Assembly (NCBI GenBank): GCA_002269645.1
Contig: NIVC01000438.1
Location: forward strand, 411,379-475,378
Direction: 5' to 3'
DNA: 64,000 nucleotides
Source of the DNA: Macrostomum lignano
Taxonomy: Eukaryota
Within the stretch, counting starts at the first letter, position 1. Each line of letters starts with the position of its first letter. Below the pieces are notes generated by a model. It was not told the DNA's origin and made no database searches. It saw only the letters and a list, made by a program, of their open reading frames with translations. Below, piece after piece: positions 1-64,000 of this stretch. The translations under genes were made by a program, and so were the position numbers.

Positions 1-1935
1 AATCACCCCATTTAGAGTCGTGTCTGAATCGCCCCATTTAGAGTCGTGTCTGAATCACCCCATTTAGAGTCGTGTCTGAATCGCCCCATTTAGAGTCGTG
101 TTTGAATCACCCCATTTAGAGTCGTGTCTGAATCACCCCATTTAGAGTCGTGTCTGAATCACTCCATTTAGAGTCGTGTCTGAATCACCCCATTTAGAGT
201 CGTGTTTGAATCACCCCATTTAGAGTCGTGTCTGAATCACCCCATTTAGAGTCGTGTCTGAATCACCCCATTTAGAGTCGTGTCTGAATCGCCCCATTTA
301 GAGTCGTGTCTGAATCACTGCATTTAGAGTCGTGTCTGAATCGCTGCATTTAGAGTCGTGTCTGAATCGCTGCATTTAGAGTCGTGTCTGAATCACCCCA
401 TTTAGAGTCGTGTCTGAATCACCCCATTTAGAGTCGTGTCTGAATCACCCCATTTAGAGTCGTGTCTGAATCACCCCATTTAGAGTCGTGTCTGAATCAC
501 CCCATTTAGAGTCGTGTCTGAATCGCCCCATTTAGAGTCGTGTCTGAATCGCTGCATTTAGAGTCGTGTCTGAATCGCTGCATTTAGAGTCGTGTCTGAA
601 TCGCTGCATTTAGAGTCGTGTCTGAATCACCCCATTTAGAGTCGTGTCTGAATCACCCCATTTAGAGTCGTGTCTGAATCACCCCATTTAGAGTCGTGTC
701 TGAATCACCCCATTTAGAGTCGTGTCTGAATCACCCCACTTAGACTCGTGTCTGAATCACCCCATTTAGAGTCGTGTCTGAATCACCCCATTTAGAGTCG
801 TGTCTGAATCACCCCACTTAGAGTCGTGTCTGAATCACCCCATTTAGAGTCGTGTCTGAATCACCCCACTTAGAGTCGTGTCTGAATCACCCCACTTAGA
901 GTCGTGTCTGAATCACCCCACTTAGAGTCGTGTCTGAATCACCCCATTTAGAGTCGTGTCTGAATCACCCCATTTAGAGTCGTGTCTGAATCACCCCACT
1001 TAGAGTCGTGTCTGAATCACCACATTTAGAGTTGTGTTTGAATCACCCCATTTAGACTCGTGTCTGAATCACCCCATTTAGGCTCGTGTCTGAATCACCC
1101 CATTTAGAGTCGTGTCTGAATCACCCCATTTAGAGTCGTGTCTGAATCACCCCACTTAGAGTCGTGTCTGAATCACCCCATTTAGAGTCGTGTCTGAATC
1201 ACCCCACTTAGAGTCGTGTCTGAATCACCCCACTTAGAGTCGTGTCTGAATCACCCCACTTAGAGTCGTGTCTGAATCACCCCATTTAGAGTCGTGTCTG
1301 AATCACCCCATTTAGAGTCGTGTCTGAATCACCCACTTAGAGTCGTGTCTGAATCACCCCATTTAGAGTCGTGTCTGAATCACCCCATTTAGAGTCGTGT
1401 CTGAATCACCACATTTAGAGTTGTGTCTGAATCACCCCACTTAGAGTCGTGTCTGAATCACCCCACTTAGAGTCGTGTCTGAATCACCCCACTTAGAGTC
1501 GTGTCTGAATCACCCCATTTAGAGTCGTGTCTGAATCACCCCATTTAGAGTCGTGTCTGAATCACCCCACTTAGAGTCGTGTCTGAATCACCCCATTTAG
1601 AGTCGTGTCTGAATCACCCCATTTAGAGTCGTGTCTGAATCACCACATTTAGAGTTGTGTCTGAATCACCCCATTTAGAGTCGTGTCTGAATCACCCCAC
1701 TTAGAGTCGTGTCTGAATCACCCCACTTAGAGTCGTGTCTGAATCACCCCACTTAGAGTCGTGTCTGAATCACCCCATTTAGAGTCGTGTCTGAATCACC
1801 CCATTTAGAGTCGTGTCTGAATCACCCCACTTAGAGTCGTGTCTGAATCACCACATTTAGAGTTGTGTTTGAATCACCCCATTTAGACTCGTGTCTGAAT
1901 CACCCCATTTAGGCTCGTGTCCGAATCACTCCGCC
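1..1935. repeat. 26-bp tandem satellite (AATCACCCCATTTAGAGTCGTGTCTG)n, truncated by window start
   Basis: About 74 near-identical head-to-tail units with no unique spacers; units degenerate at the right edge (~1920-2020). Confidence 0.97.
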
Positions 1936-2775
1936 TAGAGTCGTGTCCAAATCGCTTTATTCAGAGTCACGCGTGAATAGGCCTTCATCTTGAGTTGTGT
2001 TTGAGTCAATCCAATCTAAAGTCCTGAGCAAATTCTCTATTGAATTTGTCAGCGCACCGAAGCACTTACTAAAAAGCTGCTTTTGAATTTCTTCGGCTAG
2101 AACTGGTCTGTAAGCCCCCCATTGTACTTTACTATAAACACGGCATAGAAGCGCTTATACAGTAGTGCTTCAGCTGCTAGGATAAAGGTGAGGCAGGATT
2201 GTCAATTGTAGATTTGATGGAGGGAGATCGCCGATAAGGATGGAAAGGAAGGAAGAACAGCAGCAAGTTGATAAAGTGGTTGTCCAATACTAGGAAACGG
2301 AAGCTTTATATTCCAAAGTGCAGCTTACTGAAGCGCGGTTGGAGGGTTAGAAAGTTAGACTTCTATAAATTCAAATCCATTTAACAGCTCCGGCTCACAC
2401 TTTAGCGATGAAAAATAGGGCATAAACAGATCAGAAACAGGCAGATAGAGACGAATAAACATACCTGATATTCTATCTATGGCACTAAAAAATAACTACA
2501 ACGTCAGCAATAAGTACAAGACAAGACACTTGCGATGACTCGCAATGCCACCGATTGGTAAATCCAATCAGAAGCAGCATCATCAAGAACAATGAAATAA
2601 AATCTTTATTGGAGTATTTTCGTCACGCAACAATCAATGTTGTAGTTTTTTCGCAATGAAAGGAAAATCAACGCGACAATCATAAAGCAGCAAAAAAAGA
2701 TCTCATGCTCAGGGAAGTACACAAGGACCTTGGGGGCTTGGCGTTCAAAGCCAAATAAATGGGTTTGGCAATCAC

Positions 2776-2918
2776 CTGAGCAGGCACACAAGCGCGCGGA
2801 TACGCACAGGCACACACTCACACAGGAGTGTACAGCGGCCCTAACTTTATTTAGTCGTTAGGCATGTACACTACACTGTGCCTTGGGGGTTGGCCCTCAA
2901 GGGCCTTGATTGCACAAG
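2776..2918 (-). mobile_element. Internal fragment of SINE family 1
   Basis: Matches the middle of the full-length copies at 28307-28686 and 62154-62531 (CTGAGCAGGCA..CAAGCGCGCGGATACG..GTTAGGCATGTACACT). Confidence 0.85.
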
Positions 2919-3001
2919 CATTGGGAATCCATTAGGCTACGGCGCTCGCAAATCAAACTCAGCCTCACCCTCTCCAGCTACACAGTTAAACAAAAAACAC
3001 T

Positions 3002-6000
3002 TCAAACAAAATCTTGCCGGGCCTCATCGGCTGACTCAACAGCCGGTGCAGCCAGCCACAGTGTCGGCCAGTCCTCAGGCACCGTGTCCGATCTGCTCAC
3101 TAAACGCGACGCCACATCTGAAGCGCACAGCAGGCGGAAACCGCACTCGCTCCTAGTCAGTCTAGTGAGCAAAGCAAGCAGAAGCAATGACCGGCTGTTC
3201 CCTGACCTCCTCCCGCCAGCGCTGTTGCCACCGCAGGAGCAGCAGACGCAGCAAAAGCAACAGCAGCAGCAGCAGGTCCTGGCGGAAGCCAAGCCTCCGC
3301 CGCCGCCGGACGCCCTCCAGTAGACCAAAACGACGATTCAACTGGAAACCGACAACAACAAGCGAGGCTTTAGCGTTAGTAAACTTCTTCCTCGTCTGCC
3401 AGGGCGCCAGCAGACTCCAAGGTGTCGCGGACCAATCGAGACTCAGCTCTTGTTGCTCCAGCCAACATCAGGGCGCTGCTACCGGAGGGTGCCAGACAGA
3501 CGAAACGCTGACGCCGCTGCGATCTGTCGGATTCTGAGCGCTTGGAATCACTGCTAAGCAGCAGATAGGGCTTCTCGGTTACCGACACAAGACGCTCTGA
3601 TTGGCTGGCTGGGTAGCCAGGAATCCGGGACGCCAACTGACCATGCAGCCGCGTTCAACAGTTCAAGAACCGCTAGGCGGGCGGAGCGGGCAGCAACAGG
3701 CGTGTCTGGTCGCCATGGAGACCCGCCAAGGCGAAGGTGCTTGTGCTGCTGTTGAAGCGGCTGCCGCTGCTGCTCTTCTAGGAGCTGCTCCTGTTGTTGC
3801 TGTTGTTGGCAAGGTGACCTTGAAGACTTGGTGAGTCGGTGGTACATGGCAGAAAGCAGGGCTTGGTCCGCTGCAAGTAATTAAAATTGAATTACTGCAT
3901 TTTTATAATCTGTTTTTTCTGCCTTATGGCCTTGACTTTCACTCTTGTTCTTACTGTCTTTCCGTCTCCATTCTTCCTTGCGCAACTTGCAGTCTTCTTA
4001 CATTAGCTACTGTCCAAAACTGCCTCTCTCTACCTTTATATATCTTCTTTCTTTCTAACTAACACCCCTTTCCCTCTCCCTCGCTCTGTCCCTGCCCTTC
4101 CATCTTCCCCCCTCTCCCTCTCTACACCCTCTCCCTCTCTACACCCTCTCCCTCTCTTTCCCCCTCTCCCCCTCTTTCCCCCTCTCCCTCTCTTTCCCCT
4201 CCCCCTCTCTTTCCCCCTCTCCCTCTCTTTCCCCTCCCCCTCTCTTTCCCCCTCTTCCTCTCTTTCCCCTCTCCCTCTCTTTCCCCTCTCCCTCTCTTTC
4301 CCCTCTCCCTCTCTTTCCCCTCTCCCTCTCTTTCCCCTCTCCCTCTCTTTCCCCTCTCCCTCTCTTTCCCCTCTCCCTCTCTTTCCCCTCTCCCTCTCTT
4401 TCCCCTCTCCCTCTCTTTCCCCTCTCCCTCTCTTTCCCCTCTCCCTTTCTTTCCCCCTCTCCCTCTCTACACCCTCTCCCTCTCTTTCCCCTCTCCCTCT
4501 CTTTCCCCTCTCCCTCTCTTTCCCCTCTCCCTCTCTTTCCCCTCTCCCTCTCTTTCCTCTCTCCCTTTCTTTCCCCCTCTCCCTCTCTACACCCTCTCCC
4601 TCTCTTTCCCCCTCTCCCTCTCTTTCCCCTCTCCCTCTCTACACCCTCTCCCTCTCTTCCCCCTCTCCCTCTCTACACCCTCACCCCCTCTTTCCCCCTC
4701 TTCCTCTCTACACCCTCTCCCTCTCTTTCCCCTCTCTACCCCATCCCCCTCTCTACCCCCTCTCCCTCGCTATCCCCTTCTCCTCTCTACCCCACCTCCC
4801 TTACTACCCCTCTCCTCTCTACCCCCTCATCCTCTCTACCCCATCTCCCTCGACTTTCTCGATCCCCTCTCCCTCTACACCCGATCCTCCTATCGCATCT
4901 CCCACTAGGTACTGCTCGATAGGCAACCTACACGGCAACAGTCGCACATAATCTGGCGGCGAAAATCCCAACAATCGATAGCGACAATCCAACTTAGTAG
5001 CCAAATTAGTCGCATTTCTCTCGCCCTCGCCTTCGCCTTTGTTGAATTGATGAATCTTTCCAATCTCGCCGCCGTTTTCTCCTCCATTCTTGCGAACCAG
5101 ACGTTCACCCCTGACCGAACGCGAGTAGAAAAACAGACAGCTGGGCTGGCTCGCTCTCACGCAGCAGGCCATGGCCAGCCGCCATCTCACTCCATCGGCT
5201 CTGTCGTCTCTGGCTTCTTTAATATCGCCAATGGCGGCTGCGCAGGCGGCCAGACACTGCGACGCGTCACGCAATTCCCGTTCGTAGGCGTTCCACGGAT
5301 TACCTCGAAGACGCAGCTCGGTAGTTCCCTGCTGCTGCTCATTGAGCTGATTGTCTGAGTAGGGGAAATTTCACACGGTGCGGCCGTCTTCCATAAAACA
5401 ATTTATTCTATAAGTTGCAGGACCATGTCTGTCTATTCCACAGTGTACTCTCAGCTTCTCACAATGCCTCACCATTGTCTCAGCCTTACTATAGCACAGT
5501 CTTGTCCACCACAGCCTCACTCTACCACAGCCTCACTCTATTACAGTCTCACTCTATTACAGTCTCACTCTACCACAGCCTCACTCTACCACAGCCTCAC
5601 TCTACCAGTCTCACTCTATTACAGTCTCACTCTACCACAGTCTCACTCTACCAGTCTCACTCTACCACAGCCTCACTCTACCACAGCCTCACTCTACCAC
5701 AGCCTCACTCTACCACAGCCTCACTCTACCACAGCCTCACTCTACCACAGCCTCACTCTACCACAGTCTCATTCTACCACAGTCTCATTCTACCACAGCC
5801 TCACTCTACCACAGCCTCAATCTACCACAGTCTCACTCTACCAGTCTCACTCTACCACAGTCTCACTCTACCAGTCTCACTCTACCACAGCCTCACTCTA
5901 CCACAGCCTCACTCTACCACAGCCTCACTCTACCACAGCCTCACTCTACCACAGTCTCATTCTACCACAGTCTCATTCTACCACAGCCTCACTCTACCAC

Positions 6001-8567
6001 AGCCTCAATCTACCACAGTCTCACTCTACCAGTCTCACTCTACCACAGCCTCACTCTACCACAGCCTCACTCTACCACAGTCTCATTCTACCACAGTCTC
6101 ATTCTACCACAGCCTCACTCTATTACAGTCTCACTCTACCACAGCCTCACTCTACCAGTCTCACTCTACCACAGTCTCACTCTACCAGTCTCACTCTACC
6201 ACAGCCTCACTCTACCAGTCTCACTCTACCACAGCCTCACTCTACCACAGCCTCACTCTACCACAGCCTCACTCTACCACAGCCTCACTCTACCACAGCC
6301 TCACTCTACCACAGTCTCATTCTACCACAGCCTCACTCTACCACAGCCTCACTCTATTACAGTCTCACTCTACCACAGCCTCACTCTACCACAGTCTCAC
6401 TCTACCACAGCCTCACTCTACCACAGCCTCACTCTATTACAGTCTCACTCTACCACAGCCTCACTCTACCACAGCCTCACTCTATTACAGTCTCACTCTA
6501 CCACAGCCTCATTCTACCACAGCCTCACTCTACCACAGTCTCACTCTACCACAGCCTCACTCTACCACAGCCTCACTCTACCACAGTCTCATTCTACCAC
6601 AGCCTCACTCTACCACAGCCTCACTCTACCACAGTCTCATTCTACCACAGCCTCACTCTATTACAGTCTCACTCTACCACAGCCTCACTCTATTACAGTC
6701 TCACTCTACCACAGCCTCACTCTACCACAGTCTCATTCTACCAGAGCCTCACTCTACCACAGCCTCACTCTACCACAGCCTCACTCTATTACAGTCTCAC
6801 TCTATTACAGTCTCACTTTACCACAGTCTCATTCTACCACAGCCTCACTCTACCACAGCCTCACTCTACCACAGCCACACTCTACCACAGCCTCACTCTA
6901 CCACAGCCTCACTCTATTACAGTCTCACTCTATTACAGCCTCACTCTACCACAGTCTCACTCTACCAGTCTCACTCTACCACAGCCTCACTCTACCACAG
7001 CCTCACTCTACCACAGTCTCATTCTACCACAGTCTCACTCTACCACAGCCTCACTCTACCACAGCCTCACTCTACCACAGCCTCACTCTACCACAGTCTC
7101 ACTCTACCACAGCCTCACTCTACCACAGCCTCACTCTACCAGTCTCACTCTACCACAGTCTCACTCTACCAGTCTCACTCTACCACAGCCTCACTCTACC
7201 ACAGCCTCACTCTACCAGTCTCACTCTACCACAGTCTCACTCTACCAGTCTCACTCTACCACAGCCTCACTCTACCACAGCCTCACTCTACCACAGTCTC
7301 ATTCTACCACAGCCTCACTCTACCACAGCCTCACTCTACCACAGCCTCAATCTACCACAGCCTCACTCTACCACAGCCTCACTCTACCACAGCCTCACTC
7401 TACCACAGCCTCACTCTACCACAGCCTCACTCTACCACAGCCCACTCTACCACAGTCTCACTCTACCACAGCCTCACTCTACCACAGTCTCACTCTACCA
7501 GTCTCACTCTACCACAGTCTCATTCTACCACAGCCTCACTCTACCAGTCTCACTCTACCACAGCCTCACTCTACCACAGCCTCACTCTACCACAGCCTCA
7601 CTCTACCACAGCCTCACTCTACCACAGCCTCACTCTACCACAGTCTCATTCTACCACAGCCTCACTCTACCACAGTCTCATTCTACCACAGTCTCACTCT
7701 ATTACAGTCTCACTCTACCACAGCCTCACTCTACCACAGTCTCATTCTACCACAACCTCACTCTACCACAGCCTCACTCTACCACAGTCTCATTCTACCA
7801 CAGCCTCACTCTACCACAGCCTCACTCTACCACAGCCTCACTCTACCACAGCCTCACTCTACCACAGCCTCACTCTACCACAGCCTCACTCTATTACAGT
7901 CTCACTCTACCACAGCCTCACTCTACCACAGTCTCATTCACAACGTCTCTCACACTCTTAACCCACCGTGAGAGCAGCCGGGGGCCCCAGCAGCCGCAGG
8001 CCGGAGTCCCTTTGGCCAACACCGCTGCACAGCCCCAACCACAGCATCGTACGCCCCAGGCGGCGGTCTGCCCAGCAAAGTGAGTCGATCAGAGCAGCTC
8101 GGCGCCAGGCAAAACACTTCAGTCTCCGGCAGAGGCGATTGCTTCGTCAATAACCAGATGCACAATTGCGAGCGTCTCAACGTCTCCATAGCAACTGGAT
8201 GACGCCAGCCGGCTCTAAATAAAGATTGCAACAATTGGCTAAGAGCGTGCTTAGCCATCTGGTCGATCTCGCGAGGGCACTGACTGTGCCACGGCTGGCC
8301 CTGCAGTTTCGCTGTCCACAGTCGACCATCGTGATTGCACCACTTCAGTCCGGGCCGGTAGCTCTGCGCCAAAGCTGATTGCATCAGCGCCGCGGTGTCC
8401 GGGTCGCAGTTGCAGGCTTGGAGGCCGCTGCTGCCGCGCAGACTCAGCGTCATCAGCCAGTCAGCCGGTGTCGTGTCGCCTAGAGGTCCGGTGTGGCCGC
8501 CGTGACGCCGGCGACCCCGATGGTGATTCTGACGATTTGCGACACCACTGCTGGCTTGGTTGCCCAT
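3002..8567 (-). CDS. Uncharacterised protein of ~4 tandem ~120-aa repeats (LxLxGxPW ... GWrL ... tlff), N-terminal MGNQAS; exons 8567-7967, 5354-4932, 3870-~3002, last exon with apparent frameshifts
   Basis: Phase-compatible GT-AG junctions (CAC G|gtgggt...ctcag|AC; T|gtaggt...ttgcag|CG). Recurring motifs KLQGQPW, RLRGNPW, RLGGSPW; FCLAPSCSDRLTLLG and FVCLAPSGSSALMLAG; RAGWRH, VRWRLA, CGFRLLCASD. Confidence 0.7.
4070..4880. repeat. Polypyrimidine (CCCCTCTCCCTCTCTTT-like) minisatellite in intron 2 of the repeat-domain gene
   Basis: ~17-bp C/T-only units visible directly. Confidence 0.9.
5500..7940. repeat. 16/13-bp minisatellite (CTCACTCTACCACAGC)n filling intron 1 of the repeat-domain gene
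   Basis: About 150 units. The two 848-aa ORFs here are translations of the repeat. Confidence 0.97.
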
Positions 8568-8649
8568 TCCGGCTATTGTGCAGGCCGGCTAGGGCTGCCG
8601 GATGCAGCAAAGTTTGGTTGATTGGAGTAGGAGAATTCTGCGGGTGGTT

Positions 8650-9097
8650 GGTGCGATAGTGAGGGGTCTGAACTGGCTGTGTGGGGGGTTGGTGCGATAG
8701 TGAGGGGTCTGAACTGGTTCTGTGGGGTTGGTGCGATAGTGAGGGGTCTGAACTGGTTCTGTGGGGGGTTGGTGCGATAGTGAGGGGTCTGAACTGGCTA
8801 TGTGGGGTGTTGGTGCGATAATGAGGGGTCTGAACTGGCTGTGTGGGGGGTTGGTGCGATAGTGAGGGGTCTGAACTGGTTCTGTGGGGTTGGTGCGATA
8901 GTGAGGGGTCTGAACTGGTTCTGTGGGGGGTTGGTGCGATAGTGAGGGGTCTGAACTGGCTGTGTGGGGTGTTGGTGCGATAATGAGGGGTCTGAACTGG
9001 TTCTGTGGGGGTTGGTGCGATAGTGAGGGGTCTGAACTGGTTCTGTGGGGGTTGGTGCGATAGTGAGAGGTCTGAACTGGCTGTGTGGGGGGTTGGT
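8650..9097. repeat. ~40-bp minisatellite (GTTGGTGCGATAGTGAGGGGTCTGAACTGGTTCTGTGGGG)n
   Basis: About 11 units just upstream of the ATG at 8567. Confidence 0.95.
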
Positions 9098-10094
9098 GAA
9101 AAGTTTGTTTTCAAAATTCACTGGCATGGGATTTGGGTAACTTAGCGGTTCGAATCGGTCAAAACAACGTAAAAATGTAAATCGTAAATCGTAACAAGCA
9201 AAGAATCGGTGAGAGCCACTTGCATCTAAGAAACATTAGAGCATGAAAGTACGCAATCAGGTACATGTAAACTGTCGAAACTCCTACTCTAGACCACCAA
9301 GCCTCTGCTCTCCCTCCCTCCCACTCTGCACAACATTCTATCCCAAGCTTGGTTTCTACCCATTCTCTATTCTTGTCCCTTCTCTCTTTCTCTCTCTCTC
9401 TTGCGCGCGACAGGGCGGATGCTGCGTGCGCGAAGATGCCATGCAACTGCCTCAGATGCTACTCTTCTTATATCGATCCACGAATCTCACACACTGCATG
9501 GGCTAGGCTAACCCAACAGCCGCAGTACTGTCCGTCCCTGCAGTTAGCCACCGGGATTTAGCGATTGCATTTCGGCAAGGCTATTTTTAGAATTGCATAT
9601 ACTCGTATTACAGTTCTACAAAAATGTAGGCAGAGTAGAGCATAGATAGCCGACATCGGCCTGTCCCACCCCAAATATCCTACACAGATAGAGCGAGTCT
9701 CAGAGCACGCAATGTGGCGTGAATTTCCTAATTGTCTTAACATTAAAGCATCTCTTGTAAAAAAAAATTCTTGCTGAGACTGTGATTGTAAGTCAATTTT
9801 ATAATTCTTTTCGAGAACAAGACTATTTTTTTATCTTACTATCCAAATTCTTAAAAGTACAAATCAGATTCAAGGATCTCGTCGTGTGTCGGACGCATCT
9901 GGATTCAATCAGCTTTTCCCGCTTTGATTATTTTTTGTCTAGGATCAGATTACACCCGTTGGGAAATATGTAATTCCCAGATTAATTATGGCAATCCTTG
10001 ATTGGATTGAATACCACACTAGAGAAATTTGCAGTGCTCAGAATGGATTGGTGCGGATATCTAGATATTCATTTCGAGTTGTTTTTTGTTATTC

Positions 10095-10387
10095 GTCCTC
10101 TATCCCTCTCTCTCTCTCTCCTCTGTCTCATCTCTGTCGCTTTCCCCCTGTCTCATTTCTATCCCTCTCTCCCCGTCTCATCTCTATCCCTCTGTCCCCC
10201 TGCCTTATATCTCTCTCTCTCTCTCTCTCCCACTGTCTCATCTCTCTCCCCCTGTCTCATCTCTCATCTCTATCCCTCTGTCCCCCTGCCTTATCTCTCT
10301 CTCTCTCTCTCTCTCTCTCCCACTGTCTCATCTCTCTTCCCCTGTCTCATCTCTATCCCTCTCTCTCTTTCCTCTGTCTCATCTCTG

Positions 10388-10448
<61 letters not shown>

Positions 10449-10559
10449 AGTCTCATTTCTATCCCTCTGTCCCCCTGCCTTATCTATCTCTCTCTCCCAC
10501 TGTCTCATCTCTCTTCCCCTGTCTCATCTCTATCCCTCTCTCCCCCTGTCTCATCTCTA

Positions 10560-10622
<63 letters not shown>

Positions 10623-10960
10623 TTCTCTTTCTATCTCTACCCTTTCTCATCTCTCTCCCCTCTCTTATCTCTATCTCTCTCGCCTCTCTCATCTCTATTC
10701 ATCTGTCTCCCCCCCCTCTCATCTGCATCTGTATCTTTTCACTCTCGCATCTCTATCTCTATCTCTCCCCTTTCTCATCTCTATCCCCCACTCTCCCCTC
10801 TCTTAGCTCGTACCGTATCTCAATCTCTCTCTCCGCTCTCATCTCAATCTTTACCATTTCTCATCTCTATCCTCCTCTCTCCCCTCTCTTAAGGTATCTC
10901 ATCTCTCTCCTCTCTCATCTCTATCTCTCTTTCCCCTCTTTCATTTCTATCTCCTCTCCC
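10095..10960. repeat. CT-rich low-complexity tract with pure (CT)n runs
   Basis: Direct sequence; the S/L-rich ORFs are artefacts. Confidence 0.9.
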
Positions 10961-11552
10961 TTAACGTCTCTGTTGTTACTTTGAATACTTAAATGAGAGC
11001 TAAGCAGCAAATGAAAAACTTGACGAAGCAAGTGCCAGAAAAAACTCAATATTTCCTCACCTTTAAAGGCGCACAATTTAATGAAAATAGTTGAATCTTT
11101 AATTCAGCCACTTGCTTCTACGAAGAATTTTGGTTAAATAGACGCTGATATATTTCATTGGCTAAATATGGATAAATATATGGATACGGGTTGCTAAACT
11201 ATAAGATTCCTTTAGCTGTTATATACTGGAAAATGATGAAGGAAATGGGAAGAAAATAAAGAAGAATGCTTTCTGAATTGATGATATATCTCTCTCTCGC
11301 TCCAAGGGATTTTATATCTGCATCTGGACGGCTGTGGGAGGGGTGGGCGAGGGTTGGAGGGAGACGAAAGTAGAAACGGGGAGGGACGGCAAATCAGGGA
11401 ACGGAATTCGTTAGATACGCTGCTCCCAGCTGTCCCTGTCAAGGCCTCCTTAAAGTAGAATCTGGATTGGAAGCGTCTTTTACAAGCCTATTTATAGTAG
11501 TTTACAAACCTTTATTACTCACATTTGACAATTGATAGAAGTCTTGAAATTC

Positions 11553-11812
11553 TAATAGCCCAGCGCGCTGATGTGTCAGCGGCCCAGGCTCGATTCCAAG
11601 TGCAGTCAGATTAGTTTGGGGATAAATTGGAATCTCAGCCTGGCTCTGCTCGTGTTGTTTAACGTTAGGGCCGTAAGTGTAAGTGTGCGATTGTGCATAG
11701 CTTGTATGCCTGCTCAGGGGAGTCGGCGGAATGGGCAGTAATCCCCCTCGCCGATTGTGTGACAATGTCGCTTAAAGTGCGCCAGGGTGCACACAGCCCC
11801 TCGCCTGACTAT
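11553..11812 (+). mobile_element. SINE family 1, internally deleted older copy
   Basis: Retains head (TAGCCCAGCG..GGCTCGATTCCAAGTGCAGTCA) and 3' part (GCTTGTATGCCTGCTCAGGGGAGTCGGCGGAATGGGC..GTCGCTTAAAGTGCGCCAGGG); middle missing. Confidence 0.88.
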
Positions 11813-12297
11813 AAGTATCTTCTAACTAAGAGATGATCCGCAGAAATGCATTTTGGTGAGTGAGTTGCTACAAGTACTCCAGTTATTGACTCGGGGAGTC
11901 TTCGGCTCAGTCCAGCGCATGGTGGATTCCGTGTGCAAATAGGGAATAGAGAAAGAGATTAAGATCGCGCTTCACCCATGCGAATCTGAAGCGCGCGCGC
12001 GCACAATTCTTGACTGAATATTAATGGGGTCGCAGCCTAATGCATTATTACTGAGCCGATCTTCTCTTTGCTGTGTATATATAGGCACTTAAAATGCTTC
12101 TCTCGTGACTGCGCAATTATAAACTACTTGCCGAGCAGAAAATAAGCCTTGCTCCATTAACAGTCGGGGAGAGTCATCTAATCCTCAAGAGCCGTTGAGA
12201 GCGCAATCGGGGAACAGTATCCGGAGCCCTCTGCTACAAAATCGTCACGAACTGGACTTGAGAAAATGCGGGACCAAATTCGTAAGGATACAAGATA

Positions 12298-12656
12298 GGG
12301 GGGCCGTAGCCCAGCGGTAGCGCAGCTGCTCTGGTGTGCCAGCGACCCAGGCTCGATTCCAAGTGCAGTCACATTAATTTGGGGCTGAATTGGAATCTCG
12401 GCTTGGCTCTGCTCGTGCAATTAACGGCCTTGAGAGCCAACCCCCCAAGGCGCAGTGAAGTGTACATGCCTAACGATAATATAAAGTTAGGGCCGCTGTA
12501 CACTCTTGTGTGAGTGTGTGCCTGCGTACGTATCCGCGCGCTTGTATGCCTGCTCAGGGGAGTCGGCGGAATGGGCAGTAATGCCTCTCGCCGGTTGTGT
12601 GCCTATGTCGCTTAAAGTGCGCCAGGGTGCACACAACCCCCTGCCTCTAATAAAAA
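12298..12656 (+). mobile_element. SINE family 1, full length, tRNA-derived head, A-rich tail, 14-bp TSD
   Basis: A-box-like TAGCCCAGCGG, B-box-like GGCTCGATTCC, tail TAATAAAAAA; TSD AAGGATACAAGATA at 12284-12297 and 12657-12670. Confidence 0.93.
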
Positions 12657-13645
12657 AAGGATACAAGATACGTAAGCTGCTTGTCCCGATGCGACTTGGG
12701 CAATTAATAAGCGTGTTGAATATTTGATGCAGCCGTGACTTATAACTGGATCAAGAGATTCTGCAATTGCTTCAACAGGCTGATAGAATGCATAATGAAA
12801 ACTGAGACAGGCTGGAATATGAAAGAATTAGGAATAAAAATGTGAAGGGAATGTGAGAGCGATGAAGGAATAGAGAGTAGATAGGGGCCGGTAAGTAGAG
12901 ATAAGATGGTAGAGGATTAGGCTTGAAGGGTCAAGGTTGAGGGAAGAAAGTAAAAGAGAGGCTAGAGGGGGAGACGGAGGAGACAAGATTGGCAGAGAGA
13001 GGAGAGGGTAGATAGGGAAAGGGTAGAGATGTGGGAGGGTAGAGGGTGAAAAGGTGGAGAAGGTTGAGAGGAAGAGCAGGCAGTGAGAAGAGGGAACTAG
13101 AAGGGAAAAAAGATTACACGCAAAAAGCAAGTCGGAGGGCAAACGCAGAGACAGGGACGGATGGCAAACTGCGGGATATTTCAGGCTGACGAGATGAAAA
13201 CAAATTCAGCCCACGACAGCAGAAAAATAGCAGCAGGGAATTCAGCATGCGCCACTAATGCTTTACAGCATTACATCTCGCACCAGACCGAGAAGCCGCC
13301 CGCCCAGCAGAAGTAACTGCAAAGCTGTCAGAAGAAGGCCAAACAACCAAAAACAAAAGCAGCAAGAGCTGTCTTGTCTGTCACGCCTCACCCACCACTG
13401 GCACTAGCTAGCCATAATGCATTAGTGCCTTAGATAATGGCGAACTATATCCACGAAGTGGGCCACTCTATATATCTAATCTAACAAACCAGTTAATAAT
13501 TAATTAGGGCCAAGGGAATACAGATACTCACCCAAGCACCTCATGCCTGAAAAAGTAGTTGCTCTGGGACTGCACTACATGAATATTTTGGTTGGGGCTG
13601 CGACCTCTGCTAGCCAAGACTTCAAGTGCGTACTAATTCAATGCA

Positions 13646-14235
13646 AACTCTAACCTGACCTAAACCCTAAACCTAACCTGACCTAAACCCTAAACCTAAC
13701 CTGACCTAAGCCCTAAACCTAACCTGACCTAAACCCTAAACCTAACCAGGCCGAAACCCTAAACCTAACCTGACCTAAGCCGTAAACCTAGCCTGACCTA
13801 AACCCTAAACCTAACCTGACCTAAACCATAAACCTAAGCAGACCTAAACTCTAAACCTAACCTGACCTAAACCATAAACCTAACCTGACCTAAACCATAA
13901 ACCTAAGCAGACCTAAACTCTAAACCTAACCTGACCTAAACCATAAACCTAACCTGACCTAAACCCTAAACCTTACCTGAGCTAGACCCTAAACCCTAAA
14001 CCTAACCTAACCTAAACCCTAAACCTAACCTAAACCCTAAACCTAACCTTTCCTAAACCCGAAACATTATTTGACCTAAACCATAAACCTAATCTGATCT
14101 AAACCCTAAACCTAACCTGACCTAAACCCTAAACCTAACCAGACCTAAACCCTAAACCTAACCAGACCTAAACCCTAAAACAAACCTGACCTTAACCCTG
14201 AACCTAAAATGCCTTAAACCCTACCCTAATCTAAC
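13646..14235. repeat. Telomere-like 23-bp minisatellite (TAAACCCTAAACCTAACCTGACC)n
   Basis: Built from CCCTAA/CCTAA/CCTAAA words. Confidence 0.9.
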
Positions 14236-14609
14236 CCAAACCTGACCCTAACCTGTAGCAATAAAAAGCAAAAAAACCCACAGTTTTTCATACGAAAAAA
14301 TGAAACGGCTTCAACAGAAGCGACGCTGCTGGTCAGCAATTAAACAGTTTATTTATTTTTTTCAGGTGCGAAATTTCAGAATAAAAATTGAAAACTTCAA
14401 CAAAAGTCGTTAATGTCCGAAGATGAATTCGCTAAATTTAATGAGGCAAAAAGAATAATGTTAGGTAATTTTTGCAACAAGAAAACCGTAAAAACTTTGT
14501 TAATGCTTATTTTGGATCAAAACTGGAGGCTAAGGCACAAATTGAAACCATTGAAACATTTCGTAGTAAAACAAATTTGATTGTTAAGTTCTCGAAATTC
14601 CACGAATCC

Positions 14610-15425
14610 ACAACTCCCAAACCACAAAACCCACAACTCCCAAACCTCAAAACCCACAACTCCCAAACCTCAAAACCCACAACTCCCAAACCACAAAACC
14701 CACAACTCCCAAACCTCAAAACCCACAACTCCCAATCCTCAAAACCCACAACTCAAAATCCACAAAAGTCACAACTCCCAATGGACAAAACCAACAACTC
14801 ACAATCCACAAAAGCCACAACTCCCAATGGACAAAACCAACAACTCCCAAACCACAAAACCCACAACTCACAATCCACAAAACCCACAACTCCCAAACCT
14901 CAAAACCCACAACTCCCAAACCACAAAACCCACAACTCCCAAACCTCAAAACCCACAACTCCCAATCCTCAAAACCCACAACTCACAATCCTCAAAAACC
15001 ACAACTTAAAATCCTCAAAACCCACAACTCCCAATGGACAAAACCAACAACTCACAATCCACAAAACCCACAACTCCCAATGGACAAAACCCACAACTTA
15101 CAATCCACAAAACCCACAACTCCCAATGGACAAAACCCACAACTCACAATCCACAAAAGCCACAACTCCCAATAGACAAAACCAACAACTCACAATCCAC
15201 AAAAGCCACAACTCCCAATAGACAAAACCAACAACTCACAATCCACAAAAGCCACAACTCCCAATGGACAAAACCAGCAACTCACAATCCACAAAAGCCA
15301 CAACTCCCAATGGACAAAACCAACAACTCACAATCCACAAAAGCCACAACTCCCAATGGACAAAACCAGCAACTCACAATCCACAAAAGCCACAACTCCC
15401 AATGGACAAAACCAACAACTCACAA
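14610..15425. repeat. 21-bp-based composite C/A-rich minisatellite (CAAAACCCACAACTCCCAAAC variants)
   Basis: Tandem 21-mers with alternating variants giving 42/63-bp periods. Confidence 0.92.
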
Positions 15426-15885
15426 TGCATTACAATCGACAATAGATAATCGGAAACTGCAATAACAACCTACAAAACAGTTCATAAAGCCTAAATAAAA
15501 AACCGATGAATAATGAAAACATACAAAATCCTACTCACAGTAGTAGCCAGAAACTCGCTGATAGAATATACGTGAATGAGTAATATATTAGTTTTATAGC
15601 TCACCTATCACCAGAAAACATCAAGAGATATACGGTGATAAATAGCAAATATTTAACAATGGATAATGAAAATAAACATAAATAATTGTACAGCAAGATT
15701 TGCTGTCTCAATCAGGTAATGCTCTGCAAAAAAGCTAGCTAATAATAAAGCAATAAATGTAAATAAACAAATGGAAACTGCAGCGAAATTATTTCTGCAA
15801 ATCAAATGATATAAAGGAATGGATTTTTTGATCTTCAACTTATTTTACACACGTGTACACTAATGTGGAGAAAATCAACGCATCT

Positions 15886-16070
15886 ATGTACACCCGTACT
15901 AGATACTGAAGCTAAATGTGTACACCTGTACTAGATACTGAAGCTAAATGTGTACACATGTACTAGATACTGAAGCTAAATGTGTACACCTGTACTAGAT
16001 ACTGAAGCTGAACGTGTCAGTGTTCACTTGTACTAGATACTGAAGCTAAACATGTCAGTGTACACTTGTG
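15886..16070. repeat. 32-bp tandem repeat (TGTACACCTGTACTAGATACTGAAGCTAAATG), ~5.5 copies, downstream of the DYM stop
   Basis: Direct sequence. Confidence 0.9.
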
Positions 16071-16196
16071 TCTGAGTACAGTCAGTTTTGACCAAAACCA
16101 ACGTTGACAAAAAACATTACTATCATCAATTAGCCAGTTTCATTGTACGGGTCAGTCTTACTAATTTGTTTACCATAGCATTTCCTATAAAAAAAT

Positions 16197-18023
16197 TTAA
16201 ACAACAGTGGTTTCCATTGAAGCGGAAGCAACGGCTGAGGCGGAAGTGGCAGCTTTGGCTGCTTTTGCTACTGCTGTTGTTGCTGCTGTCCCAGACTGGG
16301 AGGCGGAAGCAGACGCAGAAGCAGACGCGGAAGCAGACGCAGAAGCAGGCGCGGAAGCAGGCGCGGAAGCAGACGCGGAAGCAGGCGCGGAAGCAGACGC
16401 GGAAGCAGACGCGGAAGCAGAAGCAGAAGACGCCGCCGGCTTCAATAAGGTGATTCTAGCGGGGTTAAAGTACAGTCCCGAGTGCTTGTAGACCAGAGCC
16501 CAGATGTAAGGCACAAAAAAATCGTCCGGCTTGGCCTCTTCAACGTATTTAAATCGTGGCTCCGGGAACTGGCGGAGTCGTTCGCGTTTGAAGCTGGCGC
16601 AGCTTGAGGAGATTACCTGCGAATTGGTGAGGCGATTGAAGCAAGGTTTTAAGCTAGCATTTGCACCCATGCTTTTTTATCAATAATTTCAAAGGTCGCA
16701 AACAACTGGAACTGTTACAAATAGGATTCCCCTAAAAAGGATTTTTCTAACTGGGATTTCCCTAAAAATGATTTCTTTAGATGGAATTTCTCTGAATGCA
16801 ATTTCCCTAACTTGGAGTTACAAATCTGAAATTTACAACAATGGGATTTCCCTAACTGGGATATCTATAACTGGGGTTTCCCTAACTGGGATATCTATAA
16901 CTGGGGTTTCCCTAACTGGGATTTCCAGAACTGGGATTTCCATAACGGGAATTTCCTTACTGGGAGTTACCTATCTGAGATTTACAACAATGGGATTTCC
17001 CCGACTGGGATTTCCCTAACTGGGATTTCCATAACGGGAATTTCCTAATTGGGAGTTACCTATATGGGATGTCCCACAAATTACATTTCCCTAACTGAGA
17101 TTTCTCTAAAGAACATTTCCCTTACTATGATTTCCCTAACTGGGAAATCCATAACGGGAATTTCCTAATTGGGAGTTACCTATATGGGATGTCCCACAAA
17201 TTACATTTCCCTAACTGAGATTTCTCTAAAGAACATTTCCCTTACTATGATTTCCCTAACTGGGAAATCCATAACGGGAATTTCCTAAACTGTAACTGTT
17301 CCTAACTGTTACCTATCCGGGATTTCATTAAAAAACTGATTTCCTTAACTGTGGTTCTTCTAAACGACATTTCCCTAACTGGGATTTCCCTAGCTGTGAT
17401 TTCCGTTACTGGGGTTTGCTTCAACTGGGATTTCTCTAGCGTGAGTTTTTTTCCTAATTAGGATATCGGTATCAACAACAAAGATTTCCCAGACTAAAAT
17501 TCAACTCAGTGACCAATTACACTGACCGACGCCAATTAGAGGAGGGATCGTATAAATGCAATACCGAAACATTAAGCCTGAACATAATCCACCGACTTTT
17601 GAGTGCCCACATCATCATAATAAACCAGAGCTCTCCCTCTCACCTGCATAATCCGAGCCTCGGACAGTTGCGAAGGCGGCGGCAGGGCGGCAAGTTCGCC
17701 ACCATCCGCCGCCTGCTGCTGCTGCTGAGCTGCCGCTGACCCGGCCGCCGAGTCTCTCGCCACAGCGGCGGCGAAGTGCTGCGACACCGTCAGCAGGTTT
17801 GCCGCCAGCTCAGCCAGCTCTGTGCGATTCTGCAGCAGTCGCTTGTTGAACAGAGCGGCTCGCTGGTGCAGCATGGTGTACACCAGGTGCGGGTTAGCGG
17901 CCAGGCTCACCCGGCTCAGGGTGCCGTTAACCACCTCCAGGATGCTGCGGCTGGCCGCCTCTAGGGCTGCCAGCTCGTCTGGGGACTGCTGCGGGCTGGG
18001 GAGGGGTGCGGCCTGTCCGTCTG

Positions 18024-18064
<41 letters not shown>

Positions 18065-18082
18065 GCCTGTCTGTCTGCCGCC

Positions 18083-18115
<33 letters not shown>

Positions 18116-18118
18116 GCA

Positions 18119-18163
<45 letters not shown>

Positions 18164-21100
18164 GCCTGCCTGCCTGCCTGCCTGCCTGTCTGTCTGTCTG
18201 TCTGTCTGCATGTCTGTCTGTCTGTCTGCATGTCTGTCTGTCTGTCTGCTTGTCTGTCTGAGTCAGTGTCTATCTGCTAGCGGCCGCATGCTCATTCAAT
18301 AACAGACAGACAGCTGTCTACTTACGTTGCCGATTTCTGCTGCTCCAGCTTCTCAATCCGAGTGGCAATGAAAGTCAGCAGGCCCAGCAGCTTCTGACAG
18401 GCGTAAGGATGCAGCGATCGGGCCTGAGTAGACTGATTGGCCAGCGCTGCCATGCAGTTGCTAGGCAGGTAACCACCGCCGCCGCCTCTGCCCAGTTTAT
18501 GCAGATTGAGCTGCACGCATCTGGCTAGCACTACTACTAGTAGGCTGCCCAGAGTGCCCTGCGGACCCAGCTGTCTCTCCGTTAGCCAAGTAGGCGACGC
18601 CCCGCCAGGCAGGGGAGCGGTGTGCATAGCCCTGCACAGGTCGGGCTGCTCAGTGAGCATGAGCAAGTTGATCATAGCCATGTACAGGCGATGCGACTGC
18701 GGCTCAGTGTTAGCCGAGTGAATGCACTGCAACAGTGGCAGAGTTAGCGAGGCTAACAGTTGAGGATTATTGGCCCCAGCTGAAGACAGGTGGTTCCTCA
18801 GGGCGTGCGAACCGGCCGGGTGGAGCAGCAGGTAGAGCAGCAGCAGAGCTTCATCTTGAGGCAAATCAGTTGCTATGGCGCCTAGCAGACCGGCATAGTT
18901 CCCTAGCAACTTGGCGTCGCATTCGAGCAGAGCGTCACGGTAGGGCGTGTCCAACTCGTTTTCGTTGGAAGAGTAGCCGGGACTGAGGGCGAGGGCGAGG
19001 CAGAGCAGAAGGCTCTGTCGGCTCAACAGGTTGCGTTTGAGTTCAGCTCGAGTCTGGGAATGGGGAAGATTTAGAGGAAACAGTTAATCACTTAGGTTAA
19101 TCTGTGCCAAGTCACGTGACTTATCATCTTACCGGCTCATCTGTTTTAGAAACGGTTGAAGCTGCTGAAGTGCCGCCACTGCCGCTTCCGTATCCAAGAG
19201 TCACCATGTACCATAGACCGGTTGCTAATGACGCTGCCGCATTGTACACCTTAATAAATTGCAGTATAATATTTCAGGTAAATAATAACTTTGTATATAA
19301 TTTCAAGCATATCTAAAATATGCATTCTGGACAGTATATTTCTATTACACATGGTACCATGAGGGACAGATGCGGCAGCCAATCAGCGCACAGTTACAAA
19401 AGACACAGATATACAGCAGCCAATCAGCGCACAGTTACAAAAGACACAGATATACAGCAGCCAATCAGAGCACAGCTACAAAAGACACAGATATACAGCA
19501 GCCAATCAGAGCACAGCTACAAAAGACACAGATATACAGCAGCCAATCAGCGCACAGCTACAAAAGACACAGATATACAGCAGCCAATCAGCGCACAGCT
19601 ACAAAAGACACAGATATACAGCAGCCAATCAGCGCACAGCTACAAAAGACACAGATATACAGCAGCCAATCAGCGCACAGCTACAAAAGCAAGATATATA
19701 GCAGCCAATCAGAGCACAGCTACAAAAGACACAGATATACAGCAGCCAATCAGCGCACAGTTACAAAAGACACAGATATACAGCAGCCAATCAGCGCACA
19801 GTTACAAAAGACACAGATATACAGTAGCCAATCAGCGCAGAGCAACACTTTGGCGGAGAAATCAAAACATTAGACTATCCAAACGAAAACCCCTGTTATA
19901 TAATCTACCTGAGAAGGTGCCTGAGGCGCGCTAGCTACCAATCGATCAGGAGCTGGCGGCGCCGCCACAAACCGCTGCACTAAAGTGGCCGTCAACCTTC
20001 TGGCATAAGGTGCGCATCTGCCAGCACAGAGAATCTGGTAGAATGCCAGCTGGGCACTTGACTTGCAGCCGTGGTACATTCTCAGGCTCAGCAGTACTAG
20101 TAAGCTGTTGATTGCTTCTAGAAGAGCAGGAAATGCTTCCTCATCAACAGGTAGAAGAATGACTAATTTGACTAAACTTTCAACGTAATCTTCTATTGTG
20201 GTGCCAGAGTCGGCAGCGACCGAGGACGGTGCAGCAGAGGACGACTCGGCATTGTCTTCATTGTCTGACGAGTTTTGAGAGGCGTCCGGCGAGCTGTCAG
20301 AAGATGACGACTTCTTCTCGATCACGGATGCGTTGTCGTCATTGTCCTGCGAAAATTTGAGATGGTTAATTTATGACGCTGTTAAGATTTTAGATGAGAG
20401 TTTTTCTAGTGTAGTGGGATGTCCATAGCTGACAGGATTTCTTGTCAGTAAGATATTTATAGCTGACAGAATTTCTTGTCACTAGGATAGATATACTATC
20501 GCTGACAGAATTTCTTGTCAGTAGGATGTTTATAGCTGACAGGATTTCTTGTCAGTAGGATGTTTATAGCTGACAGGATTTCTTGTCAGTAGGATGTTTA
20601 TAGCTGACAGGATTTCTTGTCAGTAGGATATTTATAGCTGACAGAATTTCTTGTCAGTAGGATGTTTATAGCTGACAGGATTTCTTGTCAGTAGGATATT
20701 TATAGCTGACAGGATTTCTTGTCAGTAGGATATCTATAGCTGACAGGATTTCTTGTCAGTAGGATATTTATAGCTGACAGAATTTCTTGTCAGTAGGACG
20801 TTTATAGCTGACAGAATTTCTTGTCAGTAGGATGTCTATAGCTGACAGGATTTCTTGTCAGTAGGATGTCTATAGCTGACAGGATTTCTTGTCAGTAGGA
20901 TGTCTATAGCTGACAGGATTTCTTGTCAGTAGGATGTCTATAGCTGACAGGATTTCTTGTCAGTAGGATGTCTATAGCTGACAGGATTTAATTTCAGACA
21001 ATTTTATCTGAAACAGACACCAGACTGCCAATTTGCACAAAAACAAAGCAAATCACCTGATTGTCATCCTCAACAGGACAGAATTCCATGTGCTCAAGTA

Positions 21101-21524
21101 AGCTTCGCTCATTCTCCGATTCTAACAGATATTTAATGCAACAACGGGCCATGAACAGGGCAGCTCCCAGCTGGCTGAGATGCCGGGATCTGCGCTGTCT
21201 ATCAGCCAGCGGCTGCAGCACAGCATCATCTAGCTCGTCAGTCAGTTTAATGATTCTCCGAAGTAGTGCATTGAGATTGCCGCTAGTTCGATTGTTGACA
21301 GCCAGGTGGGCCAGGTAAGGCAGCGCTAGAGATTCGTCAAAGTCGCGAGAGGCGCGAGAGGTCACGGGAGGACAGAGCTGATGACTTAACAAATTTGTCC
21401 AGAAAGCTTCAGTCTCGTCTAAGTCAGCCACAGCTGCCAGAGGCTCCGCTGAGCAGAATCTTTCAAGTAGAGGATTTCTGACTGGGCCTGTTAGCTCAGA
21501 CAGTGTGCTCACATTTGAGCCCAT
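16197..21524 (-). CDS. DYM: Dymeclin; exons 21524-21057, 20346-19909, 19053-18326, 17995-17644, 16616-16197
   Basis: MGSNVS myristoylation start; FWTNLL..NNRTSGNLNALL; SRQSLLLCLAL; ILEVVNGTL..NPHLVYTML; C-terminal RFKYVEEAKPDDFFVPYIWALVY matches the dymeclin FKYVEE..PEEFFIPYVWSLV motif. All four junctions are GT-AG and phase compatible. Confidence 0.95.
16760..17450. repeat. Degenerate ~15-bp repeat (GGGATTTCCCTAACT) with a 120-bp internal duplication, DYM intron 4
   Basis: Lines 17041-17160 and 17161-17280 are essentially identical. Confidence 0.85.
18017..18260. repeat. (CTGT)n microsatellite, DYM intron 3
   Basis: Direct sequence. Confidence 0.97.
19375..19835. repeat. 41-bp minisatellite containing AGCCAATCAG, DYM intron 2
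   Basis: About 11 units of GCAGCCAATCAGCGCACAGCTACAAAAGACACAGATATACA. Confidence 0.96.
20425..20988. repeat. 34-bp minisatellite with internal inverted repeat, DYM intron 1
   Basis: About 16 units of GTAGGATGTTTATAGCTGACAGGATTTCTTGTCA. Confidence 0.96.
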
Positions 21525-21737
21525 TGCTTTCTGATTGCAGAGAAAAGTTTTTTCTTTGGCTTACAATATTCAGTAATGAACTGCTAGGCTGCAGATTAAC
21601 AAGTTAATTCTTACACCTGTAAAGATAGATAACAAGAAATGTAATTTATTAGTAACAAGTAGGAGTGAAAAAAACATTAAAGTACACAGATGGACATTGG
21701 CTAGCTAGGTTGTTTGTGCCATAGTTAGAGGTGCAAT

Positions 21738-21893
21738 AACCTAGTGGCCTAACACGGCGCTGTGATGTACCAATAGCCCAAGCTCGATTGCAAGTGCAGT
21801 CACATTAATTTTGGGGCTAAATTGGAATCTTGGCTTGGTTCTGCTTATGTAATTAACACCTTTGAGGGCCAACCTCCAAGGCATAGTGAAGTT
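21738..21893 (+). mobile_element. SINE family 1, decayed 5' half with CpG>TpG/CpA changes
   Basis: Aligns to 12305-12465 (CAAGTGCAGTCACATTAATTT.GGGGCT.AATTGGAATCT). Confidence 0.8.
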
Positions 21894-22820
21894 AGCACTT
21901 GGAATTTGACAACAGATAAGACATGATCATTAGAGGTACTAATAGTAGTATGTATAGAATAAGAATATAAAGCTAGAGATATATAAACTACTCTTGAGGC
22001 TAAAAATTTAGGTACAAAAATAAAATGAACAAAGGAAAACTACTAGGAAAGATTATATATAAGACAGAAGAAGAAGGAAAAGAATAAAGGAGCAAAAAGA
22101 GGAAATAATAGATAGCATTCCAGCCAATGAGATCAATTGATGCTTGTCTCAAATCTATGCATACATGACTATCAAAGATGCAGTTATAGGGAAAAATAGC
22201 TATTGGGATTAGGTTTTTTAGTATACTATAGTTTTTAGGTCTATAATATAGACTTAGATTTACACATACTAGAGAATAAGTAAAACATAATATAACAAAT
22301 ACAAATTTTTAGGACTAATAAAATAATAATATAAAAAGTACAAGTTAAAACAAAATGCATTCAAGTAATCACTAATTCTAAAAACTAGTAAAAAGTTCAC
22401 TTAAAATAACTATTCCAAATTCCTATTTCTAGGGTCAAGATCTTGATTTTATGGGAATCTAATTTTCCTTAGGATTATAAGTGTAAGTAAGAATTTGAGA
22501 TCATGATCAATGGTATACTATCTAACCTCTCTATTGATGAAATAATGCACTTTATAATTGCATTTAGTTTTATTTAAATTTCATTTCATTAAAATAATAT
22601 TTGTTACTACTTTTATTTTGACACTTCATACTCCAAGCATCATTAGGTTCATAATAATATAAATTATTAGGTTTTTGATGTATAGTATCAAAAAAGAAGT
22701 ATTCACAAATATTTTTCTTAGTTTTTTGTTAAATTTGTCTTTTGTTAAGCCTCTATATTATCAACCAAATGATTTAGAAAAAAGGTCTAAGAAATTATAT
22801 ATATATATATACATATTATG

Positions 22821-24043
22821 TATAAGGGATACTCTAAAAGTTTTGCAATTCAACTATTTAAAGTTTAAACTTTTCTATTACAATCCTTCAAAGTAGGCTC
22901 CTTGGAACTATAAACACTTGTGCACTCATCTGAGCCACTTGTCATAAGGCCCTGGATCTCTTCAATTGGGATGCTGTCAATTGCCTCCTTTGTCACCAGC
23001 TCTAGCTTCTTGTTGGACTTTTTGATTTCTGAAAAGAGCCAGAAGTCGCAGGGGGCAAGGTCTAGTGAATAGGGCAGATAGGGCAGGTGTGGTAGCATTG
23101 AAATACTTCTTTCTGCCCTTGCATTCCCTTCCCTGGTGCCCTTTGGATCATGACTGGTAAGCACTCTTCAGTGTACCATCGAGCAGTGACTATAGTTTGA
23201 CCCTCCAGATTCACCATCGCCAACATGCCTTGTGAGTCAAAGAAGATTGCAAACATTTGCTTGCCCTGGGACCGGGACCGCCTTGCTTTCAGGGGTTGTT
23301 GCCAACCTTCTGGCACCCACTCTGCACTGCTACACTTTGTCTTGATGTCAAAATGATAGAGAAATGTCTCATCCCCAATGTGATGACTTTAGAGTGGCAC
23401 TAATGGCTCTCCTACTCATATCAATTGATGAGAAACTGACAGAACTCCATGCGGGCCTGTTTCTGACCATCTGTTAAGAAGATATGGGGAATCCATCAGG
23501 CACAAAGCTTTCTGACTCTCAGGTGATCATATAGAATCATATTGGCCACTGCCAATCCAATGCCAACATTCATAGCTAATATGTCTATGGTGATTTGCAG
23601 ATCCTGATAGATTAGCTCCTACATTACAGTGATGTTTTCTTCTGTCACTGCTGTTGGAGGTCTCCTAGGCCAGAGGTTGTCAGAAAAGCTAGCCCTGCCA
23701 CTGCCAGCCTAAAACTCATAATACTAGTGTGAAACAGTAGCATATGACAGCGTTTGAGCCTCTAATATTGCCAGTAGCTCAGCATGAGTCTCAAGTGCCA
23801 TAAGCTTTTGCTTGTGACAGTACCAAATTAGTAGCTGATTTTTCTCACGATTCAATTCCATGGCTGCAGCTATACATTTTAGGAGTCATTGACTTTGACT
23901 AGAGGCTGTGTAGGCATATATAAATTCACTTGAAAATTGAGATGGGAACTATATACATGTTTATTGTACAGAGGGTTGATTTTTTAAAAATGTGCGACTT
24001 GCACAAGTGGTTGAATTGCAAAACTTTTGGAGTATCCCTTGTA
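22821..24043 (-). mobile_element. Mariner (Tc1/mariner, DD34D-type) transposon, full length but inactivated
   Basis: ~33-bp TIRs TA(T/C)AAGGGATACTC(T/C)AAAAGTTTTGCAATTCAA at both ends, ~1.22 kb apart. Transposase from ATG 23861 shows WIPHI (WVPHEL motif), IGDETFLYHF, FAIFFDSQG and PYSLDLAPCDFWLF, with multiple stops and frameshifts. Confidence 0.93.
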
Positions 24044-24135
24044 TGGTAACAATAGATGTATAGGAAAGTATAAATAACAAGTGTGTGTCAAGTAAATAAT
24101 TCTTTTTAAGTATTCAACTTCCAAGCATAGATTGG

Positions 24136-24835
24136 TCAAGGACGACTTAAGTAGAAGGACGGGAAACCTCGTTTCTTAGAAAATTTTTGAAGGCACTTTT
24201 TCCCGAAAAAATACACTACGGAGATAGGAAATTTTCATTTTTTCAGCACAAAAATTGCTATTACTTTTGATAGGAGGCAAATACAGTGTTCATCTTTTGA
24301 TATGTTGTGTCTTTTTTATTGCTCTATCGATATTAATAAGGCTTTTCGTTCAGAAAATTAGATTTCTATGTTACTTTTTTATTCTACGTATATTTTCACG
24401 CGTCTTGTGCTTGAAATACATTAGAATGCCACGGCTCGCCTCTTAGGTTTTATGAGTCTATTTTGTCATTCTTAACTGACTGTGTAGCAAATATTCGTAA
24501 CAGAGATGATAAAATAGATTCATAAAACCAAATATTGGAGCTGTGTCATGCATTTTTGTGATTTTTAGATACAGGAAATATACGTAGAATAAAAAAGTAA
24601 CATAGAAATCTAATTTTCTGAACGAAAAGCTTTATAAATATCGATAGAGCAATAAAAAAGACACAACATATCAAAAGATGAACACTGTATTTGCCTCCTA
24701 TCAAAAGTAATAGCAATTTTTGTGCTGAAAAAATGAAAATTTCCTATCTCCGTAGTGTATTTTTTCGGGAAAAAGTGCCTTCAAAAATTTTCTAAGAAAC
24801 GAGGTTTCCCGTCCTTCTACTTAAGTCGTCCTTGA
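24136..24835. mobile_element. Non-autonomous foldback element/MITE, 700 bp with ~260-bp terminal inverted repeats
   Basis: 24136-24395 is a near-perfect reverse complement of 24576-24835; no coding capacity. Confidence 0.9.
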
Positions 24836-25214
24836 TCATTCATTAAGAGAATTGTGACTGTTAATTTCTGGTTTTTCTAGAAATGATAACATTTAAAAAA
24901 CTAATCTGCCATTAAGTAGTAAAACAAATATAAAAAAAGCATTCTACTTTTTCAAAAATCAATGTAGTTTTGAAATATAGAAAATACATTCAGTTATTTT
25001 AATAAGTTGTTTTAATATAAAACCTATAAAGCGATATTAAAAATTTAACAATATTTCCTTCCTGTTATTTCTTCGGAAGAAAACAACTTTTTTATCGAAC
25101 CTACTGCATAGAAGTCTAGAATTAGTAAAAAGAATTTTTAGAATACTAGAAATCTAACCTGTGCGATAACTACCCTACTATACTACCATATTTTACATTA
25201 AAAAATCGAATAGT

Positions 25215-28007
25215 ATGGCGGAGCCACTGACCCTTCAACAAGGTGAGGCTCACAACTCATTCTATTCTATTGGCAAAACATTGGGCCTAGGGCCTGCTGG
25301 CCTGGCCTAGTTTGACCTTTTTACGGATAATTCTTTCCTGATCCTGTATAAAGCTGGCATCATTTTTGCTTTTTAATAGTTTATTATTTTTGTTTTCTTC
25401 TACTTGAAGCAAAATAGTCTAGAAAATCGAACAAATATTAAATGTTGAGTCTAAAACCTACTTTTCTCTAACTGAGAACAAAGCCAGAATAGAGTAGAAA
25501 TATATAAAATGATTTTTAATTAAAGCTTTAAATGTGTTTATATCATTTTGCACTGTTTAAAGTTTGTTTCTGTCAACTTTAAAACTTTTTAGGCACAAAA
25601 TTTTTGCTTAGCATAAAGCCATTGAAAAATTGCTATCATAATTAAATGTCAATCCTCTGGTTTTGAATGTTTAAATATTTTTAAACATAAATTTGGATAT
25701 AATGATGTCCAAGGCCCTGTTTTAAAATAAAAATAACTTTGGCCAATGGGTTTTACTAACATTAAAACCAATATTAAAATGTTTACATGATGACTTATTT
25801 ACCCTTTGATTAAATATAATCCGCTTTCTTTGGTAATAGCCACTTTGGTAACAAAGCAGATTTATGACTACTGATGCTATATCTTAATGATAATTCATTT
25901 ATTTATTTAGCAACTATTCATTTATTAATTAACATTTCCCATGTTGGGCACCAATCCATTAATCAATAAGCATTAATCTGTTAATAAGCATTAATAAGCA
26001 TTAAGATTTTTCATTAACATTAATAGACTGCCATTAAGATTTTTTTCAAACTAACGGATTAATGAATTTGCATTAATAATTGTGTAAGTTAATGACAAAT
26101 TCATTGTTAATGTTAATGAGAATGTCAATGACCAAATAAAGATGCAAAGAAAAAACAAAAATCTAAGTCTGATGAGAAGTTATAACATTACAAATGTATT
26201 CAAATTTACCTTAATGCCTAATTAATCTCTTTGTTTATAAGGATGAACAACTTCTTACTAATGAACTTTAATAATAAATTAAAATGTAAACTTTATTGTT
26301 GCACGTAAGCATCGATCAGTTTGATTCAGTTCTTTCCCAATCTTTCTTAACTTTCTGCTGTGCCTGTTAATGCTACTAAAACAACCTTCCTATTTGTATT
26401 TTATGATTAACTAATTAGCTTTCGCTGCTTTCAAGTTTAAAATAGCTGAGTTAATTATTTTATTGTATGCTTACTTTTAGTAGTATTATACATACAAGTT
26501 TTTAAATATTATTTGTTACTTTTTAGCTTGTAAATTGCTTATATGACCTCTGTGTTTCACTAAAAAGGTGCAAAAGCAAGACAGTGCATTGTGAAGTCTG
26601 CTTTGGAAATTAGTGCAAGATTTCTGTATTTTTTGGGTTAACTTTAACAGATTAATGCTTATTAACAATAATCAGTTAACTTAATGAAATTAAGAGTTTA
26701 TAAGTTAAGATTTTTTTGTTTTATTGCTAACGCTTTTGCTAGTAATGGAAGTTAAGATTTTCATTAATGGTGCCTAACAATTAACATTTCAACTATTTTC
26801 TTGCCAGGTATGGTTCAATTTTCTAGTTAAACTGAATTGTAATTTATTTTTATTTGTGTATTAACTTTGTAATAAAATTAAAAGCAGCAAAGAACGTTAT
26901 GCTAGTTGAAAATTGAATTTTTTTAAGTAAGTAATTATAAATGAAGAAAAAATAGATTCTAAAATACAATTTTTGACAAATAAAATTAATTTGAAAGAAC
27001 AAAGAGTTGACTATATACTCAATACATGTACACAACTAAAATGATCAAGACAATGGCAAAACCTACATCACAATATTACAGATAAATATCAATATAACTT
27101 GACAATGTCTAAGTAGTCTAGACTAGTTTAACAAGCTATAAGTTGGCTTAACTCTTTGTTACATATTTATTTCTAATTGTTAAGGTTAGGCTAAGGTTTT
27201 TAGATTATTAAGGTTTACTATTTGAGTTAGGTATAGGATTAGATTAGGACTAGATTGATACTTAATTTGTGGTAGTCAAATTGCTCATAGTTACTTTACT
27301 AGACCTATATGTAAATATTTTATGACATTTATGCATTATATATTACCATTGCAATTAGACAAAACCTCTTGTTAAGTCCCAAAGAGTCATTCTTAACTAT
27401 GACTTCATCTCTGTGATCCCAATTATATAGTAACCCCCACCTGACAGACATCCAGCGCGCTGTGGAGCTACTTGAGAAGCTTCAAAGCTGCCCAGATGTC
27501 CAGCACGAGAAGCTAGCCGCTCTTAGTCGTATTCTACAGTCGGATTTCTGCAACATGGTTCGCGAAGTGTACGAACACGTCTACGAGACTGTGGACGTTG
27601 GCGGCAGTCCAGAGGTTCGCGCCTCGGCCACAGCCAAAGCCACCGTGGCTGCTTTCGCCGCCGCTGAAGGTCACGCGCATCCGCGGGTCGTTGAACTGCC
27701 AAAAACTGAGGAAGGCCTTGGCTTCAACGTGATGGGCGGCAAAGAGCAGAACTCGCCTATCTACATCAGCCGGATCATCCCTGGTGGCGTGGCCGACCGC
27801 GAGGGCAGTCTGAAACGCGGCGATCAGCTGCTCAGCGTCAATGGCGTGTCAGTTGAGAACGAGCACCACGAGAAAGCTGTGGATCTGTTGAAGGCTGCCC
27901 AGGGCACAGTGAAACTGGTGGTCCGGTACACACCCAGGGTGTTGGACGAGATGGAGGCTCGCTTTGACAAGCACAAGGCTAGGAGAGCTCGCGGCGGTCA
28001 GAATTAA
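25215..28007 (+). CDS. LIN7: Protein lin-7 homolog (L27 + PDZ); exons 25215-25242 and 27448-28007
   Basis: Micro-exon MAEPLTLQQ(G|gtgagg) joins gacag|AC to give [13 protein letters not shown]; near-invariant LIN7 sequence [71 protein letters not shown]. Confidence 0.97.
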
Positions 28008-28306
28008 TTCATTATTAATTGACAGTTCAACAAATCAAGCTGGATTATGATTTAACTCAAATGTTTTCCTTTACAAAATATGTTTTTTGTTGTGTTGATG
28101 ATCCTGTCCGTTGAAAACCTGTACCGTGATAAGAGTCGTCTAAAGAGTCATTTCAAACAGCTTAGTAGCTCGACTCTTGTAACCTATTAACAAGTCAAAC
28201 TACCGCATCACGTGAGATGTAGAATCGTTAGAGAGTCGCAAAAGTCGTCCAAGAATAGTTCTGTTAGCGCTTAACTTTGTACTCACTTAAGTAAGTATAC
28301 GACATT

Positions 28307-28686
28307 TTTTTATTAAAGGCAGGGGGGGCAGGGGGGTTGTGTGCACCCTGGCGCACTTTAAGCGACATGGGCACACAACCGGCGAGAGGCATTACTGCCC
28401 ATTCCGCCGACTCCCCTGAGCAGGCATACAAGCGCGCGGATACGTACGCAGTCATACGCACAGGCACACACTCACACAGGAGTGTACAGCGGTCCTAACT
28501 TTATTTATCGTTAGGCATGTACACTTCACTGGGCTTTGGGGGGTTGGCTCTCAAGGCCGTTAATTGCACGAGCAGAGCCAAGCCGAGATTCCAATTCAGC
28601 CCCAAATTAATGTGACTGCACTTGGAATCGAGCCTGGGTCGCTGGCACACCAGAGCCTGCGCTAGACCGCTGGGCTACGGCCCCCC
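28307..28686 (-). mobile_element. SINE family 1, full length with ~15-bp TSD
   Basis: TSD TAAGTATACGACATT at 28292-28306 and 28687-28701; poly-T (A tail) at left. Confidence 0.93.
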
Positions 28687-29574
28687 TAAGTATACGACAT
28701 TGAGTTGTTGTTATAAATGCGAAATGCGATTCTAAAAGGCCCCAGTCACTTGAGTCTCACCCAGAGTCGCAGACGATAAAAGGCCTCGAATTGACTTTTA
28801 GGCGACTGTTTGACGACTTTTTTGGCGGCTTGTACCGTGACGTCTCATTGTTTTAGACTTGTCTTCGGGGCGACTCCAGTGATTCTGGGACGCTGCTTGG
28901 CCTGGGTGCCGTTTTAATCGGGGTTGATTATTGAAATTTGTATTGACTAGTTAATTTGCTAGTTTAGTAATATGCAAACTATGCTACTTATAATCGCCCA
29001 TAGCTGAGTATTGCCCTAATTTTATTTGTTAGGTGTAGATTTTTCAGTTTTTTTCCTTTGGTTGAAAATTCAATCTCGATGAAAATGTGATTTTGACTTT
29101 TATTATATAAATTTATGATGTGTTTATTTATTAAAAAAATATTCCGCATCAATTCGAAGCGCACGGCTCGATCCCATTCTAATATGCTTACGTTTTTATT
29201 CGCTTAGTTAATCACTAAATCAACTGTACAAAACAAGCAGCATTGTCATGTACGTTATTTAACCTTAATCAGTACTGAATAGTTGCTTTAATTCATTTTT
29301 CAGCTTGTAAAATTTGTTCAACGCAGTGAATCCAATGCTTCGTTGACTGTTGTTTGTATCGATCATTTGTTAGGCTTTGTTAGTTTTCCAAGTTAAAATA
29401 TTAAAACAACAAAATTAAAATTTGCGTTTTCAAATGCGACATTTTATACTAGGGTGGAAATCATGGTTGCTGTTGTTCTATTTTTGGTTTAAATTATTAT
29501 TTTAATAGAATTTGCTTAGAGGTTCCGACCTTTGACTGGTTAGGTTTGGGGGTTGGCTTTAGATTAAGGTTTAC

Positions 29575-30420
29575 TGTTTAGGTTTTAGGTTTAGGTTAGG
29601 GTTGCGGTTTATGTTAGGGTTTACTGTTTAGGTTTAGGTTAGGGTTGCAGTTTAGGTTAGGGTTGTAGTTTAGGTTCGGGTTGCAGTTTATGCTAGGATT
29701 GTGGTTTAGGCTAATGTTGTAATTTAGGTTGTGTTTGCGGTTTAGGCTAACGTTGTAGTTTATGTTGAGTTTGCGGTTTAGGCTAAGGTTGTAGTTTATG
29801 TTGAGTTTGCGGTTTAGTCTAAGGTTGTAGTTTAGGTTGAGTTTGCGGTTTAGGCTAAGGTTGTAGTTTATGTTGAGTTTGCGGTTTAGTCTAAGGTTGT
29901 AGTTTAGGTTGAGTTTGCGGTTTAGGCTAAGGTTGTAGTTTATGTTGAGTTTGCGGTTTAGGCTAACGTTGTAGTTTAGGTTGAGTTTGCGGTTTAGGCT
30001 AAGGTTGTAGTTTAGGTTGAGTTTGCGGTTTAGGCTAAGGTTGTAGTTTATGTTGAGTTTGCGGTTTAGTCTAAGGTTGTAGTTTAGGTTGAGTTTGCGG
30101 TTTAGGCTAAGGTTGTAGTTTATGTTGAGTTTGCGGTTTAGGCTAACGTTGTAGTTTAGGTTGAGTTTGCGGTTTAGGCTAAGGTTGTAGTTTATGTTGA
30201 GTTTGCGGTTTAGGCTAACGTTGTAGTTTATGTTGAGTTTGCGGTTTACGCTAAGGTTGTAGTTTAGGTTAAGGTTGCGGTTCAGGTTAGGGTTGCAATT
30301 TAGGTTAAGATTGCGGTTTAGGTTAGGGTTGCGGTTTAGGTTAGGGTCGGGGTTATAGATTAGGGTTGGAGTTTAGGTTAGGAATAAGGTTTAAGTTAAA
30401 GGTTAGGGTTTAGGAAAGAT
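29575..30420. repeat. Telomere-like G/T-rich array: 36-bp (2x18) core flanked by GGTTTAGGTTAGGG-type units
   Basis: Core GGTTTAGGCTAAGGTTGTAGTTTATGTTGAGTTTGC repeated; TTAGGG words at both edges. Confidence 0.9.
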
Positions 30421-30626
30421 TTGGGGTATGAATTAGGGTTGGCAATTAAAATTCGCTGTCTGGTAATGATAATGATCATGCACCCAGTGGCCGCCATGAA
30501 AGTAGGTGTAGGCGAAAAATATTAGTAGGAAAATAACATTCAAGTATCATTCAACTTTATCAACTTTCCCAATTAATATTCAATACGAAACAAAACAATG
30601 ATAATTTCAGCTGCAGCTGTCCAATC

Positions 30627-32393
30627 ATGAGCCAATCAGTCAAGCCGAATCATGATCAGCAGCAGCAGCAGTCAGCATTATCTCCCTCATCTTCGCCGCC
30701 GCCGCTGCAGCCGCAGTCAGGTCAGCAGCAGCGCAGTCGCAGCGGCAAGCCACCAAAACCGCCAGAGAAACCGCTGATGCCGTACATGCGCTACAGCCGG
30801 AGAGTATGGGACCGCGTGAAGGCCGACAATCCCAATTTGAAACTGTGGGAAGTTGGCAAAATTATCGGCCACATGTGGCGAGAACTTGGCGAGCCGGAAA
30901 AGCAGCAACTGGTTGACGAATACGAGGTTGAGAAAGCCAAGCACACTGAGGCTATGAGGCTCTATCACAACTCGCCTCAGTACAAAGCTTGGTTGGCTAA
31001 TCGAGAGCAGCAGCAGCAACAGAAGCAACAACAGCAGCAACAGATGAACAGCTCATCAGTGTATGACTTTCCTGAGCAAAGCGGTTCGAAGCGTAGCTCT
31101 TATCATCATCAGCATCAGTCGATGCGTCACCAGCATCCTCACAGACGACACCAGTCCTTGCTTCACCATCATTATCAAGAGCCCGAATGGGAAGACCTGC
31201 CAGATCCTGCAGAATCAATCAGGCAAGCCGCCACTGACAGGTACCGTCGCAATCATCGACTACTGATGCAGATTCTCGGGCCTGCCCGTCTGCCGCCGCC
31301 CTCCGCGTCGCCTCCGTCACCAACCCATCCGCTGTTGAAGCGATTTCGATCAACGCTAAAATCCGCCGATCCAACAGCTGAATTCGAAGACGAAAGTAAT
31401 GATGAAAAATCTTCAAATTGTCGACTGCAACGTTGGATTGAATCTTCTAATAGATTTGATGAGCAATTGAAATTGTTAGACAGTCAGCGGCCTAAGATTG
31501 ATGCTGACATTGAATTCGACGAGTTTTGTCAGCCGGCTGCTCCGCTAACTCAACGAGTTCGTTGCGTGCCAGAAGAAGATATTCTGGTTCCTGAATATGA
31601 CAGCAGAGCGCTGGCGCGCCGTCATCCTCAACAGCAGGTTAACAGCGAGCCGAAAATGCCCGACTGTAACTCGGGCCAATTTCAAGCTCTGACAACTCAG
31701 CAACAGTCTCTGCTCGCCTCGCTGCCGCCGCCGCAGTCGCCATCATCCACGAAGAAGCGACAACAGCAGCAGCAGCAGCAGCCTTCTGCTGGTCGTTCAG
31801 GTAGAAAATCTACCCAGTCGGGTGTTGAAATGAAACAGAGTCCAACAGCGGCCGCATCAGTGTCCTCTCTGATGCCAGCTCTAGAACAGGAGCTGTGCAA
31901 GCCAAAGAGTTCTTCAACTAGCGGAAACTCTTCTTCTTCAGCTGGTAGCAGCTTGTTGCAATCATTGCCGCCGCCTCCGCCGCCTCCTCCGATGCAGCAG
32001 CAGCAACAGCAGCACCTGTACTATAACCGATCTGGGTATCACGGATATCACAGTTACGGTACACCCCAGCATCCGTACAACCAGCAGCATCAGTATCGTT
32101 CGCATTACCCTATGCCTGCCGCATCGCCATATCATCATCAGTATCCGGCGCAGCATCCGGGCGGCATGATGACGCCGATGGATTATCAAAGCGGCCAATA
32201 TCAGGCGCATCCGCAGCAGCAGCAGCAGCTGTACAGTCAGTATCCAGGCAATACGGCTGATTACCAATCTAATTGGCATCATCAAGGTTATCAGCAGCAG
32301 CAGCCGGTGCATCCGGTTGGCAACAGTTTTGAAATGCCGCTATCAAATTTAGGCAGCCAGCTGTCCTATCCGTCCCCAGGTGGCGGCTGGTGA
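30627..32393 (+). CDS. SMARCE1: SMARCE1/BAF57 (dalao/Bap111)-like HMG-box SWI/SNF subunit, single coding exon, Q/P/Y-rich tail
   Basis: PPKPPEKPLMPYMRYSRRVWDRVKADNPNLKLWEVGKIIGHMW..YHNSPQY is the SMARCE1 HMG box; RYRRNHRLLMQIL is the NHRLI motif. Confidence 0.9.
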   Translation: MSQSVKPNHDQQQQQSALSPSSSPPPLQPQSGQQQRSRSGKPPKPPEKPLMPYMRYSRRVWDRVKADNPNLKLWEVGKIIGHMWRELGEPEKQQLVDEYEVEKAKHTEAMRLYHNSPQYKAWLANREQQQQQKQQQQQQMNSSSVYDFPEQSGSKRSSYHHQHQSMRHQHPHRRHQSLLHHHYQEPEWEDLPDPAESIRQAATDRYRRNHRLLMQILGPARLPPPSASPPSPTHPLLKRFRSTLKSADPTAEFEDESNDEKSSNCRLQRWIESSNRFDEQLKLLDSQRPKIDADIEFDEFCQPAAPLTQRVRCVPEEDILVPEYDSRALARRHPQQQVNSEPKMPDCNSGQFQALTTQQQSLLASLPPPQSPSSTKKRQQQQQQQPSAGRSGRKSTQSGVEMKQSPTAAASVSSLMPALEQELCKPKSSSTSGNSSSSAGSSLLQSLPPPPPPPPMQQQQQQHLYYNRSGYHGYHSYGTPQHPYNQQHQYRSHYPMPAASPYHHQYPAQHPGGMMTPMDYQSGQYQAHPQQQQQLYSQYPGNTADYQSNWHHQGYQQQQPVHPVGNSFEMPLSNLGSQLSYPSPGGGW

Positions 32394-34794
32394 CTGTGTT
32401 CAAGCATTCGATCGAGCAATCATTATATCGGCAATAGTCATATCTAGTGTTAGTTTCTGTTGTTAGCAAAGGCTGTGTGTTTGTGTATCTGTGTGTGTGT
32501 AGCGTTTTTTTATTAACGGCATTCCAGCTTTATCGAACTGAACACTACAGCTTTTACAGCTATTTGTTTGAATCTGCGTTTCTCTGTTTGTCACGTCAGT
32601 ATTTCTCATATTTTCTGGTCAATATAGAATTTTTTTAAATTTGATTACTTTCTACAAACCCTTTGAAAGTGTTAACCGTGACAAGAACCGCTAAAATAGT
32701 CATTGCAAACAGCTCACTAGTGATTCTAATTACTCTGGGGAGACTCTTGCGACTTTTTAACGACTCAAGCGGCAGAGAGTCAATTGTAAAAATTTAGGTT
32801 GTGTTAGTGCTTAACTGTCTACTAACTCAAGTAGCCTAAATAGAGTTGTTATACAATACTTGATGAGGTAAATGCAAAATGACGACTTTCTGGCGACTTG
32901 TGATAAAGCTATCACTGTCATATTAACCTTGTTTTTGTTGTATTTCAATAGACTTTTGAGTATTGTAAGATGCAATGTGCAAAAATGTAAGGTCGGCTAA
33001 ATTTTGTATTTGCTTGTCTGTCCGTCTCTACCTTATGGCGTGTTGGTATCTGTCAGTCTTCTAGCAACAATGCTTTGTACGCATCAGTAAAGAAATGCTC
33101 CTATCCAATTGTTGTATCCCATATAGTTACCCCCTGCGACTTCAATGCCCTGCTGTTTACAATTCCCCAACGTCTTTGTGGTCACCTGTGTCTTTGAAAT
33201 AGAACCTTTTGTCAAGTTACTATTGATATTTATCTGTAATATTGTAATGTAGGTTTTGCCATTGTCCCAATCATTCCAGTCGTGTACACGGATTAAGTAT
33301 GTAGTCAACTCTTTGTTCTGTCAAATCGATTTTATTTGTCTAAAGTTTCATATTTGTGATTTTTAGTCTTGACTTTTTGTTGTGTGTACTGGACAATCAG
33401 ATTTTAGTCAGTTGGGGTGGCTTTTTTCAAGTGTGTTTATTGGATAAACTGCGCACCACGTCTTTATTTTCTTTTGTTGATTTGACTTTTTTGCCTACTA
33501 GGACCGAGTTGTGTTTCTTAATGACCATGTCTGATCAGGGGCCGATTTCATAAACACGGGGCCATGAAACACCTTATGAAATCAATCCAGCCTTTAGCTA
33601 GCCACAAACAAAGATCATATATACACAAGATGGACCACTCATTAACCGCTAATGTGGCCATAGAAGCTAAGGTAAAAAAATTGTATCTGGCGACAGCGCG
33701 AAAATCAACTACTGAACTCAATTTCGTCAGTAGTCTCTGCATTGAATTCATGTGAATTCTTCATTCTTAGTTTAATTGAGTAGCTTTTTAATTAATTCAG
33801 AAGTTTTATTCAATTCTCAAAAAATAGCGTCTATGTCCCTAAGCTACTACGAGTAAATTCAAAATTTAAGTAACCCATGTCGGCTCTTTTCGCACAATTG
33901 GCGATAAACAGCGGTCGCGCTTTCCCTATTGCTCCGCCATACAAAGTGGCCTATTTAGGGAATATAAGATCTATGGCCACAAGCCACAATTTTAGGATCT
34001 ATGTTATAGACAGACTTGCTTTAAAGACAGCCTCTGTGTTCTTCTCGGGCTTGAATACACAGCTTTTATAAAGCTACAAATGTTACGGCGAGTTTCTACT
34101 TAGTACATGTCTATGGACGAAACCCCTGAAGAGGCGCTTATAATTTGTCGAATTTCGCTTGTCACAGTTACTGGTGAAGAGTTCGCTATGTAAATCAGAC
34201 TCTTTATAAGTTCGCACAAGCCCAGTACAGTGAAATCCTGTCATCAAAGCCATGTTTTATATTGTTGTCTCGTTAGTATTATCTTATCTTGCACGCAACT
34301 TATGCAACTTATGTTTGTTTAAGTATGCGTGTTCCACAACGACTTTTCTAGCTGTTTTTGTCTCGGATAACTTTTTATAATAATTACTCGTAATTAATAT
34401 ACATAACAAACTTTTTATCTGTCTGCTTTTTCTAGTCGACCCCTGTTGTCCAAGTGCGACTCGGTCTTGTCAGTAATCTCTTGCCGTTAAAGAAGCAGTT
34501 TTTACAAGCTTACCTTTAGAAGAAGTTTCTAGAATTTTTATTAGTCTTATCTATCGCTTTTCCCTGTCTCCCCAAGTTAAGTGCACACTGAAACTGGCTT
34601 AATATCGATGTTGCTTTTCTCCTCGGTGTCAAAAAGTTATTTAATAATAAATTACTATAATAATCTAATAATAATAAGACGGTCTGCTACGCCGTCCTAT
34701 TGTCCGTGTCAGTCCTTGTTGCGCTAAAAACTGTCCAGTGTGTTTTTGGTGTTTTCAGTATTATTTCAGATGTATTATTATGTTGTCAAGAGGT

Positions 34795-34960
34795 TTTAGC
34801 CTAGTTGGCTTGAGCGTCTGACTCACAACTTAACTCTGCATTGCTTCAGTTCACCCTGCTGTAAAATGGGTGCAGTCCTTGGACTGAACAGCCGTACGCA
34901 GCCTTCAGATGCGCCGCGCAATAGCTGCGGCTGAGCTGTCGGTTGCACATCTGCCTATTA
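34795..34960 (+). mobile_element. SINE family 2 (CORE-like), internally deleted copy
   Basis: Shares CTTAACTCTGCATTGCTTCAGTTCACCC.GCTGTAAAATGGG and GCTGAGCTGTCGGTTGCACATCTGC with 55169-55445. Confidence 0.75.
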
Positions 34961-35994
34961 AGGCAACCAAAAGGGCCAACCATTGCATGGACAGCTGTAA
35001 ACCGTGTGAGAACATGTGTACGAGTGCGTGCCGCGTACAGTATTTGGTGCACTTGTATTTGCTCAAGTGTCCGAGAATTTGATGGAACAATCAACGGAAT
35101 GACGGTTGTGGGATGATTTCCTCAAGACGTTGCGCCAGTGCTTGCAACCGTCGTGCAATTATTATCTTTATAAGGGGGAACATTTAATGTCAAGTCGATG
35201 AGCTAGGTTTTTACAATGATGGTACATGTAGCGGGTTCGCAGGGGCTAATTTGATGTGTTGCCACAACTTAAAGGCGACAGTCCAACGGAACCCGTGAGG
35301 CGGCAAGCTATTTTTATTTACGAGTACCCTGAGCACGCACTCACACTGGGAGTAAAGCGGCCCTGTCTGTTGAAAACGGTACATAACAACTACGAGCGTA
35401 TTTAAAGTAGTCTACTCGGGTTCGAGTTAGAAGAAAGTTAAGCCTTAAAACAACATCTCTTGGAGGGCTTTTTCGCGACTCTTCCGATTCATCTCTTGAT
35501 TCAACACTCAACAGTCGCCTCTCTCTCTCTGTCGCATTACAGTTTCTTAAGACGTTAAAAGTCACAGAGTCGCCCCAGAGTGATTCTTGTCAAAGTACGT
35601 GTAACACTTTTAACAGACTTTGCTTACCTTATCGTCATCTCAATTATGTACTACACACACTGTGCTTTGGAGGTTGTTGCCTCTTCTGGATAAAAGATAA
35701 AAATGGGCAGAAAATGATGGAGTACAGTAGATTTCTGAAGTCCTTTAGGTAGCATTATTATAAAACACGATAGCGCTTGTAAACTTATATTTTATCGACA
35801 CGTAGTTTAAACGGACACGCCACACAACGAGAAAATGTCTATTAACGTGGTTAAAACACGATAGTATTGTTAAATCATTACAAATCCAATTTGAAATATT
35901 GAGAGAGAAAATAAAATAAAACATGCCGCCACCGTTATCAGAAGCCGATAAGGGTTATAAAATTATAGCTTTGAAATCTATGGTCGGGCAGTAG

Positions 35995-38900
35995 TCAATT
36001 GCGGCTGGCTATGGCGAACTTTTGTCGCACTGTTCTGAACTGCATCGACTGGAACCAGAGAAACTCGCGGAAATCTTTCGGCGCCATGCGATTGTTGCCG
36101 TGAGCAACCTGCCACCAGGGCAGGGCTGCGCTGCTCCTCTGAGGTGGTTTAAAAGATAAGGAGTTTGCTTTTTATCACGAAACCGCATCCAAGATCCCCC
36201 AGTTGCTGGGCCAGCCTCCCAGATCCCCCAGTTGCTGGGCTACCAGCCTCCCAGATACCCCAGTTACTGGGCCACCAGCCTCCCAGATCCCCCAGTTGCT
36301 GGGCCAGCCTCCCAGATCCCCCATTTGCTAGGCTACCAGCCTCCCAGATCCCCCAGTTGCTGGGCCAGCCTCTCAGATCCTCAGTTGCTATGCCAGCCTC
36401 CCAGATCCTCAGTTGCTGGGCCAGCCTCCTAGATCCTCAGTTGCTGGGCTAGCCTCCCAGATCCTCAGTTGCTGGGCCAGCCTCCCAGATCCCCCATTTG
36501 CTAGGCTACCAGCCTCCCAGATCCTCCAGTTGCTGGGCCAGCCTCCCAGATCCTCAGTTGCTGGGCCAGCCTCCTAGATCCTCAAAAATTGCTGGACCAA
36601 CAGCCTCCCAGATCCTCAGTTGCTGGGCCACCAGCCTCCCATAGTGTCAGTTGCTGGGCCAGCCTCCCAGATCCTCAGTTGCTGGATTAGTTTCTCAGAT
36701 CCTTAGTTGCTGGGCCAGCCTCTTACAGACCCTCAGTTGCTGGGCCAGCCTCCCAAACGACCTAGATCTCAAGTTACTGAGCCACCTATCCACCTTCGAG
36801 CTCCCGAGGAGCAAGCAGAAACGCAATCGCACAGTCTCCGGCAACTACTGGTGGCATGGAGGAACTCACCTCATCAGCTCCGCCCAGTTCGGCTTTCTCA
36901 GCCTCCGATAGCAGGCTTCCCTGAGAACCTTTGGCCACTACAGTGGTCATAACCGTGTCACTCGTGATGTTGTACGAATAGTCTTCACTGGAAGCTGTTG
37001 CAGTCGCAGTAACAGCTGAAGCACCTCCGTTGACATCGTTGTGCCCTTGTGCAGCTGCGGCGCCCCCAACCGAGTCGGCAGTTGGGGACCTCCTAGACGT
37101 GCAGCATCTCCACAGCCTGGCGGGGGACGTCGCAATCCAGGCGATGGCCAGCAGAATCGGCGGCGTCGAGCTAATTTCTCCGCCGAACTCGGCCAGCAGC
37201 TGGGCCCGGAAACTTCTCCAGATGACGCGAGCTCGTTCGTCTTCTTTGCCAACTGTCAGGCTGAGCTTTGCGATGAGCACATTGATGAGCACTATGCTAA
37301 TGATGAGCAGATAGACGAACAGAACTGCTCGGGTATAGATTTTGTTGCCAAGCGGATGAGGGCAGTTTCTTTCTGACTCCTGACCAGAATTGGGCGGATC
37401 GCGCTGGCACTGGCGCAGCCAGTCCATGCCAAACTCGCCGAAATGGGCGAGCAGAGGGCGCTGGAACACCTCGGTGATGTAGGAGCCGGTTGATAGCATC
37501 TCCGATCGAGTTGGGTTCTCGTAGTTGTTGCCTGTTTTGGTTCAAGAATTCGAAGAATGCTTCTTGAAAGACGCAGGTTTGTTTCTATATTTGACAAGTG
37601 TAATGGGTGTCTTCTTACATTTTACTGGTTGAATGCACCTGTTACATTTTACAGGTGAATTCCTACATTTTACAGGTGAATTTCTACATTTTAAGGTGTA
37701 TTCCTGCATTTTACAGGTGTATTCCTACATTTTACAGGTGTATTCCCACATTTTGCAGGCGTATTCCTACATTTTACAGGTGTATTCCTACATTTTACAG
37801 GTGTATTCCTACATTTTACAGGTGTATTCCTACATTTTAAAGGTGTATTCCTGCATTTTACAGGTGTATTCCTACATTTTACAGGTGTATTCCTGCATTT
37901 TACAGGTGTATTCTACATTTTAAAGGTGTATTCCTGCATTTTACAGGTGTATTCCTACATTTTACAGGTGTATTCCTACATTTTACAGGTGTATTCCTAC
38001 ATTTTACAGGTGTATTCCTATATTTTACAGGTGTATTCCTACATTTTAGAGGTGTATTCCTACATTTTACAGGTGTATTCCTTTATTTTACAGGTGTATT
38101 CCTACATTTTAGAGGTGTACTCTTAAATTTTACAGGTGTATTCCTGCATTTTACAGGTGTATTCCTACATTTTAGAGGTGTACTCTTAAATTTTACAGGT
38201 GTATTCCTGCATTTTACAGGTGTATTCCTACATTTTACAGGTGTATAATTCAGATAGATCATCGCTTACCTTGCACGTAGGTGTGCCCGCTGGGAAACAG
38301 CAGGCACACAATCAATATACCAAACGATGCGAGAAAAAACGCATTGACAATCAGAAACGGAATGACGTCCATCATAATTGTCGTCTTAGTGATGCTGATG
38401 TAGAGGCCGAGACGTTCGAAATAACCAAGACTGGACAGCATCCGCATACAGTAGAAGATGAATGACACAGCTAAAAATAGCCTGGAGGATGCAGATGCGG
38501 TGTTGCTATGCTTCAGGTGAATACGCGTCATGCGCTTAGGAAGGTTGCTAATCTCAAAGCAGGGTTGCTAATCTGACTGTGATGTTGCTAATTGGTGTTT
38601 CTAATCTCAAGTTGCGGTTGGCGGTTGGTAATCAACAAAGTAGTTTTTACCTGGCAAAGTAGTACGACAAGCCGTTGGTGGTTTCTTTATACGATACGGT
38701 TGTAGCGTCCAGTACAATGATCCAAATTAATCCAATCAGTAGAAATGCCATGGCTGCAATGTCCACTAGGTTCCATCTGTAGGACAGGTACCAGGACAGT
38801 CGCTTGCAAAAGCTCATCGATTTATAACCCGGCACGAATTTTACGGATCGAACGTCCTGCAACTCTTGGACAGAGTAGGACAGGCCGCAGAACAGGAGTA

Positions 38901-41900
38901 GCAGCTTCAAAAACATCATTGCGCCGTGAGATCTCGGTTCTCCCACCTGAGGAATTAGCAGGTTGGTTTTCGAAAGTTTAGTATGTAATTTTGACCCGTA
39001 TTCAAGTCTGTTCCGTCATTGTATCTGTTTGTTCATCATGTCTGTTCGGTCATCGTGTCTGTTTGTTCATCGTGTCTGCTCGGTCATCGTGTCTGCTCGG
39101 TCATCGTGTCTGCTCGGTCATCGTGTCTGCTCGGTCATCGTGTCTGCTCGGTCATCGTGTCTGCTCGGTCATCGTGTCTGCTCGGTCATCGTGTCTGCTC
39201 GGTCATCGTGTCTGCTCGGTCATCGTGTCTGCTCGGTCATCGTGCCTGCTCGGTCATCGTGTCTGCTCGGTCATCGTGTCTGCTCGGTCATCGTGTCTGC
39301 TCGGTCATCGTGTCTGCTCGGTCATCGTGCCTGCTCGGTCATCGTGTCTGCTCGGTCATCGTGTCTGCTCGGTCATCGTGTCTGCTCGGTCATCGTGTCT
39401 GCTCGGTCATCGTGTCTGCTCGGTCATCGTGTCTGCTCGGTCATCGTGTCTGCTCGGTCATCGTGTCTGCTCGGTCATCGTGTCTACTCGGTCATCGTGT
39501 CTGCTCGGTCATCGTGTCTGCTCGGTCATCGTGTCTGCTCGGTCATCGTGTCTGCTCGGTCATCGTGTCTGCTCGGTCATCGTGTCTGCTCGGTCATCGT
39601 GTCTGCTCGGTCATCGTGTCTGCTCGGTCATCGTGTCTGCTCGGTCATCGTGTCTGCTCGGTCATCGTGTCTGCTCGGTCATCGTGTCTGCTCGGTCATC
39701 GTGTCTGCTCGGTCATCGTGTCTGCTCGGTCATCGTGTCTGCTCGGTCATCGTGTCTGCTCGGTCATCGTGTCTGCTCGGTCATCGTGTCTGCTCGGTCA
39801 TCGTGTCTGCTCGGTCATCGTGTCTGCTCGGTCATCGTGTCTGCTCGGTCATCGTATCCCTCAGAACCTCTTCTTCTTCAGTCCACCTCCCTGACCATTT
39901 ATTTCACCAAGTTAAGCCGGTAATTTCCTCACCTCGTACACGTAGAAGCCAAGCAGGCAGAGAAAGGCGGCATTGAAGAGCGCGCAAACAAGCATGCTGA
40001 CCTGCGGAGTGCAGCCATTTGGCAGACGTCGCCGCAGCCGGTCGCCACGTTCCGGCCAGAGGCTCGAGATGATTCGAACCGGGCCGGAGCTGCAACTCGG
40101 GCCTTCCAAGCGCCGGTCGCCGTGGCTGTCGCGGCACAGATGACAGCAGAAGGTTCGCGGGCTGGCCAGCAGCAGGTCGACGTAGTCTGTGGCGCAGGGC
40201 AGAGCCAGCAGCTCCGGCTCGTGCGTTAGCAGCATGAGGTCGAAAAGGCACCGACCGTCGCTGCCGTCGCTATCGCCGCGAATCACGTCCGGACAGAACA
40301 GGGGTCCCCTGCCTGCGCTGTCACCGCCGTGAAACCGACCGCCGAGATAGTTGAACACCAGGCCTTTGTGCGCCTCCGTGATGGCGCCCCTGTAGAGCCG
40401 CTGGAGCGCCGTGCAGAACACCTGCTTTGCCTGACTGTAGAGAGCCTTGAAAGAGTTTTTTGAGATTAGGCGAGCAGTTATGAATGAAACGTAACCAAGG
40501 CTTGAAACCAAATGGGTTTTCTTACAATTTAAAAGTGGTCCCCTGCGCTCAAATGGTGCCTCACCTCTGCCAGTTCAAACGGGAGTTCAACATCAACAGC
40601 GCTGCCCCGTCGTCTGGAACTGCTGCCAAGTAGCGCAGCTGCCTGACTCTCGTCTGACTGCTGCAGCAGGTCCGCCTGTCGCAGCCGCAGAGTCAGCATG
40701 ATGCCCAGGCAGGCTGGCAGCAGGTCGAACTGGCGAGCCGGCAGCAGCTCGCCCGCCAGCTGCCACTTCTTCCGCCGAAGTGCCAGGCCGAGGAGGCCGT
40801 CCAGACTCCCTGGACAAGTGAGATTCTCGCCCGGCAGAGTGAGTTTGAGTAGTTGGTGCGGCTGCGACTCCAGGGCCTGCAAGAAATGCAAGTTTTGTGT
40901 CTTCTGCGTCCTGTGTTCTCTTCTCTGTGTCTCCTGTGCTCTCTCCTCTGTGTCCTCTGCGTCCTGTGCTCTCTCCTCTGTGTCCTCTGTGTCCTCTGCG
41001 TCCTGTGTTCTCTTCTCTGTGTCTCCTGTGCTCTCTCCTCTGTGTCCTCTGCGTCCTGTGTTCTCTTCTCTGTGTCTCCTGTGCTCTCTCCTCTGTGTCT
41101 CCTGTGCTCTCTCCTCTGTGTCTCCTGTGCTCTCTCCTCTGTGTCTCCTGTGCTCTCTCCTCTGTGTCCTCTGCGTCCCCTGTGTCCTCTTCTCTGTGTC
41201 TCCTGTGCTCTCTCCTCTGTGTCTCCTGTGCTCTCTCCTCTGTGTCTCCTGTGCTCTCTCCTCTGTGTCTCCTGTGCTCTCTCCTCTGTGTCCTCTGCGT
41301 CCTCTGTGTCCTCTGCGTCCCCTGTGTCCTCTTCTCTGTGTCTCCTGTGCTCTCTCCTCTGTGTCCTCTGCGTCCTCTGTGTCCTCTTCTCTGTGTCCCC
41401 TGTGTCCTCTTCTCTGTGTCCCCTGTGCTCTCTCCTCTGTGTCCTCTGTGTCCTCTTCTCTGTGTCTCTTGTGCTCTCTCCTCTGTGTCCTCTGTGTCCT
41501 CTGCGTCCTGTGTTCTCTTCTCTGTGTCTCCTGTGCTCTCTCCTCTGTCTCCTGTGCTTTCTCCTCTGTGTCCTCTGCGTCCTCTGTGTCCTCTGCGTCC
41601 TCTGCGTCCTCTGTGTCCTCTTCTCTGTGTCTCCTGTGTTCTCTTCTCTGTGTCTCCTGTGCTCTCTCCTCTGTGTCCTCTGCGTCCTCTGTGTCCTCTT
41701 CTCTGTGTCCCCTGTGCTCTCTCCTCTGTGTCCTCTGTGTCCTCTTCTCTGTGTCTCTTGTGCTCTCTCCTCTGTCTCCTGTGCTTTCTCCTCTGTGTCC
41801 TCTGCGTCCTCTGTGTCCTCTGCGTCCTCTGCGTCCTCTGTGTCCTCTTCTCTGTGTCTCCTGTGTTCTCTTCTCTGTGTCTCCTGTGCTCTCTCCTCTG

Positions 41901-44900
41901 TGTCCTCTGCGTCCTCTGTGTCCTCTTCTCTGTGTCCCCTGTGCTCTCTCCTCTGTGTCCTCTGTGTCCTCTTCTCTGTGTCTCTTGTGCTCTCTCCTCT
42001 GTGTCCTCTGTGTCCTCTGCGTCCTATGTTCTCTTCTCTGTGTCTCCTGTGCTCTCTCCTCTGTGTCCTCTGTGTCCTCTTCTCTGTGTCTCCTGTGCTC
42101 TCTCCTCTGTGTCCTCTGCGTCCTCTGTGTCCTCTTCTCTGTGTCCCCTGTGCTCTCTCCTCTGTGTCCTCTGTGTCCTCTTCTCTGTGTCTCTTGTGCT
42201 CTCTCCTCTGTGTCCTCTGTGTCCTCTGCGTCCTGTGTTCTCTTCTCTGTGTCTCCTGTGCTCTCTCCTCTGTGTCTCCTGTGCTTTCTCCTCTGTGTCC
42301 TCTGCGTCCTCTGTGTCCTCTGCGTCCTCTGTGTCCTCTGCGTCCTCTGTGTCCTCTGGGTCCTCTGTGCCCTCTCCTGTGTCCTCTCCTCTGCGTCCAA
42401 TGTGTCCTCTGTGTCCTTTTTTCTGCGCCCTCCGCGCCCTCCGCGCCCTCTGCGCCCTCTGCGCCCTCTGCGCCCTCTGCGCCCTCTGCGTCCTTCATGT
42501 CCCCTCTCCTTTCTCTTCTCTCTTCCCTTTCATTTCTCCTCGCTTTGTGCTCTTTCTCCGTCCCAATGCCCGTTCCAAACAAATTGAGAAGTCGCGATTG
42601 TCCAGAACTTGTCCTGCGGAATCTTTACTGTCTCAAGCTCATTACAGACTCGTCTGTTGATGCAAGCGTCAAGAAATAATTCCATAAGAAAACTAGTTAT
42701 GTCAGTTTGCAATTTTTCACATGCAAAAAAGGATCAACGCCCAATCTCGATGCCCCTACTCGTCAGTAGTATGCAATCGCTAGTTTAAATTTTAATCAAC
42801 AATTTAATCAGCAAACCTGAAGCGCCAGGCCCAATCCCGAGCTGTCGTCCGAGCCGCTGCCGCGAATCAGACCCCGCAGCGGCGCTGCCGACCCGTCCCG
42901 GAGGGCCGCTTGAACGCAGCCGAGGACCGGGTCTCTGCTGGCGTCGTCGCTAAAAGCAGACGACGCTGTGGTTGCCAGGGCGGCCATGGACCACTGGAGG
43001 CGAAAGTTGGCCGCTTCAGTTTTGTCTGGATAGCGTTGGGTAGGGGAGAACGTTGTACGACTGAGACACCTGTCTGTTACACCTGTCTGAGACACCTGTC
43101 TGTGACACCTGTCTGTGACACCTGTCTGTGACACCTGTCTGAGACACCTGTCTGAGACACCTGTCTGTGACACCTGTCTGAGACACCTGTCTGTGACACC
43201 TGTCTGTGACACCTGTCTGTGACACCTGTCTGTGACACCTGTCTGTGACACCTGTCTGAGACACCTGTCTGTGACACCTGTCTGTGACACCTGTCTGAGA
43301 CACCTGTCTGTGACACCTGTCTGTGACACCTGTCTGTGACACCTGTCTGTGACACCTGTCTGTGACACCTGTCTGTGACACCTGTCTGTGACACCTGTCT
43401 GTGACACCTGTCTGTGACACCTGTCTGTGACACCTGTCTGTGATACCGGTCTGTGACACCTGTCTCTGATACCTGTCAGGGCACATGTCTCATAAAACTG
43501 TTTAGGATGCCTGGCTGTTGTGGAGACACCTGTCTGGGATTAAAAGATTTTCTAAGAAACCGTGACCAAGTCAAATATTTCTGAAGCACGAGCTGATAGA
43601 TAAGCCGATACATTAGCTGAGCTACCACGCCAACTCGCATTATAGAAGGTAGATTACCATTCTCCTGATCCGCAGCCACAAGGCAGTCTTTTGCTCGATC
43701 CAAAATGGTTAAAGCTACGGCCTCAGCATCAGAGCAGCTCATATCAGCTGATTCGGTGCAAATATTCGACCCAGTCTTCATGCAATCGGCAAAATTGTTA
43801 AACTGTTTATAGGTGACAAGCTGACGCTCTCTGATAGCCAAGTCCAGCGCAGACGGAGGCGGCGGAGGCTGGATCATTTCCTGCATCAGGTAGGCAACGT
43901 TGGACCATTTCCCAGTCTGACAGGCTGCGTGCATCGGCGTGTAGCCGAACTGGCAGTTGCCGCACAGCAGTTCTTTCCAAGTTTCCACGCCTAGCCAGCC
44001 AGTGACCACCGGCTCGACGGCTTCAAGACTACCGAAAGCTGCTAGACTGTGCCCGATGCTGGAGCCGCTGGCCGAGCGAAACAGCAGCTGGCAGTCGAGT
44101 TTGGGCCTGCCGAGTGTCCCAGCTTGGTGGCTCTGAGCGCTGAATACATGCAGGTAGGGGAGACAGAAGTTCATCACTAAATGGCGACACGTATTGCATG
44201 GCGACGGTCACAAACTGCACGATGAGGGGGTGGCACAATATAAACTTGAAGGGACACAAACTGTAATTTGGATTGTGACACAAACTGTAATTTGGATGGT
44301 GACACAAACTGTAATTTTGATGGTGACACAACTGTAATTTGGATGGTGACACAACTGTAGTTTGGATGGTGACACCAACTGTAGTTTGGATGGTGACACA
44401 AACTGTAGTTTGGATGGTGACACAACTGTAATTTGGATGGTGACACAAACTGTAGTTTGAATGGTGATACAAACTGTAGTTTAGATGGTGACACAAACTG
44501 TAGTTTGGATGGTGACACAACTGTAATTTGGATGGTGACACAACTGTAGTTTGGATGGTGACACAAACTGTAGTTTGAATGGTGATACAAACTGTAGTTT
44601 GGATGGTGACACAACTGTAATTTGGATGGTGACACAACTGTAATTTGGATGGTGACACAACTGTGGTTTGGATGGTGACACAAACTGTAGTTTGGATGGT
44701 GACACAACTGTAATTTGGATGGTGACACAACTGTAGTTTGGATGGTGACACAAACTGTAGTTTGAATGGTGATACAAACTGTAGTTTGGATGGTGACACA
44801 ACTGTAATTTGGATGGTGACACAAACTGTAGTTTGGATGGTGACACAACTGTAATTTGGATGGTGACACAAACTGTAATTTGGATGGTGACACAAACTGT

Positions 44901-47900
44901 AGTTTGGATGGTGACACAAACTGTAGTTTGGATGGTGACACAACTGTAATTTGGATGGTGACACAAACTGTAATTTGGATGGTGACACAACTGTAATTTG
45001 GATGGTGACACAACTGTAGTTTGGATGGTGAAACAAACTGTAATTTTGATGGTGACACAAACTGTAGTTTGGATGGTAACACAAACTGTAGTATAGATGG
45101 TGACACAAACTGTAATTTGGATGGTAACACAAACTGTAGTTTAGATGGTGAAACAAACTATAATTTGGATGGTGACACAACTGTAGTTTGGATGGTGACA
45201 CAAACTGTAATTTGGATGGTGACACAAACTGTAATTTGGATGGTAACACAAACTGTAGTATAGATGGTGACACAAACTGTAATTTGGATGGTAACACAAA
45301 CTGTAGTTTAGATGGTGAAACAAACTATAATTTGGATGGTGACACCAACTGTAATTTGGATGGTGAAACAAACTGTAGTTTGGATGGTGAAACAAACTGT
45401 AATTTGGATGGTGACACCAACTGTAATTTGGATGGTGAAACAAACTGTAGTTTGGATGGTGAAACAAACTGTAATTTTGATTGTGACACCAACTGTAATT
45501 TGGATGGTGACACAAACTGTAATTTGGATGATGACACCAACTGTAATTTGGATGATGACACCAACTGTAGTTTAGATGGTGACACAAACTGTAATTTGGA
45601 TGGTAACACAAACTGTAGTTTAGATGGTGACACCAACTGTAATTTGGATGGTGACACAAACTGTAATTTGGATGGTAACACAAACTGTAGTTTAGATGGT
45701 GACACCAACTGTAATTTGGATGGTAACACAAACTGTAGTTTAGATGGTGAAACAAACTATAATTTGGATGGTGACACCAACTGTAATTTGGATGGTGAAA
45801 CAAACTGTAGTTTGGATGGTGACACAAACTGTAATTTGGATGATGACACCAACTGTAATTTGATGGTGACACCAACTGTAATTTGATGGTGACACCAACT
45901 GTAATTTGATGGTGACACCAACTGTAATTTGGATGATGACACCAACTGTAATTTGGATGGTGACACAAACTGTAATTTGGATGGTGACACCAACTGTAAT
46001 TTGGATGATGACACCAACTGTAATTTGAATGGTGACACAACTGTAATTTGGATGGTGACACCAACTGTAATTTGGATGATGACACCAACTGTAATTTAGA
46101 TGATGACACCAACTGTAGTTTGGATGGTGACACAAACTGTAATTTGGATGGTAACACAAACTGTAGTTTAGATGGTGACACCAACTGTAATTTGGAAGGT
46201 GACACAAACTGTAATTTGGATGGTAACACAAACTGTAGTATAGATGGTGAAACAAACTGTAATTTGGATGGTAACACAAACTGTAGTTTAGATGGTGAAA
46301 CAAACTATAATTTGGATGGTGACACCAACTGTAATTTGGATGGTGAAACAAACTGTAGTTTGGATGGTGAAACAAACTGTAATTTGGATGGTGACACAAC
46401 TGTAATTTTGATGGTGACACCAACTGTAATTTGGATGATGACACCAACTGTAATTTAGATGATGACACCAACTGTAGTTTGGATGGTGAAACAAACTGTA
46501 ATTTGGATGGTAACACAAACTGTAGTTTAGATGGTGACACCAACTGTAATTTGGAAGGTGACACAAACTGTAATTTGGATGGTAACACAAACTGTAGTAT
46601 AGATGGTGAAACAAACTGTAATTTGGATGGTAACACAAACTGTAGTTTAGATGGTGAAACAAACTATAATTTGGATGGTGACACCAACTGTAATTTGGAT
46701 GGTGAAACAAACTGTAGTTTGGATGGTGAAACAAACTGTAATTTGGATGGTGACACAACTGTAATTTTGATGGTGACACCAACTGTAATTTGGATGATGA
46801 CACCAACTGTAATTTGGATGATGACACAAACTGTAATTTGGATGGTGACACCAACTGTAATTTGGATGATGACACCAACTGTAATTTGGATGGTGACACC
46901 AACTGTAGTTTGGATGATGACACCAACTGTAATTTGGATGATGACACCAACTGTAATTTGGATGATGACACCAACTGTAGTTTGGATGGTGACACCAACT
47001 GTAATTTTGATGGTGACACAAACTGTAGTATAGATGGTGACACCAACTGTAATTTTGATGGTAACACAAACTGTAGTATAGATGGTGACACAAACTGTAA
47101 TTTGGATGGTAACACAAACTGTAGTTTAGTTGGTGAAACAAACTATAATTTGGATGGTGACACCAACTGTAATTTGGATGGTGAAACAAACTGTAGTATG
47201 GATGGTGAAACAAACTGTAATTTGGATGGTGACACCAACTATAATTTGGATTGTGACACCAACTGTAATTTTGATGGTGACACCAACTGTAATTTGGATG
47301 ATGACACCAACTGTAATTTGGATGGTGACACAAACTGTAATTTGGATGGTGACACCAACTGTAGTTTGAATGGTGATACAAACTGTAGTTTAGATGATGA
47401 CACAAAATGTAGTTTGGATGGTGACACAACTGTAATTTGGATGGTGACACAACTGTAATTTGGATGGTGACATAACTGTAGTTTGGATGGTGACACAAAC
47501 TGTAGTTTGGATGGTGACACAACTGTAATTTGGATGGTGACACAACGGTAGTTTGGATGGTGACACAAACTGTAGTTTCAATGGTGATACAAACTGTAGT
47601 TTTGATGGTGACACAACTGTAATTTGGATGGTGACAAACTGTAGTTTGGATGGTGACACAACTGTAATTTGGATGGTGACACAAACTGTAATTTGGATGG
47701 TGACACAAACTGTAGTTTGGATGGTGACACAAACTGTAATTTGGATGGTGACACAAACTGTAGTTTGGATGGTGACACAAACTGTAGTTTGGATGGTGAC
47801 ACAAACTGTAATTTGGATGGTGACACAAACTGTAGTTTGGATGGTGACACCAACTGTAATTTGGATGGTGACACCAACTGTAATTTTGATGGTGACACAA

Positions 47901-50900
47901 ACTGTAGTTTGGATGGTGACACAAACTGTAATTTGGATGGTGAAACAAACTGTAATTTGGATGATGACACCAACTGTAATTTGGATGGTGACACCAACTG
48001 TAATTTGGATGGTGACACCAACTGTAATTTGGATGGTGAAACAAACTGTAGTTTGGATGGTGAAACAAACTGTAATTTGGATGATGACACCAACTGTAAT
48101 TTGGATAGTGACACAAACTGTAATTTGGATGGTGACACAAACTGTAATTTGGGTGGTGACACCAACTGTAATTTGGATGGTGAAACAAACTGTAGTTTGG
48201 ATGGTGAAACAAACTGTAATTTGGATGGTGACACCAACTGTAATTTGGATGGTGACACCAACTGTAATTTGGATGGTGAAACAAACTGTAATTTGAATGG
48301 TGACACCAACTGTAATTTTGATGGTAACACAAACTGTAGTATAGATGGTGACACAAACTGTAATTTGGATGGTAACACAAACTGTAGTTTAGTTGGTGAA
48401 ACAAACTATAATTTGGATGGTGACACCAACTGTAATTTGGATGGTGAAACAAACTGTAGTATGGATGGTGAAACAAACTGTAATTTGGATGGTGACACCA
48501 ACTATAATTTGGATTGTGACACCAACTGTAATTTTGATGGTGACACCAACTGTAATTTGGATGATGACACCAACTGTAATTTGGATGGTGACACAAACTG
48601 TAATTTGGATGGTGACACCAACTGTAGTTTGAATGGTGATACAAACTGTAGTTTAGATGATGACACAAAATGTAGTTTGGATGGTGACACAACTGTAATT
48701 TGGATGGTGACACAACTGTAATTTGGATGGTGACATAACTGTAGTTTGGATGGTGACACAAACTGTAGTTTGGATGGTGACACAACTGTAATTTGGATGG
48801 TGACACAACGGTAGTTTGGATGGTGAAACAAACTGTAGTTTGGATGGTGACACAAACTGTAATTTGGATGATGACACCAACTGTAATTTGATGGTGACAC
48901 CAACTGTAATTTGATGGTGACACCAACTGTAATTTGATGGTGACACCAACTGTAATTTGGATGATGACACCAACTGTAATTTGGATGGTGACACAAACTG
49001 TAATTTGGATGGTGACACCAACTGTAATTTGGATGATGACACCAACTGTAATTTGAATGGTGACACAACTGTAATTTGGATGGTGACACCAACTGTAATT
49101 TGGATGATGACACCAACTGTAATTTAGATGATGACACCAACTGTAGTTTGGATGGTGACACAAACTGTAATTTGGATGGTAACACAAACTGTAGTTTAGA
49201 TGGTGACACCAACTGTAATTTGGAAGGTGACACAAACTGTAATTTGGATGGTAACACAAACTGTAGTATAGATGGTGAAACAAACTGTAATTTGGATGGT
49301 AACACAAACTGTAGTTTAGATGGTGAAACAAACTATAATTTGGATGGTGACACCAACTGTAATTTGGATGGTGAAACAAACTGTAGTTTGGATGGTGAAA
49401 CAAACTGTAATTTGGATGGTGACACAACTGTAATTTTGATGGTGACACCAACTGTAATTTGGATGATGACACCAACTGTAATTTAGATGATGACACCAAC
49501 TGTAGTTTGGATGGTGAAACAAACTGTAATTTGGATGGTAACACAAACTGTAGTTTAGATGGTGACACCAACTGTAATTTGGAAGGTGACACAAACTGTA
49601 ATTTGGATGGTAACACAAACTGTAGTATAGATGGTGAAACAAACTGTAATTTGGATGGTAACACAAACTGTAGTTTAGATGGTGAAACAAACTATAATTT
49701 GGATGGTGACACCAACTGTAATTTGGATGGTGAAACAAACTGTAGTTTGGATGGTGAAACAAACTGTAATTTGGATGGTGACACAACTGTAATTTTGATG
49801 GTGACACCAACTGTAATTTGGATGATGACACCAACTGTAATTTGGATGATGACACAAACTGTAATTTGGATGGTGACACCAACTGTAATTTGGATGATGA
49901 CACCAACTGTAATTTGGATGGTGACACCAACTGTAGTTTGGATGATGACACCAACTGTAATTTGGATGATGACACCAACTGTAATTTGGATGATGACACC
50001 AACTGTAGTTTGGATGGTGACACCAACTGTAATTTTGATGGTGACACAAACTGTAGTATAGATGGTGACACCAACTGTAATTTTGATGGTAACACAAACT
50101 GTAGTATAGATGGTGACACAAACTGTAATTTGGATGGTAACACAAACTGTAGTTTAGTTGGTGAAACAAACTATAATTTGGATGGTGACACCAACTGTAA
50201 TTTGGATGGTGAAACAAACTGTAGTATGGATGGTGAAACAAACTGTAATTTGGATGGTGACACCAACTATAATTTGGATTGTGACACCAACTGTAATTTT
50301 GATGGTGACACCAACTGTAATTTGGATGATGACACCAACTGTAATTTGGATGGTGACACAAACTGTAATTTGGATGGTGACACCAACTGTAGTTTGAATG
50401 GTGATACAAACTGTAGTTTAGATGATGACACAAAATGTAGTTTGGATGGTGACACAACTGTAATTTGGATGGTGACACAACTGTAATTTGGATGGTGACA
50501 TAACTGTAGTTTGGATGGTGACACAAACTGTAGTTTGGATGGTGACACAACTGTAATTTGGATGGTGACACAACGGTAGTTTGGATGGTGACACAAACTG
50601 TAGTTTCAATGGTGATACAAACTGTAGTTTTGATGGTGACACAACTGTAATTTGGATGGTGACAAACTGTAGTTTGGATGGTGACACAACTGTAATTTGG
50701 ATGGTGACACAAACTGTAATTTGGATGGTGACACAAACTGTAGTTTGGATGGTGACACAAACTGTAATTTGGATGGTGACACAAACTGTAGTTTGGATGG
50801 TGACACAAACTGTAGTTTGGATGGTGACACAAACTGTAATTTGGATGGTGACACAAACTGTAGTTTGGATGGTGACACCAACTGTAATTTGGATGGTGAC

Positions 50901-53900
50901 ACCAGCTGTAATTTGGATGGTGACACCAACTGTAGTTTGGATGGTGACACCAACTGTAATTTGGATGGTGACACCAACTGTAATTTTGATGGTGACACAA
51001 ACTGTAGTTTGGATGGTGACACAAACTGTAATTTGGATGGTGACACCAACTGTAATTTGGATGGTGAAACAAACTGTAGTTTGGATGGTGAAACAAACTG
51101 TAATTTGGATGGTGACACCAACTATAATTTGGATGGTGACACCAACTGTAATTTTGATGGTGAAACAAACTGTAGTTTGGATGATGACACCAACTGTAAT
51201 TTGGATGGTGACACCAACTGTAATTTGGATGGTGAAACAAACTGTAATTTGAATGGTGACACCAACTGTAATTTGGATGGTGAAACAAACTGTAGTTTGG
51301 ATGGTGAAACAAACTGTAATTTGGATGATGACACCAACTGTAATTTGGATAGTGACACAAACTGTAATTTGGATGGTGACACAAACTGTAATTTGGGTGG
51401 TGACACCAACTGTAATTTGGATGGTGAAACAAACTGTAGTTTGGATGGTGAAACAAACTGTAATTTGGATGGTGACACCAACTATAATTTGGATGGTGAC
51501 ACCAACTGTAATTTTGATGGTGAAACAAACTGTAGTTTGGATGATGACACCAACTGTAATTTGGATGGTGACACCAACTGTAATTTGGATGGTGAAACAA
51601 ACTGTAATTTGGATGATGACACCAACTGTAGTTTGGATGGTGACACAAACTGTAATTTGGATGATGACACCAACTGTAGTTTGGATGGTGACACAAACTG
51701 TAGTTTGGATGGTGACACAAACTGTAGTTTGGATGGTGACGCATTGGATTGTGACACAATTTAGACTATTTCCCCAAAATAGTCTAAAATCTTGCAAACA
51801 GGCTGGCCGGTGCAAGTTAAACAAAAGCAAGAGTACAATATTTCAATTCCGTCACCTGGCCATTGAAATTTCCAACGCCTCCAACAGAGCATCCAGCATA
51901 GCGGCATTGGAAACTAAAGCCGCCGCTCGCTCCCCTGCGTGGTTCTCTTTGGCAAGCCACTCCGTGAGCAGATCGACCGACAATCCATTCAGCAGGGCGT
52001 TGAGCACCGGCCGAACCACAGTCTGACCGTCGGCAGTTGACGGAATTGATGCGGCGAGCCGGTGCATAGCGGTGTTACCGGTGATGTCTGTCTGATGAAG
52101 CCGATCGCAGCCTCTGGACAGCAAGTAATTGATGACTTTTGGATCACCGCCGCGACCGCAACAACGCGTTAGCGCCGTGTCGCCCCATTTATTGTAGGCG
52201 TCGATCGCTTGAATGGTAACAACTTCGATCCTGTCGTCTTCTTGTCGGAGCAGTTTTTTTCTGTATTCGAGGAGCCAATCGGCCACGGTGAAACTGTGCG
52301 ACTCCACGGCCAAGAAAAATAGCGGGCAGTCTGGAAAAAGTAAGAAACCGAGTGCTATATTAACTTCGTAGGGCCAGAGAACATCAGCGGTAAAGCGTCT
52401 GACTCTCGCATTGAACTGTCCTGGATTTAGACGTTGTGCCCGAAAATTAATCAAGGGTTGCCTTATGATTTACTTAGGGGCACGCGAGCCGAACCCTCAA
52501 GACAAGTGTCCTGCGTTAGTGTGTTCCTGCGCACGTATCCGTTTGAGTGCTGTGAGGTCGGTGGAATCGGTCTGACTAACTCGCTTACTTTCTACCTTTC
52601 TCTCGGGTCAACTGTCCATTTCGTAATTTGCGACAGTGGTCAAAGCCCTATGTGAACTTCGAAGTTTTACATCAAAGAAAGCTAGACGTGTGCTACATGT
52701 ACTTGTACACACTCACTTACGTCATCAAAATCTCGATCTGACTGTGACCGAGGGACCGAGAAGTACCAAGTTACCTCGCTAACTCAGTGTAAACTTACCT
52801 TCTCCTCTGCCGTCAGCTTCTGCCAGTACAGCCTCCGCGACATCATTTGAATTACTCTGGTTTCGTTCTCCAACGAAATCGTCCAATACGCACAGATAGT
52901 TGTTAACAGCGGCCTTCCTCATTCGACTGCGCAGCCAGGCGCTGTAATGCGGTCCATCTCGTGCCAGTCGCTGCTCCGGCCACTCAGGATGCAGCCAGCA
53001 GACAACGCGCAGACGGCCAGTTCTGGCTGTCCAGCGAACGCCGAAGCACACTCGATGGCTATCCGATATTTCACTGTCGATGGCGTCGAAAATTTCTTCG
53101 TCGCCGGTACTGTTAACGCCGTTAACATCAGTGATCATCAAGGTCTCCCGGTTGTTGCGCTGTTCAACGGGACGTTTTTTGGAGCAGTGTTGAAATGAAA
53201 ACAATATGACGCTGCATGTGCTTGTACACACTCATGTCATCGAAATCTCTATGTGACTGTGCTCATGCCAGTGACCTTGGATACCTATGCCATTAACAGA
53301 TGGGGTGACTGTGCTCATGCCAGTGACCTTGGATACCTATGCCATTAACAGATGGGGTGACTGTGCTCATGCCAGTGACCTTGGATACCTATGCCATTAA
53401 CAGATGGGGTGACTGTGCTCATGCCAGTGACCTGGATACCTATGCCATTAACAGCTGGGTGACTGTGCTCATGCCAGTGACCCTGGAAACCTATGCCATT
53501 TATAAATTGGGTGACTATGTCCATGAGAACCATCTAAATTATCAAATATATATTTTGCCAGTAAAAAATACAAATGACATTTGTTAACTACCTTTCTTCT
53601 AAGCTCCGTCAGCATTTTACCCGCTCGAAACACGAATTGATGTCCGAATTCACCGCTAGTCACTTCGATTTTCGAGGGAAAATCGGCTCTAGGGGTTCGA
53701 GTCCAGGCCTCATTCCAGACTGGCTGATTCGGGGCCTCCGCAGATGATGGGTCTTGGGAGAAGTGGAATGCTAGCATGCCCTGCTCAGGATGAGCAGCCG
53801 CTTTGCCGTGAAAGTCTTTGTCGAAGCCCATCTCTGTTCTGAAAGACTCAACCGTGGTCAATATTTGATGAAGCAGGCTCTTCAACTCATTCGAGGACGA

Positions 53901-54086
53901 ACTGCCACTTTTTGGCAGGGGAGCATCGCAGACTTTGGTTTGCATGCCGAACGACTTTCGATTGTAAACTGTAACAGTGGACGCCGTCTGCGCCTCGTTG
54001 GACGCAAAATCGAGCGACATCAGCGGGTCGCCCAGCTTGCTGAACTGAATGCTGCATGACGTCAGCTGCATGGCAGGACAACTCAT
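35995..54086 (-). CDS. TRP cation channel: N-terminal ankyrin repeats plus TRPM-type pre-S1/S1-S6/TRP box. Approx. exons 54086-53592, ~53160-52799, 52330-51856, 44139-~43485, ~43030-42817, ~42690-~42570, 40876-40565, 40445-39933, 38946-38651, 38505-38270, 37531-36870, 36138-35995
   Basis: Ankyrin motifs (KWGDTALTRCC, ITGNTAMHRLA, QFGYTPMHAACQTG); S3 YLSYRWNLVDI; S4-S5 RLGLYISITKTTIMMDVIPFL..FLASFGILIVCLLFP; pore FGEF; S6 VLINVLIAKL; TRP box IWRSFRAQLLAEF. Most junctions are phase compatible; those at 43.5-42.6 kb and the true start are uncertain. Confidence 0.85.
36190..36760. repeat. ~27-31-bp minisatellite (CCCAGATCCTCAGTTGCTGGGCCAGCCT), last TRP intron
   Basis: Direct sequence. Confidence 0.92.
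37630..38245. repeat. 21-bp minisatellite (CATTTTACAGGTGTATTCCTA)n, TRP intron
   Basis: About 29 units. Confidence 0.96.
39045..39855. repeat. 17-bp near-perfect minisatellite (CTCGGTCATCGTGTCTG)n, TRP intron
   Basis: About 47 units; degenerate seed units at 39000-39060. Confidence 0.97.
40905..42495. repeat. Composite C/T/G minisatellite (CTCTGTGTC, CTCTGCGTC, CTGTGCTCTCTC modules), TRP intron
   Basis: Direct sequence; the 600-aa ORFs here are artefacts. Confidence 0.95.
43065..43480. repeat. 13-bp minisatellite (GACACCTGTCTGT)n, TRP intron
   Basis: About 31 units. Confidence 0.96.
44255..51755. repeat. 7.5-kb 24/23-bp satellite (TTGGATGGTGACACAAACTGTAAT)n with higher-order duplications, TRP intron
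   Basis: About 310 units; identical ORF translations recur at fixed offsets of 3028, 1263 and 359 bp. Confidence 0.98.
53255..53525. repeat. 52-bp tandem repeat, ~5 copies, TRP intron
   Basis: GACTGTGCTCATGCCAGTGACCTTGGATACCTATGCCATTAACAGATGGGGT units. Confidence 0.93.
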
Positions 54087-55168
54087 TTGCCAGTAAGTAT
54101 TGAGAATCCACTGCTGGCAAACTGATTGGATAGTTATATTTTTATCTTAGTTAAATAGGCCACAAAATGGGGAGGTTTCGATTTTCCAAGTTGTTCCAAA
54201 CTGGCCTAAAACTAATTAAGTAGGGGAACGACTGTCTATTGAGGCTTTTGAGTGCACGTTAAGGTTTGATGTACGCAAATTGTGATCTTGATTGGCGGGG
54301 TTACATCACTTAATTAGCCCTTTTTCACCTGTTCATGCACACGCATAAACAATTGAAGTTTTACTGCGTATTCCATGTTCAATAAACTTTGCTTTACGTA
54401 CACGCTGGGTTTGAAAATTTTACTTACCGAGATGCACGATAAAATTGATCAAATTGGTTTCGGTCATTTCAATACACCTGTCAGGACATTTTGCACACTT
54501 TTGTTGTACATGTCATATAGTTTGTCTGATTAAAGAAAATTAAAGAATAGTTCTCATAACTGTAAGCCTTTTATTATTTAAATGCGCGAATGATTTAATT
54601 ATGCAGCATAGGAAAGTAAATGTTCAAAAGTACACATCCACTTAGTGATAAGGTGTCAGAGAGACAGCAACAGTGATGCAATACAAACCACGTCACGGGC
54701 GCTCTAAAGTTTGCCGCCCAAACTAATCAAAATTCCACACCGCACGCCACTACAGCCGGGCTTTCAGTCTGCTTGTGGCACAAAGAGACTCTTGTTAGCT
54801 TCACAGATCTCTCAGCTTCATCTATCTCAAGTAAATATTAATTTTTGTGTTTTTGAGTCAAAGACCCCTTACATGAATATCGAGTGAATTCCCGTGAATC
54901 GGTCGTGAGCTATTTCTGAGTTGTGTTATTCTAAAGCAAAAATGCCCATAGTTCTCAGGATGAGTGTTGCGTCGACAAATCGGGAGCTAGAAGGCTGGTG
55001 GGGACTCGCTTCAACAAAGCAATTTGGTGGCAACTAGGAGCATCGCGAGTGCAACTCAAAAGAATCTCACACACAGGGAGAAAAAATGATTTTATGATGA
55101 AACTGAAAACTTTGTCGAGTTGAAAACTTGAAAGAAAATGATTTCAAGATGATGTTTCGGTGGCTTGG

Positions 55169-55445
55169 AGGTTGTGGCCCAGTGGTTAGAGCGTCGGACT
55201 CACGACTTGCAGTTGCAGGTCAGGGGTTCGATTTTCGACTCCACTCAGAACAATTTGTCCTGGAGAAAGAGAAAGACACTTAACTCTGCATTACTTCAGT
55301 TCACCCCGCTGTAATCTGTGCGCCAGCATTAGCTGAGATAATTGAGAATGTGTGTTAACCCCCCCTCCTCATTAGTTGCAGCTGAGCTGTCGGTTGCACA
55401 TCTGCTTATTGGGACAGGTGTAATCAAATATTAATATTATATTGT
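55169..55445 (+). mobile_element. SINE family 2: tRNA-derived head, CORE-like domain, (ATT)n tail
   Basis: A box TGGCCCAGTGG, B box GGTTCGATT, then GACACTTAACTCTGCATTACTTCAGTTCACCCCGCTGTAA resembling the CORE domain of invertebrate SINEs. Confidence 0.78.
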
Positions 55446-56213
55446 TTCTATTCTATCTTCTTTTCACTATTTTTGTTGTAATGATGTGTTCCTTATTACC
55501 CGACTTTCGATAATCAAAGAACAATCACTTCTAGCTCAGTAGCTAGGCAACCCAGTAAGTCAACAGAAGGTATTCAATTACCTTGAGTCCTTATGAGATA
55601 TTTCTTCAATGTGGATCTCGTGTAGATCTCGTTTGTAGTCACTTCTGATTGTCGTTCGTAGGTCGGGTCCGAGTCTTCTTTCCTTCTTCAAATAGTTCCG
55701 GCCGGATTCTGTCGCTCGGACCAATAGGAAGCTTCAGATCATTAACAATGGGATCCCTGCGCCAAACTGCGGTCTGAATTAAGCCTCCTTCTTCTAGCAG
55801 TGCCTCTATGCACTCTAGGTATAGCTCCGGAAACCTCTGATAGTCCTCTAAGACCTATCAGGGGCAGTCCTTCTAGAGACTGCAACCAGTAGAGTCTAAA
55901 CAGACTCAAGAGTCTCAACAGACTCAAATAAACTCAAGTCTCAATCGTTGTAACGCACTGGGACCGCTGATTATTTATCCATTGCTATTTCTGCAGTTGA
56001 AGTACAAAGTGCAGCTTCTACTTTTACACTGAGTCTTTTCTTCGGGCCAGAGACTACACATAACGGGTGTCCCAAAAAAAGGTAACACTTTGTGCGCTCA
56101 CTGTGAGTGAGCAGTTAGGCCTATAGCACAGAAATTTAACAGGTCCACAGTAAACATTTGTAAGTTTTTCCCACAAACATTTGGTTGCGAAAAATTGCTC
56201 CAGAGGCGAGTTA

Positions 56214-56307
56214 TTGAGCACAGAAGTGTACGCTAGCTTTTCTGCCAAGCTTTGCCATACACAGCTGCCATAGACAATCTTTTGCTAGCGTACACTTCTG
56301 TGCTCAA
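56214..56307. repeat. Perfect 24-bp inverted repeat with 46-nt spacer
   Basis: TTGAGCACAGAAGTGTACGCTAGC (56214-56237) and GCTAGCGTACACTTCTGTGCTCAA (56284-56307). Confidence 0.9.
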
Positions 56308-56707
56308 AAACCGATGAGTCTTGTGAGTCCTCTAAAGCACACGGAGTGAAGTCTATCATCATTGACGGTCCTATAAAATTGAAATCCTGCCTGTTGAGTG
56401 CGTGCAGACTTTCTTGAAGCTAGCATAGAAAACTATTAAGAAGAAGCATGAGTTATGCGTTATTTGTATTCCGTTTTTCTCATTTTCTATTTGCGAAATT
56501 AGATACAAATTTCTTATGGTACAACTTTTCTTTTCCCACGACCAATAAATCATTTATTGGGCTCCGTTTGAAGACCATTAAATGATATATTGGTCCCGGT
56601 ACGAAAGTAGTTGTACCATAGACTATTGATTCCTTGCTGCGAAGGCGCCCATTAAACGTAAATTAAATAAGCAATCGGATTGTCTCAGTCAGACAAAATC
56701 GCGCACG

Positions 56708-58492
56708 ATGCATCTGCTTCTGGTCGAATGGAGGAGGCCCGGCTGTTTTCAAAGTACGACATGCTTAAAAAGAATAACCATCGGATTTATAATTGCAATG
56801 CTGACTGTAATAAGTATAAAAACTGTAATTCTACGCAGTGGATCCAGTAAGTTCGTTGCTCAATTGAGCCAATATACACAAACTTCCGAAACTTTAACAC
56901 GTAAACCAGGGAGCAGCTTTTTATCCTTAGGAACACCTGCGCAATGGCTCTGGAATGTTGACATGGCTCGACACCAACTGCAAAGCAAAACAAAACCAGA
57001 GTTGGAAAATATGCTCAAGCAGATGCTGAAGCAGTCAACGGAGCTCTGTCACGACAATAACCAGACTGCAATGGTTAAAAACGGTAAAAATACCACTGGC
57101 TACAACGTGTGCACGGCGGGCCAATACAGTCCAACTCAGCCTTGCTACGTCTTCTCATTCAGCGAAAATGTGACGTCTCCAGTATTCGAAGAACACTTCT
57201 CCACAGTTCATGGCTGCTATGTATTGTCATTTTACCCGAAAATGACGCGATCTAGTCGACTGCACAGTGAACGCATTCTACTGCTCAGAGAGGGTCTAGG
57301 TAACTTCACTACTAACGACATTGTCGGTACCAACACTTATCTCGGCTACCTAAAGCGCTTCAAAGCCGATAAATCAGTGATCGACGTGTTGAAAATCGAC
57401 ATCCAGTCAGGAAATTTTTCACTGCTGAAAACTGCCGCGACTGACGGTTCGCTGGGACTAACAAAGCAGCTACTCTTGAATATTGAATTCGACGTAACAA
57501 AGTCTCCGACGTCTGACGAGCTTCAAAGAAATATTCGTGCTCTGATGGAACTGAAAAGTGTTGGATTTCGACAATGGAATGTAAGTGCACTTAAAGCAAA
57601 CACCTCAATAGGTGCCAGTATAGTGCACCTAAGCTACATTAACGTCAATTTCCTAAGCAGCCACTCTGCCAATATCAAACTGACGAACGACATTGGAAGC
57701 TTTATTGACTTTCCTCTGAAGAATGATCCAATTTTCAAAGGACAGCACTGTGATCAAATTCGTGTAGCACTCCGAGCTAACCTCGCTGCCATGTCTCAGA
57801 CCCAATTGGAATATCTGTACTATCAGCTAGTAGAGCAGCAGCATATCTTCTGCCCTAATAGCAAGCGAATCGGGTCCATAAAGGATGGCGGTTGGGATGT
57901 CTGCTTCAGCAAGCCCTTTGACATTCGTCGGTCAAAAGGCTGCATCGCCTTCTCGTTCGGGATCAATGACGTTTGGGAATACGATGACGAGTTAGCGGAC
58001 AGATTCGGCTGCCGAGTGTTCATGTTTGACCCCAGCATGCTAGGCGTGAAGGATCACAGGCGTAAGAACAGTTCCTGGTTCTACAGCATCGGTCTGTCGT
58101 CAAACAATGAAACCTCATCCGAAGGATGGAAGATGCGCTCTCTGTGCCAACTGTTTCAGGAACTTGTGCCGGGCAATTCGACTATCGACATTCTCAAGAT
58201 TGACATCGAATATGCAGAATGGGACTCGCTAGCGCAGGCTTTACAAGAGGGCTGCCTGGCTAGGGTGAAGCAGCTTCTGTTTGAGACGCACACGGACGGC
58301 TACTTTTACAGAGCATCTAACTACCGTCGGTTCGTAAGGATTCTTTTGGACATTTTCAACATCGGCTTTCGAACTTGGAAATGGGACATGAACCCCTGGT
58401 CAGGATTATATAAATCATACAGCGGCTTGAAAAGACCCTGCTGTTATGAGCTGTATATGCTGAATACTAATTTTATTAAAAATATCCAGTAA
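56708..58492 (+). CDS. Intronless type II membrane protein with two Methyltransf_22/FkbM-like (METTL24-like) domains
   Basis: N-terminal TM (ITIGFIIAMLTVISI). Domain 2: RIGSIKDGGWDVC, CIAFSFGI, GCRVFMFDPSM, IDILKIDIEYAEW, VKQLLFETH. Domain 1 is a degenerate copy (GYNVC, CYVFSFS, GCYVLSFYP, IDVLKIDIQ). Confidence 0.88.
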   Translation: MHLLLVEWRRPGCFQSTTCLKRITIGFIIAMLTVISIKTVILRSGSSKFVAQLSQYTQTSETLTRKPGSSFLSLGTPAQWLWNVDMARHQLQSKTKPELENMLKQMLKQSTELCHDNNQTAMVKNGKNTTGYNVCTAGQYSPTQPCYVFSFSENVTSPVFEEHFSTVHGCYVLSFYPKMTRSSRLHSERILLLREGLGNFTTNDIVGTNTYLGYLKRFKADKSVIDVLKIDIQSGNFSLLKTAATDGSLGLTKQLLLNIEFDVTKSPTSDELQRNIRALMELKSVGFRQWNVSALKANTSIGASIVHLSYINVNFLSSHSANIKLTNDIGSFIDFPLKNDPIFKGQHCDQIRVALRANLAAMSQTQLEYLYYQLVEQQHIFCPNSKRIGSIKDGGWDVCFSKPFDIRRSKGCIAFSFGINDVWEYDDELADRFGCRVFMFDPSMLGVKDHRRKNSSWFYSIGLSSNNETSSEGWKMRSLCQLFQELVPGNSTIDILKIDIEYAEWDSLAQALQEGCLARVKQLLFETHTDGYFYRASNYRRFVRILLDIFNIGFRTWKWDMNPWSGLYKSYSGLKRPCCYELYMLNTNFIKNIQ

Positions 58493-58879
58493 GTGCGCTG
58501 CCTCTGGTAGTTTTCTTTGAAGTAAAGTTTAAAATTAAAACAATGTTCATTCAAGCAGCTTTTTGTTCAAAAGCGCATTTTAGCGTCCTAAAACTACAGT
58601 TATGTAGTTTGTATTTCAGTTGGTCTAGGGTAACCCACTTTTTCAAGAACTCCTTGTGTTTGAGTGTATAGTTTTAGCGTCCATTTTTTATTTGCTGAAC
58701 CTCATTTTGCGTAGTGTATGGCGGACGTTTAAGGCAGAATTAAAATACAAACTTTGCACGCGACTTCACACTACACATGCAGTATGTGCAACGAACCATT
58801 TTTGATTTCTTTTTGTTTTTAGATTCAGCTATATGATTGTATCAGCTGATTGTCAATAACTAGAAGCTTGCTGAAACTG

Positions 58880-58885
58880 TCTGCC

Positions 58886-58918
<33 letters not shown>

Positions 58919-59150
58919 TAGTGTCGGTCTTAGTGTCTGACTGTCTGTCTGCCTGTCTGTCTGTCTGTCTATCTGTCTGTCTGTCTGCCTGTCTGTCTTA
59001 GTGTCGGTCTTAGTGTCTGTCTGTCTGTCTGCCTGTCTGTCTTAGTGTCGGTCTTAGTGTCTGTCTGTCTGTCTATCCGTCTGTCTATCTGCTGTCTTAG
59101 TGTCTGCCTGTCTTAGTGTCTGTCTGCCTGTGTTGGTGTCTGTTTGTTTG
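58880..59150. repeat. (CTGT)n microsatellite interrupted by CTTAGTGTCGGT units
   Basis: Direct sequence, between the convergent methyltransferase and P4H-like genes. Confidence 0.9.
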
Positions 59151-59610
59151 TCCGTCGGTCTCTCTGTCTGTTACAGAATCAAAGATGTAATAATTAGTGT
59201 TTAGTATATGTAAAGTAACCCAAAAGATTGGTAAACTTTTTGAATCTTTTTGAATCGAAAAGGAAAAGGAGAAGGAAAGTTGTATGCCATGGCAAATAAT
59301 CTAATGCATTTAAAGATAAAATGAATAATGATTTTGTCAAGTTTTTTTGGAAGAAATTATTGAGTTAACTTATTTTCGATCAAAATTTAAATATCAGCAT
59401 TTGCAGTGAAGCGTTAATGAAGCAATATTTTAAATACGAAGCTTAGCGATTTAATGATCTGCGCTTGGCTTGTGCTAACATATAGTTGAACCAAATGACC
59501 TAAACCGTCAACTATTTTGCTTCAATCACTTAAAACGAAACTACGGGAGTAATTAGACGTAATTAATTATGCGGTAAATTTAAAAAAATCGGCTTCAACG
59601 CATTGAAAAA

Positions 59611-60122
59611 CTATTCATAGTCTTCTTCGCCACTATCAGAGTCATCGGTTTCATCAGCATCGTTCGACTCGACCACTAAACTGGACTCGTTCAATGCAGC
59701 TTCTTTTTTAATGCTCTCAGCTGTAGAGTTCTGCTGAGACTTTGACTGCTCCTCCAGTGGTACGGTGGAGTCCTGCACTGCTTTGTCTGTAAAATTTCCT
59801 GCTTCTTTAGTTGCGTCAACGTGCGATGTTTCGGTTGAATTCGTGCCATTAACAGTCGTTACATTGTTCGTTGAATTGGTCGTTGCTGGTTCGGGTCTGA
59901 TAAGAGTAGTCCAGCTTCGGGATACCGAACGACGTCTAGACAGCGTTGCACCTGGCATCCAGTACTCCAGCATCACCTCCTGATCCATTGAGCAGGTGTA
60001 AAGACCCAGTGGGATTCGAGCAACTGCATTTGAGGTGTGCGAGTTTATGCAATATATGCTTCAGCATCAGGTGGACTTTGGTAACTATAATTGATGCTCA
60101 ACAGCACAATTTCTTGCCTTCA

Positions 60123-60198
<76 letters not shown>

Positions 60199-60222
60199 GT
60201 CTATCTGTCTGTCTGTCTGTCC

Positions 60223-60294
<72 letters not shown>

Positions 60295-63200
60295 TTTCAA
60301 CATGACTGTGACAATAATCTACTCACCCCATTTGTCACCAAACACAATCGGACAGACAAGAGGCTGAGCACCCCTTCGATCTATGTGGAAAGTTGGCAGA
60401 TAGCTGTAGTGAACTATCAGATCCGACTGCAATATGAAAGATTTTCAAGTGCAAACCAAAAGTCAGAGTGAAGTAGAAACGCGCCGCATCACGCCGCAGA
60501 ACTTACGCGTCTAGCTGGAATCTTTAAGTCGATATCAGGAAACACCAGTTCGCCACCTACCAGATCTTCCACTGGCTAAAAACATCGAACGTGTTTTTTA
60601 TTAATATAACTATTCGAAAACTTTTGGAACAGCTGGTAAAAAAAAAGATTCTCACAAAAACGATAGCCTCGGCAAGTCCGTTGTAGAATAAATCAGGCAG
60701 CTTTGGTGCCAGATGCGGCTTGTTGCTGATGCCGTGACCGTAGTTGAAAACCTTCCGAAACAAAAACCATAGTTACGAGTTTCTTAGCTACCAAACTGTA
60801 TAAAAAATAAAAATACAATGTCGCTCTGATCATGAAAATATCAAATCTAATTTTTCTACCTCGATAAATTTCTCCTGCGATACAAAATGCGCCGTTGCGT
60901 CCAGCCGGGTGACGAACTCAACTCTGCCGATGATCGCCTTGGTAGCGTTGGAATCGAACGGCAGCACTGGCTTTTTGAACGAGTGCACGCGCACTCTAAA
61001 GTAGGGGGGAGGGGGCGTTCGATTGTACATGGTATAATGATTCATAAATATGGATTCAGCAATAGTGAATTAGAAGATTGCTTTAACAACTTACTGAGTT
61101 AGTCTGTTGATCTCGTTTTTGGCCATATCCTTCTCTTTAGGCGCTTCAAAAATCTAAACAGTTGGAGATATCGGTAGAAAAACAAAACAATTTATAACCA
61201 GTAGCTTTCTTCTAGTTGTAATTTTTCAAGACACATTTAATGATTACTACGTAGATGTTAGCTCGTACTATAGAAATAATGCTCATTTCTGTTTTATACA
61301 TGTAGCTGAAAATATTTCGAACAAGACAACAAAAAGCTGTGGACACGGCACCACCGGATCTCCCTACGCGACACTGCGGCACTAAAGCTTCCCGTGGTTG
61401 TCATGGGTTCGCGGAATGGGCGCTGTATTGGGATGTCCGGCACCCCCTTGCCGCTAAGTCAAGAAATCATTCTATGACCCATAAAGTCTAATCTTCCATA
61501 TCTAACTATACCGTAATGTGCTGCTTAAAGTAATGCCCTAGGAGAAATCTATTTTAATCTGCAACCCAGAGTCATGTACAAATAAAGTGATTCAGAACCC
61601 CATGTAGGACCAACGTCTATTCGATCAAGGAACCCGATTTCAGCAGCTGTGTTTGTTTAACTCCATATATGGTAATGCTCCAACATGAATGACCGCTTAA
61701 TCAAACATGAATGACCTAAGTAAATATCCGATCGCAAACCGGATTTTTCCTAAAATTTTTCTATAAATATATGTCTCTAAGAAGACTTCGAAGAAACAAA
61801 GAAGACCAATCTCTGAGGGACGAAACTCTGTCCTATTGGTAAGCGCTTATACCAGATTAATTTTTGTTGCTAGCGTTAATAAGTTGATTACTTAAGTTTA
61901 CGAGAGCAGTTTATTTTCAATAAATTTCAGTTATCCGTTACGTTTCGGACGTAACGAAGAAGACGCCCTTCAGAAAGACCTATTACAAAAACTCAGAGAA
62001 TGCAGTTGTTCATAATGGCGCACGTGTCAATTCCAAGCTCTAGGACACCGTCAAGACTTCTGATTTTCGTCTCTCGCTTTTGGTCGACCCACAGATGAAG
62101 ACAAGGACTGATCTAAGCAACACTTCACAAAAGCCAAACCAAGACGTCTACAACTTATTTTTTTTATTAGAGGCAGGGGGGTTGTGTGCACCCTGGCGCA
62201 CTTTAAGCGACATGGCACACAACCGGCGAGAGGCATTACTGCCCATTCCGCCGACTCCCCTGAGCAGGCATACAAGCGCGCGGATACGTACGCAGGCACA
62301 CACTCACACAGGAGTGTACAGCGGCCCTAACTTTATATTATCGTTAGGCATGTACACTTCACTGCGCCTTGGGGGGTTGGCTCTCAAGGCCGTTAATTGC
62401 ACGAGCAGAGCCAAGCCGAGATTCCAATTGAGCCCCAAATTAATGCGACTGCACTTGGAATCGAGCCTGGGTCGCTGGCACACCAGAGCCTGCGCTAGAC
62501 TGCTGGGCTACGCCCCCCCCCCCCCCCCCCCGACGTCTACAAATACAAGAGGATCCGCTCTAGTGAGAGATATTTCATTTAGCACATACCTAGGCACTTG
62601 TTCCCCAGTGTCTAGAAGTGAGAGTTTTCGAGTGACTGATCACCACTCTTAAACTCTTCATTTCTTTAAAATCTTCTTCTATCTTCTAGAAGCTAAAAAC
62701 TGTCTTAAGCTACTTAATTCTAACGGTCTTTAAGCTTTCGCGACAGAAGTGGTAGAAGTGGTTCAACAAGCCCCAATCGGGAGGACCAAAAAAATAAGCT
62801 TACTCGATTCTCAGCCTCGAGCAGAAGCGACTCGGCCTGACTGGCATTAGTGAACACGTCGCTGTAGCGCACTATAAAAGGTGACCGAGAGAGAATCTCC
62901 TTCCGAATCGGATACCAGCCGTTGTAGGGTCGCCAGAATTCGCAAATTAGCAGTGGACTCGCCTGAAGTGGAAAGTAGTATATAATATCAGCTAACTCCA
63001 GAGGACGCACATTTCTATGGCGGATTAAGTAATATATATTCGCCGGGGTTCCCGCAACATGGTCTCACAACGAAGGGCAAAGCGGTTCTGCCCATTCCGA
63101 TGACTCATGAAGACATACAAGCATTCGGATACTGTACGCAGGCATAACTCATAGACACGCTGACATATAATCTATAGCTCCCCTCCCATTTTTAGATTAA

Positions 63201-64000
63201 TTTTCTTACCGAAATTGTTGCCGCTCGAGCCGCCACCTCGTCGTCGTCAGGCTCAAGGATGCCTCGGCGATATGGATTGCAGAGACGTCTGTATCGCTGG
63301 AACTTTTCGCGCGATTCCGTCAGCACAGAAGCGGAAGATGTTGCTGCAGTGGCAGCGTTGGAGACGATGCCAAAGTCGCGTTCCAGACTTGAAGCCGAGC
63401 GACTCGACTCCAGGGCGAAGTCGGCCGGCTCTCCGCGTCGATTCGCCGAAATGTAGGCGAGGTCGGCGTCCACTCCGCGCATATCGGCACCACTTGGAGC
63501 TATTGAAGCTTTGTACTCCGTGAGCGCTTCGATCGCTTTGTCGAATTCTTTCATCTGAGTTTAAGTAAAATTGTATAAAAAATTACCCCTAATGTAGTGA
63601 GTACTGTTTCGCTCCAAATTTTCTAAACCTACCTAGTTTAGTTCTTAACCTAAACTAAAGTAAACAGTACTTTTAAATGTACACATTAAACCTCTCTAGA
63701 GTACACAACGCGGTGCTAAATCACTCTGAAAGTATACTTGACCAAATCACTCCGAAAGTACACATGACCAAATATCTCCGAAGGTACAGTGTACCCATGA
63801 ACAAATCACTCCGAAGGTACCCATGACCAAATCACTCCCAAAGTACATAGTGCTCTACTTATCACGAATCCAATCAGCATTACCTGATAGTAGGCTTTGC
63901 CCAGAACTCTGTACAGCGATCTGGTTGGCTGCTCGCCCAGTTCATTCTTCATATTTTCTATCCGCTCGCGCCTCAGATACTCCCCGAGTTCCGCCGTCTG
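59611..64000 (-). CDS. Prolyl 4-hydroxylase alpha-subunit-like protein, 5' truncated by the window; exons >64000-63884, 63554-63210, 62962-62804, (62635-62590?), 60995-60860, 60751-60656, 60575-60507, 60426-60327, 60023-59611
   Basis: [30 protein letters not shown] (P4HA linker), [29 protein letters not shown] align colinearly to P4HA1. The candidate 46-nt exon is 1 nt short of frame. Confidence 0.85.
60124..60292. repeat. (CTGT)n microsatellite, last intron of the P4H-like gene
   Basis: Direct sequence. Confidence 0.97.
62154..62531 (-). mobile_element. SINE family 1, full length with 11-bp TSD, in a P4H-like intron
   Basis: TSD GACGTCTACAA at 62143-62153 and 62532-62542; 5' G-run of 19. 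Confidence 0.92.
63718..63846. repeat. Degenerate ~26-bp tandem repeat (AAATCACTCCGAAAGTACACATGACC), ~5 copies, P4H-like intron
   Basis: Direct sequence. Confidence 0.8.

Follow-up and report, generated by a model that had tools for sequence, protein, structure and literature searches.

A probable gene for a SLOG-less, ankyrin-bearing TRPM-like cation channel in the free-living flatworm Macrostomum lignano

The minus strand of the window (the whole stretch of 64,000 nucleotides analyzed here, from contig NIVC01000438.1) quite probably carries, at positions 35995-53159 and possibly up to 54086, a single protein-coding gene of Macrostomum lignano. This gene comprises 10–11 exons and would encode a SLOG-less, ankyrin-bearing "TRPM-like" cation channel of about 1,200 aa. 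The species is indicated by UniRef fragments that are 97–99% identical to exons E6–E11. The channel type is already known, and its schistosome relatives include the target of meclonazepam.

Exon structure, domain content, family placement and conservation of the key residues are shown by the analysis. Canonical GT/AG sites with matching phase are present at all junctions from E2 to E11 (Table 1), and the product of the spliced model is 1,214 aa long. The open frames follow each other on one strand, with 150–243 codons in each, and all of them score best in the proposed frame, including every upstream exon when codon usage is trained on the confirmed exons. Chance open reading frames were rejected as an explanation, since the serial frames and codon usage exceed chance and the ankyrin repeats pass the Pfam cut-offs.

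Table 1. Features of the proposed gene (positions in the window; splice sites in the text are written exon/intron or intron/exon).
Feature	Position	Strand	Content	Evidence and remarks
E1	53592..54086	-	Possible first coding exon	ATG at 54086; frame open for 225 codons; uncertain
E2	52799..53159	-	N-terminal segment ahead of the ankyrin repeats	In-frame ATG at 53138; probable
E3	51856..52330	-	Ankyrin repeats 1-4	Pfam Ank, Ank_4, Ank_2; AlphaFold2 helix pairs, pLDDT ~80
Intron 3	44140..51855	-		7,716 bp
E4	43658..44139	-	Ankyrin repeats 5-6 and start of linker	Pfam Ank_3, Ank_5, Ank_2, residues 333-357; 3' limit as in model A
E5	42817..43025	-	Linker	Low complexity, low confidence
E6	40565..40876	-	MHR4-like helical linker, first half (…RQFDLLPACL…)	tblastn with P0001, 97% identity; canonical splice sites
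E7	39933..40445	-	MHR4-like linker, second half; pre-S1 (CLFDLMLLTHEPELLALPCATDYVDLLL); S1	Homology and splice sites
E8	38651..38946	-	S2 (SVQELQD), S3 (RWNLVD), start of S4	Homology and splice sites
E9	38270..38481	-	S4 (conserved Arg889), S4-S5 linker, S5	Homology and splice sites
E10	36870..37531	-	Pore helix, filter FGEF, S6 (LINVLIAKL), TRP helix (IWRSFRAQLLAEF…TPP), C-terminal tail	
E11	35995..36138	-	Last 47 codons and TGA stop (35995-35997)	tblastn with P0001 and P0006; canonical acceptor CACCTCAG

No homologue of E1 and E2 was found in any sequence collected. Codon usage in both exons is best in the proposed frame; AlphaFold2 (AF2) models E2 with pLDDT 35–55. The E1 donor at 53592 (AAG/GTAGTT, phase 0) is compatible with the phase-0 acceptor at 53159, and the E2 donor at 52799 (AAG/GTAAGT, phase 1) fits the E3 acceptor, the joined codon G+AC being Asp. 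UniRef A0A1I8JMQ1 (P0005) begins exactly at the E3 start and runs on into E4 and E5. Intron 3, whose length of 7.7 kb had been recognized in the preliminary description, consists to about 97% of a 24-bp tandem array (44253-51740, 314 copies, Tandem Repeats Finder). Its donor is CAG/GTGACG (phase 2), its acceptor TGTATTCAG/C completes the codon AGC, and an AF2 helix (residues 256–276) spans the resulting E3/E4 junction.

The 3' limit of E4 could be set differently, as other phase-compatible donors exist at 43530, 43528 and 43499; model B (donor 43530, acceptor 42993) and the two further E4 donors are possible. Model A is preferred because UniRef A0A1I8GH05 (P0008), in which "...VAADQEN" is joined to "DKTEAANFRLQ", uses donor 43658 with acceptor 43025, and because the entry into E5 lies at 43025 or close to it in every database model. 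E5 occurs in the upstream models P0005, P0007, P0008, P0009, P0012 and P0019, as well as in the channel model P0002. Its donor (CAG/GTTTGC, phase 0) is compatible with the phase-0 start of E6.

The assignment of the ankyrin and channel exons to one transcript has indirect support from three sources: the splice sites agree in phase, gene models in the databases overlap (E3-E4-E5 in P0005, E4-E5 in P0008, E5-E11 in P0002), and the closest relatives have the ANK plus TRPM-like layout. Since E5 is common to both, it bridges the upstream and channel sets of models; no single database model for the locus reaches from the ankyrin repeats to the pore. Two adjoining genes on the same strand, an ankyrin gene (E2–E5) and an N-terminally short TRPM-like channel gene (E6–E11), could explain why P0001, the best of the database models, has E6 as its first exon and why the ankyrin exons are confined to short models of their own. 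Long repeat-filled introns lie between the two blocks, and the 534-aa N-terminus had no match in a word-indexed protein search, as such a division would allow. This division is nevertheless very improbable. The first residue of P0001 lies exactly at the E6 acceptor site and is not Met, for which reason this model is regarded as truncated; P0005 and P0008 share E5 with P0002; all junctions are phase-compatible; and AF2 helices cross both the E3/E4 and the E5/E6 junctions. Moreover, essentially all close full-length relatives, including transcript-based NCBI models, combine ANK and channel in a single protein.

The M. lignano models available at the locus are fragmentary, some of them hopping between frames, and come from an assembly prone to errors. 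No contig was matched by the exact products of P0001, P0002 or the E10 open reading frame. Caution is advisable with the current protein sets of this species, which break such genes into fragments.

The Pfam signal of the ankyrin repeats is weak for individual exons (E3 frame: Ank_4 6e-6, Ank 1.5e-5; E4 frame: Ank_2 0.006). In the spliced model, Ank_2 exceeds the Pfam curated cut-off in two stretches (36.5 bits vs 27.3, E=7e-9), and Ank, Ank_3 and Ank_4 are likewise above theirs. AF2 predicts about six helix-pair repeats (residues 116–360, pLDDT 72–87), and the top PDB sequence match of the N-terminus is a DARPin (3.8e-4). The preliminary description had counted 5–6 ankyrin-like repeats at 52330-51856 and 44139-43850; the count is borne out, and the independently obtained limits of E3 and start of E4 (44139) agree exactly with these coordinates. 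It had also found neither SLOG/MHR1-2 nor NUDT9H domains, which is in accordance with the searches performed here. Pfam LSDAT_euk (SLOG/MHR1-2) had no match on the exon open reading frames or the spliced model, and no NUDT9H/Nudix domain was detected in the protein. A SLOG-specific HMM, made locally from the canonical hits, matched 16 lower-ranked hits and neither the query nor any ANK-bearing relative. MHR3 and kinase domains were not detectable in the protein either.

The predicted membrane domain is of TRPM type and can be aligned to TRPM structures from S1 to past the TRP helix. In a phmmer search of the PDB, TRPMs occupy ranks 1–43 (1.7e-12 to 2.3e-5), followed by NOMPC (2.3e-5) and TRPV3 (0.01). 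With the family profile, the best 60 PDB matches are all TRPM (1e-56 to 1e-41), the whole profile being covered. Foldseek aligns more than 800 columns to TRPM4, TRPM5 and TRPM3, which is far more than the pore domain of about 350 residues, and therefore these alignments presumably reach into the linker. The TRPM-like motifs reported earlier are all located in open minus-strand frames: LFDL..ELLALPC in E7, WNLVDI in E8, LGLYI..MMD..PFL in E9, and FGEF, LINVLIAKL and IWRSFR..LLAEF..PP in E10.

Profile comparison of the linker (hhalign) connects group 1, which includes the query, with the ANK-bearing group 2 (95.6% probability, E=1e-8) and with canonical TRPM MHR4/pre-S1 (86.5% probability, E=5e-6); group 2 matches canonical TRPM MHR4 at 99.7% (E=3e-26). 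A direct Pfam or HMM match to PF25508 (TRPM2-like domain, MHR3/4) was not obtained for the query, and Pfam gave nothing on the 712-aa C-terminal part even at E=10. There is no Pfam match to the TRPM_tetra coiled coil, and AF2 shows no helix in the C-tail beyond residue ~1094 (pLDDT <35).

The membrane domain could alternatively be derived from outside the TRPMs, the gene then encoding a divergent TRPN-, TRPC- or TRPA-type channel with native ankyrin repeats. NOMPC is the best non-TRPM sequence match and also the top whole-model Foldseek match (5vkq, 2.3e-14), a rank which it obtains because both the ankyrin repeats and the pore align. Such an origin is extremely improbable: single-sequence scores favor TRPM by 7 orders of magnitude, the family profile retrieves TRPM exclusively among its 60 best PDB matches (top 1e-56), the linker is probably homologous to MHR4, and some relatives carry the Pfam TRPM2-like domain. 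TRPC and TRPA chains are absent from the 60 best sequence matches and the 50 best structural matches. A TRPC, TRPA or TRPV identity was rejected on these grounds, TRPV3 reaching 0.01 and none of the three being present in the Foldseek top 50. The grouping with TRPA/TRPC that the preliminary description had considered was not observed, TRPM being best in both the sequence and profile searches of the PDB.

The Ca2+-site positions E805, D808, N836 and D839 align with E893, Q896, N918 and D921 of NvTRPM2. Conserved in the query are the TRPM Ca2+-site positions, the S4 Arg, Asn/Ile/Ala of S6 and Trp/Arg/Glu of the TRP helix. The S6 and TRP-helix residues are found family-wide and TRPM-wide, and the gate and TRP box, previously called non-canonical, are less unusual than this term implied. 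Positions H827, H831, Y864, E868, R943 and H/Y946 of the meclonazepam pocket correspond to C760, N764, Y801, E805, R889 and S892 of the query, three of the six (Y801, E805, R889) being conserved. The Gly-Pro of the S4-S5 linker, otherwise near-invariant, is Gly-Leu.

This substitution could also be expected if the gene were a young pseudogene, a paralogue of the expanded family that is decaying or silent in a partly polyploid genome, intact by chance and non-functional. Pfam Ion_trans is not detected in the query protein directly, the introns are swollen by tandem arrays, E1, E2 and E5 are low-confidence exons, and a full-length annotated product was not found in protein searches. Decay is improbable, however, as the 10 exons hold about 3.6 kb of coding sequence free of stops and frameshifts, all splice sites are intact, codon bias is frame-specific, functionally key residues are conserved, and AF2 models the TM domain with pLDDT 80–95. 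The gene is apparently undamaged.

Among the 145 hits of an exhaustive search, the nearest full-length relatives all combine ANK with Ion_trans and never carry SLOG, whereas SLOG-bearing TRPMs rank below this family as the next group. Organism names rest on 30 cluster look-ups among these hits: besides O. viverrini and one MAG contig, M. lignano is the source of 21 of the 21 ANK-bearing or related clusters looked up. At least 20 divergent paralogue clusters of M. lignano have the ANK plus TRPM-like layout, which is also present in the Opisthorchis TRPM_MCLZ-type protein. A bacterial origin of the relative P0013 was rejected; it lies on the MAG contig and likely represents contamination. A word-indexed search with family profile A1, in which the index saturates, retrieved two fragments of the same gene.

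The proposal that the gene belongs to a flatworm TRP clade agrees with this layout, which the relatives from the exhaustive search have in common. The term "chimeric" is appropriate insofar as ankyrin repeats precede a TRPM-type domain, but not in the sense of a one-off fusion, the gene being a member of a large coherent family. It is also overstated because homology of the linker to TRPM MHR4 is probable and the canonical TRPM MHR3/4 has been reported to hold cryptic ankyrin repeats (PMC13143021).

In a neighbor-joining tree rooted on NOMPC, the query, P0011 and 15 ANK-bearing sequences form a Macrostomum-dominated subclade (83% bootstrap). The subclade containing the gene has expanded greatly in M. 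lignano; no description of a large expansion of such channels in this species was found in the literature searched. MCLZ-type sequences constitute their own group (100% support), with P0015 called MCLZ-type solely from its residue pattern and spacing compared with the published numbering (H-x3-H, Y-x3-E, R-x2-H; gaps 33 and 75). All ANK-bearing sequences fall into one 38-member clade with a bootstrap of only 14%, and the deep branching of ANK-bearing versus SLOG-bearing groups has 0–26%.

Ankyrin-bearing TRPM-like channels might represent an old separate TRP lineage, sister or basal to TRPM and TRPS, in which an ancestral ankyrin domain was retained, SLOG having been gained in its place by TRPM and TRPS; the Macrostomum paralogues would be a sensory expansion. 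This reading is speculative and unlikely. If correct, the layout would not be a recent flatworm domain swap, and the scenario of an "ankyrin-free TRPM-TRPS ancestor" would need revision. The 20+ Macrostomum clusters would then be a lineage-specific chemo-/thermo-receptor expansion, parasites having retained only the drug target TRPM_MCLZ, and the family of the meclonazepam target would gain a tractable model among free-living animals.

The proposed protein would consist of a short N-terminal segment, about six ankyrin repeats, a helical linker probably homologous to TRPM MHR4 plus pre-S1, a TRPM-type S1-S4 voltage-sensor-like domain, S5-pore-S6 with the filter FGEF, the TRP helix and a short disordered C-tail. 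By analogy with its homologues, it would most likely form tetramers and conduct cations non-selectively. The channel is likely to be permeable to Ca2+, given a filter Glu as in TRPM alpha-type and NvTRPM2 channels. The S1-S4 cavity is probably where gating or tuning takes place, through intracellular Ca2+ (at E805/D808/N836/D839/E1061), a small ligand, or both. The ankyrin domain may act in the cytosol as a platform for regulation or assembly, replacing the SLOG domain.

This channel class is important because its member TRPM_MCLZ is a validated anthelmintic target (meclonazepam), and it breaks the textbook rule of ankyrin-free TRPMs. The locus contributes an apparently intact member from a free-living flatworm; the single gene as such will not surprise specialists. 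It provides material for dating the exchange of SLOG and ankyrin N-termini in TRPM evolution. Because transgenesis and RNAi are available in M. lignano, a laboratory model, a non-parasitic system could be used for studying VSLD-pocket gating and the role of the ankyrin domain.

The canonical TRPM family is defined as lacking canonical ankyrin repeats (Himmel 2020, PMC7306681). Its members (Nematostella TRPM2, TRPM4 and TRPM3; M. lignano Mlig001812) give the best sequence and profile matches from S1 to the TRP helix, and share with the query the Ca2+-site residues, N/I/A of S6 and the TRP-helix motif W…R…E…PP; the linker of the query resembles their MHR4/pre-S1 region in profile comparison. The query differs in having canonical ankyrin repeats and in the absence of SLOG/MHR1-2, detectable MHR3, TRPM_tetra, NUDT9H and kinase domains. 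TRPS (soromelastatin) channels possess SLOG and Nudix without ankyrin, whereas the query has ankyrin repeats and neither of these domains. TRPN/NOMPC, the top whole-model Foldseek match, has the same succession of an ankyrin domain and a six-TM pore, but with about 29 repeats instead of about six, and its pore similarity is 2.3e-5 vs 1.7e-12 for TRPM.

The closest distinct gene is the M. lignano paralogue Mlig011463 (PAA72794.1, P0011), which is 33% identical to the query over S1-TRP (E=3e-30), has LINLLIAKFSLTV and the TRP region …LLLEF…LPPP in common with it and is its sister in both trees. It differs in its length of only 763 aa and in its N-terminus, which has no detectable Pfam ankyrin or similarity to the N-terminus of the query.

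An ankyrin-bearing, SLOG-less "TRPM-like" group of parasitic flatworms has already been described (PMC11731825, PMC12861061). Its name was given to a group with TRPM_MCLZ (Smp_333650) of Schistosoma, which is SLOG-less and has N-terminal ankyrin-like repeats. TRPM_MCLZ has been cloned, expressed, patch-clamped and mutagenized, and is a functional non-selective channel gated via the VSLD pocket (PMC10788528, PMC11731825, PMC12861061). The earlier view of an "uncharacterised" chimera is outdated, because the architecture is published and TRPM_MCLZ is functionally characterized. Both TRPM_MCLZ and the query have ankyrin-like repeats in place of SLOG/MHR1-2, TRPM-type S1-S6 and a TRP helix; Y864, E868 and R943 of the pocket are kept as Y801, E805 and R889; and P0015, which represents O. 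viverrini, ranks with the best matches from outside Macrostomum (1e-23). In contrast, H827, H831 and H946 are replaced by Cys, Asn and Ser, the MHR4-like region is far more diverged in the query, and three exons are reported for Sm.TRPM_MCLZ vs 10–11 in the Macrostomum gene. The query belongs to a separate subclade with 83% support, the node joining it to the MCLZ-type group having 14%. Judged from its sequence, the gene is a paralogue of TRPM_MCLZ, not its orthologue.

A series of long open frames extends along the minus strand from 35995 to about 54100 in the window, which is ordinary eukaryotic DNA of 30-58% GC, rich in minisatellites. In the protein search, four downstream frames, crudely concatenated, matched Macrostomum lignano proteins only. 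The best match, P0001 (UniRef A0A1I8GH42), shares 97-99% identity with the window when compared for each exon, which identifies the source as M. lignano and agrees with the preliminary description of a flatworm gene. The downstream exons E6-E11, which jointly code for 712 aa, were set by P0001 and the further matches P0002-P0004 together with the window sequence; canonical GT/AG sites are present throughout.

For the E4-E5 junction, the sequence alone allows three phase-compatible pairs. The pair of donor 43658 and acceptor 43025 (model A, 1,214 aa) was adopted because P0008 (A0A1I8GH05), a database model of another copy, has exactly that junction, and the remaining database models all begin E5 near the same position. 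In this independent exon model, the limits of E3 and the start of E4 are those given by the preliminary description. According to codon usage trained on E6-E11, the proposed frame scores highest for E1, E2, E3, E4 and E5. E1 and E2 have no homologue among the sequences collected, and E2 is a low-confidence region of the AlphaFold2 (AF2) model; therefore, the 5' end of the gene model is tentative.

The ankyrin exons and the channel exons are consistent with a single gene. Every exon junction is in phase. P0001 is considered a truncated model, since it starts at the E6 acceptor without methionine. An exhaustive search yielded a chain of overlapping database fragments from E3 through E11: P0005 (A0A1I8JMQ1) covers E3-E4-E5, E4-E5 is found in the models P0007, P0008, P0009 and P0012, and P0002 extends over E5-E11. 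In almost every close full-length relative, a single polypeptide contains both the ankyrin repeats and the channel, and AF2 helices cross the E3/E4 and E5/E6 junctions. Each of these observations speaks against two separate genes, one with the ankyrin exons and one with the channel exons, an arrangement that is very improbable.

Exons of the channel gene, tandem arrays in its introns and neighbouring genes (window coordinates; a slash marks the splice site)
Feature	Position	Strand	Details
E1	54086-53592	minus	in-frame splice to E2 possible
E2	53159/53138-52799	minus	donor AAG/GTAAGT, phase 1; spliced to E3 at TTTTCCAG/AC
E3	52330-51856	minus	donor CAG/GTGACG, phase 2; spliced to E4 at TGTATTCAG/C
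E4	from 44139	minus	reached from E3 over a 7,716-bp intron
E5	43025-42817	minus	phase-0 end meets phase-0 start of E6
E6	40876-40565	minus	P0001-P0004, GT/AG sites
E7	40445-39933	minus	P0001-P0004, GT/AG sites
E8	38946-38651	minus	P0001-P0004, GT/AG sites
E9	38481-38270	minus	P0001-P0004, GT/AG sites
E10	37531-36870	minus	P0001-P0004, GT/AG sites
E11	36138-35995	minus	TGA stop included; P0001-P0004, GT/AG sites
Intron array	53253-53516		unit 52 bp
Intron array	44253-51740		unit 24 bp, 314 copies, about 97% of the 7.7-kb intron
Intron array	43061-43477		unit 13 bp
Intron array	40909-42417		unit 23/46 bp
Intron array	39006-39855		unit 17 bp
Intron array	37643-38246		unit 21 bp
Intron array	36188-36755		unit 28 bp
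Dymeclin exons	16200-21524	minus	
Lin-7-like protein	27462-28004	plus	L27+PDZ
HMG-box protein	30627-32390	plus	poly-Q-rich
FkbM-type methyltransferase (Methyltransf_22)	56708-58489	plus	single exon

A distinct tandem array is present in each of seven of the ten introns, and several of these arrays produce spurious ORFs of considerable length on either strand. The UniRef/WormBase ParaSite M. lignano models of 35995-44139 and its copies (P0002-P0012, P0019) are short and frame-hopping, with misleading names among them ('Integron gene cassette protein', 'CPG4 domain-containing protein'); these oddities seem to reflect errors in an indel-rich assembly rather than biology. Nothing about the neighbouring genes is unusual, and no tie to the channel was seen.

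The encoded protein (the query) comprises about six ankyrin repeats, an MHR4-like linker, pre-S1, S1-S6, the TRP helix and a short disordered tail. The ankyrin signal is weak in single exons (Pfam). On the spliced protein, Ank_2 reaches 36.5 bits (curated threshold 27.3; E=7e-9) with stretches in E3 and E4, and Ank, Ank_3 and Ank_4 likewise exceed their curated thresholds. A DARPin is the top PDB sequence match for the N-terminal half. AF2 predicts about six helix-pair repeats at residues 116-360 (pLDDT 72-87; whole-model mean 68) and a membrane part of pLDDT 80-95.

In the PDB sequence search, the region that begins at S1 and extends beyond the TRP helix aligns with Nematostella TRPM2 (1.7e-12), TRPM4 and TRPM2 (about 1e-9), and TRPM5, TRPM8 and TRPM3 (1e-7 to 1e-5). 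Non-TRPM scores for the membrane part are 2.3e-5 (NOMPC) and 0.01 (TRPV3), and no TRPC or TRPA chain is found among the 60 best PDB sequence matches of the query. With an 18-member family profile, the best 60 PDB matches are all TRPM (1e-56 to 1e-41), aligned along the entire profile. In Foldseek with the whole AF2 model, NOMPC ranks first (2.3e-14), because its ankyrin repeats and pore both align; the next are TRPM4, 5, 3, 2, 8 and 7, at around 1e-12 and aligned over 800+ columns. The Pfam thresholds passed and the PDB and profile matches confirm the ankyrin repeats and TRPM-type membrane part proposed in the preliminary description, which also recognised neither SLOG nor NUDT9H. SLOG (MHR1-2, LSDAT_euk), NUDT9H and TRPM_tetra were not found in the query by Pfam, nor was SLOG by a local HMM built from canonical TRPMs.

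The linker (E6-E7) has no direct Pfam match. In profile-profile comparison, the linker of the query's group matches that of a second group with ankyrin repeats at 95.6% (E=1e-8), and this second group in turn matches canonical TRPM MHR4/pre-S1 (99.7%, E=3e-26); compared directly with canonical TRPM, the query's group scores 86.5%.

A HMMER search of 1.84 billion representatives gave 145 matches for the query. Beyond same-gene fragments, the matches between E=1e-30 and about 1e-9 are long proteins whose N-terminal part has ankyrin repeats and whose C-terminal part has Ion_trans. The source organism was looked up for 30 clusters; 21 ankyrin-bearing or related ones are from M. lignano (Mlig011463, 018559, 030565, 028468, 022208, 003738, 020550, 021601, 033956, 012389, 016225, 022043, 023275 and 004154, among others), one (P0015, annotated "ankyrin repeat protein") is from Opisthorchis viverrini, and one is from a 5-kb contig of a bacterial MAG. 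SLOG-bearing TRPMs (LSDAT_euk, TRPM2-like and Ion_trans, without ankyrin repeats) stand lower in the list, from about 1e-12 for the M. lignano one (Mlig001812) to 1e-4; fish TRPM1, an abalone TRPM8-like protein and a Schistosoma rodhaini protein belong here. NOMPC appears at 2e-4.

An NJ tree of the S1-TRP region (80 sequences, 251 columns, 100 bootstraps, NOMPC root) clusters the query and Mlig011463 with 15 ankyrin-bearing sequences (83% bootstrap). A second ankyrin-bearing set contains the Opisthorchis-type group (100%), and an M. lignano group with MHR4 still detectable has 91% support. A single clade holds all ankyrin-bearing sequences with a support of only 14%, and deep nodes are poorly supported; therefore, the group may be either sister to TRPM or nested within it.

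The protein of the bacterial MAG, P0013, is an uninterrupted 1,537-aa ORF with six ankyrin matches and a TRPM-like pore domain. It occupies positions 1-5106 of contig JAZBNS010000602.1 (MAG GCA_036350755.1, 'Kangiellaceae bacterium', binned as a gammaproteobacterium) and falls inside the Macrostomum-dominated group of the tree. This contig most likely comes from a eukaryote (an animal) and was wrongly assigned to the bacterial bin.

The Ca2+-binding residues of the S1-S4 cavity of NvTRPM2, TRPM4, TRPM5 and TRPM8 are matched in the query and conserved over the 18-sequence family alignment: NvTRPM2 E893, Q896, N918 and D921 align with E805, D808, N836 and D839, and the TRP-helix Glu with E1061. 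The S4 Arg, the filter Gly (FGEF), the S6 Asn-x-x-Ile-Ala and the TRP-helix Trp and Arg are also retained; the S4-S5 linker has Gly-Leu where Gly-Pro is near-invariant. By analogy with these channels, the protein most likely functions as a tetrameric non-selective cation channel, probably permeable to Ca2+. Its S1-S4 cavity would probably integrate intracellular Ca2+ and/or a ligand, and the ankyrin domain would stand in for SLOG in cytosolic regulation.

According to Himmel et al. 2020 (PMC7306681), neither TRPM nor TRPS has ankyrin repeats; cryptic, divergent ankyrin repeats in MHR3 and MHR4 are noted by a 2026 study (PMC13143021). TRPM_MCLZ (Smp_333650), the schistosome meclonazepam target, is described as a protein without MHR1/2-SLOG but with N-terminal ankyrin-like repeats. 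It forms a functional channel whose I-V relation is linear and whose gating involves a pocket in S1-S4; its group in parasitic flatworms was named "TRPM-like" (PMC10788528, PMC11731825, PMC12861061). The earlier view that such channels are uncharacterised is thus out of date, and the label "chimera" is too strong, although the substance of that interpretation was right: the locus adds a member to an already known channel type.

In P0015 (T265_12782), the pocket residues follow the published pattern and are spaced identically: H-x3-H (S1), 33 residues, Y-x3-E (S2), 75 residues, R-x2-H (S4). Judging by its sequence, P0015 is probably the TRPM_MCLZ of Opisthorchis. Its gene model has one complete pore domain followed by another (residues 749-983 and 1376-1641). 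In some parasites, TRPM_MCLZ is reported to have the alternative exons 3a and 3b; the two domains agree with such a pair, probably joined end to end during annotation. Compared with the TRPM_MCLZ pocket, the query retains Y801, E805 and R889, whereas C760, N764 and S892 occupy the three histidine positions; it also belongs to another subclade. On these sequence grounds the query is a paralogue of TRPM_MCLZ, not its orthologue.

Outside the window, M. lignano has at least 20 clusters of ankyrin-bearing, SLOG-less TRPM-like channels (P0011-P0060), mutually below 50% identity. No paper describing this set was found; the M. lignano papers found cover TRPM_PZQ and TRPV. The main new point is the context of the locus, a large and apparently undescribed expansion of ankyrin-bearing TRPM-like channels in a free-living model flatworm; for schistosomes, the number of reported TRPMs is far smaller, a handful.
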